This document shows positions 1 through 64,000 of a stretch of DNA of 64,000 bases, in pieces. The notes under the pieces are model-generated. The model ran no database searches and was not told where the DNA came from. It saw nothing but the letters and a program-made list of their open reading frames with translations. Source of the stretch: a virus. Its lineage: Duplodnaviria > Caudoviricetes. Made by a program: the position numbers and the translations under genes. The stretch is taken from positions 20,725 to 84,724 of IMG/VR virus record IMGVR_UViG_3300032004_000002; one strand, given 5' to 3'. Numbering within the stretch: the stretch's first letter is position 1; every line of letters begins with the position of its first letter.

Positions 1-22
1 ATTTCCTTTATTAGAATTCAGA

Positions 23-424
23 TTAAACCGCTACCAGCACATCTACGCCTTGGGCGTTGAGTTGGGCAGTAACGATGGACATCTGAGCAGTAGAGATACC
101 GTTGACAGATTTCAGGAGGAAGTCGCTAACTTGTGCAGGACCGCGATACATCACCAGACCAAGACCAGCAGAAGCAAGAGTAAAGGTAGGACGGATGTCG
201 TAATGGTCGCCAAGTACGATACCCAAAACAGAACCAGCAGGCACAGCAGCACCAGCAACGTATTTAGCAAAAGTTGCAGTGAGGGCAGTACCAACAACCA
301 AAGTACCCAACGGGTAGGTGCCAGCGGCCAAGGTTACTTCTTCACGGCAGTAACCATCAGCAGGAGAAAACTCACGGACAACCAGATCACCGAGGACACG
401 GATGTTAAAATCAGTAAGAGGCAT
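23..424 (-). CDS. Head decoration (capsid stabilising) protein
   Basis: 133 aa, small and beta-rich, downstream of the scaffold; followed by an AAGGAAAT RBS at the window edge where a major capsid gene is expected. Confidence 0.7.
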   Translation of the reverse strand: MPLTDFNIRVLGDLVVREFSPADGYCREEVTLAAGTYPLGTLVVGTALTATFAKYVAGAAVPAGSVLGIVLGDHYDIRPTFTLASAGLGLVMYRGPAQVSDFLLKSVNGISTAQMSIVTAQLNAQGVDVLVAV

Positions 425-1404
425 TATTTACCTTCCTTTTTATTGAACTTTTCTTGATAGGATTTGGTCAGAGCGGCAACGCCGTCTTCTTCAGTTTCAG
501 TGACAGTTTCACCACTAACACCTTGCTCTTTAAACATGTCACTTTCTTCAACAGCTTTTTTATCTTTAGCCATTGCTTTAACAACAGTTTCAAAAGCTTC
601 GGTGCTCAATGCCTCAGTAGATTTGTAGAGAACTTCTACCTCATCTTCAGCAACACCTGCTTCTTTCAACAGTACCTTGCGGCCTTTTTCGACAGATTCT
701 TTTTCTTTAGCTTGCAAGTTTTTAACAACCTCATGGGCAGCATCCAACTCAGCTTGTTTTGCAACCAATTCTTGTTCTTTTTCTTCTACGGCTTTTGCAA
801 CAGCAGCTTCTACTGCCTTGCTCAGCTCCTTTTCATGAACTGCTTTAGTTACGAACTCGGACATTTCTTTACCTTTATTTTTGGTCTTTTCCACAGAGGG
901 AGAGGTTGTATCAATTGATACAGTTACGCCCTCTTTCGAGGACAATGCTTGTTCAAACTTCTTCTGCGTTTCAAGAAGTAGGAGCAATTCTTCAGGCTTA
1001 AGATTGGCAATACCTTTATTAATCTCAGCCTCATTTTTATCCATAATCAAGGATTTCATTAGAGTGACAGCTTCAACTCGCTCATCTAGCCACTCTTGAT
1101 ACCAACTAACATAATCTTCTGTATCTTGCTCTTCTTCAACATCAAGACCCATGATACGAGCTAGGACAACTGCATCGTCATACCAAAGGTCAAAGAATGT
1201 GGTGAGAAAGTCTACAATATTCATTTCAACTTGAACCATTGTAGCTTTTTCTACTTGATCTTCAGTAATGTCTTTTGTGGCTTTTGTAAGGAGGGTGGTT
1301 ACACCATTGGCTGGACCACCTTGATGCTTTCCAACCAGAGCCACATGACTACCCATACCTTCAAAGTTAAAGTTAGATAGCCGCTTGCGTGCTTGTTCTG
1401 TCAT
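424..1404 (-). CDS. Capsid scaffold/assembly protein
   Basis: Start re-assigned to MTEQARKRL (ATG 1404, overlapping the upstream stop); acidic coiled-coil C-terminal half; sits between protease and decoration genes. Confidence 0.65.
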   Translation of the reverse strand: MTEQARKRLSNFNFEGMGSHVALVGKHQGGPANGVTTLLTKATKDITEDQVEKATMVQVEMNIVDFLTTFFDLWYDDAVVLARIMGLDVEEEQDTEDYVSWYQEWLDERVEAVTLMKSLIMDKNEAEINKGIANLKPEELLLLLETQKKFEQALSSKEGVTVSIDTTSPSVEKTKNKGKEMSEFVTKAVHEKELSKAVEAAVAKAVEEKEQELVAKQAELDAAHEVVKNLQAKEKESVEKGRKVLLKEAGVAEDEVEVLYKSTEALSTEAFETVVKAMAKDKKAVEESDMFKEQGVSGETVTETEEDGVAALTKSYQEKFNKKEGK

Positions 1405-1862
1405 TAAAGTTCTTCCACAGTAGCGCGGCAACCAATACTAACACCGCAAATATCACCTGATTTAACTTGTTTCCATAGTTTTTCACTTTCAACATCTTGT
1501 TCAGGAAAATGCCACCATTGGAGCCAAGTACCTTTTTTAATCATTCGTCCATCATCCAATACAAAATCAGAGGGTGAAATAAATGATTGTTCAATTTTTG
1601 CAGTTTCAATCTGAACTTGATGGAAGAGGTTGGCTTTATTACAATGAGTATTGAAGTTAATACAAGCTTTTTCAACTTCCTCAGCAGAGTAAATGTCGCC
1701 ATGCAAGTCTACTGTCTCAGGTTCAAGAACAACAAATAGTGCTCTTCGTTCTTCAATGTCAATTGACTTTGTAACTTCTACAACCGGTTCTGACTTGTCT
1801 TTAGATCCGCCAAAGAATTTCTCTAGGAGTTCATAAAGCTTTTCAGATTTAGATTCACTCAT
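1404..1862 (-). CDS. Prohead maturation protease, XkdF-like
   Basis: VLEPETVDLHGD...FNTH...NLFH...GFSIG-like (GVSIG) motifs; directly after the portal. Confidence 0.75.
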   Translation of the reverse strand: MSESKSEKLYELLEKFFGGSKDKSEPVVEVTKSIDIEERRALFVVLEPETVDLHGDIYSAEEVEKACINFNTHCNKANLFHQVQIETAKIEQSFISPSDFVLDDGRMIKKGTWLQWWHFPEQDVESEKLWKQVKSGDICGVSIGCRATVEEL

Positions 1863-3451
1863 TTGAAATCCTCTGCATCTTCTTTCATAAATTTATATTT
1901 CTTTCCATTCACTTCGATAATTTCAAAGTCTTCATCCGTTGATTTAAACAACGATTTGTTCTCAGTGTTAGCTGTAGAGCTGTCCCCTGAGCTTCCGGAT
2001 GAGTTCCCTGTCCCGTTATTAAGGCCGCTTTCCATTCCTTTACCGGAGTTCGAAGTATTATCTGGTAGATAATCAGTTAAAGGATCTTCATCAATAGCGT
2101 GTGGCTTAGCGCCCACAGATTGACGTGTAATATTAAGCACCTCACGATCCAACTCAATAGCACCAGTTGCTGCATAACGTTGAATGGCTTTAGAGAGAAT
2201 ATCAAGATCAGTCTCTTGAACTTCTTCATATTGCCAGTAAGGAAGTTCTCCTTCTAAATCCCAACCATTCATTTTGAATAGAAGATCACGCAGTTCCTTA
2301 AGGGTCTCTTGCATTCCCATAAGTTTATCTTCGACTGCCATGACAACCAAACCACGTTTGGTGTCAGACAAACTAAAAGAGCCTACAGAGTTTTGACCCA
2401 TCTGGAGAATATCAGCCCATAGAGACTGAAGGATGATGCTGTTGTAACGACCGATGATTGCGTTAGTATCAAAACGATTACTGCCTGTAGATGTTACAAG
2501 GTCAAATTCAAATTCAAGGTTGCCCTTCTCATCACGGTCGCTTGGCACAACCACAGATGCTTGTTCATTAGCTTGAATATTACGACCAATATTCATATAA
2601 GCTTCATATGCAGCTTTTTTATCTTCGCTAGCACCTTCAGCCATATACTCGGAAGGAATCTTAAACCGAGGAATACCGTTCAAATCACGAGACAGACTTA
2701 CAGCTTCGTGTTCCTCAATCTTTGTACGGTATTTCCAAGCGTAATAACATTTTAGAAGAGGACTAGTACCCATCGGGTTTCCACGGGTAGAGTCACAAGT
2801 AAAGTTCAGAAGCTTATTTTTACGAATAAAAACTTCGTCAATACTTGTGGCTTTACCACCATTGAATCCACCATAAAAGTCAAGAATGCCTTTTGGGTTT
2901 TGCCAAAATCCTAGAAATGTACGACCATCTTCTGAAAATTCAGCGCGACTAATTGTATCTTGTGAGCGAATTGGAAGCTTTCTAACCCCTACCAATCCAT
3001 CGTCATATTTACTTCCGTTAACTTTCAGCCTTTTACGTAGAACAATTTCATGTGGTGCAAAACCGTAGGTATAAAAACTCACAGCTTCCTTAATAAAGGA
3101 ATACCAAGAATGTTCCATGTCATCTTGAACTTGCTTAAGGTAGACCGCTTTTTTCTTAATATCTTCTGAAGCATCTTGTGGAATGTGAACAGACCACTTA
3201 ACACGGCTCATCATCATCTGAAACAAGTCAAGACCGGAGGAGATTGTTGCATCACGGCTCATGTTCTTGAATGTTTTAGCTGCTTGGGGATATTGAAGCT
3301 CTTTACGAGATTCTTCTAGAATTTGACCGTTAATTTGTTTAAGGCCGATTGCACCGGTTTCACTATAAGGGATGCGAGGAATGGACTCAGATCCTTGAGT
3401 GAGGTCTAGGCTTTCAGCAGCTTTCTTAACGCGTGCCATAGGCATCACCAA
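1859..3451 (-). CDS. Portal protein (DUF935-like)
   Basis: 530 aa after TerL; YGFAPHEIV, GNPMGTSPLLKCYYAW and G-x-P motifs typical of this portal family. Confidence 0.85.
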   Translation of the reverse strand: MVMPMARVKKAAESLDLTQGSESIPRIPYSETGAIGLKQINGQILEESRKELQYPQAAKTFKNMSRDATISSGLDLFQMMMSRVKWSVHIPQDASEDIKKKAVYLKQVQDDMEHSWYSFIKEAVSFYTYGFAPHEIVLRKRLKVNGSKYDDGLVGVRKLPIRSQDTISRAEFSEDGRTFLGFWQNPKGILDFYGGFNGGKATSIDEVFIRKNKLLNFTCDSTRGNPMGTSPLLKCYYAWKYRTKIEEHEAVSLSRDLNGIPRFKIPSEYMAEGASEDKKAAYEAYMNIGRNIQANEQASVVVPSDRDEKGNLEFEFDLVTSTGSNRFDTNAIIGRYNSIILQSLWADILQMGQNSVGSFSLSDTKRGLVVMAVEDKLMGMQETLKELRDLLFKMNGWDLEGELPYWQYEEVQETDLDILSKAIQRYAATGAIELDREVLNITRQSVGAKPHAIDEDPLTDYLPDNTSNSGKGMESGLNNGTGNSSGSSGDSSTANTENKSLFKSTDEDFEIIEVNGKKYKFMKEDAEDFK

Positions 3452-3481
3452 TAGGCATCAAGTCGTGCCTCCTTATATTTA

Positions 3482-4927
3482 TTAAAGTCTAAATTCATTT
3501 ATCTTTGTGTACACAGGAACTGCGAATGCTGGTATAATCTTTCTTGTGTTGGCGGCTTCAAATGCGTCTGCACAAGCATCAAACATGTCATTGAACCCTA
3601 CCCTTGTATTTGAAGGATCTACACGCTCAAGTTCATCAAAAAAAGTATCATTATTTTGGTAAATTTTGTTTTCAAGATCGTTGGTACAACCTTTAACGAT
3701 ACTCACCATACCAGCTTGACAAGCCGCTCCAAACGGCCCGAATCTCTGAACCTTGCCTCCACGGCCGGCGACAGGCATTGCTTTTGCAGTTACATTATGA
3801 GAGACTAATGTTTTAATAATTTCAGCACAATAAGCAGATCCACCTACACCCGGATCTTTAGGGATATATTGTGTAACTTCAGGACCGTCCCTTAAAGAGG
3901 TTTCTAAAATCAGCTTCATCACATCGCCATGTCTTCCACGATAGCGGATAACGTCCTCGATTGTATATTCACCATCTTCACTGCGTGAAATAAGAACTGA
4001 CGCTGTGAAGTCAGGTCGAAGATTATTTTCCGATACAAGGCTGCAAGCTAAGTCCCATGCTCTAACACGAGTACATTTTTTAATCTGTGGGAAGTCCACA
4101 GTTCGCACCCATGTTCTTTGAAAAAGAGATGAGGATTCTTCTTTGGCATACCATGACCCGTCCAAAAGTCGAGCGCGTTCGACACGAGGAAGAGACTGAA
4201 GTTTGCTAAGGTATGTAGGATCGCGCTCCATAAGAACCGGATTATCTGTGCATTTAGCCGGTACAAATGCGAACGACATAGGGCCACAATTGACACCATA
4301 TTGTTCTATAAGTTCTTCTTTAGTTTTACGCCAGATCATGTCATTGCCCATGCGGACAAACCACATTTTAACACCTGCCATAGACTCTAGAGGAATTCCG
4401 TCTTCATCCAAATAGCCTGCATTTTCTAACCAAACACGAAGAAAGGACTCATAGAGGGGGTTACAGGTCCCAAGCATCTGAGGTTGCATCCCTGCATCTG
4501 TACGCATACGGGAGATAAAATAAACTACCTGAGATTCTTCAAACTGCTGCATTTCATCTAGGAGGAAAGCACTTACTTGCCAACCCTGTAGGTTGTATTT
4601 ATCTTTCTCTTGTTCACATCCTCGGGCTACAATAGTTGCTTTGGATGGGAACACAAACTTAACTTCTTTGGTCTTTGCTACTGCACCAAACTCATGATAC
4701 ATCTCTTGACCTGTTTCCCAGATACCTCCGGGACCAGTAATCTGCGGCATAACTCGCCGCATCATTACTCCACGAAACTTTGGAAGATGTACCCACTTGA
4801 GCATTGCCATAACGCCCAAAAATGATTTTCCTGCTCCGGCTGCTCCACCAAATACTACAATGTCTGCATCATTGTTTAAAAACATTTCTTGTTTGCGGCT
4901 TTTTGGGCCAAGGGTGCTATCAGACAT
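3482..4927 (-). CDS. terL: Terminase large subunit
   Basis: Walker A GGAAGAGKS, Walker B FLLDEMQQF, TCNP motif, RuvC-like AWDLA and C-terminal DMFDA. Confidence 0.95.
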   Translation of the reverse strand: MSDSTLGPKSRKQEMFLNNDADIVVFGGAAGAGKSFLGVMAMLKWVHLPKFRGVMMRRVMPQITGPGGIWETGQEMYHEFGAVAKTKEVKFVFPSKATIVARGCEQEKDKYNLQGWQVSAFLLDEMQQFEESQVVYFISRMRTDAGMQPQMLGTCNPLYESFLRVWLENAGYLDEDGIPLESMAGVKMWFVRMGNDMIWRKTKEELIEQYGVNCGPMSFAFVPAKCTDNPVLMERDPTYLSKLQSLPRVERARLLDGSWYAKEESSSLFQRTWVRTVDFPQIKKCTRVRAWDLACSLVSENNLRPDFTASVLISRSEDGEYTIEDVIRYRGRHGDVMKLILETSLRDGPEVTQYIPKDPGVGGSAYCAEIIKTLVSHNVTAKAMPVAGRGGKVQRFGPFGAACQAGMVSIVKGCTNDLENKIYQNNDTFFDELERVDPSNTRVGFNDMFDACADAFEAANTRKIIPAFAVPVYTKINEFRL

Positions 4928-4939
4928 TGTTTCTCCGGT

Positions 4940-5305
4940 TTAAGATTCTTCCTTTTCAAAAGTAAGGAGATATTCACGAATCATTTGTTGGCAATCTCGA
5001 CCTGTGACGCCTCGTTCTTTAACGATCGGTCTGAGTTCTTGAATGGTCAATGTTTCTAGGTACTCTTTACCATACTGAACTTCAATAGGCCAAACTCGCA
5101 AACCATTTGCCATATCGTCTTCAAGAAACTCTTCAGTCTCTACATAAAGCATGGCTTTATTAGGGAAAGTGTTTTTATTCGGATATTTAGTATCCAATTT
5201 ACCACCCATATTTGCAAATCGTACCACTTGATGTAGAAACATCATACCAGCAGCATCTGTAGCTTTAAGCTCAACATTATACTTATTCATATCTACTCTC
5301 TTCAA
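4940..5305 (-). CDS. Hypothetical protein with C-terminal Rho-N/SAP-like helices
   Basis: 121 aa, GAGAG-type RBS; LETLTIQELRPIVKERGV tail. Confidence 0.6.
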   Translation of the reverse strand: MKRVDMNKYNVELKATDAAGMMFLHQVVRFANMGGKLDTKYPNKNTFPNKAMLYVETEEFLEDDMANGLRVWPIEVQYGKEYLETLTIQELRPIVKERGVTGRDCQQMIREYLLTFEKEES

Positions 5306-5325
5306 TTAACTAACTTAATAAGAGA

Positions 5326-5354
5326 ATATTAACCTACAAGTTCTTATACGTCAA
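5326..5354 (-). promoter_or_regulatory. sigma70-like promoter upstream of the terL operon
   Basis: TTGACG-17-TAATAT on the minus strand. Confidence 0.55.
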
Positions 5355-5404
5355 GTATTATTTTAATAAAAATATATAAATCGATAAATAAAATAAATAG
5401 CCCT

Positions 5405-5464
5405 GTCATACACAACCGGGCATCAGTTGTAGGATGAGCTTCATACCTGAAGCCGTAGCATGAC
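5405..5464 (-). ncRNA. Candidate three-way-junction RNA element
   Basis: GTCATGC/GTATGAC closing stem enclosing GCTTCA-GGTA-TGAAGC and ACAACTG-ATGCC-CGGTTGT; G-U pairs work only on the minus strand. Confidence 0.5.
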
Positions 5465-5479
5465 TTACGTGATTTTACT

Positions 5480-6727
5480 TTACAAAAGAACTTCTTGCGA
5501 AGACTGGAATGTAAAGGTAGGTGTTCCTGTTACGTTAACAGTTCTCAGGCGTACATATTTGCCTGCCGGAATAATACCAGATAAGTTGGCTGTTCCTAGG
5601 TTTGTAATACTCAACACACCACCGGTTGATTGACCACTTGAACCAACAACTGTTACCCCGGTTGTAAATCCAATTTCGTTAGCATACTCAAGATAAACAC
5701 GTCCCGATGTGCCAGCGATTAATACGGCAGCAACAGTTATATCTACAGAATAACTTACCTGTGCATCTTGTGTAGAACTAATCTGAAATGCTGTGTTAAG
5801 TGTACGTGCCGGATTGGTAAATGTTCTTACCGGAGCACTGTAATTAGGAACATTCAATACACCAGTTGTGCTATTGTATGTTGCGGCCCCCGTTGTTCCC
5901 GTAGTAGTTAAACTTACAGAAGTTCTTGCTCCGGATTGAGTAATATAACTATTGGGGTTAGTAGTTCCGTTATATGGAGTATAGCCCAACGCTGTAGATA
6001 CTTGACTACTACTAATATTTGTCAGATAACCAGCGTCATTTGTAAATGCACTAACAGCAGTTGGAACTGTAGGGATAGCTGGGAATGTAGCCAAACTGCC
6101 ATCACCACGAAGATACTGAGTGGTAGTGCCTACAGGAGTATTAAACTTAGTAGAAAGACCGTTTGTCAATGCTGTTGTTGTAGCATATCCAGCAAGACTA
6201 GTACTCAACGCAGATTGACTCACAGCATCTGTGATCCCATAACCAGATACAGTTGTTGGTGTGGCTGTAATAGTTGACCAAGCTTGTGTATGGGCTGCGG
6301 GAGTAAAGGTGGAAGGTTTGTTGAGCAATACTCCTAAACCACTAACAGCATTCCAATCAGTCTGGACTTGAGCAGGGGGCGAAGGAACCTGAGAAAGGGT
6401 TATGTATCCAGCATCATTTGTAAGTTCGGAAACATTTTCAGGAATTTCAATTCCTAACATTCCCCTGATCATTTGCTCAGAATTAGATGCTATGATTTGT
6501 TGGGCTAGCGGACTGAATGTGAATGGCTTGAAATTTGAAGACGAGTCAGTGCCCATCAGTACAGAAGGTATCTTCATACTGGGGACTACAAATCCACTAC
6601 CTTCCATTTGGTTTGAGCTATTTTTATAGAACAACTCATTTACAGGCATTTCTGCAAGGAAGGTATCCAAACGAGGGTCGGTTACAGAACCACCACCTTT
6701 AACGGGTCTTTGGGGTCCAATAGCCAT
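5480..6727 (-). CDS. Fibre-like virion structural protein
   Basis: T/S/G-rich; fibre motifs QTDWN, NKPSTFTPAAH, QYLRGDG, LGYTP and repeated TNDAGY. Confidence 0.65.
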   Translation of the reverse strand: MAIGPQRPVKGGGSVTDPRLDTFLAEMPVNELFYKNSSNQMEGSGFVVPSMKIPSVLMGTDSSSNFKPFTFSPLAQQIIASNSEQMIRGMLGIEIPENVSELTNDAGYITLSQVPSPPAQVQTDWNAVSGLGVLLNKPSTFTPAAHTQAWSTITATPTTVSGYGITDAVSQSALSTSLAGYATTTALTNGLSTKFNTPVGTTTQYLRGDGSLATFPAIPTVPTAVSAFTNDAGYLTNISSSQVSTALGYTPYNGTTNPNSYITQSGARTSVSLTTTGTTGAATYNSTTGVLNVPNYSAPVRTFTNPARTLNTAFQISSTQDAQVSYSVDITVAAVLIAGTSGRVYLEYANEIGFTTGVTVVGSSGQSTGGVLSITNLGTANLSGIIPAGKYVRLRTVNVTGTPTFTFQSSQEVLL

Positions 6728-7005
6728 TATTGTTCACCATCATTAACCATGATCACTACACGTCCAGCAGACGTGCAACGAATCCAAACACCTGATAAAG
6801 TTCCATCAAGATAAACAGTAGCATTAGAGGCAACCGAATACCCATCTGTTGTGGTCACTGGGGTGCTTGGTCTCACTTGGATTAAAAATGGGGCCGTGAT
6901 CTTATTTTGAATAATAAGAGGTTGACCAACAGTAATACCGGTAGCAGAATAAATCTCTGTCCAAACACCGGCAACAAGTTGTAAATCAGGTAAAGTATTT
7001 GCCAC
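6727..7005 (-). CDS. Small putative virion protein
   Basis: 92 aa beta-rich ORF coupled to the fibre-like gene; AAAGGTG RBS. Confidence 0.55.
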   Translation of the reverse strand: MANTLPDLQLVAGVWTEIYSATGITVGQPLIIQNKITAPFLIQVRPSTPVTTTDGYSVASNATVYLDGTLSGVWIRCTSAGRVVIMVNDGEQ

Positions 7006-7020
7006 TTTAAAACACCTTTT

Positions 7021-7432
7021 ATTATTTTATTTAGAGGTGTCTTGTACTGAGGAATTATAGCCTATAGACAGACAGCATAGGCTTTTGGTTGGGCAGCCTC
7101 TCTGCTTTGAATCAACCGACCATACTTCATAAATGATTGGTTATAGTATAGTTGATTAGTCTCCCACGCTACCTTGGAACTAACCTCTGCCTCTACACAA
7201 TAAGAAGCTCTCACCACTGATCGTCTTTCCGATCTGCCATTTATTTGATCACCTCTTCATTTAAGCATAAACCTAAATGGTTAGAATTCCCCGATGGGTA
7301 TCAGCACAAAGGTGCATAACGGCTCTAACATCACCTACACGTCTTTCCGTAAGTGTCATTTACAACAGACCCCGCCAGAGGTCTTAAGGTGAGAACTAGG
7401 CAGCTCTCGATACCAGACCGCAGTCTGATTCT
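7021..7432 (-). ncRNA. Candidate ~400-nt highly structured RNA
   Basis: Contiguous hairpins and junctions with minus-strand G-U pairs; two CGGAAAGACG loops; no long ORF. Confidence 0.5.
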
Positions 7433-7852
7433 TTATTCACCATCATCTTCGTCATTAGGATCAATATATACTAGTGACAATCGAGGTTTACTTTGTTCTG
7501 CTACTTCTTCTACGGTTGGTTCATCAATTTCAGCTTCGTCCCTTTTCCCTTTAAGACGTGCTTGAAAGTTACCAAGCTCATCTTGAGATGCAGAACGAGT
7601 CATTGTGACAATTGCTGAAAGCAACCACTTAGCACTTGAGAGACTTTCTGAGTTAACTTCCATCTCATTAAGACTGCGATCAACCAAAGCAATTGCTACA
7701 TCTTCACGCTCTTGAAGTTTCTCGGCCAACTTACGAAGCTTGGATTTATTAACACGAACCTTACTATTTCCCTTCAAATTTTGGTTGGACTCTTCAGCAC
7801 CAAACCTATTCTTAGGGCTAGGATTTCTATTTGTAGTTTTCTTAGTAGTCAT
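7433..7852 (-). CDS. Putative terminase small subunit
   Basis: N-terminal RFG...GN basic motif (DUF5681-like), helical core and acidic tail; AGGT RBS; upstream of terL. Confidence 0.4.
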   Translation of the reverse strand: MTTKKTTNRNPSPKNRFGAEESNQNLKGNSKVRVNKSKLRKLAEKLQEREDVAIALVDRSLNEMEVNSESLSSAKWLLSAIVTMTRSASQDELGNFQARLKGKRDEAEIDEPTVEEVAEQSKPRLSLVYIDPNDEDDGE

Positions 7853-7877
7853 GAGATTACCTATTTGTAAATAATAT

Positions 7878-8068
7878 TTCTTAAATACACTCTATTACAG
7901 AATGTCTGTGTTCACTACGTGAGGAATGTATTTAAGAAAGCTCACTTATCACGGGAGAGAACATAATAAGTGAGCGAATAACCAAACAATCCGAAGAGGA
8001 GGAGAGAAAAGATTGTTTGGTTAGGAAGACAAAGCTATGTTATAGAATTTCTACTTAGGCTTTGTCGG
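7878..8068. repeat. Array of four long inverted repeats
   Basis: TTCTTAAATACA/TGTATTTAAGAA, GCTCACTTAT/ATAAGTGAGC, AACCAAACAATC/GATTGTTTGGTT, GACAAAGC/GCTTTGTC. Confidence 0.85.
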
Positions 8069-8074
8069 GAGAAA

Positions 8075-8160
8075 TGGTGGTTGAAGGAAGGAATTGAACC
8101 TCTAGCCTTGGCGCCGGATTTACAGTCCAGTGATAGTAGCCATCTATCTCTACATCAACC
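8075..8160 (-). tRNA. tRNA-Tyr (GUA), atypical
   Basis: Anticodon arm CTGGA-CTGTAAA-TCCGG, TTCAATT T-loop, long variable arm, encoded 3' CCA; acceptor appears 8 bp with a U-U mismatch. Confidence 0.8.
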
Positions 8161-8377
8161 AATAAATAATCCTAGCGTCTGCTAGGCTACGGCGAAGTAC
8201 TACACTACCTCTCGCCCTGTCTTGCTCCGTGATTATCTCCATGATAATTCTGCACCGAAGACTTTATGTTCACGTTAAACACTACAAGCCCTCAAGGGGA
8301 GACTCAATAAACTCCGTCAAGTTTAAGGAGTGGATTACCACTATCTACAACAAGGGGCTCAAAGGCCTATACACGAA

Positions 8378-8460
8378 AACAAGATGAAGGGTTCGAACCT
8401 TCGGATGCCTCAGTATTGGGTTTGCAGAACCCACTGCTTGCATTCTATCTGCGTCAACAA
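8378..8460 (-). pseudogene. Degenerate tRNA (Cys-GCA-derived or Ala-UGC)
   Basis: Perfect T-arm GAAGG-TTCGAAC-CCTTC and anticodon arm TGGGT-TCTGCAA-ACCCA, but truncated D-arm, bulged acceptor and no CCA. Confidence 0.55.
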
Positions 8461-8590
8461 TAGTCCACTCTGTCAATCATGTCTCGGAAATGACGCTGTA
8501 AAGTCGCCGTCATACTTTATTTGATGCTCAGAGATTTCAACTAAGCACATCAAATTCTTCCCAGCAATTTTCACTGTCTGACTCGGTATA

Positions 8591-8618
8591 ATTATAGCAC
8601 CTTTCTAACCATTGTCAA
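8591..8618 (-). promoter_or_regulatory. Strong sigma70 promoter for the tRNA/structured-RNA block
   Basis: TTGACA-16-TATAAT with extended -10 TG. Confidence 0.8.
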
Positions 8619-8650
8619 GCAATTTGTAACAATAAACGTTATTTACTACA

Positions 8651-8824
8651 TTAATCTTCATAATCAGGCATTATTTTCTTAAATCGAGTACCGTAAAAGG
8701 AACAACCTTCATGTTGATACTCAAATCTAAACTTGCCTTCAATGATTTCATCTTCTAGCATTTCGTCACAATTACAGTCTTTATATTCATTGCCACAGGA
8801 AGGGCAATAGTACAATTCGCCCAT
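8651..8824 (-). CDS. 57-aa Cys-rich acidic hypothetical protein (absent from ORF track)
   Basis: GGAG RBS; MGELYYCPSCGNEYKDCNCD...; own promoter at 8857-8886. Confidence 0.65.
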   Translation of the reverse strand: MGELYYCPSCGNEYKDCNCDEMLEDEIIEGKFRFEYQHEGCSFYGTRFKKIMPDYED

Positions 8825-8856
8825 CTGTGGACTCCTTATTAGTTATCAATAAAAGA

Positions 8857-8886
8857 ACTATAAACGACACACAGTGTTTCTGTCAA
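8857..8886 (-). promoter_or_regulatory. sigma70 promoter
   Basis: TTGACA-18-TATAGT. Confidence 0.6.
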
Positions 8887-8897
8887 GCATTATTATT

Positions 8898-9182
8898 TTA
8901 AACTGTATTGTATCCACCAAATACAGAAGGAATACACCAATTATCTTTAATCATTTTCTGTTTCTTTGCATTCAATATCTTTTCTTCTGTCTTTAGTTTC
9001 TTACAGGAAATAGACTTCCACGGTTCGGGGCAACACCCTACACAGACACAAGAGTGCGGATTGAAATTAGGAAGGTATCGTTCTTTACTTCCGCACTCTA
9101 GACAACCACGTTTGATATTGAAATGATTAGTTTTACTTTTTACCGCTTCTGCAATCGTCATTGTTGGTAGTTCATTGTTCAT
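8898..9182 (-). CDS. Zinc-finger protein (CxxC-x16-CxxC)
   Basis: CLECGSKERYLPNFNPHSCVCVGC; ATGA overlap with the upstream polymerase-like gene. Confidence 0.65.
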   Translation of the reverse strand: MNNELPTMTIAEAVKSKTNHFNIKRGCLECGSKERYLPNFNPHSCVCVGCCPEPWKSISCKKLKTEEKILNAKKQKMIKDNWCIPSVFGGYNTV

Positions 9183-10540
9183 TTCTTATCAACCTTGCAA
9201 AAAGTTTTATCCCCTAGTACTGTTTCCCATGCTGCATACATGGCGTCTTCTAAATCTTTCTCAGCGCTAGCTTTAACCAAGCAACTGTCATGATAAGCTA
9301 ATACTGTATGCCCCTTGACCCCCATTGCACCAACAATACGCATCATGATCTTACTATCAATATTCTGCAACGTAATACCGGCATCAGAAAAGAAGTGCTC
9401 TGCAATAAAATCGTTATGACTTTGCACAGCCTCAAGTACTGCTGAATAATCTACATTACCAACCATTGCATAAAACTCTTGATCTTCAATACTATTTTGA
9501 GCACGATCAATCTTTACTTTATTACCAAGTGTCCAAGCTGCGCTGTTCTTATCATTAGAATTCATACCAATCAAAATAGCTAGCTTAGCTAACTGTCGTA
9601 CTGGATTGTGTGTTTTACCTGTCACACTTTCCCACTGTTCTTTCAAACGACCATCAACTTTAATAAACGAAAGGTCTGCATTGTAAGGAGAGAAGTCATC
9701 CCCCATCACATCATAAATACTAAAGCCATCTGTATTGTACATAAGCTGATAGCAGATGCTTGGGTGAATTGCTGAATAGTCCAACTCCACAACCGGTTCA
9801 CCGTCAATCTTCAGAGATGATGCACGCACATGTTGTGGAAGAAGCTGCACACCACCACCAAGAGTATAGAGACGTCCACCACTATCCAAATCCCCACTAA
9901 AGATACGGCGGTATGCAACATCAGCAATCGGACGATCATCGAAAGTAATAGATGCACCAGCCAGCATATCATTCATACTCTTAACCTCACCTTTGATGTC
10001 TTTAAATCCTTTATGACCCCGTGTTGGAATCATCTCTTTTGTCTCACGATTACGAATGATAGCTAGGTCATTATCTTCAAGCTCTTTCCATAGGTTGTAA
10101 TTTGTATTCACATCAGTCCACATGTCTGCTGTTCTCTTTTTAAATATCATACACGAAGGAATGGACTCATCTGGAATAAGACTTCCTTTGTGCATCTTCC
10201 AAGACTTCACATAGCCTTTATAAAGATCAATGTAACCCTTTGACTCAAGGAAGTCAACAAGAGATTTAATCTTTCTGTACCCAATACCTTGTCTTGACTT
10301 AGTGTAAGCATGTATATCAAGACTGAAGATAAAGCCACCAGCATTCTTCTTCACTGCACGAGCAGAGTTAGACACCCACCATCTTACTGCTTCTTCCCAT
10401 TTATAGTTGGTATGTTCTAATACCTGATCTACAATCTTCTTGTAGTACTTAGACTCATGGAAATAGATATAACTTCGTACACACCTTAGATTAACAGAGT
10501 AAGCTTGATGCTCTGTCATATTACTTAATTCATAGATCAA
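9179..10540 (-). CDS. Minimal family-A/T7-RNAP-superfamily polymerase (TV-Pol-like)
   Basis: GGRLY; motif A ELDYSAIHP; motif B RQLAKLAILIGMN; motif C YHDS; N-terminal wHTH-like segment; no exonuclease domain; AAGGAG RBS with TTG start. Confidence 0.7.
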   Translation of the reverse strand: MIYELSNMTEHQAYSVNLRCVRSYIYFHESKYYKKIVDQVLEHTNYKWEEAVRWWVSNSARAVKKNAGGFIFSLDIHAYTKSRQGIGYRKIKSLVDFLESKGYIDLYKGYVKSWKMHKGSLIPDESIPSCMIFKKRTADMWTDVNTNYNLWKELEDNDLAIIRNRETKEMIPTRGHKGFKDIKGEVKSMNDMLAGASITFDDRPIADVAYRRIFSGDLDSGGRLYTLGGGVQLLPQHVRASSLKIDGEPVVELDYSAIHPSICYQLMYNTDGFSIYDVMGDDFSPYNADLSFIKVDGRLKEQWESVTGKTHNPVRQLAKLAILIGMNSNDKNSAAWTLGNKVKIDRAQNSIEDQEFYAMVGNVDYSAVLEAVQSHNDFIAEHFFSDAGITLQNIDSKIMMRIVGAMGVKGHTVLAYHDSCLVKASAEKDLEDAMYAAWETVLGDKTFCKVDKK

Positions 10541-10769
10541 TCACTTATTCTCCTTGTTGTTGGTAGTAGAGGATAGAGAGGTGTTAGTAGATAGATGTAT
10601 TGTATTACATGTTCTCCTCTACAGCCCCCGGTTTATAAGGGTTTGTGCCCTTTCTACTCGGTACTTTCTCATAAATGCTCTCTAATTCATCTACTCAGTC
10701 TACACCCAATCCCACCCACGTCAACCCCCTCTCCAAAACAATTTATCCCACCCTCCTCAGAAAATACCC

Positions 10770-10798
10770 TTGACACCCTGTCTGGTAGAGCTTACTAT
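10770..10798 (+). promoter_or_regulatory. sigma70 promoter for the plus-strand small-ORF cluster
   Basis: TTGACA-17-TACTAT. Confidence 0.75.
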
Positions 10799-10853
10799 AG
10801 CTAAACACAACGAGGTAAGCATAGCTCTATCAGCGATTCACATATGAGGGGAT

Positions 10854-13800
10854 TTGAAGATGACATACGAAGAAATGTATAAGGATTGGAAGTATTTGTG
10901 GGACATTGCACCAGCAAATGATATGACTGGTGGTTATGTAGATCAAGATGACTTGAAACGAATGCTCAAAAGTCCATCCAAGGCCACAGCGAAGTATTGC
11001 CTTGAACGACAAATGGAATATTGGTTTCAGGCTGGCCCTGATGGGTTTGAAATTTGCAGGAACTATGAACATCTTTGTGAAGAGTATCCAAAAATTGAGC
11101 AGATCCGTAAGAAATATGATTTCAATGTAAGGGACTGGCTATGAAACAAATCCAAAACACCCCAAATGGCTGGATGGCCTACTGCTCAGCCATCAAAGAA
11201 TCTGTACAAAGAGACTTGACGAAGCGTGACTATAGTGTGATGATGGCTTCGTATATTGGAAGGGTTAGTGTGGATGAGTGTGTTAGTCAATTGGAGAATA
11301 AATAATGACACACATTAAATCAGATTGGCACGAAGGTCTGCTTTGGGCTGAAGATCTTTGTAAGGATGGAGAAGGTTGGGGAGCAGTGCCTGTGAAGATT
11401 ATGCTGTCCTATGTTGAAGATGCTTCTTGGAGTTTTGAAGATAGGGAATCTTTTATTGAAGGAGCATTCGATTATGCTGACCATATTTGGCACAGAGTTG
11501 AGGGGTAGATGATGAAACAGTGGAAGATTTATTTGATTGTTGCGATTATCTCCGGTTTTCTTGCAGGTGTGGTCAAATACAACGATGACTATATGGTGGA
11601 AAAAGACGTACATGTAACATTTATAGATAAAATGGAAAGAAATAGCTGCCACAAGTCAAATTGCACAGGTAAGTTGTACGGACTGTTCAAGACAGATGAT
11701 GGAATATTCTTTGACAGACAAATCAGCATGTATATGTACACACAAATGAAAGTAGGGGAAGACTTTAATCTAACTTTACGAAGGATGGACATTAAACAAA
11801 CAGGCTGGGATAATGTGATTTATTTCTTTGGTGTCATAACCATGTCTATATTTGTTGTCATGCTCATTGCCTCCCCTTTAGCGTATTTTGTTTTGGATAA
11901 GGAGGATAATTGATATGAGCACCCTACGAGTAATTGAACGTAAACACGGAAAACACAAGGCTTGCTAAGAAAGCTGTAGAAATATAGCTCAAATTAGCCT
12001 ATCAATCCCTTGTTTGATGCAAGAAATGATGTATAATTTCAACGTAAATTGAAAATGGAAGGCAGCACAAAGCTATAGGAATGTTGCCCTATTTTGATGT
12101 GATAAAATCAACGGTAATTTATTAGGAGAGAATTATGAATGTAGGTGAGCTGAAGAAAATGCTTGAGAAATATCCAGACGAGATGGAAATTTTGAATGGT
12201 CGGTACAGTGATTATGATTTGGTTGAGGAAAATGAGTGGCACATTGTTAAGGCAGTTCCTAAAGATGGTTATGTAATGCGCTCACATCCCACAATGAGCG
12301 AAGAGAACAAGAGTCAAGAAAAAGAATATCTTTACTTGGAAGGTAATTAAGATGAATAATCTCCCATTACTAAATGCAGAAGAACGTCAAGCACTCTTGG
12401 AAAAGGGTAGGCTTGCGAAGTTAGCCAAGAAAGAATTCGCCGAGGCTAATCTTAAATTGGACTATTCAGATGAGAATTATTGGACCACCAAATCAGCAGA
12501 GCTTGGTATTCGATTACCGCAGAAGTTTGCTGTAGGAGCAAAAGGTATTCGTAAGACAGCTAAAGCACTTGGTGTAGATATAAAAGAGTTCCTAGATTCA
12601 ACGGGCTGTAATAACTTGAATGAACTATGCGCGTTGAATCCGACTTGGAACTCAAGAGCACTTGCATCTTTAGTTGTGGAGTATTATCTTGACGTCCAAT
12701 AAGGAATATGTAATCATTCAAGCACTACTTAGTCTATTCGGTAAAGTGGACTTACAGACTCCAAAGGATGTGCAGATTATTAAAGAATTACATAAAATGC
12801 TTAAGGAGATTGAAGAATGAAACTAACCAGTAATCAAAAACAACTCAGCGTGTCAGTTCCAATGCTCATATTCTCTTTTATGGGGTTGTACTTGAGTTAC
12901 CCAGCAATTTCACTGTCTTTAGTGCTATGGTTCCCGTTTATTGCTGGGATGGGATGGACTTCTGCAATTCTTGTTATTCTTTTTAGTCAGTCAAAATTTG
13001 CAAAATGGCTTTTAAGGGATGACAAATGAACATCCAACAAATTGACTACATCAAAGCCCTCAACACAAAATATCCATCAGGAACGCTTCAATACATTCTC
13101 CTGCAAAACAATTTGCAATCAGCAACATTTGAGGGTACATTGAAGTGGCTGCTTGAAAGGTATGTTGAGCATGTTGAGGAATACAAGGCTGAGAATGCTA
13201 GGATGGCTTTAGCATTGAAGAAGAACAACTTATACACATCAGAGAATGTTTTAGGAGAGTAACAGTGACAGATTTTAATGAGCTTGTAGGGATTACAGTG
13301 AATAGCCTGATTATCAACGATGATAAGACATGTCTAGTGTTTCGAAGTAATGAGAATGTATTGTATTTCTATGAATCAGAGTTTGTAGAGATTCGTGGTG
13401 TAGATATGTTTGATGATAAATATGGGAACATTAATGGGTATGAGATTATTGGTACAGAATCTTTTGGTGATCATTACTTGATTAACTTTAGGGAAGATTA
13501 TTCATTGTCTGTCAAGAGTGGGACAGAGATTAAATGTGCAGGTGTGATCAATGAGAATGTGTTGAAAGATGCACATAAGTTTAGTCAATTGGTTGAGGAT
13601 TTTTAAACATGAGTCACATACTTCGTAATTCATTGTATGCGTTATATCGTAACGATCATGACATTCTGAATATGCTAGAGCAGCTGGATTTTAGCGAGCT
13701 TACTAGAAAATTTGATGACGAGCTGTACAGCCGTATGCCTAAAGAGCAAGTTAAGCTTGCCCAAGCAATGTTGACATGCGACACTCTGCTCAAATATGAT

Positions 13801-14108
13801 CTTGCTGTAGCAGAAAGTGCAGCAGCCTGTACACAAAAGATTGCTGAAATGATGAGTGTTCTTATTCTACCAACTACAGGGAAATCTAACTAATGGAATA
13901 CCATACAGAACTAGATTTTAATTGCAGCATACCAATGCCTAAAGTGAAACCCACAAAAGATCCTTGTATTGAGGAGAATGCTATTAAGGAGATTATGAGC
14001 TTAGCCCTATTTGGCGCTGCACAAAAGAATATTGAAGAGGGTAAACCAATATTTGACTCTGTGGAAAAAGTTGTTCAACTATTTAAAGATGCTGGCCTTA
14101 TCAAATAA
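10854..14108 (+). other. Cluster of ~11 small co-oriented hypothetical genes (10854-11144, 11141-11305, 11305-11508, 11509-11913, 12135-12350, 12352-12702, 12817-13029, 13026-13262, 13265-13606, 13609-13893, 13893-14108)
   Basis: Tightly packed, GGAG/GAGG RBSs, overlapping start/stop codons; 11509 and 12817 carry TM helices. Confidence 0.75.
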
Positions 14109-14109
14109 C

Positions 14110-14137
14110 TTGACACCAAGCCAACATAACGTATAAT
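14110..14137 (+). promoter_or_regulatory. sigma70 promoter
   Basis: TTGACA-16-TATAAT. Confidence 0.75.
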
Positions 14138-14157
14138 CAATTTTAAGGAGAATAAAT

Positions 14158-14556
14158 ATGACAGATAAAGTGGTTTATGAAGATGTATTGACAAGTTTGG
14201 GAGCTTTGCACACAGCTAGCAACAATCTTAATGATGCTGTAGCCTTGACTCCAAACGGAATTGAAATGGATAGTGAGCTGGATGGTCTTGTTATCACTAT
14301 GCAACAAATCTCTACATGGGCACAGAATAATATTAACCAAATCAATCAGGAGCAAGTTTTGAATGATTTTCTAGCCAGCCTTAAAACTTTGATGCTTGAA
14401 TATTCTGCAAGTTTTGAGATTGGTAGTACTAGTGCAGGATATGGGGTTAGCTATGGGGAAGGTGAGGCTAGTGGGATTAGAGTGACGGTGGAAAAGGACG
14501 GCGTGGTGAGTAGTCGGGTGTTTGAAGGGAATAGTTTGACAAGTGATGATCTTTGA
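14158..14556 (+). CDS. Hypothetical protein
   Basis: 132 aa, AAGGAG RBS, first gene after the promoter. Confidence 0.7.
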   Translation: MTDKVVYEDVLTSLGALHTASNNLNDAVALTPNGIEMDSELDGLVITMQQISTWAQNNINQINQEQVLNDFLASLKTLMLEYSASFEIGSTSAGYGVSYGEGEASGIRVTVEKDGVVSSRVFEGNSLTSDDL

Positions 14557-14577
14557 TTAATTAAGTGAGGCAACAAC

Positions 14578-15324
14578 ATGGCAAAAAGGAATCAGGCACA
14601 AGTAGTTGAAAATCGTTGGGACAAGAAAGCTGAAGTTGGCCGTGTCCTTAAACCTAAGTTCCAAGATGAAAGCTATATTGCAACACCGGTTACTGCCAAG
14701 ACAGAAGTACAGAAACAGTTCCTACAGGCACTGAAAGAGTATGACGTCATTGTATTCTCAGCGCCAGCTGGCGTAGGTAAAAGCTACCTTGCAATGAGTG
14801 AAGTGTCTGATTGGCTTAAGAAAGGAATCTATGATAAGATTACTCTCTCACGTGCAGTGATTCCAATGGGTCGTAGTCTGGGCATGCTTCCTAACAACCT
14901 GCAACAAAAGTTTGAACCTTTTCTGATGCCATTGCTGGAAGTGTTGTGGAAGCGGTATGGTAAGAGCTACTACGAAAACTGTCTTGCTCTCGGTACAATT
15001 GAGTTGCTTGCACCCGAGTACGCACGCGGTCGGTCTATCTCAGATATTTGCGTGATAGATGAGGTGCAATGTATGGCGCCCGATGAGCTTTATACAATGC
15101 TTACTCGAATGGAACAAGGTGCTAAACTGATTCTCATCGGAGATGGTACTGGTCACCAAACGGATATCAAAGGTGTAAATGGTATTGAGTGGTTGACTAA
15201 GTTTGTAGAAAACAATGTATCACTTCAGAAACACATTAAAGTAATCACAGCAACTAGCGAAGATATTGTTCGTGGCGGTTTGTGTAAAGCAATGGTGCAG
15301 GCTAAAGAGAAGGAGAGTAAATAA
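14578..15324 (+). CDS. phoH: PhoH-like ATPase
   Basis: APAGVGKS Walker A, GMLP, RGRS, IDEVQ, TRM, IGDG..Q.D motifs. Confidence 0.95.
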   Translation: MAKRNQAQVVENRWDKKAEVGRVLKPKFQDESYIATPVTAKTEVQKQFLQALKEYDVIVFSAPAGVGKSYLAMSEVSDWLKKGIYDKITLSRAVIPMGRSLGMLPNNLQQKFEPFLMPLLEVLWKRYGKSYYENCLALGTIELLAPEYARGRSISDICVIDEVQCMAPDELYTMLTRMEQGAKLILIGDGTGHQTDIKGVNGIEWLTKFVENNVSLQKHIKVITATSEDIVRGGLCKAMVQAKEKESK

Positions 15325-16088
15325 TGAAGCACGAAGAACTAATGATTATGCCCCAAAAGAGTCGTATCACTCAAAGCTCTCAAGTTGCAAACACCTATGT
15401 GATTAAAGTGTGGGAAGATATTGGTGACCCAAATGAATGGACTGAAGAACTGGATATCATTAATGGTGCCTCTGAAATTGATACCGTAGTATTAGATATT
15501 TGCTCAGGCGGGGGCGTAATGGATACTGCAATGCTTTTTAATCGAGCGTTGCGAAGCTGTCAAGCACATACTGTAGCTATCATTGGACCAACAGCAGCCT
15601 CAGCAGCCTCCGTATTTGCTCTTTCTTGTAAAGAGTTTATTTTGGATGAAACCTCTAGTCTAATGATCCATACAAGTTCTTATGGAATTGTTGCTAAGGA
15701 CACAGACATCTTTGAACATGCCAACTTCTCACGTCGTCAATTGAAGACATTGTACGAGAGTGTGTATAGTGGATTTTTGAGCGAAAATGAGCTTTCTGAT
15801 GTAATTAAGGGGACACCGTTCTACTTTGATGCTAACGATCTTGAAGTACGTTTGGATAGTTTGGAGGAATACCGTAAAAATCTTCCATGTCCTTGTGGCG
15901 ATCCGCTGTGTGGACAATCTCCAGAAGAAGGTGAGGAATTTGATCTTGAAGCCCTGATCGACGATAAAGTTGCCGAAGCTATCAAAGCCTACGACAAAAG
16001 TAAGTTGCAAAAGGAAGCTAAAGCTCGTAAACTAGCCGAGAAGAAAGTAAAGCCAGTTGTTGTGTTTGAAGAACCTGTAAAAGAATAA
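15324..16088 (+). CDS. clpP: ClpP-like (S14) protease
   Basis: ICSGGG oxyanion region, AASAAS nucleophile Ser, LMIH catalytic His. Confidence 0.8.
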   Translation: MKHEELMIMPQKSRITQSSQVANTYVIKVWEDIGDPNEWTEELDIINGASEIDTVVLDICSGGGVMDTAMLFNRALRSCQAHTVAIIGPTAASAASVFALSCKEFILDETSSLMIHTSSYGIVAKDTDIFEHANFSRRQLKTLYESVYSGFLSENELSDVIKGTPFYFDANDLEVRLDSLEEYRKNLPCPCGDPLCGQSPEEGEEFDLEALIDDKVAEAIKAYDKSKLQKEAKARKLAEKKVKPVVVFEEPVKE

Positions 16089-16132
16089 TCTTATTAGCAC
16101 AAGGATGTGCTCGCTTTAAAGGGGAGAGATTT

Positions 16133-16435
16133 ATGAGTAAAGAAAAAGAGATTGAAGCAGTGACTATCTCCTATGAGGATTTTATTGCTTATGACCACCT
16201 ACCAATTGGGAATTATTATTTCAAGAATGCAATGGGTGAAATAATTTATTTGAAAACAAGTTCTGCACAATTAGCTCAAGAATGGATCGACAACTATTCA
16301 GGAGTGAAAGGGAAGTACAAAGCGATTCCATCCAAGACTTTTAAGGGGAAGAGTCGTAGGGAAGATGGGGGTTACTCGGCTTCGGGTAGTAACACACGGC
16401 GGGGATTCGCGCCACAACTTAAGAAAACAAACTAG
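16133..16435 (+). CDS. Hypothetical protein
   Basis: 100 aa, GGGGAG RBS. Confidence 0.7.
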   Translation: MSKEKEIEAVTISYEDFIAYDHLPIGNYYFKNAMGEIIYLKTSSAQLAQEWIDNYSGVKGKYKAIPSKTFKGKSRREDGGYSASGSNTRRGFAPQLKKTN

Positions 16436-16444
16436 GAGAGAAGA

Positions 16445-17350
16445 ATGAATGTTTTAAGTCTATTTGATGGTATGTCCGTAGGTATGATTGCTTTACAAAA
16501 GGCTAATGTTAAGGTGACTAATTACTATGCATCTGAAATTGATAAACATGCAATCAAGGTAAGTCAATACAATTATCCAGGAATTGTCCGAATTGGTGAT
16601 GTAACTAAAGTATCCTACAAGAGTGGGGTGTTGACTACAGAGATGGGAGAATTTAAAGTAGGAGTTATTGATCTTCTAATCGGAGGAAGCCCTTGTCAAG
16701 ATTTCAGTACAGCCAAAGCTTTTGGTGAACACGGTACAACCCCGCAAGGATTGAATGGGTCTAAGAGTGGCTTGTTCTACCACTATTTGCGAATTAAAAA
16801 AGAAATTGAGGAATATAACCCAAAACTAAAGTTTTTACTTGAAAACGTTAAAATGAAAAAAGAGAGTAAGAAACAATTAGATGATTACCTCGGTGTTGAG
16901 GGTATTTATATTAACTCTGAGCTTGTAAGCTTTCAAAAACGTCCTCGTTACTATTGGTCAAACCTTTCTTTTGTGGCGCCAGAAAATCAATATGTGTCTT
17001 TTCAAGACTATAAAGAAATTGGTGACTTGGCTAAATACAAGTTGAACCCAACTCCATCTAGGATTCGTATGTGGGGAGATGGTAAAGGTACTAACGGTGT
17101 TCAATCTTGTGCTAACGTAACGTATGCAGATAAAGTGTATTGCCTAACAACAAAGCAAGATCGTTGCCCTAACAGTGGATTAGTTGAGTATGAAGACTTT
17201 TGCAGATACTTGACACAAAAAGAATTAGAACTCGCACAAACCGTTCCAATCGGTTACACTTCTTGTCTCAGTTATAATCAAGCATGTGCAGTACTTGGTA
17301 ATGGTTGGACTGTAGATGTTATTACACACATTTTTAGTAGTTTAAACTAG
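16445..17350 (+). CDS. DNA (cytosine-5)-methyltransferase
   Basis: Motif I SLFDG, motif IV GGSPCQ, motif VI ENV, motif VIII QKRPR, motif X LGNGW. Confidence 0.92.
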   Translation: MNVLSLFDGMSVGMIALQKANVKVTNYYASEIDKHAIKVSQYNYPGIVRIGDVTKVSYKSGVLTTEMGEFKVGVIDLLIGGSPCQDFSTAKAFGEHGTTPQGLNGSKSGLFYHYLRIKKEIEEYNPKLKFLLENVKMKKESKKQLDDYLGVEGIYINSELVSFQKRPRYYWSNLSFVAPENQYVSFQDYKEIGDLAKYKLNPTPSRIRMWGDGKGTNGVQSCANVTYADKVYCLTTKQDRCPNSGLVEYEDFCRYLTQKELELAQTVPIGYTSCLSYNQACAVLGNGWTVDVITHIFSSLN

Positions 17351-17359
17351 GAGAAAATA

Positions 17360-17503
17360 ATGCTACAATACGTATTCACAGATTACCTTGATCTTTCAGC
17401 TTCAGACCACTACGCTCTAGCTCAAATCCTTGACCAACACACTGAAACAAATGATTATGAAGAAGAAGAATATGACTACTTCTCACTCTCAACGGAGGCT
17501 TAA
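17360..17503 (+). CDS. 47-aa acidic protein (absent from ORF track)
   Basis: AGGAG RBS; MLQYVFTDYLDLS...NDYEEEEYDYFSLSTEA. Confidence 0.6.
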   Translation: MLQYVFTDYLDLSASDHYALAQILDQHTETNDYEEEEYDYFSLSTEA

Positions 17504-17504
17504 A

Positions 17505-17759
17505 ATGAAATTTTGTAAGATGCTAATGAATCAAAAAGATATCCACAATGGTCATTTCCAAATGCAAGTGAATCGCATGTCTGTGAAGAAAGCTATTAAG
17601 CTCTGCAAGAAGCTTGAAGCATACACTAAAGACAAATACATGTTCTATGTACAAGTGTTCACCGACAATAGCTGGACAATCTATCAGGCCGGATACTTTC
17701 CAGATCGTCAAGGGAATCTGGCTGATCGGATGATTTTGAGTTCGGATAATCTCCAATGA
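17505..17759 (+). CDS. Hypothetical protein
   Basis: Start re-assigned to MKFCKM after a GGAGG RBS. Confidence 0.6.
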   Translation: MKFCKMLMNQKDIHNGHFQMQVNRMSVKKAIKLCKKLEAYTKDKYMFYVQVFTDNSWTIYQAGYFPDRQGNLADRMILSSDNLQ

Positions 17760-18166
17760 AAAGTAAAGAGTACAAACTTTACGCCGATATGTGTTCTCGT
17801 GTAGCTGAATGCTCTGATGCTGAACGTAAGAAGGTGGGAAGTGTTCTAATTACACCAGATGATGTACTTCTGATCGGATTTAACGGAACCCCTAGCGGAT
17901 TTGACAACAAGTGTGAAGATGAGCAAGGCCATACGCTCAGTCATGTTTTGCACTCAGAATCCAATGCGATTATGAAAGCTACACGAGCAGGGGTAAGCCT
18001 TAAAGGAAGTACATTATTTTGCTCACTGAGTCCTTGCCAACAATGTAGTAACCTTATTGTGCAAGCCGGTATCAAGAAGGTTGTTTACAAGGAAGAATAT
18101 CGGGACACATCACCATTGATCTTTCTTATTAAAGCATCTGTGATAGTAGAAAAGTACAATCAATGA
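17756..18166 (+). CDS. dCMP deaminase
   Basis: GFNG, HSE and SPCQQC zinc-binding motifs. Confidence 0.92.
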   Translation: MKSKEYKLYADMCSRVAECSDAERKKVGSVLITPDDVLLIGFNGTPSGFDNKCEDEQGHTLSHVLHSESNAIMKATRAGVSLKGSTLFCSLSPCQQCSNLIVQAGIKKVVYKEEYRDTSPLIFLIKASVIVEKYNQ

Positions 18167-18248
18167 TTCTGTTTACAAAGCCAGCATCTTAAGCCATAAT
18201 TGGTCCTAGATAGCTGGCTATTTTTATATCTGAAACTAGGAGAAACAC

Positions 18249-21200
18249 ATGACACACTATAAAGCTGATAGTACAAACGATTTGGCAGATACATTTGCAA
18301 TCCAATTGAAATCTCTTTGGTCTTTTGCAAACTATCTTGGCTACGAGTTTACATCTCTTGGGATAGACGGAGCGAAACCAAATTCTTTCTTCTATTCTGG
18401 ATACAAGAAGGATGTTCCGTTTAAGTCTTGCGAAGTGATTAATTTTATGACAATGGTCAAGCTGCATAATACTTCTTGGGTACACAGCTCCCGCTACGCG
18501 GGACATCTATTTCCATACCCTGGAGGCGTACACACAGCTACAACGGGACAACCTTTGCGACTAGACTCAAATTCTCCATTTCATGTGGATGCTTATACGC
18601 TTAATAAAGCTCAAGCGGCAAAGATCGTCACTCAAGTGTATCTAAACGGTGGTAAAGGCGGTGTGAGTTGCTATCGTGATCTAGTGAAATTTGTAGATCC
18701 TGTGTATGAACAGCTTTTCTTGAGTCCAATAATTGAGCAAACAAAAGAGAGTCAAGACTACGTTGCAAAACATATCTCAAATCTTTATGAGGAGTAATAA
18801 AATGTTTAAATGGCTTAAAGATTGGTGGCAAGAGTGCGAACAACACAATACAGACCTACATTTTAAGTGTGATGTACCAATGCCTGAAGTGAAGCCTTGT
18901 AAGGGGAGTAATATATCAGAGCCTGTCCATGCAATGCTGAAAGCTTGGAAAGATAACCCAAAACGGTTTAAATTGAGCTTGGATAAGAGCATTACCAGTT
19001 TGTGGAGCGATTCTATTAAATTTAAATACCACTCGTATTACAGCAATCCAGAAACAGAACTTACTATAACAGATAGGGAGGGTAAAGAAACTTTTCGCTT
19101 TACCTTGTCCCTAACTTCTGGATCGTGTGCAGATGGATACAAGCTTGGATATTATAAATTTATAAGTTTTGCAAACCATCGGATTTATCCGGTACTAGGC
19201 TCTAGTGTCATATCTAAACCTGCGTGGATGACAGACGACGAAATGGACTACATCATCAAAACTGTAACACCTTACTATCTGAAACGTGTGAATCGTTACC
19301 GGGATATCATAGAATCTCGTATGGACCGCTCACGTAAGGCTAGTGAATTGAAATCAGAAATTACCAAACAGAAAGAACGCCAACGTTTGTGTGAGATTTA
19401 CAAATGACAGACATTACCAACACAGAAGAGTTTGAACAAATCCCAGAAGAGCTTATCGACCGAATTCAAGCAATTCGGGACAAGGCCACTGAGAACATTC
19501 ACAAGGAAGCAGAGCAAAATGCGATAGACGGTGATTATATTCCTGTGAATCAGAGACAAAGGATCTTTACAAGTCTTCAAGACATGCTATCCTATATTCA
19601 AGTGTTTAAGATTGAGAGTGCAAGTTTTCAATCAGGATATCAAAGGATGGAAGATGGTAGTACAGGCAGTAAGAAGATTTATCAAATTACACATCATTGT
19701 GTTAATGATTGAGGAGAAGAGAAATGAAAGATTTGAATGTACCAGAACGATACACGTGTGAAGATGCTACAGAACAGGATAAAAATATTTATACATATTA
19801 CAAAGAGGTACTTGCTAAACTGTCCGAGGATGTCGATCCTTGTGTAATTGACATGTATGGTAATATTATCTGGAAAGGCAAGAAGGGAGATGTGTTCGAT
19901 ATTAGTACACTCTCTAAGAGGGTTAAATAATGGACGCACAGTCGCAACTTAAAGCTCTACAACAAATCCTAGACACTTTGCACATCGCATCGTCCAGGCA
20001 AACAGACGAATCGTTCCGTAAAGATGGTAATAAACACTTCACAACAGCTATTCAGAACACAAAGAAGCTTATGAAAGAACTAGAATTGGAACAAACATTC
20101 AATCTGAATCTAGAAGCCAAAGATTTTAGTGATCTTTATGGACATAGTTTGGGTTTGAGTAATATTTAATAGGAGATACTATCATGGCTAAAGAAAAGAT
20201 TTTACCAATGCTTAATTCCGAGCGTAAAGAGCTTCTTGATAAAATCCAAAAACTCAAACAAGAGAAAGATGCGCTGTATGCAGCCACTCTTAGACGTGTG
20301 AATGGGATCGTGGTGACTGCACCATATCTGTCAACAGAGGCTAAGACAATGTTGTTGGAATCTATTTGGAGTGAAAAAGTATGAGCGGCTATTTCGTAGG
20401 ACTAATTGTCTGGTGGAGTCTTGTCATTATCTGCCTAACGTATATCTACTTTGAAGGAGAAGAATAGTATGTTTATATTCACGTATTTATCTATTGCTGT
20501 GTTAGTGATGTATGTAACGGCTGTTGGTTGTTATGTATGCAAGAAGAAATTCAACTTAATCACTAATGCTATTGCAGCTATCCTCTGGCCCTTGGCCATT
20601 CCTATCACTATCTATGAAGTGCTGCACGAAACAAAGGATTATCCACTGTGAAAATAATCAAAACAAGAATTGATGGACTAAAACGTATATATTATCTGCA
20701 AGAGAATGGACAAAAGCTCAATGATATCCGCTTTATCCAATATGCAGATGATACAGGGATTTACACAGTGAACAAAAAGGATGGGGATTATTTCACATTC
20801 CTCCCTCCCAATAATTCTTACATGAGCTTGGCTAAGATTATTGAAAAAGGATACGTTGTTCTGCTGATAGACTAACAATAATGTAATATCACCCTAGACT
20901 TGTGTCTAGAAGGCTACAACACATGAAAATCTTAATGAAAACGTCTATTTTGATGCTGATTTTAACCCAAGGATGTGGTGTAACGAATGTAAAGCAGCCA
21001 ACGTATTTATCTTCTAAACAAGAGGCTTGGAAGAGTGAAATCCTTGGGAAATGTGTAGACAAGGCTCATGAATTGACGTATCTTGTATGGCAAGACAATA
21101 AATTTCTAGATGTTGAGCAACTGACTTATATAGAAAAGCGTTTTCAAGATAAATGTGTTGTACAAAATAATTTGGCTATTTGATCAGGAGAATGATGATG

Positions 21201-24200
21201 ACTACAGAAGAACTTAAAAAGAAGAAAGCACAAAGCCTTAAAGCTCTAGAAAAGTATGAAAAACTTAAACAAGAGGTTAAGGATAACTGTCACCATCCAG
21301 AGGAGGAGACTATCTCAAGAGAAAGGTACTGGGAAGGAAGTTATAATGACAGGGCACACACTGTTTATTGGAATGAATGTATGATTTGTGGTGTTCGTTC
21401 TGAAGAAACTGTTAAACAACACTCTTGGTATGGTTGAGGGGTATTTATGACTACTATATTTCTGCTCTACGAACACTTCACTGGAACAATCAGTGGTCGA
21501 GATTCCACTTTGCTGGATATCTACACAGACTTCAAGAAAGCTGAAGATGCTCGTGTTGGATTGGAGTGTTACAAAGAACACGCATGGCTGTCGTACGAGG
21601 TAGTAGAATGGACGCTCAAGGATTAATCAGACAACTGTGTATTGATAATAATATCTCAGACACACAAGACGATATAAGTCGTATGGCTGTAAGGATTACA
21701 CAAATGTGTGGAGAGTCCATCGAATATGGTACACTAGATTCTGTACAAAGATGTCTTGTAAATCTTGTTAGAAATAAAGTGATATCCATATCTGAAGCCA
21801 TGCAATTACACGGAAAATATTTAGAGGAGAGAAGAAATGAATCTGGTGAAAGAACGACTATCATGGCACAAAGAGTTTGAGTGGGGTGGAACTCCTTGGT
21901 GGCCTATGTATGAAGAATACATAGAAAATCGTATGTCAGAGATGTGGCGTTCTTCTAGACCATCGGAAAGGTTCTTTGAATATGTCTATTGGTTGGAGGG
22001 GAAGGTAAATGATCAACAAAGAATTAGCTGAAAAACAACAACTAACACCAGATACAATCACAGCAATTGAAGTGTTGCACACACAACTTAAAGCTTTCCT
22101 TGCACGTCCTACGATGTATGTTGAAGAAAAAGATGCTGCAAGAATTGTTGAAGGAATGGAGTACACACTTCAATTCTTATGGGGTTTTCCACTTGATCGA
22201 AGTTTTCATAGGTATTACAATAAAGTTAAGGGGTGCCTGTGTAGGGCTGAGATGGATAACCTAGAGCTTTATGGTTCTGGTTATCGTGTGATTAATCCAC
22301 AATGTCCATTTCATGGAGAACAGCATGACTAAAGTATACAACTACGACGAATACTTGTTAAAAGACTTCATCAAATTCTGCTCAGATAAACACAAAGCTT
22401 GTATTGTTGAGTTCCCTAATGAATTCACACAAGATCAATATATTAATTACAGGTTTGTGAACAATAGCCATCTCATTGAAGAGTTTTTGGCTTATCGGGA
22501 GGATGAGGAATGAGTGAATTAAAAAATGAGAATATTGGATTGATTATCGTAGCTTTGCTTGCTGTTATCATAGTAGGCGGAGTATTTATTGCAAAGACAA
22601 TTATCAATAGACCAGATAATGACAAGAATATACAAGAAACCATAAAGTGTGAGAAGGCTGGTATGGTGGCAAGGCTTACACAAGGAGATTATATTGTTTG
22701 TACTCCTAAATCACAAAGACTGAGGTTTTTAGAATGAAACCACAAGTTCCAAAACCACCACCGATGAGAGCACTCAAGGGCTACGAGTGGGTTAATGAAT
22801 GGGAACTTGTAGACTGGTATACAAATATGCAGATGCTTTATCCGCACCCGCAAAAGAAACTTAATTGGTTTGAGAAGTTGTTTAAGAAAGATTATCAAAT
22901 TAAACTTGAACATAGTTTGACTAGGAATCGAATGATGTGTACGGAGTGGCCCAGATGAACAAAGACATACGTTACCTCCTACACGAGATGGTGAGCCATT
23001 TATATCTTGCACAATTAAAGCTCAATAAGCTTGAAGAGCTGGGATATAAACAACGTAATATGGACAGAGAGCTTGGGAATATTATTGATAGTGTTCTTGA
23101 GAGGATTGAGGTGATGGATAGTGGAGAAGTGGAATGACATACTACCAAGCTGTATACCAAACAGATTCACATGGATTCAACACCGTGTATTCTAAGAATA
23201 TCTGGAAGACTGAGGAGGAAGCTTTGGAATACTTGGATGAGATGAATAAGCTTATGCCTGGGTATATTTATTCAAGTTGGGTGGAAAGCTTATTTGTGGA
23301 TGATGGGGAGTAGTGTATGTACACAGCAGATGATGTAAAGATTTATATTAATGGACATGAATTTACATGGGCTGATGACGAACGTTTAAGCCTTGATAAA
23401 CAAAAATCAATAACCCTAGACTGCTCAGAGGATTTCTGGGATACAGTATGGGGTGAAGATGTCACCAAAGAAAGAAAACGTTCTGAAAAACCTTGGTATA
23501 GAAAAGAGAGGTGGTGATGGGATATCAGAAATCAGGGTGGTTTGATGGGTTATTGTTTGCTGAATACCTGTCTGCTCAAGGTTGGACATTTGTATGTGTG
23601 AATGAATCAAAAGGATTAGCTGCTTGGAAGTGGGAGGATACAGATGGAATGCAGACAGTATTTGGAGAGGCTGAGTGGCTAGATGGGGTGAGGGATTACT
23701 ATAAGAATATGAAGGAGATAATTTGACTTGAGCAAGAAAGAAATACCAGATTACACACAAGAACTACATGCACGGGTAGAAGCTAACGCTGATGCCCTTG
23801 TAGCTATTGGTGTTAAAGAATGGATGAGACAACGGAGGAAGAAAGCCAACATGACTGAACTAGAACAGAAAGAAGCTGTAAGAAAACTTGAGGAGAAACT
23901 AATAGATGACAAGGGGCCGTAAGCCTGTGGTGTTAGTGAACGACATCAAAGAAGAGTTCTGTGAACATTGGTATGGGAAGGATGAACCAGATACTTGGCC
24001 TGTGTGGATTGATGATATTGTGTCGGGTATTGCACGTCTAGATTGGTATGGGGATAAACCTAATCAAATACCACTGGCTACCACAAACATCATTAAATGC
24101 TTTATTTTCTTAGATGAAATATCCACTGATAATGTAATGAACCTTCTTGACCTTAAGAAGAGTCAAGCAAAGCTTTATGTGAAAGCCTGCACACTCTGCT

Positions 24201-24328
24201 ATAGGTTCTTAAAGAGGTCATTGGAAGATATAGAAATTCTCAGAGTGAAATATCCTAGGCAAAGTATTGTAAGTGAACAACAGGGGATTGATCTCGGGTA
24301 TGAATATCAGAATAGGGCATTGATTTAA
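18249..24328 (+). other. Cluster of ~25 small hypothetical genes (e.g. 18249-18797, 18802-19407, 19404-19712, 19930-20169, 20451-20651 membrane, 20902-21183 lipobox-like, 21180-21437 Cys-rich, 22009-22332, 22510-22737 membrane, 23317-23517, 23906-24328)
   Basis: Dense, co-oriented ORFs with RBSs and ATGA/TAATG overlaps; no recognisable catalytic motifs. Confidence 0.7.
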
Positions 24329-24363
24329 TTAAGCCGGTATAATATATAGAGGGAATTGTAAAG

Positions 24364-25518
24364 ATGGAAGAAGAGTGGAAACAATTAGAAGGTTATTCAT
24401 TATACTTGATTTCTAACACAGGTAAGATAAAAGAAGTAGCAACGGAAAGATTACTGCCTCAAACAGTCAATGGTGGGTTTTGGTGCAGTAATCTACATAG
24501 AGATGATGGTGTAAAGGAGCTTGCTAAAGTTCACAGACTTGTTGCCACATTGTTTGTACCGAACGAATTTAATGCTAATCGTGTGGGACACAAAGAAGAT
24601 CGTCTAGACAACACGTATACCAACTTAGAGTGGAAACCTAAAAGAGTAAAGGAGGTAATAGAAAAAGAAATTAAAACCCTAACTCACTTGGGAAGAACTT
24701 ACACTTATGCGGAATTCTGTGAGGCTGCTAAGTGTGAAATATCAACACTGCGGTCAAGATTAAATAGTGGTTGGACCGTGAGAGAATGTTTTATAGGTGT
24801 TAAAGATTTTAAAGGTCAAGGCTACCAAGATGAGTATTGCTGGTATCCAACCCGACAGGAATATGAAAGTGGACAAGTACAGAGAAGACTTGAACAGAAA
24901 GTGAAGGATAAACAAGAAAAGAATAAAAGGAATGCTTTAAAGAGAGCTGAAAGGAAAGCTAAGATACATCACGGGTTTGGTATATTTGTAAACTACCCTA
25001 TCAAAGGAATTGAAGGACGTAGACCTTCTAGGGCGTACTATGTGTGGCAAGGGATTATTGCTCGATGTCACAATGTTGATCACGACAGCTATGAAAGATA
25101 TGGTGGAAGAGGTTGTACTGTTAGTGAAAAATGGAAGCACTTTCAAGACTTTGTTATCTGGTATCAGGAACAGCAAAAGAGAGGTATGGGGAATGCTCAT
25201 GTAAACTGGCATGTGGATAAAGACATTCTGGTAGATGGTAATCTAGAGTATGGACCTGACACCTGTTGCTTTGTTCCTGATGATGTTAATATTTTCTTTG
25301 CAAGTCTTAAAGAAACAGCTAGAGGATATACAGAGTACAAGGGTAAATGGACTTCTGGAGTTTCTATTCTAGGCTCTAAAAATCAACGATGCTTTGATAC
25401 AGAAGATGAAGCTCGTAATTGGTATCTGAAAGGCAAGTCAATGGCAGCCCAACTTCTTCTTTGGAAATATGAAGGATTATTAGAGGATAGGGTTGTAAAC
25501 AAACTTTCCCAAATATAG
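24364..25518 (+). CDS. NUMOD4/HNH homing endonuclease with a second HNH-like module
   Basis: N-terminal EEWKQLEGY..YLISNTG (NUMOD4) and VHRLVA...DNTYTNLEW; C-terminal WQGIIARC...YGGRG...VDKDIL..GN..YGPDTCCFVP. Confidence 0.8.
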   Translation: MEEEWKQLEGYSLYLISNTGKIKEVATERLLPQTVNGGFWCSNLHRDDGVKELAKVHRLVATLFVPNEFNANRVGHKEDRLDNTYTNLEWKPKRVKEVIEKEIKTLTHLGRTYTYAEFCEAAKCEISTLRSRLNSGWTVRECFIGVKDFKGQGYQDEYCWYPTRQEYESGQVQRRLEQKVKDKQEKNKRNALKRAERKAKIHHGFGIFVNYPIKGIEGRRPSRAYYVWQGIIARCHNVDHDSYERYGGRGCTVSEKWKHFQDFVIWYQEQQKRGMGNAHVNWHVDKDILVDGNLEYGPDTCCFVPDDVNIFFASLKETARGYTEYKGKWTSGVSILGSKNQRCFDTEDEARNWYLKGKSMAAQLLLWKYEGLLEDRVVNKLSQI

Positions 25519-25529
25519 TAACCACCATT

Positions 25530-25555
25530 GCCCCTCAAATGAGGGGCTTTTCTTT
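25530..25555 (+). terminator. Rho-independent terminator
   Basis: GCCCCTC-AAAT-GAGGGGC followed by TTTTCTTT. Confidence 0.85.
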
Positions 25556-25643
25556 GTCTGGAATATTGTAAGGTGTTATCCCAAATATACCACAATCCAG
25601 AGTTTTCTCATGGGTACTTAACGCTCTTAGGCCCGGCCACCTA

Positions 25644-25910
25644 TATGTCAAGCATAATATTAAAATATCTCTCAATCAATTGGCATGGCTTATGCTATAG
25701 CAAGCTTTGTACCACACAGACTAACTCATCAGAATAAATAAACCACTTGACTAAACAACTGTTCGTTGATCTAACCCTGTAATTGTAACAGACCTACCGA
25801 GAATCTATATTATGTATAGTAGCAAAATGCAACTAGCTACTAAATGAGACCATATGTCAACCATAATACTTCACTGTGTATAACTAGCACATATTACTAG
25901 GATATGTCAA
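25644..25910. repeat. ATATGTCAA direct repeats in a long non-coding region
   Basis: ATATGTCAAgCATAATAtT (~25644), ATATGTCAAcCATAATAcT (~25852), ATATGTCAA (~25902). Confidence 0.7.
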
Positions 25911-26174
25911 GGGATTGTGTATGTGGGGTGTGTAAAGTGGCTAGTAGATGATGGTTAGGATGTTGTCTCATATAGTGGGATGGGGAGAAGTGAGAGCGGG
26001 ACACTAACAAGCTTAACACACAAGGTTATCTTTATTCACTGGAAGGTAACTAAAACTACACTGATCAGTGTACATTAGAGATTACTACAGACTATGATAA
26101 ACATAGCTTAGAGGATGTTTGTTAGTATCGTTGATAGTGATACTAGGAGAGAATTGTATTAATACTGCTGATAA

Positions 26175-26275
26175 CATAAAGCCACTCAAATGAGTGGCTT
26201 AGATTTCCCTGCTAGGATTACTTTCTTTTATTATCTTCTTTACTCCGTTCTGACTAGGCTGTATGTCTCGTCTTG
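26175..26275 (-). ncRNA. Candidate ~100-nt early small RNA
   Basis: Bounded by a promoter (26283-26311) and a hairpin; no ATG/GTG/TTG-started ORF. Confidence 0.45.
26179..26200 (-). terminator. Terminator-like hairpin
   Basis: AAGCCACTC-ATTT-GAGTGGCTT with a short U tail on the minus strand. Confidence 0.6.
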
Positions 26276-26282
26276 ATGGTTC

Positions 26283-26311
26283 ATTGTAAGGGTTTGGTTG
26301 ACCTGTGTAAA
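26283..26311 (-). promoter_or_regulatory. sigma70 promoter
   Basis: TTTACA-17-TACAAT. Confidence 0.7.
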
Positions 26312-26363
26312 GGGGTTTCTTACAGATTCTTACATTATTTTCAAATTCTTTTAACTATTTCTC

Positions 26364-26468
26364 TCAACCCAACACACAAATCAACATCAATACAATTGAT
26401 AGCATTCCCAAGATCATTAATCCTATCGATACACAAGCTATGAATAAATCTTCTTTGTTGATGTTCAT
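26364..26468 (-). CDS. 34-aa single-TM peptide
   Basis: AGAGGA RBS; MNINKEDLFIACVSIGLMILGMLSIVLMLICVLG. Confidence 0.6.
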   Translation of the reverse strand: MNINKEDLFIACVSIGLMILGMLSIVLMLICVLG

Positions 26469-26501
26469 GTCTATTCCTCTTATAAGCTATTGACAGAAGA
26501 A

Positions 26502-26570
26502 TTAATCTTCCCTAAAGAGAATGTAATGACAGACATAAAGCAATGAACAGATAGATAAGATAGTGAGCAT
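26502..26570 (-). CDS. 22-aa hydrophobic peptide
   Basis: GGAG RBS; MLTILSICSLLYVCHYILFRED. Confidence 0.5.
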   Translation of the reverse strand: MLTILSICSLLYVCHYILFRED

Positions 26571-26573
26571 AGT

Positions 26574-26729
26574 CTACTCCACAATACGAAACTGAATAGG
26601 GGAGTAGTAGTTATGATCCCCCAGCATGTACCATGGCTTGACAAGAAAGCAAGGTTCTACATAGCGAAGATAGCCTAGAGAGAAATCCACCACTTCCACG
26701 ATTAGATTGTTATGTTTTCTCATGTTCAT
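26574..26729 (-). CDS. 51-aa early hypothetical protein
   Basis: AAGGA RBS directly after the promoter; MNMRKHNNLIVEVVDF... Confidence 0.6.
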   Translation of the reverse strand: MNMRKHNNLIVEVVDFSLGYLRYVEPCFLVKPWYMLGDHNYYSPIQFRIVE

Positions 26730-26770
26730 GATGTTTATCCTTTGTTGTGTATTTGGTTTCTATGTGTTCA

Positions 26771-26798
26771 AGTATAGAGAATTGAACAACGATGTCAA
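26771..26798 (-). promoter_or_regulatory. sigma70 early promoter
   Basis: TTGACA-16-TATACT. Confidence 0.75.
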
Positions 26799-27191
26799 CA
26801 TTTGTTTTCGTAGAAAACTGAAAAGAATTGAATTATTTCTCGGTATATTCTAACCCAAAATCTTCCAGTAAGCTTATAACTTGTGAATGCTGTTCCTCTG
26901 TATCCGGAACGAAAGTAAATGGCTCGCTGCTGTGGTATGTCCAATGACAATCTGTATCCTCACTTATCATACATACCACACATGCTGCCCCTTCTCTTTC
27001 CACTTGTACAGATCTACGATAATCTTTTTCATCTTTACTCCTCAAACACAATAGGCGAATAAGGGGCATAGTCTCCCATCATAACAAACACTCTATAATG
27101 CTCTACATACCTTGTAGATACTGCTAAGACTACAGGAGACACAGAGCCGTCAATGTTCTTTATTGTTGTGTGGATGAAGGTTTTCATTTGA

Positions 27192-27413
27192 TTAATATTC
27201 CACAGCATTGCGGATAACATCTACTTCAAGATAGGCACCATGTTTTACACTGATACGACCAATGACAGCATCCATTTTAGCCAATTTGAGCTTCAACATA
27301 GTGTTCATTGCTTTGGTGGCTTCTTCCTTAGTAAAACCTTTCTCCATGATAATTTCAATGAAGGCATTTTCTGCATTAACGATACGTTGGGCTGTGTGCA
27401 AGTTGCCGATCAT
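27192..27413 (-). CDS. Early hypothetical protein
   Basis: 73 aa, GAGGAAG RBS after the promoter. Confidence 0.7.
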   Translation of the reverse strand: MIGNLHTAQRIVNAENAFIEIIMEKGFTKEEATKAMNTMLKLKLAKMDAVIGRISVKHGAYLEVDVIRNAVEY

Positions 27414-27449
27414 GTCCGTCTTCCTCTGGTTGTTTGCTTTCTATGAGTA

Positions 27450-27478
27450 ATTCTATTCTCCCCACAATCCCCTGTCAA
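27450..27478 (-). promoter_or_regulatory. sigma70 early promoter
   Basis: TTGACA-17-TAGAAT. Confidence 0.8.
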
Positions 27479-27577
27479 GCCTTTTACGCCAGCTTTTGAT
27501 AGATTGTTTGAGGGGACACATGACACAAAAAGAAAGGAGACACTAATGAAAGCTGTCTCCTTGAGAATTCTTGTTTA

Positions 27578-27805
27578 TTACATTCCAACCATTGCCAAAC
27601 GAATGTTGGTTTTCGTGTACTTCACACCATCTGGAGTTTCTTCTCCTTGCAAATCCCACATCATACGTTCTGCTGCAAGTTCCTTTGTATCAGTTGCTTG
27701 GATGCAGTCTTGAGCCAAACGATACAAACCCTCGTCGTTGTTGATCCACAGGCTCACGTTCCAAGCGTTGTAGCTCTTGTGACCGTTGTAGGATTTAGTA
27801 GTCAT
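27578..27805 (-). CDS. Conserved phage early protein (YNG..Y.AWNVSLWI.NDEGLY family)
   Basis: Start re-assigned to MTTKSY; motif recognised from widespread phage ORFs. Confidence 0.7.
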   Translation of the reverse strand: MTTKSYNGHKSYNAWNVSLWINNDEGLYRLAQDCIQATDTKELAAERMMWDLQGEETPDGVKYTKTNIRLAMVGM

Positions 27806-27857
27806 GGCTTTAATCTCTTCTAGTTTGTGGGTTGCTTTTGCTTCCCTCTTGAAACCA

Positions 27858-27886
27858 ATTATGGACCTATCCCACAAGGCTGTCAA
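27858..27886 (-). promoter_or_regulatory. sigma70 early promoter
   Basis: TTGACA-17-CATAAT. Confidence 0.8.
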
Positions 27887-28037
27887 CAAAAGATTTAAAG
27901 AATTTCAATTGAATAAATTTATTGATTTTCAGTCGTTGATAGAGATCTCCCAATTCATTAGTGATTCATAGGCTCTTGGGTCAATTGAATCTTTATAGAT
28001 ATTGGCAGCCTCTTTAATCACACGCTCTTTGTTGACT

Positions 28038-28238
28038 TTATAGAATTGAAATGCTTCCGCAAACTGTACAGCGTGTATTCCCTGCAACCAGTACGATTAA
28101 AATGTACACGGGCAGATACAACAATCCCGTAAGAAACACAAGTACAAGATTAAACAAATGACCAATCCCGCTCAATCCTGTACGGATACCAATACGATTA
28201 GCTTTGCAGTGTTTGCAGTTTACCATGCAGTTGCTCAT
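28038..28238 (-). CDS. LITAF-like Zn-ribbon membrane protein, paralogue 1
   Basis: CxxC...GLSGIGHL-hydrophobic hairpin-RCxxC. Confidence 0.6.
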   Translation of the reverse strand: MSNCMVNCKHCKANRIGIRTGLSGIGHLFNLVLVFLTGLLYLPVYILIVLVAGNTRCTVCGSISIL

Positions 28239-28241
28239 GAT

Positions 28242-28565
28242 TTAATCTCCATAGTCCGCAACACACTGCATATAATCTTCATACTGACAACTATCACAAG
28301 CTGTACCTTGACCCCGATTGGGCATCACCATTGCATGGCAGCAAGAACACACAGGGAAACTTTTACCGTTGTCATCAACTTGATAGGTTTGAGGGTGGTT
28401 ATAGTCATTCACACTATCGTAAAAGTAATCCTCAAAGACTTCTGCAATAGCCCGTTCCATCTCTTTGTGGTAGCGATCTTCTAGCTGTTGTTCTTCCAAC
28501 AATGATGCAGAAAGAGCATCAAGTAGTTCTTGTTCTTCCGAGTACTTCAATTCTTCATTAGTCAT
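28242..28565 (-). CDS. Acidic protein with C-terminal Cys cluster
   Basis: Start re-assigned to MTNEE after a GAGGA RBS. Confidence 0.6.
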   Translation of the reverse strand: MTNEELKYSEEQELLDALSASLLEEQQLEDRYHKEMERAIAEVFEDYFYDSVNDYNHPQTYQVDDNGKSFPVCSCCHAMVMPNRGQGTACDSCQYEDYMQCVADYGD

Positions 28566-28609
28566 TTCTATATCCTCAATTAACAAGCCATTTAATTAAA
28601 CACATCCCA

Positions 28610-28638
28610 AGCATACTCAACCCTACATACACAGTCAA
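28610..28638 (-). promoter_or_regulatory. sigma70 early promoter
   Basis: TTGACT-17-TATGCT. Confidence 0.7.
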
Positions 28639-28649
28639 GCTATTTCCCA

Positions 28650-28793
28650 TCAATTTCTTAACATTTGATGCAGAAAACCAAGGTAGTGCGGGCGATAAGG
28701 GATATTGTCGTTGTGGGACTCATCCTGCCGGATGTTGACAGACTCTTGATAGGATTCTTCCATGTCTTCATAGTCGTCTTCGTAATCATCCAT
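28650..28793 (-). CDS. 47-aa very acidic protein (absent from ORF track)
   Basis: MDDYEDDYEDMEESYQES...; start abuts the upstream stop. Confidence 0.5.
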   Translation of the reverse strand: MDDYEDDYEDMEESYQESVNIRQDESHNDNIPYRPHYLGFLHQMLRN

Positions 28794-28999
28794 CACTTAA
28801 CCCTCTTAGCAATCTTCCCACATGAGACACAGCGGGTTGTCTTACTTGTAGCTGCAATCAGAAAGTAGACAATTATCCATGCAAAACCTGTAAGAAACAC
28901 CATCACTATGTTAGCCAAGTGACCGATTCCAGACAAGCCTTGTGTAATTCCTAAACCAATGCCACACTTTGAGCATTTACAGATTGTTTGGTTGCTCAT
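28793..28999 (-). CDS. LITAF-like Zn-ribbon membrane protein, paralogue 2
   Basis: Same CxxC-GLSGIGHL-TM-RCxxC architecture as 28038-28238. Confidence 0.6.
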   Translation of the reverse strand: MSNQTICKCSKCGIGLGITQGLSGIGHLANIVMVFLTGFAWIIVYFLIAATSKTTRCVSCGKIAKRVK

Positions 29000-29295
29000 G
29001 ACTCACCATCCTTAAACTTAGCAGACAACCGCTCGAATTCTTTCTTGTCACGTTCTTCTTGCCACACTTTCATCTTAGCTTCATGGTCCACACGGATTTG
29101 ATACTCTTTGTCTGTTTCTTCTTCCAATACCTTGACAAACAAGTAAGTGGTATCTTCGTAAGGATAGGAATCGTTCTCAAGCTTAGCATCTGGTCCGTAG
29201 GTGTCTTGCAGACTCTTGAGGTACTCGATAGCTTCGCCAATTGTCTTGTAATCAAGATCTACAGTTTCTTTCTGGTGCATCACTAGCTTTTTCAT
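28996..29295 (-). CDS. Hypothetical protein
   Basis: Start re-assigned to MKKLV after a GAGGA RBS. Confidence 0.65.
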   Translation of the reverse strand: MKKLVMHQKETVDLDYKTIGEAIEYLKSLQDTYGPDAKLENDSYPYEDTTYLFVKVLEEETDKEYQIRVDHEAKMKVWQEERDKKEFERLSAKFKDGES

Positions 29296-29387
29296 CTCAG
29301 TATCCTCAATTAACCAACCATGTAAAGAATAATAGCACACTCACACTAGAACACAAGAAATAAATCAAGCCCTTAACATGAAGCGAG

Positions 29388-29585
29388 TCAGAGGTTAACT
29401 TCTTTTATAGATAAAATCTTGTAGCCACTGTACAATTTTTCTATCTTAGCTTTTAATCGCACATCACTAAAAGCTGTAATAATTGCGGTTGTAGTTTTGC
29501 AATCAACCCAAATTGTACGATTATCATAGATACACCAATCTTGTATCTTACTTGGTTTGTCAATAATAACTTCAAAGGTTTTCAT
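29388..29585 (-). CDS. Hypothetical protein
   Basis: 65 aa, GGAG RBS after the promoter at 29621-29648. Confidence 0.6.
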   Translation of the reverse strand: MKTFEVIIDKPSKIQDWCIYDNRTIWVDCKTTTAIITAFSDVRLKAKIEKLYSGYKILSIKEVNL

Positions 29586-29600
29586 ATTTCATTTCTCCAG

Positions 29601-30302
29601 TTAAACCAATATTTTCAACAATACTAACACAACCACAGAGCTAGTCAAGAAATAAATCAAATCCCTAGGCACTTTTATGGCCACAATCCCCTTATTTGAT
29701 GCAGAAAACTGAGGTGAATTCCTACGTTCTGTGTCTACCTCTTTGTCTGACACAGATGGAGAGTTGTCGTAAGAATTTGTGTAATATTCTTCCTCATCTT
29801 TGTCTGTAGCTCGCTGTGTGTTGATAGCCTTTTTGTATAACACTTCAGCACGTTCTTTACGAGCAAAGGCTACATTTCTTAAGATTGTGTATTCTTCAGG
29901 GCTGTATTCACCAGAACGATAGGCTTTCTCAAGCTCTAGGATTTCTGCGTTGAGTTTATCAAGTCTTGAAAGTTGTGGTATAATCCTTTGTTTTAATGGA
30001 ATTTTTGTTGACTTCTTGGTTCGTACAACAGGATCGGCATAAGCAAGTAAGTTTGCCTTTCCGTTTGGTAATGTGTGGGACAAGTTCACAGTGTCATTCT
30101 CAGCATATATCTCTAATGGAACATCGTAACTATCTGTTATTTGTTTGCGGACATGCCAGTAATCCGCCCCAGAAAGGTCACGAGTAAGCATTGTAGACGG
30201 ATTTTTCCACTGTCTACCATTACGGGATAGACAAGACCAGTCATCATAATCACCGACTGTAGCTGAATCACCGTAACCTGACCGACCTTGACCTTTCCAC
30301 AT
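29601..30302 (-). CDS. Hypothetical protein with C-terminal TM anchor
   Basis: 233 aa, GAGG RBS, hydrophobic C-terminus. Confidence 0.65.
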   Translation of the reverse strand: MWKGQGRSGYGDSATVGDYDDWSCLSRNGRQWKNPSTMLTRDLSGADYWHVRKQITDSYDVPLEIYAENDTVNLSHTLPNGKANLLAYADPVVRTKKSTKIPLKQRIIPQLSRLDKLNAEILELEKAYRSGEYSPEEYTILRNVAFARKERAEVLYKKAINTQRATDKDEEEYYTNSYDNSPSVSDKEVDTERRNSPQFSASNKGIVAIKVPRDLIYFLTSSVVVLVLLKILV

Positions 30303-30364
30303 GTCACACCTCTAAAGCTTTTCTGTTTCTGATCTGGTGATCTTAACCTAGTGAGAGCAGGCCG

Positions 30365-30991
30365 TCAAGCGTCCTTTGGAAGATTCCCATAATTTTCATA
30401 CCTATCAATCAGAGCCTTTGCAACCCTTTCATCGGTCTGTTCTTTGGCAAGTATACGAGCCTGCTCTAATTTAAACTTTAACCAAGCTTTGTGTCCCTCT
30501 TTTGGGTCATTATATAATCCCAGATGTTTACTTTTATTCATAACGACATCCCTGCACTCAGCTTTATATTTACCCGAGTTACTATCAAAACTTACGCCAA
30601 TAAGGGAACCATTTTCCTCCGAACCTCTTTTGTTACCAATGAATGTATTTATTCTAGCATCAATAAAAACACAAGTGTCCGGGCCGTATACCTTATTTCC
30701 TGGGACTAAAATGTCTTTATCTAACTCTTTACCCTCCCAAGGTTGTGAAACCATCCAAGCCTTGAAGTTACTGAATAAGAGCCATTCCTGTATAACTAAA
30801 CAGCCAACGTAGGTAGGATAATCCAAAAGAAACTTGCTGCTATAGCAACGTCTGAGCATACCACACCACCGTTGGTAGAAGGGGCAGACCCTGAGTGTTG
30901 TTGTCTTATCACCTGGGATATCCCGTTTGTACACAGTATAGTCAGCATCGTTGATACCAATGCCGTAAATTAGTCCTCTATTTCTATTCAT
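30365..30991 (-). CDS. HNH-type homing endonuclease with AP2-like C-terminus
   Basis: YGIGINDADY, W.GMLRRCY, LDKDIL..GNKVYGPDTCVF, GVSF. Confidence 0.8.
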   Translation of the reverse strand: MNRNRGLIYGIGINDADYTVYKRDIPGDKTTTLRVCPFYQRWCGMLRRCYSSKFLLDYPTYVGCLVIQEWLLFSNFKAWMVSQPWEGKELDKDILVPGNKVYGPDTCVFIDARINTFIGNKRGSEENGSLIGVSFDSNSGKYKAECRDVVMNKSKHLGLYNDPKEGHKAWLKFKLEQARILAKEQTDERVAKALIDRYENYGNLPKDA

Positions 30992-31051
30992 ATATTCCTT
31001 CCTCAATAAAGAAACCCACAATTAAGTGGGCAAATTTTTCACGCTGTTAAA

Positions 31052-31977
31052 TCAATCCCAATTGCCACGTTTCATACTACGTTCTTCACGCCGTGATTTA
31101 TCACGATTCCGCTTCCCCTCTCGCCACTCATCCCGCCCCTTCCCACGTACATCTCTATATTCATCCATCGTACTATCTACGCTATATTCTTCAAACTCTT
31201 CAGCAATCATTGTCTCTTCTTCCCAGGCATTTAGGTAGTCAAAATCTTGTATTGTTGTCATTTAGTTTAAACTAACCTTGTCAGACCAGAAGTCAAAATC
31301 AGCCACAATAAACGGGGATAAGTCATCCTCGACAAACACACCATCGGGACCGTATGTCACACTATCAATTTCCAATCGGTTGCGCATATGATTAAAATTA
31401 CCAGCCCAATATGTACCAAACTCTGTTGGTTTATTGTCGCCTTTCAAGGTGATAGCCTTCATTTCCCTTCTCCCACACCTTTAGTTTGTATCCCATGCCC
31501 ATAAAAGGGAATCACATTGCTCATTTCTACACACCACTCTCCATCTGTGTTTCGTCCAAGCTTTGCGCTAAAGGGCTTACCCTTAGAACTTGCTTCAGAG
31601 ATGCTTTGCTCATAGAGAGTGTGTAAATGTTGTGAAGCTTGATTGAGGTTCATTTATTATTCTCCTGTCCCAACTACACCACCACGACTTTCAATAACAG
31701 CCTCGATGACAGATACTGGTACATAGGCGTATACAGTATCTGTTGGGCATGATTCGTCTTCAACGTAAGGCATCAGTTCATCAATTTCTACCGAAGGAAA
31801 CCCAATTTCAAACTCTTCATAGTTCCAGTAATGGGTATCGATTCGTGGTGAACAGTAGTGAAAGTTTGAGGCTTGAACAGACATCGTGGTGCCATCACCC
31901 AACACCAAGGTTTTAGTATTAGTCGAACGACCTTCACGACGGCCCTCTTCCATAATCATTGTAAAATGCTTTTTCAT
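31052..31977 (-). other. Four small early hypothetical genes (31052-31261, 31262-31462, 31459-31653, 31657-31977)
   Basis: Coupled ORFs with RBSs; 31657 carries a widespread phage motif MSVQAS..HYCSPR...E.GFP. Confidence 0.7.
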
Positions 31978-32024
31978 CTCAAATCTCCTGTTTCATATTA
32001 GGCTTTTGCCTTTGTCTAAGCTGA

Positions 32025-32053
32025 ATTCTAGGCTGATTGGATAGGGGTGTCAA
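32025..32053 (-). promoter_or_regulatory. sigma70 early promoter
   Basis: TTGACA-17-TAGAAT. Confidence 0.8.
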
Positions 32054-32085
32054 GCGTTACACGCTCGAATCAAGCGTATTTTCAA

Positions 32086-32484
32086 TTATTTTAAGCAAAG
32101 ATTTCTATTATCCCATCCAAAATGCTCAAGAAGAATGTCGCACATAATCTCCCAAGCTTTAGGACTTTTCTCAGCCATCCTAGCAAGCCCTGTACCAATC
32201 CCACCAGAGGGGAATACGATTGTGTGAGATTGAGCTAGAATATAAAGCTTTCGTAAATCAGCCTTGACAGCTTCAATCTCATCAGGTTTGTCTGAGAAAT
32301 AAGCCCAATCATCACGGCTAGGGTAGCGCTTTGTAACCACACCAAAAGCATTAGGACAATCACGGATAATGGCTTGTCCACCTTTACCGTATCGCTTTAA
32401 GTTGTCACCATAGACGTAAATTGTCTCAGGAAATAACAGAGGCATATCATGAACATAATTTATTGCACAGACATTAATGTCCAT
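32086..32484 (-). CDS. Macrodomain-like protein
   Basis: YGDNL..YGKGGQA...PNAFGVVTK and FPSGGIGTGLA loops resemble macro-fold diphosphate-binding loops. Confidence 0.5.
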   Translation of the reverse strand: MDINVCAINYVHDMPLLFPETIYVYGDNLKRYGKGGQAIIRDCPNAFGVVTKRYPSRDDWAYFSDKPDEIEAVKADLRKLYILAQSHTIVFPSGGIGTGLARMAEKSPKAWEIMCDILLEHFGWDNRNLCLK

Positions 32485-33297
32485 CTTGCACCAGCAGTTC
32501 AGAAATTTTCTTCACCCTGTCCAAATACCCTTGTGTATTTTCATCCCACTTAAGGTCGTTCTCGTAAGAGAAAGTCCAATTGCTAAGATGTTCTTTGGCT
32601 GCTGTCTCAGAATCAAGCTCAAGGGCATACCCCAAATCGTACGACAAATCTGACCAACCTTGAAGGTATTCAGGTTCGTACAAGTCTCCAGTCATAGGAC
32701 CAAAGTAGGCATCTGGCTGTGTTTGGGCAATAGCTTTTTGTAATGCTAGGAGGTAGGTCATTTCCAACCCTCAAAAATTGTTTCGTAAACTTCTTTACCA
32801 TTCGGAGTGCTGACCTTAAGCTTCTCAGTAATCCAGTCTGTATTCTGATGGAATACTTGACCAGCACAGAAAATAGCTTGGGACAAATCAGTACCAACGA
32901 CTTGATAGTTCTTTATGCGGGTTTCATCTTTGTCAATATGAATCTGTTCAACATACACATCATAGATTTTCATCTCACACCCCACCTAAGTTTTTAGCTA
33001 CCGACTTGACAAGCTCGCCTCTGAAATGACTTGAGCCTACAAGGTTCTTGCCATCACAACATAGCCACATATTCTTCTCAGACACTTTATCATGTGTCTT
33101 GCTGAATGTGAAGCCAGCTTGAATTAGAGCTTGTTCTACTTGGGATGTGTTCATACCAACCTCACTACATAGCGAACAGCACCATAGGTCAAGTCTTTCT
33201 TGTTAGCAAAGTTACGTGCTGCTTGGCCTTTACCTTCACCATATTGCTTGATCACTGCTTTGGTTTGGATGTCTACCACTTCGTATGCGATTTTTAT
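32474..33297 (-). other. Small early genes (32474-32767, 32758-32973, 32975-33154, 33151-33297)
   Basis: Coupled ORFs downstream of the promoter at 33332-33360. Confidence 0.6.
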
Positions 33298-33331
33298 GGC
33301 TGTGATTCCTATATGTTGTTTGTATAGAGAC

Positions 33332-33360
33332 AGAATAGCTAGAGTGGAAGGTTGTGTCAA
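33332..33360 (-). promoter_or_regulatory. sigma70 early promoter
   Basis: TTGACA-17-TATTCT. Confidence 0.75.
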
Positions 33361-33369
33361 GGATTATCT

Positions 33370-33588
33370 TCAGCTATACCCAACTTTCTCTTTAACACTC
33401 TCAAGCACTTCCAAAGCTTCAGCCTTAAGCCTACATTCTGTCAAGTAATTAATAATCCCCATCAGACCAAATGCATTGATCGTTCCCCAGCTATAACCGT
33501 AGAAATGATAAGCTTCTGTGTAGCTTTTAGAGGTTATCATCAAATGAAAAGATTCTCTACTCCATTTTATAGCTTCGTCAGTGGTCAT
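33370..33588 (-). CDS. Hypothetical protein
   Basis: 72-aa ORF. Confidence 0.55.
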   Translation of the reverse strand: MTTDEAIKWSRESFHLMITSKSYTEAYHFYGYSWGTINAFGLMGIINYLTECRLKAEALEVLESVKEKVGYS

Positions 33589-33618
33589 ATTTCATCTCAT
33601 ATCTGTTATTTGATGCAG

Positions 33619-33642
33619 AAAAAGAGGGGCATAAAGCCCCTC
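33619..33642 (-). terminator. Rho-independent terminator
   Basis: GAGGGGC-TTTAT-GCCCCTC-TTTTT. Confidence 0.8.
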
Positions 33643-33655
33643 AATTGATCTACCA

Positions 33656-33856
33656 TCAGTTGGCACGCGCAACTGTACGGAACGCTTCTTGAAGGCGTGG
33701 TTTATCCCTAACTTTTCCATCTTGACGATAGACACGATAGGTTCCATCGCTGAGCTTGCGAATCACTCCAAGCAGATTACCCGATGCATCATAGCAATGA
33801 CGTACACCACTGCCAGCAACATCACTAAATTTCCCATAAACGACATTGGTCTTCAT
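33656..33856 (-). CDS. Early hypothetical protein
   Basis: Start re-assigned to MKTNVV after a GGAG RBS; promoter TTGCTT-17-TAAGAT at 33942-33970. Confidence 0.7.
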   Translation of the reverse strand: MKTNVVYGKFSDVAGSGVRHCYDASGNLLGVIRKLSDGTYRVYRQDGKVRDKPRLQEAFRTVARAN

Positions 33857-34026
33857 TTTGTATATCTCCATAGAATTAATAGTGCACCTGATCGATGCCA
33901 TCTCTCTTTTCTGGAAAACTACATTTCGTTTCCATGGACAAATCTTAGGATAGCTTTTTAGGAAAAGCAATAGCCTTTTTGAATATTTTTCTATAAATTT
34001 CTCTGTTTTAAGCTATCTTCTTGATT

Positions 34027-34308
34027 TTACAGGGAAATTATTTCCAACTGAATCACCTCAGCCATAACGATAGGCTCGGCTACGACATCCTTCTTCTTAG
34101 CCTTTCTGTTCACAAGGATTGTTTTGCTTGAACGTGTCACCCCTAAAGCCTTAGCAATCTGAAGGATGCTGCTGTCCTTGACGGGGCGAATGTCGTAACA
34201 AGAGCTATCCACGGCATAAAACCCTAAGACAGCTCCAATGATAGGATTGCCTTCCCCGTCGAATGTGATGCGTACATTGTAAGAACGATTCTTAATTGAA
34301 TTTGACAT
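34027..34308 (-). CDS. Early hypothetical protein
   Basis: AGGAG RBS; promoter TTGCTA-17-TATCAT at 34348-34376. Confidence 0.7.
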   Translation of the reverse strand: MSNSIKNRSYNVRITFDGEGNPIIGAVLGFYAVDSSCYDIRPVKDSSILQIAKALGVTRSSKTILVNRKAKKKDVVAEPIVMAEVIQLEIISL

Positions 34309-34495
34309 TTTTAGCGCTCCTGTTCTTTGTTTGTGCTTCTGTTTGTAATGATAGAGAGACAGGTGGCAAATAGCAATGACAATTTGAGAGAAGAAGTGTA
34401 AAGATTTTGTAAGGAGGGGAACTAAACTGGAAATGGAAAATACATTCTGGATGGAATATTTATTTTATGGGGAAGCCCTCGTGAGAGGGCTGGGG

Positions 34496-36473
34496 TTATT
34501 TCTCTACCTTTACAACGTCTTCAAATGCACGTTGACTGACAATTGTATCATTCCAACCATTTCGGTACTCTTCATGCTCAATTTTCACTGTCTTTTTGTT
34601 GATTTGTACGATAAAACCGGTGTGTAAAGCCATCTTCTGAGCTTTCCCGAACACAACCTTGTCTCCTACATTTAGCTCGTTTCCTAGGATGTCTTTTGTT
34701 GACATTAATAGTCCCCAATCAATACAAGTGGTTGCAAAATGTAAACTGATTGTTCATCAAATTTCTTCTTATGAAACTCATAATAACTACTTGATGGGTG
34801 GTAAGGTTGTTTAGCGAACGACCACCAACTAGCCTTAGCACCCTGTTCAGATTCATATAAACCACCAAAGCGACTACCGTCGCGGCTGTCAATGATTACC
34901 CAAGCTTCAATTCTATGTGTCATTCTTCATCTTCCTCTTTAGGTTATTGCCAATCTGGCGGGCGGGACAAATCCCAACCATTCTCACCTCAATATTGACA
35001 CTGAGAGCATTCACAATGATTAGGCAGATTGCAAGAATCTTTCCCGAAGTTGATATAATCTGTCATTTATAAGTCCTCTTCATCCCACGATGTAATAGAT
35101 ATGACTCCCCTGTCTTCTCATCCAATCCCATAACAACTGTCACCAACCATCCAAGATCATCGATAGACTCTACAACAGAGATCTTTAGAGTGGTGGCGTG
35201 TAGATCAGGCCATTTGAATATACTTTTGTCTGTGAGTTCTTTGCTGAATACTGAAGTCATAATATCACCAATCAATATCAATGACATAATCACCAGCTTC
35301 AATCAAGCCCTTCTCATGCAAATCATTAGCAATCATCTGCACATCAGGATAGAAATTCCTTTCCCACCAAAGCTTAATGTAATGGCCACCGCCATCTGCA
35401 ATTGGTTGTTTAGGGTCCCGCTCAAGCCAAGCTTTAAAGCTTACGCCCATATCCTCATGATTAACAATCTCTGGAACTGTATCATTCTCATAATCATAAG
35501 CTTCATCAGGAATTGTAATCTGCACACGTTGACGTTCTTTACAGCCATCTTGTTGCTGAAAGCTATAAGGTCGTCCGTATGTGTTGATTACAAGATTATC
35601 CCAATCACCTACATCAATAACTTGTTCTGTTCGTGTTGTAATGTTCATTTAATCTCTCCTAAAAATAAACTGTAGAAGGGTGGATATCAAACCCATCATA
35701 ATAAGAATCAACAGAATGAATATATTCTCTCAACTCTTGTTCATTTTCTATTGGTGGACATGAGAAATTGGATTCGTAAGCACCATCTGTGTTGAACCTA
35801 CTTTCTTTCCAGATATGCACTTCAGAGGATGAATCTGAACAGCATCCACACCCTTCTGCCCAACTGTAGTATTCGTATAGGATAATGTATTTCATTTCAC
35901 TAGCACCTTCTGACTTACATTAGAAATTAAGTATCCACCGATAGACATGACAATCAATGTACTAAATGTTGATTGGTCAATCTTCGCATACCAAAGCAGA
36001 AGTGTAAACACAAGGCTAAAGAATACACTCACCCATAGTTTCCTACTTGTCCATTTGGAGGGTGTCGTTTCTGTTGAAACGTTTTCTGTTGTGTCGTTCA
36101 TTCTATTCTCCATTATCTACAACAGTTATACCAGAACGCTCAAGAAGAATATTTCTAGTAATCTGCACTTCATTACGGTCTTCAACACCAAACCACTGAT
36201 GAGAATTCCAAACACCAAACTTACGGATTGCGTTGTTCCACATGTCTTCTCCTGTACGTTCTTCGACAAGAGGAATTTCATTTGGTCCGAGATAGTCTTT
36301 CATTTCACAACCCTCAAGTCTTCAATTTTAGGGAATCTTTCGTATTTATTTTCAGGGTTAGGATTACACCAAACAGACCCTTTAATTCTGTAAGCGATAA
36401 TCCTGTTATCCTCTACGACATACTCTGATTCGTAGAAATCAAAATCATCTGTGTAGTAGTGAGTGGCTTTCAT
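34496..36473 (-). other. Small hypothetical genes (34496-34705, 34705-34923, 35063-35254, 35265-35648, 35659-35895, 35892-36113 two-TM, 36103-36303, 36300-36473)
   Basis: Coupled ORFs with RBSs. Confidence 0.65.
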
Positions 36474-36533
36474 TGCTGTTTCTCCTCAACAAATCGCAAA
36501 TTTATATTCTTTACTTGACTTCATCACGTCATT

Positions 36534-36693
36534 TCACTTATCAACAGCTTCCGTCACGCTAGTGACCCCTCTCACAGACATCTTAACCCCATGAAATTTG
36601 CCAAATAATAGCTTTCTCTTTTGCTTCGATTACAGCTTGTTCAATAGATGTCCCGGCTAGGAATTCTACGTTGATGCAGATGTTTGAGTTCAT
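36534..36693 (-). pseudogene. Probable frameshifted small gene
   Basis: MNSNICINVEFLAGTSIEQAVIEAKEKAIIW stops early; FHGVKMSVRGVTSVTEAVDK continues in another frame. Confidence 0.35.
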
Positions 36694-36694
36694 T

Positions 36695-37270
36695 TCAAAC
36701 CTCATTTAAACATTGATTAATAAGAGAATCCCTTGCTTTCTCCATACTACCACAAGAAAACCTACCTTCAAACCGTTCTTTCATTTTCTGCCCATGCTTA
36801 TCAGACCAGCGATAATTTTCTTTCAAGAACATGACTCGACTAGCAATAGTTAGTTTGAAATCTCGGTGCAAGTGAATCTCACCAACTTGACTGTACCAAG
36901 CTTTGCAGATACTCACATCCATGTTATCAACCACTTTAAAACGGTGTTTAGGCTCATTCATCTGAATCAGTTGAACTTTCATACCGTCCACTTCAACATT
37001 CCAAATACGTTGCAACCCTTCCATACGTGCATAGAGCTCATTGGTTGCTGGACACTTGACAGGTGTTGCATCCAGTCCAACACGTTTAAGTTGTTTCTCT
37101 ACTCGGTTAAACACAGAACCTGTAGAACAAAAATAGAAGTCAAGGTCATTACATTCCTGTCCAAGATACCAATCTCGTGGGGCACCGCCTGCAAGAACAC
37201 AGGATGGATCGATAAGTGTTAGCATATCATACACTTTGTTTGCAACTTGTTTCTGATTTTCGATATTCAT
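36695..37270 (-). CDS. tRNA nucleotidyltransferase/poly(A) polymerase head-domain protein
   Basis: LAGGAPRDWYLG...NDLDFY matches class II CCA-enzyme motif A (GG.VRD.LLG...D.D). Confidence 0.75.
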   Translation of the reverse strand: MNIENQKQVANKVYDMLTLIDPSCVLAGGAPRDWYLGQECNDLDFYFCSTGSVFNRVEKQLKRVGLDATPVKCPATNELYARMEGLQRIWNVEVDGMKVQLIQMNEPKHRFKVVDNMDVSICKAWYSQVGEIHLHRDFKLTIASRVMFLKENYRWSDKHGQKMKERFEGRFSCGSMEKARDSLINQCLNEV

Positions 37271-37587
37271 TTCAAATACTCCCATAAAAGATTTGGATTA
37301 CGTTCTGTATAGAAATACTCCCAAAGCCCCGTTTCCTGCCAATGCCTCAGCGTAAGAAGGCTATCCAGCACTGTAGTCTTATACCTTGCACCAACATACC
37401 AATATTCAGGGAACAAAGCAAGATATTCTTCCTCTGTGTAGTAGGAGAGGAATACTTTGTCTTCTTCGTTGAGGCGCCTAGTTGAATCGTATTTCTCCCA
37501 CCAGCATGGTGAGTACCATTCATATTTTGGTGGATTTGGGCCGAAGAATTCGGGAAACCATTTCCTGAACCATGAGTCACTTAGCAT
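37267..37587 (-). CDS. Hypothetical protein (W/Y-rich)
   Basis: 106 aa, coupled ORF. Confidence 0.55.
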   Translation of the reverse strand: MLSDSWFRKWFPEFFGPNPPKYEWYSPCWWEKYDSTRRLNEEDKVFLSYYTEEEYLALFPEYWYVGARYKTTVLDSLLTLRHWQETGLWEYFYTERNPNLLWEYLK

Positions 37588-37589
37588 GA

Positions 37590-38081
37590 TTAATACTCCA
37601 AATCTTCAAGGTTGAAATTGCTTTCAGGATAATAGTTAATGTCAGGCATATTGTCAAGGACATCTTCAGGAAAATCGTACTCAAATTCCAACATCTCAAT
37701 GACTACAGCAGCCTTTTGGCTGCCTTTCTTCTTATCTTTATACCACAATTGTAGGTTTGGTACGTATGTATAGACGTTCTTAGGATATCCGTTGAACCTC
37801 TTTTTATATACAGTTGTCAAACCATCTTCAATGAATTTCCTAAGAATATTCCCTGTTGCCTTCAAGTCCATGTTGCACATATCAGCGATAGATTGCTGTG
37901 TGTCATAATACTCATTTCCAAGACTCTTGAAGAAGTCAAATCTATTTTTTAGATGTGCATAAATAACCTTATCACTAAGGTTCATCTTGACACATTCACC
38001 GTTGCTATTTACATACCCGCCAGCATTCAACAGCTTATAGGGCATCATCAGAAATTGGTTTTCGTTCCTTTGCTTTGACAT
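37590..38081 (-). CDS. Winged-HTH DNA-binding/replication-initiator-like protein
   Basis: LSDKVIYAHL...DTQQSIADMCNMDLKATGNILRKFIEDGL HTH pattern. Confidence 0.6.
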   Translation of the reverse strand: MSKQRNENQFLMMPYKLLNAGGYVNSNGECVKMNLSDKVIYAHLKNRFDFFKSLGNEYYDTQQSIADMCNMDLKATGNILRKFIEDGLTTVYKKRFNGYPKNVYTYVPNLQLWYKDKKKGSQKAAVVIEMLEFEYDFPEDVLDNMPDINYYPESNFNLEDLEY

Positions 38082-38144
38082 ACATTACCTTTGTTCTTAA
38101 AGTTCTTTTCATTTGGTTGTGATTCCTAAAGTTCTTAAATTTTA

Positions 38145-38273
38145 TTAACTGTTCTTCATTTCAGACACCTCCATAATTTTAAACATACACTGCAAAATAA
38201 AGGATTGACGGGATTTACTCCCACGATTCTGGTCAATCCAAGTCAGCAAGTGTTTAGGGATAATAAGGCTCAT
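38145..38273 (-). CDS. 42-aa ribbon-helix-helix (CopG/Arc-like) protein
   Basis: GGAG RBS; MSLIIPKHLLTWIDQNRGSKSRQSFILQCM. Confidence 0.55.
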   Translation of the reverse strand: MSLIIPKHLLTWIDQNRGSKSRQSFILQCMFKIMEVSEMKNS

Positions 38274-38590
38274 TTGTAACTCTCCATAGGGATAATTTCG
38301 TATGGGGTAAAAATGCCCATACACATTCATATCTCTTTCACTTCGTTCTGGCACACAAACAATATTAAGAGCATACACCGATGTGATGCCGAATGCAAGA
38401 CAAGGCATGCAGATATGCAATCAAAAGAAAAAGATCTTCGCTCTGCTCATGTCGTGCTCCGATCTTAAATTGTACGCTATCTATTTATCAATCTTGTTAT
38501 TTCAATCTATTTTATTCAATATAATTATTGGTGTTAAAATACCCATAGGGTGTGTGGCGAAAGTACCTACAGGCTATGGGTATAAAATGA

Positions 38591-39816
38591 CTATAGACCA
38601 TCTTCCCACTCAATCACTATTTCACCAGTCTTATGGTCATGAAACTCTAAATATTTCAACCCATCTCTAGGCACCCAATCAGATTCAACAAAACTAAACT
38701 GAACAGGAAAACCCTTATCCTTCAAGATCCTCATGATATTTGTATCTCCTCCAGGAGAAGGAGGACACTTCATTATCTCATCCATCCCTATACGAATTTC
38801 TTTAATCATAACATGTGCTCCAAAGAATTGACAAACGAAAGATTCTCAAGCTCATTTGAATCAAAGTGAATTGTGTTCATCTTCCAAGGCTTACTAAAAT
38901 ACTGATCAATCTTCCCATTCAACTCAAGCCAAGTGTATTTCATCTCTGTCCAACTATCACACTGACCTTTAAACAAAATCTCTTGCCCAATATCTACGTC
39001 ACCATCTGGACCATCATAACTGTAGTAACTGGTGTACGCTACAGAGATTTTGAAGACAACTTTCCACAAACCTTTGACTTCCTCGTAATCGACACCAAAC
39101 GTATTCAGATAGAAATCCCATTTGATGTAATCCTTAATATCATCCTCTACTCTGTATAAATCTCCAGCACACAGAGGAATAATCTTTACAGAATAATCTT
39201 CTTGACGAAGAGGGCTACACCACACTTCTACGATTGCTTTAATCATCTTCCAAATCCCCACTGCCGTTTGATAACCAAGCCATTTCAGCGTTGTAAGTCC
39301 CAGTGTCCCAAAATTGTAGAAGAATCCCACAGTCTAGGCAATAAAGATTAAAAGCCATGACATACCCATCAAGACTGTCCATCACTTTCTTATGGAAAGT
39401 AGTGCAACCACACTCGTAACATTTCTTTGGTGTCAAATCTTCGTTGTAGTGCTCTGAATCAAATGTTGGTGTCATTCTGTTTCCTCCCACATTGTATATT
39501 CTGACACACTATCGCTACAGCACCCACAGCCAAGATCATATGTGTTGTAGTAGTATTGGATTAGGCTGGTCATTTATTCACCCCAATAGAAATCAAAAAT
39601 TGTATTGAACGTTTCACGACCTTGGAAACTATGTTTACGCAAATTTTCCTTGGCAAATTCTGGTGTACGGTCCCACCAATTAAGAGCTTGCTTCATTGTC
39701 CGAGAGTCATCCCCCTGCGCCTCTTTATGCTGTTCAATTGTACTCAAAGAATGCATGAAAATGGCATGACTGTAGCTATATTCTTCTTTGTTCATCTCTA
39801 TCTCCCAGCAGCCCAA
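38591..39816 (-). other. Hypothetical genes (38591-38809, 38806-39330, 39239-39475, 39574-39795)
   Basis: ORFs with RBSs behind the promoter at 39844-39872. Confidence 0.6.
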
Positions 39817-39843
39817 ATGCTGCTTTATCTGTGAATGTCCCTC

Positions 39844-39872
39844 ATTATGGAGTGAGCCAAGGATGATGTCAA
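39844..39872 (-). promoter_or_regulatory. sigma70 promoter at the divergent junction
   Basis: TTGACA-17-CATAAT. Confidence 0.75.
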
Positions 39873-39990
39873 GGGATGGTGTGGAGATATTTTTCTGGAA
39901 ATTTTGTGAAGGGAGGGGGTTGACGTAGGGAATGTGTGTGGTAAGGTGTGTCCAGAAAGCTTGGTTGGCAAGCCTAACAGGAGAATTGAG

Positions 39991-42900
39991 ATGACTAGGT
40001 TATACACTGTTCACGACAATACAAAAGGGAACACAAAGATTTTTAATGAGACTGATCTGTTTGAATTTCTTATGCAGGTGTGCGTAAAATATGACTTTAC
40101 GTCGTCTGACATGCTGTTCAAGGTCAACGAGTATGGACCTCAGATTGTAGGTAATCGTTATGTTGTTACAAAACAACTGGATTCAAGTATTTACGGTTGA
40201 TCCTTGACAATGAACATTTATGTGTCCACCCTAACACAACAAATGGATGGTGTCAGCGATGACGCACAGTTGTGCGAGCATTTGAAAGATGCTAAATTAT
40301 TGTTGCATAAAATTAAATTGGAAGGAGAGAAGAGATGAGTAAAGAAAAAGATTTGAAGCATATGCTACGGTTGATTACAAGCGTTTCTGAGGACTTGTTG
40401 GAACAGGTTATCAATGCTACTGAAGATTTTGATGATCCAATCAGCGAAGAAGAGATTGAAGAATATGAAGCATACTTCGCACAAGCTAAGGAGTTGTTGA
40501 AATGAGCAACGTAAATTGGGAAGTTGTGGCAAAAGAACAAATGAAGATTATTCAGGATAAAAACAAGCAGCTTGATGTGGCGATTAACGCCATGCAAAAT
40601 GCTGTTGAAAAGCTAGATGAATATGACAAATCTGACATCTGCTGGAACGCTGTGTTAGATTATGTTCTCAACAAAGGCTACATGGAATCTCCAATGGAAT
40701 TCCTACGTTGCTGGAATGAAGGTAACTTTGAAGCATTGCGTGAAGAATGGCCTGATGCACCAGAAGAGATTTATCTTGCAGATCCACTTTACAAAGGGGA
40801 GAAATGATGGGTATGCAAAGTTGGGCATTCAGTATGCTGGTTATGCATGACCTTTGTGTTGATTTTTATGCTCATATGATCACAGATACTGAAAATAATG
40901 AGTGGTATTGGCAGGGGTCGGATATTGAAAACTTCTACAGTTTGCTTGAAGAAGTGGTAGCAAGTCTACCTGAAGGAGAGAAGTGATGAGTACATTTGGT
41001 GATGGTACATTCAAGCAATATGTTTACGAAGAAATTAAGTATAAAATGGGTGATATGGATATGAAGCCATCAGAAGCTGTTCAGGAAGTTCTTGAGGTTT
41101 GTAGCTGGATTTTAGGCAGTGTTGACTATGATTCTGAAGCTTATCAACAGGGACTGCGAGACGCTAAGAGTAAATTCAAGAAAGAATTGGACCGATTGAC
41201 TGATGATCAGTGAAATCCAAGTTGAACAGTATTGCTTTTATGTAGACTACTCTGTTGAGTCGGGCGACGATTATCACTGCCTCGATTGGATTGACTGGAC
41301 CTGCATCGGCGGCCATGTCTGTAACGAATTTGACGAAATCGTTGACAGTAGCCCAGAATGGATGCAGAATGAGGCTGAGTTGTTTAGTGAGTGGATTGAT
41401 AAATTGATTAGAGAGGAGTTATTGAAATGAGTAAGATTACATTGTTATACTTTAAACCAAGTGGTAAATGGGGATATGAAGGTCAACTTGACTTTTGTGA
41501 CACGAACTCTATGTACCATCTAAATGAATTGGTACGAGAGTTGAAGTTTCTATGTCAGCTTCCGGGACTTGCATCTGGTAGTTGGGAGGGTCCTATTTAT
41601 ATTGACTCCTCAGAACATCCACTTGGATTTCCACAACTTATTATCTGAAGGTGAAGTAAATGAGCGAACTAACCTTTCTATTCCTTGGTATTTTCTTTGG
41701 AGTAATCTCTGCATTCTCTTATGTGACAGAGAATGAGTGGAATCAAGGGCAAGAGATGTGTAAACTAAATGGTGGAATGCAGAAATTTGTTGCTAAGCCA
41801 TTTGAGAATCCTGAAGTGACGTGTGTAAATGGTGCGTATTTTACATTGAAGAGGGGAGAGTGATGAATCCAACTACAGCAACGCCAGTATTGAAAGTAAT
41901 TTCTATTGATGATCTTGGTGTCAACATTGTAGAGCTTCCTCACGGAACTTTCCTTGTTGACGGTGAGGTTGTGAGCAACACAGGTTACAACTCTTACAAC
42001 GCTAAACATCAGCTTGCAGTTAAAGATGTTGAGAATATTAAATCTATCAGCAAGACTAATATCCTTGTGGGCTATGTTCCAACAACTGAAGGTATTACAG
42101 ACGATGTTCTGTCTGTTGAAGGCTACAATGATTTCCTTCAAGAGCTTAAGGTAAATTGCACTCAGGATGAAGATGGTGATATTGACTGGAGCGATCTAGA
42201 CTCAGAGTTCACTTACCGTAAATTTATCTCTCAATGGAAAGCTAAGTACAAAGAAGAGATTACATACTCAGAGCCTCTGTTAGTGGATCGTAGTCACATC
42301 CGCCAAGACTCTGGCAATCCCTACATTGTTGCAGGCTTCTTGACTGGACGTTCTGATGTTCCTTTGTACAGCTACTCTCGCTCGAATGCTGTAGCATCTC
42401 TCTTGGCTAAGAAATTTGAAAGCCTCGGTATGGAATTTAAAGAAGGATTGAGCTATGGACAAACTGAGGGTAAGAAAGTTTGGAGTAATTCTAACCATTC
42501 TGGTCTTGAGTATGTGACAGCCTTCGGTAAATACATTATTGGTAAAAACATTGTAGCCAAAACACGAGGCGAGTTTAAAGGTTCATTTGAGCATCTTGAA
42601 AAGATTTACAAAGAAGATAAAGAGTGGATTGAGAATCTGATTCAGGTAGGATACAATCTGCACTTTCGTAATGAAGGAGCTTCCACGGTATTGCTCAGTG
42701 AAGTGTATAGTGGAATTAAAACTTGTATTAATTATGTGAATACCCTTGATGTCAAAGTGAAGTCTGAGACAAGTAAACGTTCAGCACTTGCACAATTGAA
42801 TAAACTTCTTGAAAGTGTTAATCAGGAGATTTTGAAATGAACGATTCCCTATCAATCTACAAAGCTATTATTCAGTCATATTCCGATTTACCCCTTACAT

Positions 42901-44103
42901 CCTTGTACATGCTACAAGAGCTATTGGCTGAGGAAGTGAAGCTACGTCATATGGGATTTGCTAATATTGATGAATTTGAAAAGCCTAAAGCTAAATTTAC
43001 AGTGATTAAGGGGGATAAGGTGTGAAGATTAAAGAATATAGTTTTGATAACGGTAAATATAAAATTCGTGTGGCAGATGACGGCAGTATGATTAAGGCCT
43101 ATAGATATGATGAATTTTGGCAAAATCTTATTGGCGATAATTTGACAGCATCTATGCTCAATAGGATTGATGAGCTTGAACAACAAGTTAGTAATACTGT
43201 ATGGGAAGCATCTGCACGACATGCTCAAGCTACAGGGGGTTGGCAATGACTTTAATTGAATTGATCGAGAAACGTCGTATTGCTTTGATCCCTGAATGGG
43301 ATGGTGGCTGGCATGCGGAAGTTTATGATGAAGAAGACACTATTCAATATTCGGGGTATGGGTGTGATATCAACGAAGCAATTCTAGACGCACTTGATTC
43401 AGAGGAAGACGAATAATGGAAGACTCCACATATCTTCTCATCAAAGACTTGGCTAAAACGTATGAAAAACTCCCTTCTTCTGCGCTTATTCTTATAGCTA
43501 AGCTCATTGAAGAGGAATTAGAAGCTCGCACTAAGGTGGTGGTGGGAGACGTTTTAAAGCCTATTAAAACGTGTGTGAAAGAGGTTGTTAAGGGTGGTGG
43601 AAACAATAAACCAAATTTGAGGATCGTGGAATGAATATAGAGAAAGTAGAAATGTTCAAAACATCTGACAACGCTCTCTTTGAAACTGAAGAGCAAGCCA
43701 TTGCACATGAATCACAGAACGATTTGTGGAAAAAGGCAGTTGCAGATTATGGTCGATATGATGAAGTCACTTTCGCGTATAAAGATGATTTCTTTCAGTT
43801 CCTGAGTGATAATAAGACAGAAGTCCTTAGGTATATTGGAGTGTATGTGAAATGATGATTAACGTAGCTAAGAATATTCGGGCATATTCTGGTCAAGAGT
43901 TGAGAGAGTTAGCTTACAAAGGCGTACTTGAATGTAATGGATTTGACCTTACAGATTTCTGTGAGCGAATCTTTGAAGGATATGAACAGCAACTAGAAGA
44001 ACGTCTTGAAGAATCTCGCGAAGAGTGGGAGAATGAACAAGATGATGCTGAGGAATTGCAAGAGCGGATTGATAAAGCTATTAGGGTTTTGGAAGGTGAT
44101 TGA
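39991..44103 (+). other. Cluster of ~15 hypothetical genes (e.g. 39991-40200, 40502-40807, 40804-40986, 40983-41213, 41203-41430, 41427-41648, 41660-41863, 41863-42840, 43022-43249, 43631-43855, 43852-44103)
   Basis: Coupled plus-strand ORFs with RBSs; 41863-42840 is the only long one. Confidence 0.7.
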
Positions 44104-45827
44104 GGGATTTGGGGATGAGTAATCGAGAAGACGCATCTAAGGCTTACTATAAAGGGGGTTTGAAAAAACAAATGATTGAGAATAGTAGTATTAAAAAAGA
44201 AACAATTAAAGAGGTGCTAGGCTTTAAGTGCTTGGCAATTCCAGAACGTGGCCTTACTAAAGCTGATGCAGAATTCTATGAAATTCGTTCTGCTGTAAGT
44301 CAACAAGATGGTAAGACAATTGAGGCAACTTACTTCCCTTACTTCAGTAAGGCAGGCGAACTTACAGGTTTTAAGAAGCGTGACTGGACAGTTCCAAAAG
44401 ACCATGACTTCCACTTTACAACTGTCGGCACAGTAAAGATTAATGCTCAGATGTTTGGTCAACCGCAAACACCAAAAGGTGGACGTAAACTGATCATCTG
44501 CGAAGGAGAGGAAGAGGTAGCAGCAACTCGCCGTGCTATTCTTGACAGCCTCAAAGGGACGAAGTACGAAGGCAAGATAGAACCTTGTGTTGTGTCCGTT
44601 TCTCTTGGTACGGCTAATGCTGCTGAAAGTGTTGCTCACAACTTGGAATATGTGCAAACATTTTCAGACTTGGTACTGGCATTTGACTCGGATGAAGCAA
44701 CTGCTAAAGAGTTGAAGAAGGGTATTCGCAAGGGCAAAGAAGCAAAAGAAGAAGTTGCAGGCCTTTTGCTCACCGATAACATTTACACAATCACCCACCC
44801 ACATGGGATGAAAGATGCCCGTGATTGCGTAGTAAACGGTTTTGGTGCGGAACTTGGTAAAATTCTTGCCTTCGGACTTGAGAAGTACAGTCCTGAAAAG
44901 ATTATTGCCGGGGATGATGTAGACTTGGATAGTTTGCTTGAACCTTTGCGAGAAGGACATTATATCGAGCGATATCCAAAATTGATGGAAAAACTCCATG
45001 GTATCCGAACTGGCAATGAACTAATTACTTATACAGCTTTTAGCGGTGTCGGTAAGTCTACACTAAACCGTGAAATTGCTTGGGAACTTACAGCAGCAGG
45101 ATATAAAGTTGGGTTCATTTTCTTGGAGGAACCAACTAAGAAGACACAACAGTCTCTGATTGCTTTGGAGATTGGTGTACGGCTACCAGACTTCCGACAA
45201 AACCCGTTGGCGGTAGCAACACGAGAAGTTATTGAAGCTGCAAAGAATAAAGTTATTTCTAATGGTAAAACATTCTTTCTTGACCACTTCGGTTCAATGA
45301 AAGTTGAAAAGCTAATGCAGCAGATTAAATATCTGCATTTTATTTGTGGCTGCGAACATATCTTTATTGACCACATTTCTATGCTTGTTGCTGGCATGGA
45401 AAGTAGTAATGAACGAAAAGATATTGATATGCTGTATGAAGAGCTTGCAGCGTTTATGACAAATAATCCTGTAACTATTCATGCTGTATGCCACTTGAAA
45501 CGTGTTGAAGATACTAACGCCCCACGAACTAAAGAGGGAGAAGAACCTAAAGCATATTGGAGGACTGTACGGAAGGAAATGCTTCGTGGCAGCGCCGGGA
45601 TCGAACAAATGAGTAGTTGTATTGTAGCTTTGGAGAACGAAGTTATGCCTACAGAAACCCGTGGACGTGTTCGTACTAAGATTTTGAAAGATCGTGAATG
45701 GGGTGTATTGGGGGTGTGTGACACAATGATGCAGTTGCAAGATGGGCGGTTGCATACTGTGCCGGATTATGATGGGTGGATCTATGATCCAGAGAATGAA
45801 AACATGAATGAAGCGGAGTCTTTTTAG
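44100..45827 (+). CDS. T7 gp4-like primase-helicase (TOPRIM + SF4 helicase)
   Basis: ICEGE and FDSD TOPRIM motifs; Walker A AFSGVGKST, IFIDHIS, LRGSAGIEQ; no N-terminal Cys zinc finger. Confidence 0.92.
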   Translation: MRDLGMSNREDASKAYYKGGLKKQMIENSSIKKETIKEVLGFKCLAIPERGLTKADAEFYEIRSAVSQQDGKTIEATYFPYFSKAGELTGFKKRDWTVPKDHDFHFTTVGTVKINAQMFGQPQTPKGGRKLIICEGEEEVAATRRAILDSLKGTKYEGKIEPCVVSVSLGTANAAESVAHNLEYVQTFSDLVLAFDSDEATAKELKKGIRKGKEAKEEVAGLLLTDNIYTITHPHGMKDARDCVVNGFGAELGKILAFGLEKYSPEKIIAGDDVDLDSLLEPLREGHYIERYPKLMEKLHGIRTGNELITYTAFSGVGKSTLNREIAWELTAAGYKVGFIFLEEPTKKTQQSLIALEIGVRLPDFRQNPLAVATREVIEAAKNKVISNGKTFFLDHFGSMKVEKLMQQIKYLHFICGCEHIFIDHISMLVAGMESSNERKDIDMLYEELAAFMTNNPVTIHAVCHLKRVEDTNAPRTKEGEEPKAYWRTVRKEMLRGSAGIEQMSSCIVALENEVMPTETRGRVRTKILKDREWGVLGVCDTMMQLQDGRLHTVPDYDGWIYDPENENMNEAESF

Positions 45828-45830
45828 AAA

Positions 45831-46502
45831 ATGAGGATTACAAAGCATATAAAACTATACGTGGATGTAGAAATTGATGGTGAGTGGCAGAAAGTTATTC
45901 ATAAAACAATTTCACCAAATAATTATGAGCGCTCTATTACGTTATCTGGTCAACGTTGGGAAAGTATAGAAAAGCGTTGTCAAGTGGGTGGAGATCAACA
46001 AACTAAATACCCCCGCTATGAAGGGACTACTAATCTTTTCCACAACTTCAATGAATTTGTAGACTGGAGCCGTGGAGAAGTGGGGTACGATTTGCGGGAA
46101 AATGTTGGGCAACAATCTTGGGCTTACTGCATAGAAAAGGATATCCTTGGAAATGGATCTAAGGTATACTCCCCTGAAACATGCCTGTTCGTACCTAACG
46201 CTGTAAATATTTTCTTGACAGCTCGTAATGCATCGCGAGGGGATTATCCAATAGGTGTTGCATGGAAAGAGAAAAATAAAAAGTTTCAAGCTCAAGTAAG
46301 GGATCGAAACACAAGCCGCTATCTTGGCCTCCACTCTGATCCAATGGAAGGCCACAGAGCTTGGCAGCTAGGAAAAATAGAAATTGGGCGTAATTTTGCC
46401 TTGGAATTTAAAGGTTGGCATGATAAGCTTTACAATGGAATGAATAATTGGCTTGATAAAATTCAAGACGATTATGATAATTATAGAGAAACTATTCTTT
46501 AG
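45831..46502 (+). CDS. Free-standing HNH-type homing endonuclease
   Basis: IEKDILGNGSKVYSPETCLFVP plus YPIGV AP2-like tail; inserted between helicase and polymerase. Confidence 0.8.
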   Translation: MRITKHIKLYVDVEIDGEWQKVIHKTISPNNYERSITLSGQRWESIEKRCQVGGDQQTKYPRYEGTTNLFHNFNEFVDWSRGEVGYDLRENVGQQSWAYCIEKDILGNGSKVYSPETCLFVPNAVNIFLTARNASRGDYPIGVAWKEKNKKFQAQVRDRNTSRYLGLHSDPMEGHRAWQLGKIEIGRNFALEFKGWHDKLYNGMNNWLDKIQDDYDNYRETIL

Positions 46503-46510
46503 AGGTTAGT

Positions 46511-48946
46511 GTGATTATTACCTACGATATTGAGACAAATGGGCTGCTGAATTCGAACAGTATTGATTACTGTGCAAGCCCGTACAAATTGAAAGATAGC
46601 TTTAAAATGCACTGCATTGTTGTAGAGGAACACGAGACTGGTAAAATTCTTGCCTTTTATAACGGTGACAAATACATTTTTGATGGTCGTAAGTACGAAG
46701 AAACCGTAGGAAAATATACCTACACTCTTGAAAACTATACACCACAAGAATACGAACATAAGCAGCTTGAAGAGTTTGTCTCGTATATCAAGGATAATCC
46801 AGTTTCGAAAGTTGTCGGTGCAAACATAATTAACTTTGACTTACTAGCTTGTAAGCTGTACTTTGATATGGACTATGAAGTAGAGCCTGACACTTGGTGT
46901 GGCAAGACTATTGAGATATCCGATACGATGGTGACGTCAAAAGCTCTCAACCCTGACAGGGTTGGAGGGCACAGTTTGGATTCGCTCTCACAAAAGACTG
47001 GGATACAGAAGCGTGAGTTTCGAAAACACATGCACCCTGATATTCGCTTTGAAGATATGGCTGCGGACTTAATTTTTTACTGTATCTACGACGTTAAGGC
47101 GAACACCCAAGTTTACAAGATGTTGGAGATGGAGAAAGGTGATTGGAATTGGTCAGACGCAATCAGTCTTGAAAAATCCGTTGCAGAGGTAATTACACGT
47201 CAAGAGCATCGAGGTTTTAAGTTTAACACTGAGAGGGCAATTGAACTTGTAACTGATTTGGATATCAAACTTGAGGCTCTTAAGGCAGAAGTTGAACCTG
47301 TATTGCCGCCGAAACCGTTGGCAAAGACTCGTATGGATTTCTTCACACCCCCGGAAAAGCAATTTAAAAAATCAGGAGAACTAAACGAAAATATCAAGAA
47401 GTTTGTAGCAAAGCATGAGGGTACAATCAGTGAAGACAATGTAGCAACAATCTTTGGTAAAGAATATACTCTGCCAATGCCGTTTGAGCCATTGTTAACT
47501 GAAGTTCCTTCGACACTCAAAGATACAACTCACATCAAAGAGTGGCTTGTTTCCGAGTTTGATTGGGAGCCTTCAGCTTGGAAGGAACGTGATCTTACGT
47601 GCGATGCAAAGAAGAATCGACTTACGCAAGAGAAGTTTGAAGCTGCTGTAGATAGGTATGTTGATCAGACCTTAGCAAGCCCATTTTGCAAGTATCGTCT
47701 GGAACATTTGAATTGCACTAAAGGGAATTTGAAAACTAAACTTTTGGCGAAAGGTTGTGCAAAGAGTTTTAAAGTGCTGACTAACCCAACACTGACTGTG
47801 GGGCAGGAGAAAGAGATTTGTCCGGGGTTGATTGCAATTGAAACAAGATTCCCGTATGCTAGAAAGCTGGCTGACTTCTTGACTTACAGCCACCGTCGTA
47901 ACAGCATTATTGGTGGTGGTTATGATCCAGAAGAAGAGGAAGAAGCAGAGAGTGGGTTTATTCCTAACGTAAGGAAAGATGGACGTATTCCAACCCCCGC
48001 AGACACTTGCGGGGCTGGGACCAGCAGATTCAAGCATCGTTTAGTGGCGAACATTCCTCGTAACACATCATTGTATGGTGAGGAAATGCGCAGCTTGTTT
48101 GGTGTTGATAGTGGATACGTTCAATTAGGCTACGATTTTGACTCTTTGGAGGCAAAAATTGAGTCTCATTACGTATACCGTTACAAGGGTGGGCCAGAGT
48201 ATGGAATCAGTTTGACTGCTGAAAAGCCTAATGATTGCCACAGTGTTTTGGCACGGAGTATATCTGCCATTATTGGTAAGGAGTTTCCACGTAATAGTGC
48301 AAAGTCTGTGAAGTATGGTTGTAGTTACAATGCACAAGTTGCTCGGGTAGCTAAAATTGTTGGGTGTGATCTAGAAACAGCACAAATTATTTTTGATGAG
48401 TTTTGGACGCTTGCAAACCCACTCAAAGAATTGAAAGAGCGGATGCAAAAGTATTGGGAGACAACTGGACAGAAGAAGTTTCTGATTGGGATTGATGGGC
48501 GTAAGATTCCTATTCGTTCAAAAGGTAACGTTATCAATAGTGCATTCCAAAGTGCTGGTGTTATTTGTGCTAAACGTGCTATGGTTATCCATGATCGTAA
48601 GCTTAAGGCTGAAGGACTGACAGTGGATTTCTTTAAAGAAGACTGGATGACTAAGAAGTTCTGTCAACAAATGATTGCGTATCACGATGAGGCACAATTA
48701 GAGTTGACACGGGATCTAGTTAAGTTTAAGATGTTCGCCACAGAGAAAGAAGCTAAAGAGTTCTCTGAGGAAGGTAAGATTTGGAGCGATGTTGGGCACG
48801 CTAAAGATGGACGATTCTTTCGCTCATGGTGCCGTGCAGGAGAGTTGGCCGCAGAAGCTGTAAAAGAGGCTGGACAGTACTATAAATTGAACGTAGAATT
48901 GACGGCAGGTTATGTGATTGGAAATTCTTGGGCAAATTGTCACTAA
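46511..48946 (+). CDS. polA: Family A DNA polymerase with 3'-5' exonuclease
   Basis: Exo YDIET and NIINFD; motif A GYDFDSLE; motif B AKSVKYGCSY; motif C YHDE. Confidence 0.95.
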   Translation: MIITYDIETNGLLNSNSIDYCASPYKLKDSFKMHCIVVEEHETGKILAFYNGDKYIFDGRKYEETVGKYTYTLENYTPQEYEHKQLEEFVSYIKDNPVSKVVGANIINFDLLACKLYFDMDYEVEPDTWCGKTIEISDTMVTSKALNPDRVGGHSLDSLSQKTGIQKREFRKHMHPDIRFEDMAADLIFYCIYDVKANTQVYKMLEMEKGDWNWSDAISLEKSVAEVITRQEHRGFKFNTERAIELVTDLDIKLEALKAEVEPVLPPKPLAKTRMDFFTPPEKQFKKSGELNENIKKFVAKHEGTISEDNVATIFGKEYTLPMPFEPLLTEVPSTLKDTTHIKEWLVSEFDWEPSAWKERDLTCDAKKNRLTQEKFEAAVDRYVDQTLASPFCKYRLEHLNCTKGNLKTKLLAKGCAKSFKVLTNPTLTVGQEKEICPGLIAIETRFPYARKLADFLTYSHRRNSIIGGGYDPEEEEEAESGFIPNVRKDGRIPTPADTCGAGTSRFKHRLVANIPRNTSLYGEEMRSLFGVDSGYVQLGYDFDSLEAKIESHYVYRYKGGPEYGISLTAEKPNDCHSVLARSISAIIGKEFPRNSAKSVKYGCSYNAQVARVAKIVGCDLETAQIIFDEFWTLANPLKELKERMQKYWETTGQKKFLIGIDGRKIPIRSKGNVINSAFQSAGVICAKRAMVIHDRKLKAEGLTVDFFKEDWMTKKFCQQMIAYHDEAQLELTRDLVKFKMFATEKEAKEFSEEGKIWSDVGHAKDGRFFRSWCRAGELAAEAVKEAGQYYKLNVELTAGYVIGNSWANCH

Positions 48947-48954
48947 ATTAAAGC

Positions 48955-48983
48955 TTTACAATCACTAAGAAATCCCGCATAAT
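48955..48983 (+). promoter_or_regulatory. sigma70 promoter
   Basis: TTTACA-17-CATAAT. Confidence 0.7.
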
Positions 48984-49031
48984 CCTAAAGACGCTGTAGA
49001 AAATGTTGTTAAATTTAATAGGAGAGAAAAG

Positions 49032-49911
49032 ATGAAGACCGTTGCAGTTCTATTGGAGTTTCAATCTAAACCGCATTTTGATTGGGCTTATGTAACAGAA
49101 AACTCAGAATTTGGTGAAGATCATCCTCATTATAAAACAGCGAATGAGTTTATTAATGTCGTAAAAGAGCTTCACAAGAAGCATAGTTACAAGTATCGTA
49201 TCAACAATATCGTAATCGAATAAACTGGAGAGAAAGATGAAAATTGAAATTGTAAAACACAGCAATGACTACGGAGATATCACTTACCGAGCGTATACAT
49301 TGATGCCTGATGGTAAACGAATCGGGACAGTGGGTATTGCAAGTACTCATGCTGCCGTTGTAGAACAAGCCCGTGTTTATAAGGCTAAGTCAACTAAAAC
49401 TGAAGAAATCATTGAAGTAATTGATATTTAAAACTGGAGAAACAAAATGAGCAATAAAATCCGTTATGAATACCTTGTCACTGGTGTGGCTGAAGATGGC
49501 TATCCTGTAAGTGAAGTTGTAGATACACGCTCACAAGCACGTTTTGTGAAGAATGAATTCAAAGACTTCTATGGCTGCACACAAGCTAAGATTGTGCAGC
49601 GTAAGTTTTCTTTGCAAACTGAACAGGTGGTTCGTTAATATGAAAGCAACTTTATTTGCAGCAGTAGGCCTTATTGGTATGGCGATTAAGTAAATTTAAA
49701 CTAGGAGAAACATATGCAACAGAAAACTAAGAAACGTCAGTCGTATAAAGCTAAAACTCTGGTACGTGCTGCATCAAGTTATGGTGGTATGCTAAAAGTG
49801 TTGCAATTGGTGGCACGAGCAGAGCCTAATGTTGATGGGGAATACAGCGTTAGTAGTGTAATTGCTAACGATGATGCATTGAAGATCATTGCAAGTAGTG
49901 GTAAGATTTAA
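49032..49911 (+). other. Four small hypothetical genes (49032-49223, 49237-49431, 49447-49638, 49714-49911)
   Basis: Each has a GGAGA RBS. Confidence 0.7.
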
Positions 49912-49928
49912 AAGAATTCCTAGGAATA

Positions 49929-49976
49929 GGATGTTGTAAAGCCCGAAAGGGAATTTCCTGAAAAGGAAAATATCTC
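49929..49976 (+). promoter_or_regulatory. Structured 5' leader of ssb
   Basis: GGATGTT/AATATCT stem enclosing CCC-GAAA-GGG and TTCCT-GAAA-AGGAA. Confidence 0.55.
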
Positions 49977-50024
49977 ACAATAATGTGAACTGAAAAATAT
50001 ACACACCAAATAGAGAGAAATTAA

Positions 50025-50717
50025 ATGACTACTTCTGTAATCCTGAAACAACTTCCTAAGTCTGGCACTCTGGAAACCTTTAACGTGTACATCTTGAATA
50101 CCCCTGTGTTCTATGCATCGGTACACGATGTTCGTACTAAATACCAATCGACCGATAAGGAATTCAGCCTGCAATCTTTTGTGAGCGAAGAGACTAAGGA
50201 CAAATTGATTGACGAAGTTATGGTTAACAAAACCTTTGCTGAAGTCGGTGTAACCAAGACCACTAAGGCGCCTCGACGAATCAAGTTCCCCTTGTCTTCG
50301 CAAGTTGAGGAAGGGAAAGTAAACTATGATGCGGTCAAAGGTATGCACGGTTTTACTGTAGCTAAACCTGAGTTCAGCAAGAAGGGAAATAAAATGACAG
50401 TGAATGTCATTGATAAAGATGGTAACGCCTTCACTGACAATATTGGTAATGGTTCGATTTGTACTTTGAAGCTCTTTGGTTACAAGAACGTCGAAGGTCA
50501 ACTGACTGTTACATTGGACACTGTTCAAGTAGTTGAGCATGTTCCATATGAAGGCAAAGGTTCTTCTGATGAAGTAGTTGATGATGTTTTGGGTAGTTAC
50601 AAAGTGAAGAAAGTTGAGGCTAAACCTACTGAGGAGGAAGCTCCAGCACCAAAAGCTAAAACTGATCCGCAACCAGCGCCAGACTTTGACAGCTTCGACT
50701 CAGATATTCCTTTCTAA
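50025..50717 (+). CDS. ssb: Single-stranded DNA-binding protein (T7 gp2.5-like)
   Basis: IGNGS motif, beta-rich fold, acidic tail ending DSDIPF. Confidence 0.85.
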   Translation: MTTSVILKQLPKSGTLETFNVYILNTPVFYASVHDVRTKYQSTDKEFSLQSFVSEETKDKLIDEVMVNKTFAEVGVTKTTKAPRRIKFPLSSQVEEGKVNYDAVKGMHGFTVAKPEFSKKGNKMTVNVIDKDGNAFTDNIGNGSICTLKLFGYKNVEGQLTVTLDTVQVVEHVPYEGKGSSDEVVDDVLGSYKVKKVEAKPTEEEAPAPKAKTDPQPAPDFDSFDSDIPF

Positions 50718-51182
50718 ATGAAAGAGTGCAAGAAATGTAAAACAATGAAGCTGGAAGAAGATTACTACAAATCTTCCAGCGGATTTGACAGCAGTTGTAA
50801 AGAGTGTCGTAAAGAACGTGTGAGAGCAAATCGCAGAGAAAAGCTTGAATACTATCAGGAGTACGATAGAAAACGTGCAAATAACCCTGATCGTGTGCAA
50901 GCCAGATTGGAGTATCTAGAGACTGAAGCTGGTAAAGAGTCTAAAAAGAAGACTATCCAGAAGTACCTTGAAAGTAATCCAAAGAAAAGGTCTGCACACA
51001 TAGTTACAGGGAATGCAATTAGGGATGGAAAATTGATCAAGGGTTGTTGTGATGTATGTTTAACTGATAACAATATAGTTGCTCATCACAATGATTATGA
51101 CGAACCTTTAGAAGTCACTTGGCTTTGTGCTCAACATCATACAGAGTGGCACGAGTTAAACGGAGAAGGTTTGAATGGTTAA
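50718..51182 (+). CDS. HNH endonuclease
   Basis: CKKC...CKEC, then CDVC...AHHNDYDEPLEVTWLCAQHH. Confidence 0.85.
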   Translation: MKECKKCKTMKLEEDYYKSSSGFDSSCKECRKERVRANRREKLEYYQEYDRKRANNPDRVQARLEYLETEAGKESKKKTIQKYLESNPKKRSAHIVTGNAIRDGKLIKGCCDVCLTDNNIVAHHNDYDEPLEVTWLCAQHHTEWHELNGEGLNG

Positions 51183-51288
51183 TATCCCATTTGCTCCAAT
51201 TGGTCTGCAAGAAGGTCGTATGTTCCTTCATATGATCTAAACACTTAGGATTCAAAGCCAAGGATGGCAATTATTTTAGGAGAGATTT

Positions 51289-51561
51289 ATGCAGCTTACC
51301 GAAACTGAATTGTTTGTTATTATGACTGAACGTTTTTACAACTTTCAAAACTCCCGTCAAGGTGAAGATAAAACAGCGCTTAGTGAAACATTGAAAGCAT
51401 TTGTTGAGTTATTTACAGATGGTCAATATACAATTAAACCGAAACAAGATCCGCAGCCAGCAAACCCACATGCATTACTGCTGTTGAAACTTGCTGAAGC
51501 AACTAAAGCGGGTAATTTGGAAGAAGTAGCTGTATATTCCCAAGCACTTCAACGAATTTAA
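51289..51561 (+). CDS. Hypothetical protein
   Basis: AGGAGAG RBS. Confidence 0.7.
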   Translation: MQLTETELFVIMTERFYNFQNSRQGEDKTALSETLKAFVELFTDGQYTIKPKQDPQPANPHALLLLKLAEATKAGNLEEVAVYSQALQRI

Positions 51562-51574
51562 TTAGGAGATTCAC

Positions 51575-51826
51575 ATGAAAGAGAAACAAGCACTGTTTGA
51601 TCGCACCTACCAATTGGAACAAGAAATCCTCACTCTGCAAGAGGATTTGAAAGAACTCCGTGGTGAATACGTTTACGAAAAAGAATACAATACTGACGGT
51701 TTCCCAAAAGAAGATGTGCAGAAAATCATGAAAGCAGCTAAGGCAAAAGTTAAACAAGATGACTTGAAAGCCAAAGCTGAAGAACTGAATGAAATTCAAC
51801 AGATTCAGGATTTGTATTCTAATTAA
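51575..51826 (+). CDS. T4 DsbA/GapR-like dsDNA-binding protein
   Basis: Short coiled coil LEQEILTLQEDLKEL...G.PK..V.KI pattern. Confidence 0.55.
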   Translation: MKEKQALFDRTYQLEQEILTLQEDLKELRGEYVYEKEYNTDGFPKEDVQKIMKAAKAKVKQDDLKAKAEELNEIQQIQDLYSN

Positions 51827-51834
51827 TATTGAAT

Positions 51835-51858
51835 GGGGCTTCACAGCCCCTTCTCTTT
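51835..51858 (+). terminator. Terminator-like hairpin
   Basis: GGGGC-TTCACA-GCCCC-TTCTCTTT. Confidence 0.55.
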
Positions 51859-51867
51859 GGAGGGGAA

Positions 51868-52935
51868 ATGACCAGACAATACACTGCTTATGTTGATATC
51901 GACACTCTCATCATTCACGCAGCTCTAGCCGGACAAGAATCATCTGTCCTAGTTACGCACAAAGAAACAGGTTGGACTAAGATGTTCAAGAATCAAACCT
52001 TATTCTTTGGGCACTTTAAAAAGAAAGAGGGTGGTTGGCTTGCCGAATTAAACTCAACAAGAGAAGTCAAAGTAAGTCCAGATTCTTTTGAAATCACACC
52101 AATCGTCACAAAGATTGCTGATCAATACACAGACCAAGGCGATGTAATCACTGCTGAAACTGTTGTCAAAGGTCGATTCAAGAATAAGATTGAAGCAATC
52201 ACTAATCAACCTTGGTGCAAAGACTATAAGATTTGTTTTGGAACTGGCGTTAACTTTCGTTATGATATTGCCCAGACACAACCTTACAAGAATGAGCGTC
52301 CTGTAAAACCATTGCTATATGAAACTGTCCGTGATTATATGCTGTGGAAATACAAAGACAAGATGTTGATTGTTGATGGTGTGGAAACTGATGAAATCGT
52401 TACTCAAGAAGTTTGGAAAGGTTGGATCAAAGCTAAAAGAGATTTTGCTAAACTGGATGTTGTAGCTTGTTACATCGACAAGGACATCTCGCAATTCCCT
52501 TGTCTTTGGTATAACTTTGATAAACCGGAATTAGGATTGGTTGAGATTAGTCCTCTAGAGGCTGTAAAGAACTTAGCAGTACAGCACCTGAAGGGCGACA
52601 CGATTGACTCTGTACCCGGACTTCCTAAGTTGCCAGATGAGATGTATGAGCAGTATTCTCTAAGGAAAACTAAGGGTATTGGAGACGCTACGGCTAAAGG
52701 GGTATTGGCATCAGCCAACTCTCCAAAAGAAGTTTTTGAGCGTGTAATTGCTGCATATAAAGGGCATTACGGAGAGGAAATGAAAGAGTTTGTAAGCTTT
52801 CGTGGAGAAGTGTCACAAAGGAATTGGCTGGACCATTTGAATGAGCAATTTAGACTACTGCGAATGCGTACAGATGTGACTAAAGATGTTGGACATGTAA
52901 GAGACTTTCTAAAAGCTATGGAGATTGAAGTATGA
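51868..52935 (+). CDS. 5'-3' exonuclease (T7 gp6/FEN-like)
   Basis: YVDID, NFRY...YK..R, ETDE, IDKD, GDTID.VPGL, GIG motifs; start after GGAGGGG. Confidence 0.88.
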   Translation: MTRQYTAYVDIDTLIIHAALAGQESSVLVTHKETGWTKMFKNQTLFFGHFKKKEGGWLAELNSTREVKVSPDSFEITPIVTKIADQYTDQGDVITAETVVKGRFKNKIEAITNQPWCKDYKICFGTGVNFRYDIAQTQPYKNERPVKPLLYETVRDYMLWKYKDKMLIVDGVETDEIVTQEVWKGWIKAKRDFAKLDVVACYIDKDISQFPCLWYNFDKPELGLVEISPLEAVKNLAVQHLKGDTIDSVPGLPKLPDEMYEQYSLRKTKGIGDATAKGVLASANSPKEVFERVIAAYKGHYGEEMKEFVSFRGEVSQRNWLDHLNEQFRLLRMRTDVTKDVGHVRDFLKAMEIEV

Positions 52936-53279
52936 AAAAGATTACTGAAGAGCAACTGTGGGAATACGTATCCGAAGTTGGTGAATCCGAGAAAGAGTTT
53001 CGTAAATATTCTTCTTTCTACATCACCACCTCACACACTATCCGTCAACCAGATGTAGATGATCTTGCTGGTGAAGGTTTGGATGCAAGTGACTTCTTGA
53101 ATGTACTAGTTAGTCGTAATGGAATGTGGGATGATTCTTGGGGTACAGAGTGGGATAGTAAACCTGAATACTACAAAGTTGAAGATTACGAAGAAGTAGT
53201 TCCAGAAGTTATTATTCCAGAGCACACTGTTACTAAACAACGATATGCAGCATTTAAGCCTGAGTTTGGTGATGAGTGA
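52932..53279 (+). CDS. Acidic hypothetical protein
   Basis: 115 aa, coupled ORF. Confidence 0.65.
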   Translation: MKKITEEQLWEYVSEVGESEKEFRKYSSFYITTSHTIRQPDVDDLAGEGLDASDFLNVLVSRNGMWDDSWGTEWDSKPEYYKVEDYEEVVPEVIIPEHTVTKQRYAAFKPEFGDE

Positions 53280-53799
53280 TCCTTGGCAAATTCCAAATAG
53301 CCCATGGAAAGATGAGAAAGCTTATTTCAACTGGCTACGTAGTAGTATCAGGCGTATGTGGTCACGACATCCAGTTAAAGTGTTGTATAAACAATCTCGT
53401 CGTTACAAGGCTCCAATTGGCAAGGGAAACAAAGAAGTTTGGGTAAGTGACTGCGAAATGTGTGGTAAACAATGCAGAGATAATCAGGTTGATCATTTAC
53501 AAGGAGGTTTTGGATTTAAAGATTGGGAATCTTTTTGTGAATGGTCTAAAATGATTTTATGGGTGACGTTCGATGATATCAGAGAGCTTTGTACTGATTG
53601 CCATGAAGCGGTTACGCTGAGTCAGAAACTCAAAATTGATTTACCAGAAAGCTTCATTGAAAAAGAAGTCATCAAAATCATGAAACTTAAAGCTGCTCAG
53701 ATTGACCAATGGCTTAAAGATCATAATATTGTTACTGCCAAGAATCCACAAGCGCGTAGAAGTGCTATTAGAGAGGTGTTAAAGAATGGATTGGATTAG
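53272..53799 (+). CDS. HNH-like endonuclease
   Basis: LRSSIRRMWSRHP...CEMC...QVDH...LC..CH. Confidence 0.75.
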   Translation: MSDPWQIPNSPWKDEKAYFNWLRSSIRRMWSRHPVKVLYKQSRRYKAPIGKGNKEVWVSDCEMCGKQCRDNQVDHLQGGFGFKDWESFCEWSKMILWVTFDDIRELCTDCHEAVTLSQKLKIDLPESFIEKEVIKIMKLKAAQIDQWLKDHNIVTAKNPQARRSAIREVLKNGLD

Positions 53800-53998
53800 T
53801 GTTGAAGAGGATCTACCCAAGGAAACCCAAGCATATGGCTGCACTACGGATGATGTGTACGTAAAGAACGCTAATTCAGGTTTCGAGGATATTGGATTTC
53901 TTGCGAGAACAACAACGGGCTCAAGATGGTTTACAAAGTGTGGTAAATTTGAACTACACAACATTACGGATTGGAGATATATGAATGAAAACCTTTGA
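53786..53998 (+). CDS. DUF551-like small protein
   Basis: MDWISVEEDLP...ITDWR motif. Confidence 0.6.
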   Translation: MDWISVEEDLPKETQAYGCTTDDVYVKNANSGFEDIGFLARTTTGSRWFTKCGKFELHNITDWRYMNENL

Positions 53999-54117
53999 AC
54001 AACAACATGAAACATTCTGGTCCAACCACTACGCAGCATCTCTTCTTGAAGCTGTGATGTTTGCACAACTTTGGGGAATGTCTCTTTGAGACAAAATTAT
54101 TTGTGGGAGTTTTTGAG

Positions 54118-54396
54118 ATGAATCTTGATGAGATGTACACGAATATTATGATTGAGTTTGAACGTCTTCATGCACGGTTGGATAAGATTGAGGTGAAGGT
54201 TGATAAACCTCTTCAAACTATCTGTATGAGTCCTGATGTAATGATAGGAGCAGAACTTCCTGCAATTAAATCTTTTAAAAGCATTCTCGGGGAGAATCGA
54301 GAACATGCTCGCAAGTTATTCGCAGATATTGTCCCTGCCGATGTCATGGGAATTGGTTCTACAGGAACGCCTCCCGGCGAAGACAAGCTTAATTAA
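54118..54396 (+). CDS. Hypothetical protein
   Basis: GGGAG RBS. Confidence 0.5.
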   Translation: MNLDEMYTNIMIEFERLHARLDKIEVKVDKPLQTICMSPDVMIGAELPAIKSFKSILGENREHARKLFADIVPADVMGIGSTGTPPGEDKLN

Positions 54397-54425
54397 TTTA
54401 TTAGAATATTTGGAGGAGAGAAACA

Positions 54426-55205
54426 TTGACTAAGCACCTATTTATCCCCGATGTACAAGCAAAAGAAGGCGTTCCACTACAACATTTGGAGGCTCTGGGG
54501 AATTATATTGTAAAGAAGCAACCTGAAGTTATTGTAATGATTGGTGATTGGGCTGATATGCCAAGCCTAAGCTCTTACGATGTTGGTAAGAAATCCTTTG
54601 AAGGTCGTATGTACACCAAGGATATTGAATCTGCACGTAAAGCTATGGATGTATTACTTGCCCCACTTAAAGCTTTTAATATGCAACAATCTTTGAATCG
54701 TAAAAAGCAATATAAACCTCGGATGGTTATGTGCTACGGAAACCATGATCAGGGTCGCATTGACCGAGCAATTGAGAATGATCGTAAACTTGAAGGTTTG
54801 ATTTCTGTAGATGATCTTGGTTTTAAAGAATCGGGTTGGGAATGCCACAATTTCTTGGATATTGTAACGATTGATGGGATTCGTTATTCTCACTACTTCG
54901 TGAATCCAAACAGCTTGCTGAAGAACTGCGTTGGTGGTAATGTTGACGCTAAGTTGAAGAACTTGGGCTGGAGCTTTAGTATGGGCCATCAGCAAACCCT
55001 TCAATATGGTATTCAGTATTTGCCCGATGGTATCTCTCGCCAAGGCTTGGTTGCTGGCTCGTTCTACATGCATAATGAAAGTTATATGGGTACGCAGGGA
55101 AATCTTAGTCATTGGCGTGGTGTTGTGATGAAGAATCAAGTGCAGGATGGTAAATATGACCCTTGTTTTATTTCGATTCCTTTTCTACTTGAGAAATACA
55201 TTTGA
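54426..55205 (+). CDS. Calcineurin-like metallophosphoesterase
   Basis: PDVQ, IGDWAD, GNHD, SH and GH motifs. Confidence 0.85.
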   Translation: MTKHLFIPDVQAKEGVPLQHLEALGNYIVKKQPEVIVMIGDWADMPSLSSYDVGKKSFEGRMYTKDIESARKAMDVLLAPLKAFNMQQSLNRKKQYKPRMVMCYGNHDQGRIDRAIENDRKLEGLISVDDLGFKESGWECHNFLDIVTIDGIRYSHYFVNPNSLLKNCVGGNVDAKLKNLGWSFSMGHQQTLQYGIQYLPDGISRQGLVAGSFYMHNESYMGTQGNLSHWRGVVMKNQVQDGKYDPCFISIPFLLEKYI

Positions 55206-55229
55206 CACACCCCTAAAACCCTGTAAACT
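55202..55229 (+). promoter_or_regulatory. sigma70-like promoter
   Basis: TTGACA-16-TAAACT. Confidence 0.6.
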
Positions 55230-55281
55230 ACACAAACGGAACACAGCACAATATGGATGTGCAAAAAGATGGGAGAGAATT

Positions 55282-55497
55282 ATGCAATCAAAAAAGCAAT
55301 CTTTGATTGAAACCTCCACTAATACAATGTTAGGATTAGTGGGGAGTTGGTTGATAACGTATTTGTGTTTACAATTCTTCACAACCGCTGTAGCTATTGC
55401 AACTAGTACAACTTTGCTCTGTACTGCATGGAGTTTGGTTCGCGGCTACAGTGTCAGAAGGTTCTATAATTCAAAAGTAGTAGGAGAGAAAGGATGA
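55282..55497 (+). CDS. Small two-TM membrane protein
   Basis: MQSKKQSLIETSTN...RGYSVRR.YN; start after GGGAG. Confidence 0.7.
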   Translation: MQSKKQSLIETSTNTMLGLVGSWLITYLCLQFFTTAVAIATSTTLLCTAWSLVRGYSVRRFYNSKVVGEKG

Positions 55498-56102
55498 AAG
55501 TTAAACATAGTGTTAGTGGAACAATTTACACAGTTGTTCCAAGTAGTAATAAAGGTAAGTTTTACCTTGAGTGGAATGACGGTCAACAAAGCACAAGTGA
55601 TAACTACACGAAGCATGAGGTTGATCAATATTTAAAAAATGGTACATGGATCTTGATGGAAGAAGAGATGAAGAAGAGCAAATTTCAAGAAGGCGACAAA
55701 GTTATTTCAGTTAAGGATACAAACGATGTACCAGAAGGATTTATTGGGTTCGTTGTAGAAACTGGTCAAGATGTGTTTGAGTATACAGTTGTAAGTAAAG
55801 AAGGGAAGTCAGAGTGTTTTCATGAGGATGAGTTGGAGTTGTTGAGCGTGGGAAATCAAAAAGAAACTAAACCAGATTTAATCCAATCTCCAAAACACTA
55901 TTCAGTATTTGAGAAAGTTGAAGCTATCCAAGTTATTGCAAGCTCGATGACACAAGATCAATTCTACGGTTACTGCTTCGGCAATATTCTCAAGTATCGT
56001 CTCCGCGCTGGTGGTAAGGATGATGTGATGCAAGAGCTTGGTAAAGCTGATCGTTATCAAGGACTGTACAACGAGAATAAACATTTGTGTAAGGTTGGTT
56101 GA
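55494..56102 (+). CDS. DUF3310-domain protein
   Basis: C-terminal IQSPKHY...GNILKY.LRAG.KDD..QELGKA..Y. Confidence 0.8.
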   Translation: MKVKHSVSGTIYTVVPSSNKGKFYLEWNDGQQSTSDNYTKHEVDQYLKNGTWILMEEEMKKSKFQEGDKVISVKDTNDVPEGFIGFVVETGQDVFEYTVVSKEGKSECFHEDELELLSVGNQKETKPDLIQSPKHYSVFEKVEAIQVIASSMTQDQFYGYCFGNILKYRLRAGGKDDVMQELGKADRYQGLYNENKHLCKVG

Positions 56103-56275
56103 TATGTTACATTGCACTGTAGAATCAAGCAGACCAAAAGCAAGATGGGAAGATTACATTAAAACCGAAGAAGATTATGATTTTATTATGTCTTCTGGAA
56201 TGGCATATGTTTACTTCCCATCGATGCCTAATTGGGTTGAGTTTAAAGAATATTTGAATAATAAGGAGAAAGAAG

Positions 56276-57271
56276 TTGAGTAATCAAATATCTGCAAAAG
56301 TAATTGCGCACAGTAAAGCTAAGAATACAGGTAAGGAGATTATTACTTTTGAGCTTGAGTTTCCCCGTATTGTGCTTGCAGAATTTAATACACATAACGC
56401 ACTCAGTAAAAATTCAAGCAGTAGTAGGGCTATTCCTGTACAGACAATGATCCAGCAAGTTCTAGATGAGCCAGCAATGCCAGTGCGGTTTGGTAAAAAG
56501 AATAAAGGTATGCAAGATAGTGGTGAGCATGATCAGGAGGTTGTTCATGTCTTGGTGAAAGAAAATGCTGAATGGGAGGGCGTACCTTACTGGGGGTATT
56601 CGCCAAAAGATGCTTGGAAGCTTGCAGCAAAAGAAGCATCAGATTGGGCAGAGGCTTTCGATAAAGCTGGATATGCAAAACAAATCTGTAATCGTCTGAT
56701 TGAGCCATTCCAACGAATGAAAGTTGTAATGACTGCAACAGAGCTGGCCAACTTCTTTTGGTTGCGTGATCATCCAGCAGCAGACCCAACAATTGAAGCT
56801 TTGGCTAAAGAGATTAAACGAGTATTTAAAGAGTCCACTCCTATTGAACTTGATGTTGGTGATTGGCACGTTCCATATTTTGGCGGTGAAGGTGTTGGTT
56901 ATTGGTTGAAAGGTTGTGGTATTTTACTACAAGATGCTCTTGATATTAGTGCAAGTTGCTGTGCTCAAGTCTCGTATCGCAAGCTTGATGACAGCGAAGA
57001 AAAAGCCAAATCTGTTGTTGAACGTTTGAATCTTGGTATTGATGTGAATGAGCCAATGCATGTATCTCCTTGCGAGCACCAAGCTACACCAATGATTTGG
57101 CCTTATGGTTATTTCTGGATGAATGCTATTAAAGAGTTTGGTGAGGGTGTACAATACCAAGAAGGAACTACGGCGCTAGATCAGCACGGCAACTTCTGGA
57201 GTGGTAACTTGATGGGCTGGACACAATATCGTCATTTGATTCCGGGTAATACTTATAAAGGGGCTTTCTGA
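56276..57271 (+). CDS. thyX: FAD-dependent thymidylate synthase
   Basis: AEFNTH..LSKNSSSSRA signature, LIEPF, LR..P.A, H.SP.EH. Confidence 0.9.
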   Translation: MSNQISAKVIAHSKAKNTGKEIITFELEFPRIVLAEFNTHNALSKNSSSSRAIPVQTMIQQVLDEPAMPVRFGKKNKGMQDSGEHDQEVVHVLVKENAEWEGVPYWGYSPKDAWKLAAKEASDWAEAFDKAGYAKQICNRLIEPFQRMKVVMTATELANFFWLRDHPAADPTIEALAKEIKRVFKESTPIELDVGDWHVPYFGGEGVGYWLKGCGILLQDALDISASCCAQVSYRKLDDSEEKAKSVVERLNLGIDVNEPMHVSPCEHQATPMIWPYGYFWMNAIKEFGEGVQYQEGTTALDQHGNFWSGNLMGWTQYRHLIPGNTYKGAF

Positions 57272-57823
57272 TGGCTTTTGAAAATAACAGTGATTATAGT
57301 GTAGAATATTGGATGGCTGAACTTTCCGAACTTATGGCAGTCAGAGAGGGATTGAAAAAGAGAGAATCGAACCTCCGTGTACTTGAGAATCTTAGTGAGT
57401 TTTTGGGTTATTATGAATTGGGTTTACCAGTAAAGAAAGCTTATTCGTTGTTTTGGAAGGAAGTGTAATATGAGTGATCACAGTCTGTCGTTCTTTGACC
57501 TAGAAAAACTAGATGGTTGGAAAGAAGCTTGGAAGGAACAAGATAAGAAGAAAGTAGAAAAATATTTGTTTGATAACGGAATGGATATTACACAGGAATA
57601 CGATATTCGTGTTTGTATGCATCGAACATTGTGTAATAAAGTTGAGTACGGGCCTAGGTTTGAGGGACAAGAACGTAACTGCAAAGAATGGATTGCAACA
57701 GGAGCGGCTAGTCTTGAAGCGTTTATTAGTTCAAGCAATGATCCATTTTTAGTCGGGGAACTTTTGGGTAAATGTCGTTCAGGGCAATCGTTGATTGTTC
57801 TTGAAGAAGATGAGAATTATTAA
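57271..57823 (+). other. Two hypothetical genes (57271-57468, 57470-57823)
   Basis: Coupled ORFs with RBSs. Confidence 0.65.
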
Positions 57824-57849
57824 TTTTTAAATGTAATTAAGGAGTTTTA

Positions 57850-59868
57850 ATGGACACTGTGGCTTTGCAACAAACATCCCAAGAGATTTGGGAAAAGAAA
57901 TACCAACTAAAAGATGAGCATCAAGCTCCTGTTGACCTTACGATTGAAGATACCTATTCACGAGTTGCTAAAGCCCTTGCACAGCCTGAAAAAGATCCCA
58001 CATATTGGGAAGAGAAGTTTAAGTGGGCGCTGACTAATGGTGCTACTCCAGCCGGTCGGATTATGTCGAATGCTGGAGCCGGTAAGTATAAGCCGGCAAC
58101 TAGCCTAATCAACTGCACAGTAAGTCAGATTGTTGAAGACGGGATGCACGGAATTCTTGACTCTGTATTGCAGGCAGGCTTGACACTTAAAGCAGGTTGC
58201 GGGATTGGTTATGAGTTCTCTACTCTTCGTCCTCGTGGTGCATTTGTAAGTGGTGCAGGTGCGTATACTTCTGGGCCGCTTACTTTCATGGATATCTTTG
58301 ATTCCATGTGCTTCACTGTAAGCTCTGCCGGTGGTCGTCGGGGTGCCCAGATGGGTACTTTTGCTGTATGGCACCCAGATGTTGAAGACTTTATTAAAGC
58401 TAAACGTGAAGATGGTCGCTTGCGTCAATTCAACTTGTCGTTGCTAATTGATGATGAGTTTATGGAGGCTGTTAAAAATAATGGTGAATACAAACTTGTG
58501 TTCCCAGTTAAACAATCTGAAATTGATCGTGGTTTGGTTAATGGTGATTTGATTATCAAGAAACGTTTCTGGGAAAAAGCTTACTGCCTGAAACAAGATT
58601 ACGTAATTGACGAACAAGATAATATCCTTTGCAAAGTTTACAGCACTATCAAGGCTAAAGACTTGTGGGATACAATCATGAAGTCTACATATGATTATTC
58701 TGAGCCAGGTTTCCTGCTGATTGATCGTATTAATGAGTACAATAACAATTGGTTCTGTGAAGAGATTCGTGCAACCAATCCTTGTGGTGAGCAGCCTCTC
58801 CCACCAGAAGGCTCTTGCTTGCTGGGCAGTGTTAACGTAGCAATGTTTGTTATTGATCCATTTACTCCCAGCGCATATTTTGATTGGGACAAGTACAAAG
58901 AAGTTGTTAAAATCTTTACACGAATGCTGGATAACGTTGTAGAGATTAATGGGTTGCCATTGGAAGGACAGCGAGCATCTATTCAGTACAAACGTCGACA
59001 CGGTATGGGGATTCTTGGTGTTGGTAGTGCGCTGTCCTTGCTTGGTGATACATATGGCTCTCAAAGCTCTGTAGATTTTACAGAGGAGCTTATGAAAGTG
59101 ATGGCTGTAGTTGGTTTTGAAGTTGGTGTTGAGCTTGCTGAAGAAAAAGGTTGTGCTCCAATCTTCAACGATACAACCAATGGTGTAAGTAACAAACAGT
59201 TGTGGTGTGATGGCAAGTACATGGCAAAGATTTGGGGTGTTGTCCCTGAGTTGAAAGATAAGGCTTTGCAGTATGGTTGCCGATTCACTCACCATTCATC
59301 TATTGCACCTACAGGCACTATTAGCTTGTCGCTTAATAACAATGCAAGTAATGGTATTGAACCTTCGTTCTCTCACAAGTACACACGTAACGTGATTGTA
59401 GAAGGTAAGAAATCAAAACAAGCTGTTGATGTCTATAGTTATGAGATGTTGTTGCACAAAGAGATTACTGGTGAAGATGAAGTACCAAGTTCTTTTAGCA
59501 CAGCAGATAATGTGACAACTTACGCTCACGTAGACATTCAAGCAGCAGCACAGAAGTGGTGTGATAGTAGTATCTCTAAGACTATTAACGTTCCATCTGA
59601 TATTGCGTTTGATGAGTTTAAAGATATCTATGTTTATGCGTATGACAATGGTTTGAAAGGTTGTACTACTTTCCGCTTTAACCCTGAAGCCTTCCAAGGT
59701 GTATTGGTTAATGAGGCTGATCTTGAAGCAACGTCTTATGTATTTAAGCTTGAAGATGGTAGTGAGCTTGTAGCAAAAGGGAATGATGTAATTACTTACG
59801 CAGGTGAAGAACACTCTGCTGCTAATCTGTACGATGCAATTAAGGAGAACTATTTTGGCAAGTTTTAA
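57850..59868 (+). CDS. nrdJa: Class II (B12-dependent) ribonucleotide reductase, large chain
   Basis: PAGRI, SLINCTV, RRGAQMG, TNPCGEQPL, IAPTGTIS, SISKTIN, LKGCT; ends AANLYDAIKENYFGKF like proteobacterial NrdJa. Confidence 0.85.
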   Translation: MDTVALQQTSQEIWEKKYQLKDEHQAPVDLTIEDTYSRVAKALAQPEKDPTYWEEKFKWALTNGATPAGRIMSNAGAGKYKPATSLINCTVSQIVEDGMHGILDSVLQAGLTLKAGCGIGYEFSTLRPRGAFVSGAGAYTSGPLTFMDIFDSMCFTVSSAGGRRGAQMGTFAVWHPDVEDFIKAKREDGRLRQFNLSLLIDDEFMEAVKNNGEYKLVFPVKQSEIDRGLVNGDLIIKKRFWEKAYCLKQDYVIDEQDNILCKVYSTIKAKDLWDTIMKSTYDYSEPGFLLIDRINEYNNNWFCEEIRATNPCGEQPLPPEGSCLLGSVNVAMFVIDPFTPSAYFDWDKYKEVVKIFTRMLDNVVEINGLPLEGQRASIQYKRRHGMGILGVGSALSLLGDTYGSQSSVDFTEELMKVMAVVGFEVGVELAEEKGCAPIFNDTTNGVSNKQLWCDGKYMAKIWGVVPELKDKALQYGCRFTHHSSIAPTGTISLSLNNNASNGIEPSFSHKYTRNVIVEGKKSKQAVDVYSYEMLLHKEITGEDEVPSSFSTADNVTTYAHVDIQAAAQKWCDSSISKTINVPSDIAFDEFKDIYVYAYDNGLKGCTTFRFNPEAFQGVLVNEADLEATSYVFKLEDGSELVAKGNDVITYAGEEHSAANLYDAIKENYFGKF

Positions 59869-60457
59869 TATTGAGAGTAAGATTGTTTCGGTTGCTTTGG
59901 GTGATAAACTGAAAGAACAGCCTCAATTTGATAAAGTGCTGGTCACAGATGTAAAGCTCCCGACTGATGCTGAAGCACGAGTAAAGACGCTGAAAGCAGA
60001 GGGTAAGAAGTGGTATGTGACTGTTATCTTTCACCCCGAGTCAACCCTACCCTTTGCGTTGTTTTGCAATACAAACAACAAGGAGAAAGGTGCTACAACA
60101 AGTGATGCAACTGAGCGGCTTCTCTCTCTTGCTCGTAAGTCTGGTATCTTGGAAGATCACATCAGTTCTCTTGAAACTAAGATGAATGGTGATAATAACG
60201 TTAACAAGCTTACACGAACAATTAGCTTGCTACTTCGTCACCGTGTACAGATTAAAGATATTGTCTTTACTTTGGATCAAATGGATAACATCTTTGTAGG
60301 GTCTTTCTTGTTCCAGATTAAGAAGTTCCTATCTCAGTATGTTAAAGACGGCGAGAAAGTGGAAGGTGCAACTTGCGGGGATTGTGGCAGTACACACTTG
60401 ATCTATTCAGAAGGTTGCATGGTGTGTGCAGACTGCGGCTCAAGTAAGTGCGGTTAA
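59855..60457 (+). CDS. nrdJb: Class II RNR small chain (TSCPD-like with C-terminal Cys cluster)
   Basis: AAGGAG-7nt-TTG start overlapping the nrdJa end (MASFNIESKIV); tail CGDCG...YSEGCMVCADCGSSKCG. Confidence 0.8.
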   Translation: MASFNIESKIVSVALGDKLKEQPQFDKVLVTDVKLPTDAEARVKTLKAEGKKWYVTVIFHPESTLPFALFCNTNNKEKGATTSDATERLLSLARKSGILEDHISSLETKMNGDNNVNKLTRTISLLLRHRVQIKDIVFTLDQMDNIFVGSFLFQIKKFLSQYVKDGEKVEGATCGDCGSTHLIYSEGCMVCADCGSSKCG

Positions 60458-60471
60458 CAATTTAAACTTCT

Positions 60472-60495
60472 AGCCCGCCTTGTGCGGGCTTTCCT
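60472..60495 (+). terminator. Rho-independent terminator
   Basis: AGCCCGC-CTTGT-GCGGGCT-TTCCT. Confidence 0.65.
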
Positions 60496-60508
60496 AGTTA
60501 GGTGAGAA

Positions 60509-61129
60509 ATGACAAAAAGATTAGTGTATGGGGTTGGGATAAATGACGCTGATTACACAGTTCAAATAAACGAATTCATTGGTATTGATTCTAAAGGTAA
60601 AAAGATTTATAAACTAGCTTGGATGTGTCCTTTCTACAGTTCGTGGCACAACATGCTTCTTAGGTGTTACTCTACTGTTTATCACAAGAAGCAACCAACC
60701 TATACTGATTGTGAAGTACAAGCTTCTTGGTTGAGATTTAGTAACTTTAAAAAGTGGATGCTGGCTCAGGACTGGGAAGGTAAGGAATTGGATAAAGATA
60801 TTCTATTTCATGAGAATAAAGTCTACAGCGAAGATTATTGTGTATTTGTGACAAAACAAGTTAACACATTCTTCTCTGAAAGGGGTGCAGAACGTGGAGA
60901 ATATCCTATCGGCGTAGGATTCCACAAACAATCTGGCTTGTATCGTGCAAGGTGTGGAGACACTGAAGGTGGTCGGTATAATTTAGGATACTTCAAAACT
61001 CCCGAAGAAGCCCACAAAGCTTGGTTGCAATGTAAATTAGAACAGGCTAGAATACTGGCATCAAAGCAGACTGATGTCAGAGTTGCTAAAGCAATTGTTG
61101 CTCGTTATGAAAATTACAAGGAAACTTAA
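60509..61129 (+). CDS. HNH-type homing endonuclease with AP2-like C-terminus
   Basis: Close paralogue of 30365-30991 (YGVGINDADY, W.NMLLRCY, ELDKDIL, YPIGV). Confidence 0.8.
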   Translation: MTKRLVYGVGINDADYTVQINEFIGIDSKGKKIYKLAWMCPFYSSWHNMLLRCYSTVYHKKQPTYTDCEVQASWLRFSNFKKWMLAQDWEGKELDKDILFHENKVYSEDYCVFVTKQVNTFFSERGAERGEYPIGVGFHKQSGLYRARCGDTEGGRYNLGYFKTPEEAHKAWLQCKLEQARILASKQTDVRVAKAIVARYENYKET

Positions 61130-61131
61130 TT

Positions 61132-61323
61132 ATGGACTACAAAGAGCTAATGGAAAAAGTGGGCTGTCAGTCAACAGTCACACACTCGTGCCCGAAGTGT
61201 GAAAACCCTGTCCGTTGCGACATTATGCTAGGTAAAAACAGTTGTTGGTGCTTCAACGTACAGAGCAAGGGATTAGAGATGAACGATGTTTGTATGTGTA
61301 AAAATTGCCTGAAAACGGCTTGA
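61132..61323 (+). CDS. Cys-rich CWC-family protein
   Basis: CPKC...C...CWC...CMC..CL. Confidence 0.65.
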   Translation: MDYKELMEKVGCQSTVTHSCPKCENPVRCDIMLGKNSCWCFNVQSKGLEMNDVCMCKNCLKTA

Positions 61324-61405
61324 CTGCTTTGAAAATCTAGCCTATCCTTGGCCCTACAGATGCAGCAATGTGTCGTAGGGTTTCTTTTTATCTGGAGAAT
61401 AATAA

Positions 61406-61612
61406 ATGACACGTCAAGAATTCGAGTATCAGTTGTTAGTAGTTGCAGACATCCAACGTCGAGAGGGTTGGAGTGAACGTAGCATTGGTTTGTATGCACA
61501 AGAGATTCGTGAACTTACGCCTGACGAGTGTCTGCCTTGTACTCTGCTGATTGGTGCTGGGTTGGCTCAAGATAATTCAAGGTTTGGTGTTTATTCACGG
61601 ACATCTTTTTAA
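61406..61612 (+). CDS. Hypothetical protein
   Basis: GGAG RBS. Confidence 0.6.
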   Translation: MTRQEFEYQLLVVADIQRREGWSERSIGLYAQEIRELTPDECLPCTLLIGAGLAQDNSRFGVYSRTSF

Positions 61613-61906
61613 ATGAATTATGACAACCAGTGCAGACAAGATTTTCAAGCCAATAAATCCTCTTGTATTGCATGGTACCTTATGGCATCATACTTGTACT
61701 ACCGGGAGGCTGAAAGCCTTCTTAGAGATGAAACCTTCGATAAAATGTGTTTGTATATGCTGAATAATTGGGATACACTACAACATAGATACAAGTACCT
61801 AGTAAACAAAGACAGCTTGTCAGCAGGCACTGGGTTTGACATTGAATTCAACAGGTTTCCTGAAGGGTTGCTTCGGGTGATACGACAACTAAAGAGAGGA
61901 TTGTAA
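61613..61906 (+). CDS. Stand-alone NAD+-ligase domain-Ia-like protein
   Basis: YLYY-x5-L-x-D-x-x-FD matches the LigA Ia YxYY...SD.EYD motif. Confidence 0.55.
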   Translation: MNYDNQCRQDFQANKSSCIAWYLMASYLYYREAESLLRDETFDKMCLYMLNNWDTLQHRYKYLVNKDSLSAGTGFDIEFNRFPEGLLRVIRQLKRGL

Positions 61907-61907
61907 A

Positions 61908-62294
61908 ATGTCTAAAGAATTCTCAGCCGATTTTGAAATGTTTGTTGTCTCTTATTACACAAACAAGGTACAATCGTGTAAAGATCGTGGAATTGAGTTC
62001 AAGCTAAACCTTGTAAGTGTTCGTAACCTTCTGTCTGCCAAGAAATGTGGTTACACAGGTCTTGACCTAACACGAGGAAAGAAAGGGTTGGGAATGCTCT
62101 CAACTGATGTCACGATTGATCGTATTGATAACTCCCTTGGCTATGTCAAAGGAAATGTTATTGCTGTGAGTAATGTTGCAAATAATTTTAAATCCATATT
62201 TGAAAATCCAGTATATAAATTGGATATGCTAATGGCTGAGAAAGCTTTGAATAAAATTCAGAAGAAGATTAAGCAAGTGAAGGAGAAACAATAA
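61908..62294 (+). CDS. HNH-like endonuclease
   Basis: CGYTG...TIDRIDNSLGYVKGNV...N..K. Confidence 0.75.
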   Translation: MSKEFSADFEMFVVSYYTNKVQSCKDRGIEFKLNLVSVRNLLSAKKCGYTGLDLTRGKKGLGMLSTDVTIDRIDNSLGYVKGNVIAVSNVANNFKSIFENPVYKLDMLMAEKALNKIQKKIKQVKEKQ

Positions 62295-62899
62295 TGATTA
62301 AATTTCACAAACGTACACGAATGTCATATTGGTGTCATTGGAAAATTGTAGAGTATCTTGACCGTAATAATCCACGTCAGAAAACTCGGAAGAAGCTATA
62401 TACAACAGAGGAAGTAAAACAACGTCTTTCTATGAGGAAGGGTTTCTATGAATCTGTTGCAAACAAGCTTCAAGACATTGTAATGTTTCCTCTTGATTTG
62501 ATTTATTCTGTTAAAATTCACTTTAAGAACTTGAAAGGAAACACACATGTTCTTGATGGTGGGCTTGAGAAAGGTACTTGGTATGACCTCTGTTACAGAA
62601 TTCCTCGCTGTTTGTTCTATGAGCTTGAGAAGTTTATTGAGCAAGAGAAGGGGCTTGAAACACATGAATGGGAGAAAACCCTCACTCACAATGATAATTG
62701 GGTAAGTAAGGATGATCCTAAATATGGTACACTTACCAACCAAGCTCTTGCTGCCATTGAACAGCAGGAAATCTATGACTGGTGGAAAGCTAATAAAGAC
62801 CGTGAATACACAACTTGGGAGGATGAAGAAAAGTATGATGAGAAGGAACAAGAAATGTTGATTCGACTTGTTAAAATTTACAGATCATTGTGGACTTAA
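62294..62899 (+). CDS. Conserved hypothetical protein
   Basis: 201 aa, AAGGAG RBS. Confidence 0.7.
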   Translation: MIKFHKRTRMSYWCHWKIVEYLDRNNPRQKTRKKLYTTEEVKQRLSMRKGFYESVANKLQDIVMFPLDLIYSVKIHFKNLKGNTHVLDGGLEKGTWYDLCYRIPRCLFYELEKFIEQEKGLETHEWEKTLTHNDNWVSKDDPKYGTLTNQALAAIEQQEIYDWWKANKDREYTTWEDEEKYDEKEQEMLIRLVKIYRSLWT

Positions 62900-63081
62900 T
62901 TATGAAACTAACAGACTTATTCGCAATCCTATTCCTCCTCATCACTATCTTAGTTGGTGGGTATATTTGGATGGAGCACAAGAAAGCTTCAACTCACTCG
63001 GAGGATATTCGATCTTTCAATATCCAAGAGTCTATAAAAGATAGTAAGAAAGTTCAGAAGGCTGTAAGGCATACTGGTTAA
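62890..63081 (+). CDS. Small membrane protein
   Basis: N-terminal TM helix. Confidence 0.55.
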   Translation: MDLIMKLTDLFAILFLLITILVGGYIWMEHKKASTHSEDIRSFNIQESIKDSKKVQKAVRHTG

Positions 63082-63084
63082 TCT

Positions 63085-63125
63085 ACAAAAACAAAAAGCC
63101 CCTCAAGGCTTTCACCGAGAGGGGC
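63085..63125 (-). terminator. Terminator at the convergent junction
   Basis: GCCCCTC-14nt-GAGGGGC-TTTTTGTTTT on the minus strand. Confidence 0.75.
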
Positions 63126-63161
63126 ACAAGATCTTATTGTAGGATGTTATTCTTGTAATAT

Positions 63162-63524
63162 TCAATTAGGACTGACAGGGATTCCATTAATCGTAGTGGT
63201 GTTCAAGTTATTATTAATAACCTTACCACTTGGTTTACTTCCCTGTTCAAGTCTGTCCACACGCTTACTTAACAAGTATATCTGATTACTACTTGTGTTC
63301 TGGTAATTGTCTTGTTTCTCGTCTGTGCGATTAATCTTATTTTCAAGATAAGATGTGTTAGCGCTAATTACTTTGGTCATGTCTTGTTTGAAGTTTTCAA
63401 CAGACAGCAGAAAGGATTTGCTATCTTCCTCAGACTTATTACTAATAAAAAGTATAGAAATCATTAGGACAAGAAGTACAAAATGTACAAGGTCAATCAT
63501 TCTTTTTAGTACATCCCACCCCAT
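63162..63524 (-). CDS. Single-TM protein at the end of the lysis cassette
   Basis: N-terminal TM followed by a coiled coil. Confidence 0.55.
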   Translation of the reverse strand: MGWDVLKRMIDLVHFVLLVLMISILFISNKSEEDSKSFLLSVENFKQDMTKVISANTSYLENKINRTDEKQDNYQNTSSNQIYLLSKRVDRLEQGSKPSGKVINNNLNTTTINGIPVSPN

Positions 63525-63535
63525 ACAAATATCCC

Positions 63536-63853
63536 CTAATTCTTACTTTTTATATTCCCAAAATAAAGCTGTAACTGCCTCATAATATCCTGTTGGTTAG
63601 CATCTACACGTTGAGCTAAGTTTGAGAAATTGGCATCCATTCGGCTATTAACTCTGATTTCCATCTCGCGCATGTCAGCTTTTCCAACTTTATCCATCTG
63701 AAGAAGTACGATCTTATCGTTTGCATCCTTCACATCTTTAGCCAATCCTTGATAAGTGAGAAGCCCCCAAGCCAGTACCACAGACAACAGACCAATGGCA
63801 AAACGCTCCCATAGCCGGTTCATACGATCATTAGCATTATCTTCACTTGGCAT
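63536..63853 (-). CDS. Putative holin/antiholin-like membrane protein
   Basis: One TM plus coiled coil; overlaps the o-spanin end. Confidence 0.45.
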   Translation of the reverse strand: MPSEDNANDRMNRLWERFAIGLLSVVLAWGLLTYQGLAKDVKDANDKIVLLQMDKVGKADMREMEIRVNSRMDANFSNLAQRVDANQQDIMRQLQLYFGNIKSKN

Positions 63854-64000
63854 TATAAATCCCTTCTTGTAGCTTCTTGTTCTTACGGATAGCGTCCATT
63901 TGCCTCTCCCATAACCCTATACAACCCACATTCTTATTCTGTGCAAGGGCTAGATCAATTAGGCTTTCACCGGCTGGTTTGGCCTTACATGGATTGACTA
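63843..64000 (-). CDS. o-spanin (Rz1-like), C-terminal part, truncated by the window edge
   Basis: Open frame VNPCKAKPAGESLIDLALAQNKNVGCIGLWERQMDAI...; Pro/Cys pattern of o-spanins. Confidence 0.6.
   Translation of the reverse strand, partial: VNPCKAKPAGESLIDLALAQNKNVGCIGLWERQMDAIRKNKKLQEGIYNAK

Follow-up and report, generated by a model that had tools for sequence, protein, structure and literature searches.

The sequence analysed here (the window) is a stretch of 64,000 nucleotides corresponding to bases 20725-84724 of a complete 84.7-kb IMG/VR phage record with direct terminal repeats. The nearest cultured relatives of this phage are Pakpunavirus and Nankokuvirus phages, to which its large terminase is approximately 47% identical, and a 453-aa polymerase-like gene is common to the window and vB_PsaM_M1, a Pseudomonas phage classified in the Ounavirinae. 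Judging from these two relationships, the host is probably a soil Pseudomonas or a relative. An identical contig of 87,776 bases from a different rhizosphere study (run X2; 100% over positions 6900-7900) means that the same phage recurs in another sample, and that the second contig adds no variation to the comparisons below. The locus in question is the minus-strand intergenic gap between the gene of a basic protein of 139 amino acids (p139; 7433-7852) and a 92-aa gene (7005-6727) that belongs to PHROG 4770 and has the fibre gene, the large terminase and the portal on its 3' side. On the 5' side of p139, the minus strand carries a promoter (8618-8591), degenerate tRNA-like pieces, a tRNA-Tyr (8160-8075) and a long terminator-like hairpin.

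The predicted promoter at 8591-8618, which the first-pass annotation of this DNA had placed on the same strand as the RNA, is of the sigma-70 type (TTGACA, 16 nt, TG, TATAAT) and matches the consensus at 12 of 12 positions; it could drive a tRNA-p139-RNA transcript. The statement that the RNA lies next to a tRNA locus is partly right. The element at 8075-8160 is a near-canonical tRNA-Tyr(GUA) with an encoded CCA, upstream of the RNA on the same strand, and the RNA family is linked to phage tRNA genes (see below); but ARAGORN with default settings calls no tRNA in the window and finds this element only with a relaxed threshold, and the Rfam tRNA model gives it 28.8 bits (8079-8159, minus strand), 0.2 bits short of the threshold of 29. 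It is 84-87% identical to elements in approximately 200 Pseudomonas phage records, where these counterparts are mostly unannotated or are labelled tRNA-Tyr, Val or Trp. In a degenerate tRNA-Cys-like element (8377-8474, minus strand), called by ARAGORN only at -ps80, the T arm (GAAGG UUCGAAC CCUUC) is good and the anticodon loop carries GCA, but the acceptor stem is poor. Between the tRNA-Tyr-like gene and p139, a terminator-like hairpin of 14 bp is followed by UUUCUU (7940-7975, minus strand) and has a loop, UUCUCUCC, with complementarity both to the ribosome-binding sites of the phage and to the family's purine linker of the GGAGAGA type.

The interval 7006-7432 had been proposed to contain a structured non-coding RNA encoded on the minus strand, and both its folding and the covariation of its relatives bear this out. 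The minus strand folds with a predicted energy of -130.4 kcal/mol, compared to -109.5 +/- 5.5 kcal/mol for shuffled sequences (z = -3.78; 0 of 100 shuffles as good), versus a z of -0.76 for the plus strand, and all ten stems that had been listed are present in place. For the 292 nt of the candidate RNA gene alone (7141-7432, minus strand), z is -3.0. The earlier argument that G-U wobbles favour the minus strand holds across the family: 1317 pair cells from 37 aligned matches include 169 G-U or U-G pairs and only 5 A-C or C-A, so that the opposite strand could not form the hairpins. The first hairpin (H1) is capped in different members by UUCG, UGCG, CUCG, GCAA, GAAA or GUGA, tetraloops of the UNCG or GNRA type, which are stable RNA features. 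The RNA is not coding, since its close relatives differ by indels of 1, 2 and 4 nt, and the short frames that start from a conserved AUG vary between members in length and phase and share no conserved peptide.

Relatives were first gathered by way of the two flanking proteins, and the gap between these ranges from 200 to 500 nt among them. Three motifs conserved in the 5' part, combined into a DNA pattern, yielded 13 contigs from IMG/VR plus 2 more from metagenomes, and a second pattern, with the GCUUGG variant of H1, retrieved about ten more members. A covariance model (R1) was built from a MAFFT alignment of eight members with a hand-drawn structure. R1 recovers all true members, including the divergent L002 and L040, which have no H1, and also detects the RNA at loci obtained through p139 alone; it rejects the chance matches to the patterns (L029, L031, L033, L035 and 15 of 26 loci from the second pattern). 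With R1, the RNA is found in approximately 35 related phage contigs of 81-93 kb from soil and rhizosphere, and a divergent member is found in one cultured phage, vB_PsaM_M1. In the alignment of 37 matches, standard pairs occupy 95.3% of the 1317 cells, a proportion that falls to 32-42% if the partners are shifted by 1-3 columns. Double-sided changes occur in 36 of the 43 pairs, four or five pair types are seen at many positions, and none of 500 shuffles attains the observed values. These covariation counts were taken from model-fitted alignments and are therefore somewhat inflated, but they agree with the result of RNAalifold on the unfitted MAFFT alignment of eight members, in which five of the six hairpins are predicted and 20 of 35 pairs have compensatory changes. 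Approximately half of the members came from the pattern that requires the three conserved motifs, so the invariance of those motifs is partly circular; nonetheless, the loci anchored on p139 carry the same motifs. A search of the whole window against Rfam gave no match at the gathering threshold, and relaxing the cutoff to E <=10 over 6800-8800 gave only noise inside the interval. A blastn search of the RNA against 50,697 phage records returned only a 26-nt match to H4, in vB_PsaM_M1.

The canonical element is 165-175 nt long and consists of six consecutive hairpins (H1-H6), the stems of which covary freely, joined and capped by conserved linkers and loops. Its order is H1-YUGGUAUC, H2 (loop GCCUAG), CCC, H3 (C-UGGC-G), UAAAUG and H4 (loop GGAAAGAC), followed by GUGGAGAR, H5, AGAG, H6 (with a bulged G and the apical loop AGGnnAGnGUG) and the tail CAAYUAUU. 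The RNA has no enclosing helix, and a scan for additional covarying column pairs detected no tertiary contact, only phylogenetic noise. A pairing of the H4-loop AGAC or AAGC with the 3' strand of H1 was considered and rejected, as it covaries in three members and fails in two. The core is made of two domains, H1-H2-H3 and H4-H5-H6, connected by a variable joint that holds unrelated expansions in L004, L019, L026/27, L048, L065/L081 and vB_PsaM_M1; that of L048 amounts to approximately 270 nt. These varied expansions, together with the absence of H4 from L039, indicate two domains linked through a tolerant hinge. None of the hairpins is indispensable on its own: besides L039, several members have H4 missing or replaced, and H1 is missing from L002 and L040. 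L042 has a truncated member (2249-2340) with H1 and H2 only, after which comes a GC-rich, terminator-like hairpin with a U tract.

The copy in the window is an expanded member of 292 nt (7141-7432, minus strand), identified by its R1 hits, its folding and the covariation of the family, and it begins 1-3 nt past the TAA stop codon of the 139-aa gene. It is longer than the canonical element because approximately 120 nt, including a second H4, have been added between H3 and H4, and R1 accordingly matches it in two halves, split by the insertion (7310-7433, 68.3 bits, E = 1e-20; 7142-7291, 56.4 bits, E = 1e-16). In its first domain, H1 (7412-7429) has 7 bp and a UGCG tetraloop; across the family, double-sided changes affect five of the eight pairs of this hairpin, 97% of cells are paired, and its 3' strand plus UAUC (YUGGUAUC) is conserved. 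H2 (7391-7408) displays the conserved GCCUAG(U) loop; all five of its pairs change on both sides, and the lower proportion of paired cells (82%) reflects variation in register. H3 (7367-7384; 7 bp, conserved C-UGGC-G loop) changes on both sides at five of seven pairs, with as many as five pair types per position and 98% of cells paired. The UAAAUG linker and the first copy of H4 (7332-7363), with the loop GGAAAGAC, match model positions 74-98, and vB_PsaM_M1 has a near-identical hairpin. A lineage-specific insertion of 87 nt (7245-7331) is next, composed of a predicted three-way junction (7280-7329), a predicted CAUUUAGG hairpin (7258-7279) and a linker. This insertion is absent from all other members, its sole other source being the 100% identical contig from the second rhizosphere metagenome; being confined to this phage, the junction and the CAUUUAGG hairpin are predicted from one sequence only and have no comparative support. 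A second UAAAUG and H4 (GAUCGGAAAGACGAUC; 7219-7244), placed by the alignments and by the R1 hit at 7142-7291, adjoins the 3' domain as H4 does in canonical members, and the expansion of L048 is likewise situated between two copies of H4. Both GGAAAGAC hairpins of the window (7332-7355 and 7219-7234) match covarying helices of the family. The second domain continues with the purine linker AGUGGUGAGAG (7208-7218; family consensus GUGGAGAR), recognized as conserved unpaired columns, and with H5 (7190-7207; CUUCU/AGAGG), a hairpin that the first-pass list had missed, in which all seven model pairs change on both sides and 96% of cells pair. H6 (7154-7185) is bipartite, with a single bulged G and the apical loop AGGnnAGnGUG, and eight of its nine pairs change on both sides, with 97% of cells paired. 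The conserved 3' tail (7141-7153; consensus CAAYUAUU...) corresponds to the last segment ahead of the tRNA 5' end in L015/L025, L065 and vB_PsaM_M1. A long-range pairing of 10 bp in the minimum-energy fold of the window is not conserved. Thus, of the stems listed earlier, those of H1-H3, both H4 copies and H6 covary in the family, those of the insertion are without comparative counterparts, and those of the 3' module, discussed below, belong to a part with only two covarying pairs.

The gene of p139 is syntenic with the RNA in nearly all members, lying upstream on the same strand at a distance of 3 nt to 1.6 kb. In all complete metagenomic genomes examined, the RNA is downstream of p139, and in seven loci it starts 3-8 nt past the p139 stop codon. 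In L047, no RNA was detected within 1.5 kb downstream of p139; approximately 0.8 kb upstream of p139, this locus has a gene (453-683) of the Acb2/Tad1-hairpin type (anti-CBASS/Thoeris sponge). The protein has a conserved basic N-terminus and, close to an acidic C-terminus, the invariant motif PRLSLV; AlphaFold models it as a helical hairpin, itself confident, at a mean pLDDT of 68. Searches of Pfam, PHROGs, NCBIfam and PDB profiles and of structures with Foldseek gave no match, tblastn against cultured phages gave none, and neither family nor fold searches recognized an RNA-binding fold; a protein atlas gave a weak lead to DUF5681 (10% of one cluster). In vB_PsaM_M1 the RNA is present and p139 is not detectable, and p139 is therefore not an obligate partner of the RNA. 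The invariant residues 123-129 of the acidic tail, PRLSLV(Y/F), are reminiscent of bacterial sliding-clamp-binding motifs (QL[SD]LF) and of the clamp-binding tails of the late-transcription proteins of T4. Between p139 and the RNA, the closest relatives of the window have a strongly hydrophobic ORF of 54-58 aa (L039, 1918-2082; L042, approximately 1930-2110; L044, 1936-2052), which is absent from the window.

A canonical tRNA is found within the fetched flanks of 19 of 34 member loci, always on the strand of the RNA, and in four contexts RNA and tRNA are in end-to-end contact. In L022, the start of the RNA is the 3' end of a tRNA-Thr; the end of the RNA is the exact 5' end of a tRNA-Met in L015/L025, of a tRNA-Asn in L065/L081 and of a tRNA-Pro in vB_PsaM_M1. 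From these contacts with different tRNAs, we infer that the RNA is co-transcribed with tRNAs and that tRNA-processing enzymes probably release it, its ends being placed by genome context. A check for RNA sequencing runs that contain positions 6000-9000 listed none. The RNA would be part of a transcript shared with the tRNA and p139, possibly initiated at the consensus promoter (8591-8618), and would be cut out of it as a 3'UTR-derived RNA; where a tRNA follows, RNase P would make the 3' end. A string of independent hairpins that has neither a closing helix nor tertiary covariation, with invariant loops and linkers rich in purines, is more in keeping with a platform for protein binding than with a ribozyme or a riboswitch, and our guess is that the RNA may act in trans by showing its conserved loops to a protein, perhaps p139 or else a host factor for RNA binding or translation. 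We give about even credence to the reading that 7141-7432 (minus strand) encodes a small RNA, stable and structured, of an uncatalogued phage family, derived from a tRNA-p139 transcript and perhaps acting in trans. A more specific version, in which p139 or a host factor binds the invariant loops of the RNA after its release from the tRNA transcript, making it the RNA component of a phage ribonucleoprotein that would act late on host translation, tRNA processing or tRNA-directed defence, is speculative and rather doubtful.

The main rival that remains is a cis-acting role, which we consider a serious alternative although on balance an improbable one. One possibility is that the element forms a structured 3'UTR, shielding the transcript of p139 and the tRNA against 3' exonucleases and directing its processing; another is a put-like antiterminator that allows transcription into the late structural genes (the 92-aa gene, fibre, terminase and portal). 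Such a role would account for the close spacing of the RNA behind the p139 stop codon in the seven loci mentioned above, for its position, which is always upstream of structural and packaging genes on the same strand, and for the fact that neither a promoter nor a terminator of its own was detected beside it. A protective 3' structure, however, needs no invariant loops and linkers across six hairpins, and the flanks of the element vary: tRNAs, the small membrane ORF or a 222-aa gene may stand between p139 and the RNA, with a gap of up to 1.6 kb, and the upstream gene of vB_PsaM_M1 is on the opposite strand.

The first-pass annotation had taken the entire interval as one RNA of approximately 400 nt, a new class comparable to GOLLD and ROOL. 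The whole of 7006-7432 does fold well (z of -3.8, as given above), no terminator was found between its two parts, and these lie side by side in L004, L045 and L048 as in the window; but the GCAG/CUGC and AGCCUAU/AUAGGCU stems of the earlier list belong to a module at 7006-7140 that is absent from most members. In L005 and L006, this module of approximately 135 nt is directly 5' of the 92-aa gene (3866-4003 and 2415-2552, respectively) and is cut off from the RNA by a tRNA plus 3.4 kb of fibre genes. That the module stays with the 92-aa gene despite a 3.4-kb insertion indicates two independent parts. Seven sequences of the module are highly conserved, yet only 2 of 20 predicted pairs covary. 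It contains two hairpins, a TATAAT box (7054-7059) immediately preceded by a hairpin with the loop GUUGUCUGUCU, and a hairpin that sequesters the ribosome-binding site (AAGGUG) by pairing with it. We read 7006-7140 as a conserved module in its own right, outside the RNA, that forms the leader or promoter region of the 92-aa gene and may serve as a late promoter or in translational control. GOLLD and ROOL are RNAs of several hundred nucleotides with intricate multi-junction folds, which are often phage-borne and often near tRNA genes, and the likeness to the new RNA ends there: the latter is a string of hairpins of approximately 170 nt, expanded in the window to 292 nt, and matches neither Rfam model. 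A single large RNA across the interval is thus quite improbable.

Still less probable is a function at the level of DNA, either as a pac site recognized by p139 acting as a small terminase or as a replication origin or promoter array. The location of p139 among packaging genes, its basic N-terminus and helical core, as in many small terminases, and the weak DUF5681 lead speak for it. A DNA site would leave unexplained the strand asymmetry of the wobble pairs (169 to 5), by which the other strand could not form the hairpins and a role such as a pac site is unlikely, as well as the UNCG and GNRA loops, which are features of RNA, the coincidence of the RNA ends with tRNA ends, and the presence of the element in vB_PsaM_M1, which lacks p139.

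The least credible alternative is that the element is a reduced tRNA-related RNA of a known type: a small version of RNase P RNA, a tmRNA-like RNA or, as had been suggested earlier, a set of tRNA-sized decoys. It is suggested by the tRNA neighbourhood and by the H4 loop GGAAAGAC, which recalls the CR-I sequence of RNase P RNA, GGAAAGUC, but contradicted by the lack of any Rfam RNase P, tmRNA or tRNA match in 7006-7432 at E <=10 and of any tRNA or tmRNA call by ARAGORN there, by the status of GGAAAGAC as a plain loop on a covarying stem with no conserved P4-like pseudoknot partner, and by the members in which H4 is missing or replaced and the lack of a conserved short reading frame. Specifically, the bacterial RNase P RNA models (RF00010 and RF00011, reduced forms also considered) gave no match and GGAAAGAC has no conserved long-range partner; ARAGORN and RF00005 detect no cloverleaf within 7006-7432, the only hit being outside it at 8075-8160; and a tmRNA-like tag RNA has neither an ARAGORN or Rfam match nor a conserved tag frame. 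A sponge for CsrA/RsmA of the CsrB/RsmZ type is likewise argued against, the 4 GGA motifs in 292 nt being approximately the chance expectation.

The new RNA is smaller and more modular than first thought, and it belongs to a known class, the stable RNAs embedded in phage tRNA regions. Its closest analogues, RNAs C and D of T4 and sRNA1 of PAK_P3, are not homologous to it. RNAs C and D of T4 (rnaC, 139 nt, and rnaD, 119 nt, also termed species 1 and 2 RNA), which have no known function, are like the new RNA in being phage RNAs of 100-200 nt encoded on the strand of the tRNAs. By the T4 record, rnaD ends 1 nt from a tRNA-Arg, in parallel with the end contacts described above. T4 differs from the phage of the window in phage group, host and the lack of the six-hairpin architecture, and R1 scores no more than 4.2 bits over the T4 tRNA cluster. 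PAK_P3, a Pakpunavirus, is from the distantly related group with which the window shares a terminase of approximately 47% identity. Its sRNA1 (ncRNA1; approximately 210 nt), processed from a 3'UTR, and sRNA2 (ncRNA2; approximately 120 nt) have no transcription start site of their own and are processed and abundant late in infection (PMC10914365, PMC4933390). They occupy the same genomic neighbourhood of small genes and a tRNA-Tyr; R1 finds nothing in either PAK_P3 or JG004, and no p139 homologue was found in the regions fetched from these two phages, and the likeness is thus one of kind and context, not of family. Unnamed structured RNA candidates of 29-151 nt have been predicted from IMG/VR (PMC10690425), the same source of data, by the same kind of evidence, namely covariation in phage intergenic regions. 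By their length, none of these candidates can be the whole RNA, and fragments of it might be among them. The family is absent from Rfam 15 and was not found in the literature searched, the candidates of PMC10690425 having been compared by length alone.

Phage tRNA clusters have long been known for abundant small RNAs such as those of T4 and PAK_P3, to which the present analysis adds a well-defined family with a covariance model, approximately 35 members, strong covariation, clear domains and a recurrent neighbour in p139. Its divergent member in vB_PsaM_M1, a cultured phage that infects Pseudomonas sp. ZM01, brings expression, processing and loss of function within reach of bench experiments, the recurrent contacts of its ends with those of several tRNAs offer a concrete, checkable model of how such RNAs are made, and the variable joint between the domains marks where the RNA tolerates insertions. 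If the RNA were indeed the subunit of a ribonucleoprotein, this would be the first function for the stable RNAs of phage tRNA clusters, which have been unexplained since RNAs C and D of T4. Further unannotated RNAs may be present in JG004 (L037), in which the Pakpunavirus tRNA cluster contains unannotated gaps of 200-320 nt (3682-4001, 4255-4469, 4550-4828 and 4983-5292), one of which holds a tRNA-Tyr-like element.

Follow-up and report, generated by a model that had tools for sequence, protein, structure and literature searches.

A winged-helix protein with a minimal family-A polymerase core is widely conserved in phages and may start chains on phage DNA

Introduction

Why should a phage that already encodes PolA and a primase carry a second, minimal protein with the motifs of the PolA/T7 RNAP superfamily? 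The question is raised by a 453-residue open reading frame in the stretch of DNA analysed here (64,000 nucleotides of an 84.7-kb phage genome, hereafter the window). An earlier reading of the letters, referred to below as the original prediction, had taken its product for a TV-Pol-like enzyme that makes primers or transcribes from neighbouring hairpins. Here we describe the gene, its family and the predicted structure of its product, and weigh what the protein might do.

Results

A widespread phage gene of the PHROGs class 'function unknown'

9179..10540, minus strand: polymerase gene (453 residues), supported by the reading frame and its translation, a phrog_4756 match, homologues, an AF2 model and structural matches

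The reading frame is confirmed as a gene, its conservation going far beyond chance. It starts with TTG at 10540, with AAGGAG 9 nt 5′ of that codon, and stops at 9179-9181; the start site is kept in relatives, GTG replacing TTG in one. All the motifs originally listed for the 453-residue frame were recovered, and the strand, which had not been given, is minus. Searches with the protein found 150 homologues (top E value 6e-284), and 3,101 representative clusters at 50% identity match it at E≤1e-3. In PHROGs the protein is phrog_4756 (E 4e-79), listed as function unknown. The sequencing runs listed as containing the DNA are rhizosphere and soil metagenomes, one of them perhaps its source; no RNA run was among them. 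A Pfam search at E≤1 gave no match, hence none to DNA_pol_A, RNA_pol or an exonuclease; NCBIfam and PADLOC searches and a tblastn search of plasmids were likewise negative, and matches in the ESM Atlas were to unnamed clusters only. A weak search of longer proteins, confined to those of 1058-3020 residues, found no helicase-fused form of the family. Many phages carry two paralogues, within accessory regions of small ORFs.

The predicted structure combines a winged helix with a family-A core

10142..10453, minus strand: N-terminal winged helix, about residues 30-133 (helix-helix-helix-wing by DSSP; structural matches span residues 38-150)
9182..10093, minus strand: polymerase core, about residues 150-453, with a reduced thumb, a palm and minimal fingers (VIA-align, DSSP)

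Structural comparisons were made with an AlphaFold (AF2) model of pLDDT 93.4, secondary structure being assigned by DSSP. The model consists of a winged helix and a polymerase core only, without an exonuclease or a T7-type N-terminal domain, just as had been read from the sequence. The N-terminal region, originally described as wHTH-like, indeed aligned with winged-helix proteins in VIA-align (Nse, CodY, MarR, Crp and Z-beta; Z 4.6-5.9), and in a profile comparison it weakly resembled TrmB (E 0.02). The core aligned over residues 153-453 with Aquifex Pol I, Pol nu, T7 RNAP and others, with Z scores of 13.3 for the apicoplast polymerase, 12.8 for Aquifex Pol I, 12.1 for yeast mtRNAP, 11.4 for Klenow and 10.9 for T7 RNAP; the score for N4 RNAPII was 6.2. 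As modelled, the core is as close to family-A DNA polymerases as to single-subunit RNA polymerases (Z 11-13). The best Foldseek matches were all family-A polymerases, and these were DNA polymerases (E 2e-6 to 1e-4, probability 1.0). The thumb region of the model contains short helices only (residues 135-140, 152-157 and 179-193), none of them obvious as a two-helix coiled coil, and no strand lies between residues 255 and 414; a hairpin corresponding to the T7-type specificity loop between motifs B and C is absent from the model. The structural check that had been proposed, comparison of a model with PolA and T7 RNAP, yielded a palm aligned to family A, in which D254 and D418 are invariant in the family. 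The model thereby places the protein in the PolA/T7 RNAP superfamily, with a predicted right-hand family-A fold and two catalytic aspartates in the palm.

The active-site motifs are intact and several selectivity residues are replaced

9863..9886, minus strand: beta-hairpin DSGGRLYT (GGRLY, residues 221-225), with G222 and R223 invariant; equivalent of the PolA 'TGRLSS' primer-terminus arginine
9758..9793, minus strand: motif A VVELDYSAIHPS, with catalytic D254, E252 and H259; aligned by HMM to Taq 'LVALDYSQIELR'
9557..9604, minus strand: motif B (O-helix) PVRQLAKLAILIGMNS, with R315 and K319, and with L323 and N327 at the PolA Phe and Tyr positions
9278..9307, minus strand: motif C TVLAYHDSCL, with H417 and catalytic D418 invariant and S419 in 39/42

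Across 42 diverse members of the family, N190, G222, R223, R239, E252, D254, Y286, K319, H417 and D418 are invariant. Within motif A (ELDYSAIHP, residues 252-260), E252 and D254 are found in 42/42 and H259 in 39/42; within motif B (RQLAK, residues 315-319), the counts are 41/42 for R315, 42/42 for K319 and, further along the helix, 37/42 for N327; the YHDS of motif C comprises residues 416-419. Alignment by HMM to Taq sets GGRLY on TGRLS and ELDYS on ALDYS and matches motifs 2 to A residue for residue, a stretch that is PolA-like (LQNIP versus VQLLP, and DYSxI). Both the RxxxK of the fingers O-helix and the beta-hairpin arginine before motif A are present (R223 in 42/42), and the PolA residues that contact template and primer are all kept (R223, R239, R315, K319 and H417). 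By the same alignment and the column counts, H259 occupies the position of the PolA steric-gate glutamate. The residue at the S419 position is Glu in PolA and Ser in T7 RNAP, and the family has HDS as in T7 RNAP, not HDE. E252, N190 and Y286 are family-specific invariants that have no PolA counterpart. The model and the HMM alignment together support the original view of a minimal superfamily member with intact catalytic motifs. Judged from sequence and predicted structure, the product appears to be an uncharacterised enzyme conserved in many phages, a reduced relative of Pol I and T7 RNAP to which a winged helix is joined.

The gene travels with its own leader

10694..10724, minus strand: sigma-70-like promoter of the polymerase gene (TTGACG, 16-nt spacer, TAGACT; TTGAC box kept in relatives)
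10556..10672, minus strand: conserved 5′ leader (alignments of 8 and 17 relatives)

The leader contains an invariant 16-mer, AGAAAGTACCGAGTAG, at 10654-10669, an ACCC-N9-GGG..TGTAG element at 10619-10643 and AATACA at 10596-10601, after which a 40-nt tract free of G runs up to the ribosome-binding site. Its motif is single-copy, occurring once in the window, once in each close relative and once in the whole genome. RNAalifold predicted no consensus pairs in the leader RNA, and a hand-drawn CCC/GGG stem of 3-5 bp was dropped as too weak. The leader is kept across allele groups of the polymerase. In a phage otherwise nearly identical to the present one the polymerase shares no more than about 47% identity, the gene and its upstream leader (about 170 bp) having been exchanged as one unit between near-identical phages. 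Such module-like inheritance may be likened to that of cassettes made up of an initiator and its site. Allele exchange and the pairs of paralogues would suit an arms-race or accessory role just as well.

The neighbourhood offers no constant partner

8898..9182, minus strand: 94-residue Cys-rich ORF, sharing 4 nt with the polymerase gene at its stop; a variable cargo slot
8079-8159, minus strand: tRNA-like element (Rfam 28.8 bits, just below the gathering score of 29; no ARAGORN call)

No neighbour of the polymerase gene was conserved across 45 loci, and no neighbour cluster was common beyond close kin. The slot of the Cys-rich ORF holds an unrelated ORF in L003, L006 and L008-L011, and the ORF itself has no match in PHROGs or NCBIfam; we rejected it as a zinc-finger subunit for template recognition, since the slot is unrelated in every relative examined and no family match was found. 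Neighbourhoods annotated with Pfam include PhoH, terminase, HNH and a sigma-70-family gene, and a helicase or recombinase never adjoins. The gene sits among small early accessory ORFs.

The gene does point toward a tRNA/structured block, as first noted, the tRNA-like element lying within it. The further proposal that the neighbouring hairpins or tRNA block serve as promoters or templates fared worse: the block has consensus sigma-70 promoters of its own, it is not a conserved neighbour, and it is 99.5% identical in the relative whose polymerase allele is about 47% identical. As a conserved association, the idea that a hairpin, tRNA or ncRNA block is the enzyme's cognate promoter or template was rejected. 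The gene also lies at a divergent junction that coincides with the minimum of cumulative GC skew. We discounted the skew as an origin marker, for it tracks the coding strand throughout; since it follows the direction of transcription, it is not independent evidence of an origin. From this junction the gene heads a structural/terminase arm of 31 kb, and it is likewise first in relatives with 35% and 28% identity. A search of the 84.7-kb genome for a repeated phage promoter found no 12-mer present four times or more; two 14-mers occur three times, all elsewhere.

Replication genes and the ICP1 homologue

The phage has its own PolA (46511-48946) and a gp4-type primase-helicase (44100-45827), about 34-36 kb from the polymerase gene, in agreement with the PolA and primase originally reported 36 kb away. 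Both co-occur with the polymerase in the present phage, in ICP1, in the Barba phages and in 2L372X. The Toprim primase of the phage keeps intact acidic motifs, its PolA carries an N-terminal region of its own, and its genes for nucleotide metabolism include a ThyX-like gene, RNR, a nucleotide kinase and a nucleotidyltransferase. We also considered that the polymerase offsets a gp4-type primase lacking its zinc finger, by analogy with Twinkle and POLRMT, and rejected this; the finger is missing here and in ICP1 Gp57, but present in Aeromonas phage 2L372X.

In the cholera phage ICP1 the homologue is ORF100, also labelled ICP12006E_102, whose reads rise from 1-2 before infection to about 13,000-33,000 at the first infected time point and are still high at the next; it is transcribed from 4 min (supplement of PMC7567579). 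It is expressed early amid takeover-type small genes of ICP1. ORF100 lies at 56.0-57.7 kb of an engineered reference, equivalent to 58.95-60.62 kb of the wild type, and the theta origin, seen as a peak of coverage at 8 min, was placed 'near the 60 kb position' (PMC7145576), a location mapped at about 1-kb bins and loosely described, so that ORF100 may be offset from it by 2-4 kb.

Relation to TV-Pols, CcPol, Pol I and single-subunit RNA polymerases

TV-Pols have been predicted to be prim-pols (PMC2579912; Iyer, Abhiman and Aravind 2008). We compared the family by hhalign with one probable TV-Pol lineage, that of Microcystis phage Ma-LMM01, whose MAP_030 (BAF36121) is probably a TV-Pol of Iyer et al., to judge from the adjoining transposases. 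The match was at E 9e-5 to the single MAP_030 sequence and at E 5.6e-5 to a six-sequence profile (probability 66%, 163 collinear columns), compared with E 0.28 over 14 columns for T7 RNAP and E 0.32 for the phage's own PolA. MAP_030 and the polymerase have in common His at motif A D+5, Asn at motif B K+8 and GGGxQ after the hairpin, and are similar in N-terminal length, the hairpin falling at about residue 220-230. With the TV-Pol family in general the protein shares a minimal core without nuclease domains, the beta-hairpin arginine, two catalytic aspartates and the RxxxK fingers. In BFVD, however, the virophage TV-Pol-helicase of Zamilon ranks under many PolAs (E 1.8e-4 versus 1e-7). TV-Pols are fused to, or in operons with, a D5-like helicase, or are linked to a resolvase, integrase or transposase, whereas none of these was found at the 45 loci; their N-terminal domain, TV-PolN, is all-helical where the polymerase has an alpha/beta winged helix, and their thumb is built of two antiparallel coiled-coil helices, a pair that is not obvious in the model by DSSP. 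Unlike the TV-Pol family, moreover, the polymerase gene is resident in large virulent phages whose replisome is already complete. The original label 'TV-Pol-like' is upheld, to a modest degree, by the profile match to MAP_030; the contexts of D5-like helicase, recombinase and SSB-like partner that go with it are missing. A deep TV-Pol-like branch of the PolA/T7 RNAP superfamily is modestly supported by these sequence comparisons.

The statement that no activity is established for TV-Pols is by now outdated, since one of them, outside the present phage clade, is a primase: CcPol of SCCmec, which is counted among TV-Pols, was shown in 2020 to act with its partner MP as a dNTP-using DNA primase (Bebel et al., PMC7581432; CcPol-MP is also treated in Rice 2023, PMC10061031). 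Without MP, CcPol only extends primers (PMC7581432). CcPol and the polymerase are alike in having an A-family catalytic domain encoded on a mobile or viral genome, in lacking a zinc finger and in a chain-starting role that is shown for the one and proposed for the other. However, CcPol needs the OB-fold protein MP, encoded beside it and upstream of a helicase and serine recombinases, and no such genes are conserved beside the polymerase; CcPol can also be recognised from its annotation as a PolA, while the polymerase has no Pfam match. CcPol also prefers dNTPs and keeps both Pol I residues that exclude ribonucleotides (PMC7581432), whereas the polymerase has His (H259) and Asn (N327) at these places, with L323 where PolA has Phe.

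The best structural matches are to Pol I enzymes (Klenow, Taq, T7 gp5 and the apicoplast polymerase), with which motif 2, 'QxxP' and the 'LDYSxI' of motif A can be aligned directly. Relative to Pol I, the polymerase lacks the 3′-5′ and 5′-3′ exonucleases, its thumb is reduced and its fingers are shortened, and the steric-gate Glu is exchanged for His, the O-helix Tyr for Asn and the motif C Glu for Ser. T7-like single-subunit RNA polymerases can begin chains without a primer, and they provide the primers for replication at the T7 origin and in mitochondria. They share with the polymerase the superfamily fold, the HDS of motif C and a GRxY hairpin (T7 'RGRVY'), but the polymerase is half their size or less and has none of their promoter-binding N-terminal domain, intercalating hairpin and specificity loop.

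Discussion

We propose, as a tentative reading with a probability of roughly 0.4, that the protein is an early, site-directed primase-polymerase that starts or restarts chains on phage DNA with low processivity. The host RNA polymerase would transcribe the gene early, from its own sigma-70-type promoter and through the conserved leader. The product would be a stand-alone nucleotidyl transferase, additional to the replicative PolA and gp4-type primase-helicase; its winged helix would place it on DNA, its palm would synthesise a short primer de novo, and the replicative PolA and helicase would then take over, for example at an origin of theta replication. The polymerase is not expected to be the bulk replicase, because PolA and a primase-helicase co-occur with it and its thumb is reduced. 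Counted in favour of a chain-starting enzyme are the predicted family-A fold with its intact active site, the MAP_030 lineage, the primase activity of CcPol-MP, a winged helix of presumed DNA-targeting function, the inheritance of gene and leader as a module, the place of the gene at a divergent junction, and the early, origin-proximal behaviour of ORF100. Against it, CcPol needs an SSB-like partner and none is conserved beside the polymerase, a helicase never adjoins, no helicase-fused form turned up among proteins of 1058-3020 residues, and the phage retains its Toprim primase.

The dependence of CcPol on its partner also bears on a different explanation, in which the polymerase starts no chains of its own and is a primer-dependent, exonuclease-less DNA polymerase for repair, gap filling, bypass of lesions or modified bases, or counter-defence. 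CcPol alone only extends primers (PMC7581432) and a partner is lacking here; the closest Foldseek folds are all DNA polymerases, motifs 2 and A are PolA-like, and the phage is rich in genes for nucleotide metabolism. The setting among small early accessory ORFs, often with two paralogues, and the exchange of alleles between near-identical phages, which is frequent in genes of host-phage conflict, would suit it too. We nevertheless think it somewhat unlikely, as the phage already has PolA, no PADLOC or defence match was found, the neighbourhood gives no consistent hint of a repair pathway, and the fused winged helix and the conserved gene-specific leader are left unexplained. Loss of residues for fidelity and sugar selection (Tyr to Asn, Glu to His) would also be odd in a polymerase that makes DNA only. 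Those same replacements of the PolA ribonucleotide-excluding residues (H259, N327), which dNTP-preferring CcPol keeps (PMC7581432), may instead bear on the sugar of the product and so speak for a miniature single-subunit DNA-dependent RNA polymerase, whose winged helix would read one or a few promoters and which would transcribe a subset of genes, such as the 31-kb structural arm. Similarity to mtRNAP (Z 12.1) and T7 RNAP (Z 10.9) as strong as that to DNA polymerases, the HDS and GRxY motifs, the place of the gene at the head of the structural/terminase arm here and in the relatives with 35% and 28% identity, and an early expression of ORF100 like that of a phage RNAP gene all accord with such an enzyme, for which the niche would be free in ICP1, a phage in which, according to PMC9040626, no RNAP is predicted. 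We hold it to be improbable. The 84.7-kb genome has no repeated phage promoter and the leader motif occurs once; the model lacks a specificity-loop hairpin and a T7-type N-terminal domain; the stretch between motifs 2 and A resembles PolA, T7 RNAP matches only at E 0.28 and Pfam RNA_pol not at all; and the reduced thumb speaks against processive synthesis across tens of kilobases. The downstream arm, furthermore, is 99.5% identical beside an allele of 47%, so any cognate promoters must sit inside the swapped cassette, and a sigma-70-family gene adjoins the polymerase gene in at least one relative, which suggests that late genes use the host RNAP.

The protein might, lastly, make a product other than genomic DNA (short oligonucleotides, a decoy or a template-independent tail) as an early takeover or anti-defence factor, or be mainly a DNA-binding regulator. 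Expression of the ICP1 homologue among takeover-type small genes, a variable neighbourhood with swapped alleles, and the invariance of E252, N190 and Y286, which hints at altered chemistry, would fit. Retention of the PolA template and primer contacts (R223, R239, R315, K319 and H417) points instead to ordinary templated synthesis, nothing positive speaks for a specific product or target, and a role as regulator only is unlikely with both catalytic aspartates invariant in 42/42; we regard this last explanation as very improbable.

The family spans over 3,000 clusters (50% identity), has no model in Pfam or NCBIfam and is labelled 'hypothetical' nearly everywhere, yet it retains a complete polymerase active site; it merits a name and a profile. 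ICP1 is a genetically tractable model phage with an early-transcribed homologue, and the role of the protein is directly testable there. With His in place of Glu and Asn in place of Tyr, the family offers natural experiments in how the sugar is selected. Were the proposed chain-starting function true, the family would be a second, partner-free family-A solution to priming after CcPol-MP and a useful minimal scaffold for asking how primases, DNA polymerases and RNA polymerases of the superfamily differ. There is also a small chance that, at 450 residues and guided by its winged helix, it is the smallest known single-subunit RNAP or RNA-primer synthase of the T7/PolA fold; ICP1-like large virulent phages, thought to depend wholly on the host RNA polymerase, would then gain a rifampicin-insensitive means of starting chains of their own.

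A family of predicted polymerases in large virulent phages

The polymerase gene occurs once in the 84,724-bp IMG/VR record (G000), of which the window is the final 64 kb. All the motifs listed in the original prediction are present in its product, and the observation of this ORF and its motifs is confirmed:

9179-10540, minus strand: polymerase gene, 453 aa, TTG start with AAGGAG 9 nt upstream
aa 221-225: GGRLY
aa 252-260: ELDYSAIHP, motif A
aa 315-319: RQLAK
aa 416-419: YHDS, motif C

The start position is conserved in relatives, one of which uses GTG. The protein had no match in Pfam, NCBIfam or PADLOC, even at E 1, and matched phrog_4756 of PHROGs ('unknown function', E 4e-79). We found 150 homologues in a set of 5.8 billion proteins, mostly 430-460 aa long and without Pfam domains, and an exhaustive search returned 3,101 clusters (50% identity) at E ≤ 1e-3. 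The family is real and large, and it occurs in 244 records of annotated phages, nearly always labelled 'hypothetical' and often as two paralogues; carriers include phages of Vibrio (among them the cholera phage ICP1), Rheinheimera (Barba phages), Aeromonas, Pseudoalteromonas and Shewanella. Across 42 diverse members N190, G222, R223, R239, E252, D254, Y286, K319, H417 and D418 are invariant, H259, P260, R315, D395, S396 and S419 are conserved in at least 90%, and N327 in 37.

Aeromonas phage 2L372X (MK813938.1) has two diverged paralogues, at 10377-11642 and 74625-75977 (profile E 1e-81 and 2.5e-111), both within runs of small hypothetical early-type ORFs, and several Vibrio and Pseudoalteromonas phages likewise have two places matching the polymerase. 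The 'direct terminal repeat' of G000 (1-127 and 84598-84724) looks like an assembler k-mer overlap of a circular or circularly permuted genome and not a biological repeat, since exactly 127 bp is typical of an assembler k-mer.

Predicted fold and active site

An AlphaFold2 model built from the family alignment (pLDDT 93.4, pTM 0.88) retrieved, as top Foldseek matches in the PDB, solely family-A DNA polymerases (E 2e-6 to 1e-4, probability 1.0), including apicoplast Pol, Aquifex Pol I, T7 gp5, Bst, Klenow and Pol nu. A second structural alignment was made with a Foldseek-independent aligner.

Structural matches to the polymerase model (Foldseek-independent aligner)
Apicoplast Pol: Z 13.3
Aquifex Pol I: Z 12.8
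Yeast mitochondrial RNAP: Z 12.1
Klenow: Z 11.4
T7 RNAP: Z 10.9
N4 mini-vRNAP: Z 7.8
N4 RNAPII: Z 6.2

By these Z scores the superfamily's DNA polymerases and RNA polymerases tie. The comparison with PolA and T7 RNAP thus bore out the predicted fold, and the Asp residues of motifs A and C are invariant in all 42 members. Residues ~38-150 of the model resemble winged-helix proteins (Z 4.6-5.9), as had been proposed for the N-terminus, and the same region has a weak profile match to TrmB (E 0.02); the model's secondary structure contains no exonuclease domain, again as predicted. The original structural interpretation was therefore right. In the model only short helices (135-140, 152-157 and 179-193) stand at the place of the long thumb helices of PolA. 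From motif A (strand 248-255) to motif C (414-423) its secondary structure shows no beta-hairpin, and the enzyme is therefore predicted to lack a T7-type specificity loop.

The family sequence profile matched Taq at E 2.6 only, yet the aligned part ran from motif 2 through motif A, pairing TGRLSS with GGRLY and NLQNIP with VQLLP, then an Arg, then LVALDYSQIELR with VVELDYSAIHP. In this alignment (E 2.6) H259 falls on the PolA steric-gate Glu. Spacing from K319 places L323 and N327 at the PolA Phe and Tyr positions. The motif C Asp is followed by Ser in 39 of the 42 members, as it is in T7 RNAP; the PolA residue here is Glu.

Relation to TV-Pol and CcPol

TV-Pol is defined by a minimal thumb, a beta-hairpin Arg, a two-Asp palm and RxxxK fingers, and its prim-pol activity was inferred from D5-helicase fusions and recombinase-linked elements (PMC2579912). 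Our sequence comparison rests on one TV-Pol lineage, that of Microcystis phage Ma-LMM01, in which the family profile picks out a single ORF, the probable TV-Pol MAP_030 (BAF36121, 506 aa); this adjoins two transposase genes, matching the published description of the Ma-LMM01 element (PMC2579912). With hhalign the family matched the single MAP_030 sequence at E 9e-5 and a six-relative MAP_030 profile at E 5.6e-5 (probability 66%; 163 collinear columns, hairpin through motif C); in this test T7 RNAP gave E 0.28 and the phage's own PolA 0.32. Moreover, the family and the MAP_030 lineage share a His at motif A Asp+5, an Asn at motif B Lys+8 and GGGxQ after the hairpin, all absent from PolA and T7 RNAP.

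On these scores and shared derived residues we accept 'TV-Pol-like', as originally proposed, as the best placement, with reservations: statistical support is moderate, and the label is reasonable but loose. The polymerase has a predicted winged helix where TV-Pol has the all-helical TV-PolN, its modelled thumb looks reduced, and the contexts that gave TV-Pol its predicted function (D5 helicase, recombinase linkage) are absent around it. In the BFVD the virophage TV-Pol-helicase (Zamilon) ranked under many PolAs. The statement that TV-Pol activity is not established is outdated for one member: together with MP, an OB-fold protein that is its partner, CcPol acts as a DNA primase that uses dNTPs (PMC7581432; PMC10061031). 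Our literature search found no study on any member of the polymerase's own clade. In sum, this is a TV-Pol-like polymerase with a fused winged helix and no partner; it is a resident gene product of large virulent phages, and no curated family model covers it.

Genomic context

The phage does already possess PolA and a primase, in a replication set 34-36 kb away that also includes an exonuclease, RNR and a ThyX-like gene:

44100-45827, plus strand: gp4-type primase-helicase (phrog_239)
46511-48946: PolA

The primase-helicase retains the acidic motifs of Toprim (EGEEE, DSD), but a Cys4 zinc finger is missing from its N-terminus; ICP1 Gp57 (L068, ICP1_2006_E 21.7-23.8 kb) also lacks the finger, and the 2L372X homologue has one. 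HNH/NUMOD4 homing-endonuclease-like genes lie on the plus strand at 24364-25518, 45831-46502 and 53245-53799, the second of these between the primase-helicase and PolA genes.

The polymerase gene heads a 31-kb minus-strand arm, in which it is followed by a Cys-rich ORF, a tRNA-like element, an ORF-poor stretch, a fibre-like gene, terminase, portal and structural genes; a 310-bp junction separates it from the plus-strand early block. This layout recurs in relatives at 35% and 28% identity and in the Barba phages, where the polymerase gene lies 3 kb upstream of primase and DNA polymerase. ORF clustering within 6 kb at 45 loci revealed no neighbour common beyond the closest kin, the most frequent being a divergent PhoH-like gene 3 kb away (13 loci), and no helicase, SSB or recombinase was found beside the polymerase in relatives' neighbourhoods, nor a fused form among longer proteins (1058-3020 aa). 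In the relative L006, whose polymerase is 28% identical, the gene of a Sigma70_r2 protein (7058-7723, minus strand) divergently adjoins the polymerase gene, suggesting that host RNA polymerase is redirected by this phage group.

The original prediction had also linked the enzyme to the neighbouring RNAs and hairpins, where we located the following:

8079-8159, minus strand: tRNA-like element (Rfam tRNA 28.8 bits, gathering score 29)
8591-8618, minus strand: sigma-70 promoter, TTGACA-16-TATAAT with extended TG, 12/12 consensus
8857-8886, minus strand: sigma-70 promoter, TTGACA-18-TATAGT, 11/12 consensus

ARAGORN called no tRNA at 8079-8159; the element shares 87% identity with sequence annotated as tRNA-Val in Pseudomonas phage PhiPA3. 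Since the two near-perfect promoters lie downstream of the polymerase gene and point into the tRNA-like and ORF-poor block, the block is probably transcribed strongly, as an early unit of its own. With its own promoters, and no conserved neighbour in the 45 loci, the proposed link and a 'polymerase plus RNA module' are unsupported. So is a 'Zn-finger subunit' encoded by the Cys-rich ORF overlapping the downstream end of the gene, as this slot holds a different protein in each of seven relatives.

An allele cassette with a conserved leader

Comparison with the relative L011 shows that the polymerase gene moves together with its upstream leader, as one cassette:

4411-8074: 99.5% nucleotide identity to L011
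9352-10713: most of the gene and ~170 bp upstream, no detectable nucleotide similarity to L011, proteins ~47% identical
12361-14628: 91% nucleotide identity to L011
10556-10672, minus strand: conserved 5' leader
10720-10724: conserved TTGAC box upstream of the leader

The L011 counterpart lies at 5000-6190, with leader and downstream ORF both different, and the tRNA-like segment (8075-8162) is swapped there for ~390 nt of other sequence. The leader, which occurs once in the genome and also ~60-170 nt upstream of the gene in relatives L008-L011 and L020-L036, lies between the TTGAC box and the RBS and exceeds the protein in conservation. All alleles at ≥76% identity contain the invariant 16-mer AGAAAGTACCGAGTAG, an ACCC-N9-11-GGG..T(G)TAG element and AATACA are recognisable down to 35-50% protein identity, and a 40-nt G-free tract runs up to the RBS. 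RNAalifold gave no consensus fold for the leader, which may serve as an operator, control translation or be a target of the enzyme itself.

The ICP1 homologue and predicted function

The ICP1 homologue, ORF100 (ICP12006E_102; 58,951-60,618 in ICP1_2006_E), spans nearly the whole family profile and has an additional N-terminal extension. The published RNA-seq table, based on a CRISPR-deleted reference, puts it at 56,043-57,710. Its reads rise from 1-2 before infection to ~13,000-33,000 at the first time point of infection, staying high at the next (PMC7567579 supplement); it is therefore an early or middle-early gene. DNA-seq from the same laboratory, with the same deleted phage, placed a bidirectional (theta) origin peak 'near the 60 kb position' at 8 min (PMC7145576), putting ORF100 within a few kb of the origin, the mapping being too coarse to claim adjacency. 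ICP1 has no predicted RNA polymerase, and its replisome consists of PolA (Gp58) and a gp4-type helicase-primase (Gp57) (PMC9040626).

The polymerase is very probably an active, templated, early enzyme of family-A fold that works without a dedicated partner and does not act as bulk replicase or as a general transcriptase in the manner of T7. Beyond this, on indirect evidence, we tentatively favour (with a probability of about 0.4, taken as a whole) the view that it is a site-directed primase-polymerase, starting or restarting synthesis on the phage's DNA. The winged helix would target it to DNA, the joined core would synthesise at low processivity, and the co-occurring replisome would take over the primer. 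We prefer this reading because the lineage has predicted and proven prim-pols, a putative DNA-targeting winged helix is joined to a core of presumed low processivity, the ICP1 homologue is early and near the origin, the cassette-like inheritance goes with an upstream cis element, and a replisome able to take over a primer constantly co-occurs. However, CcPol requires an SSB partner for priming, there is no helicase linkage, the phage Toprim primase looks intact, and replacement of a missing primase zinc finger fails as an explanation in 2L372X, whose primase has the finger.

A primer-dependent repair or counter-defence DNA polymerase, which we consider unlikely, would fit the gene's place in an accessory region, its paralogues and the exchange of its alleles, but it leaves the winged helix and leader unexplained. 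That the enzyme is a mini-RNA polymerase seems improbable: the HDS motif C, the loss of both PolA sugar-gate residues (sugar specificity not being readable from sequence) and the lack of any predicted RNA polymerase in ICP1 speak for it, but the genome has no repeated promoters and the model shows neither a specificity loop nor a proper thumb. The interest of the family lies in its size and in its being directly testable in ICP1.
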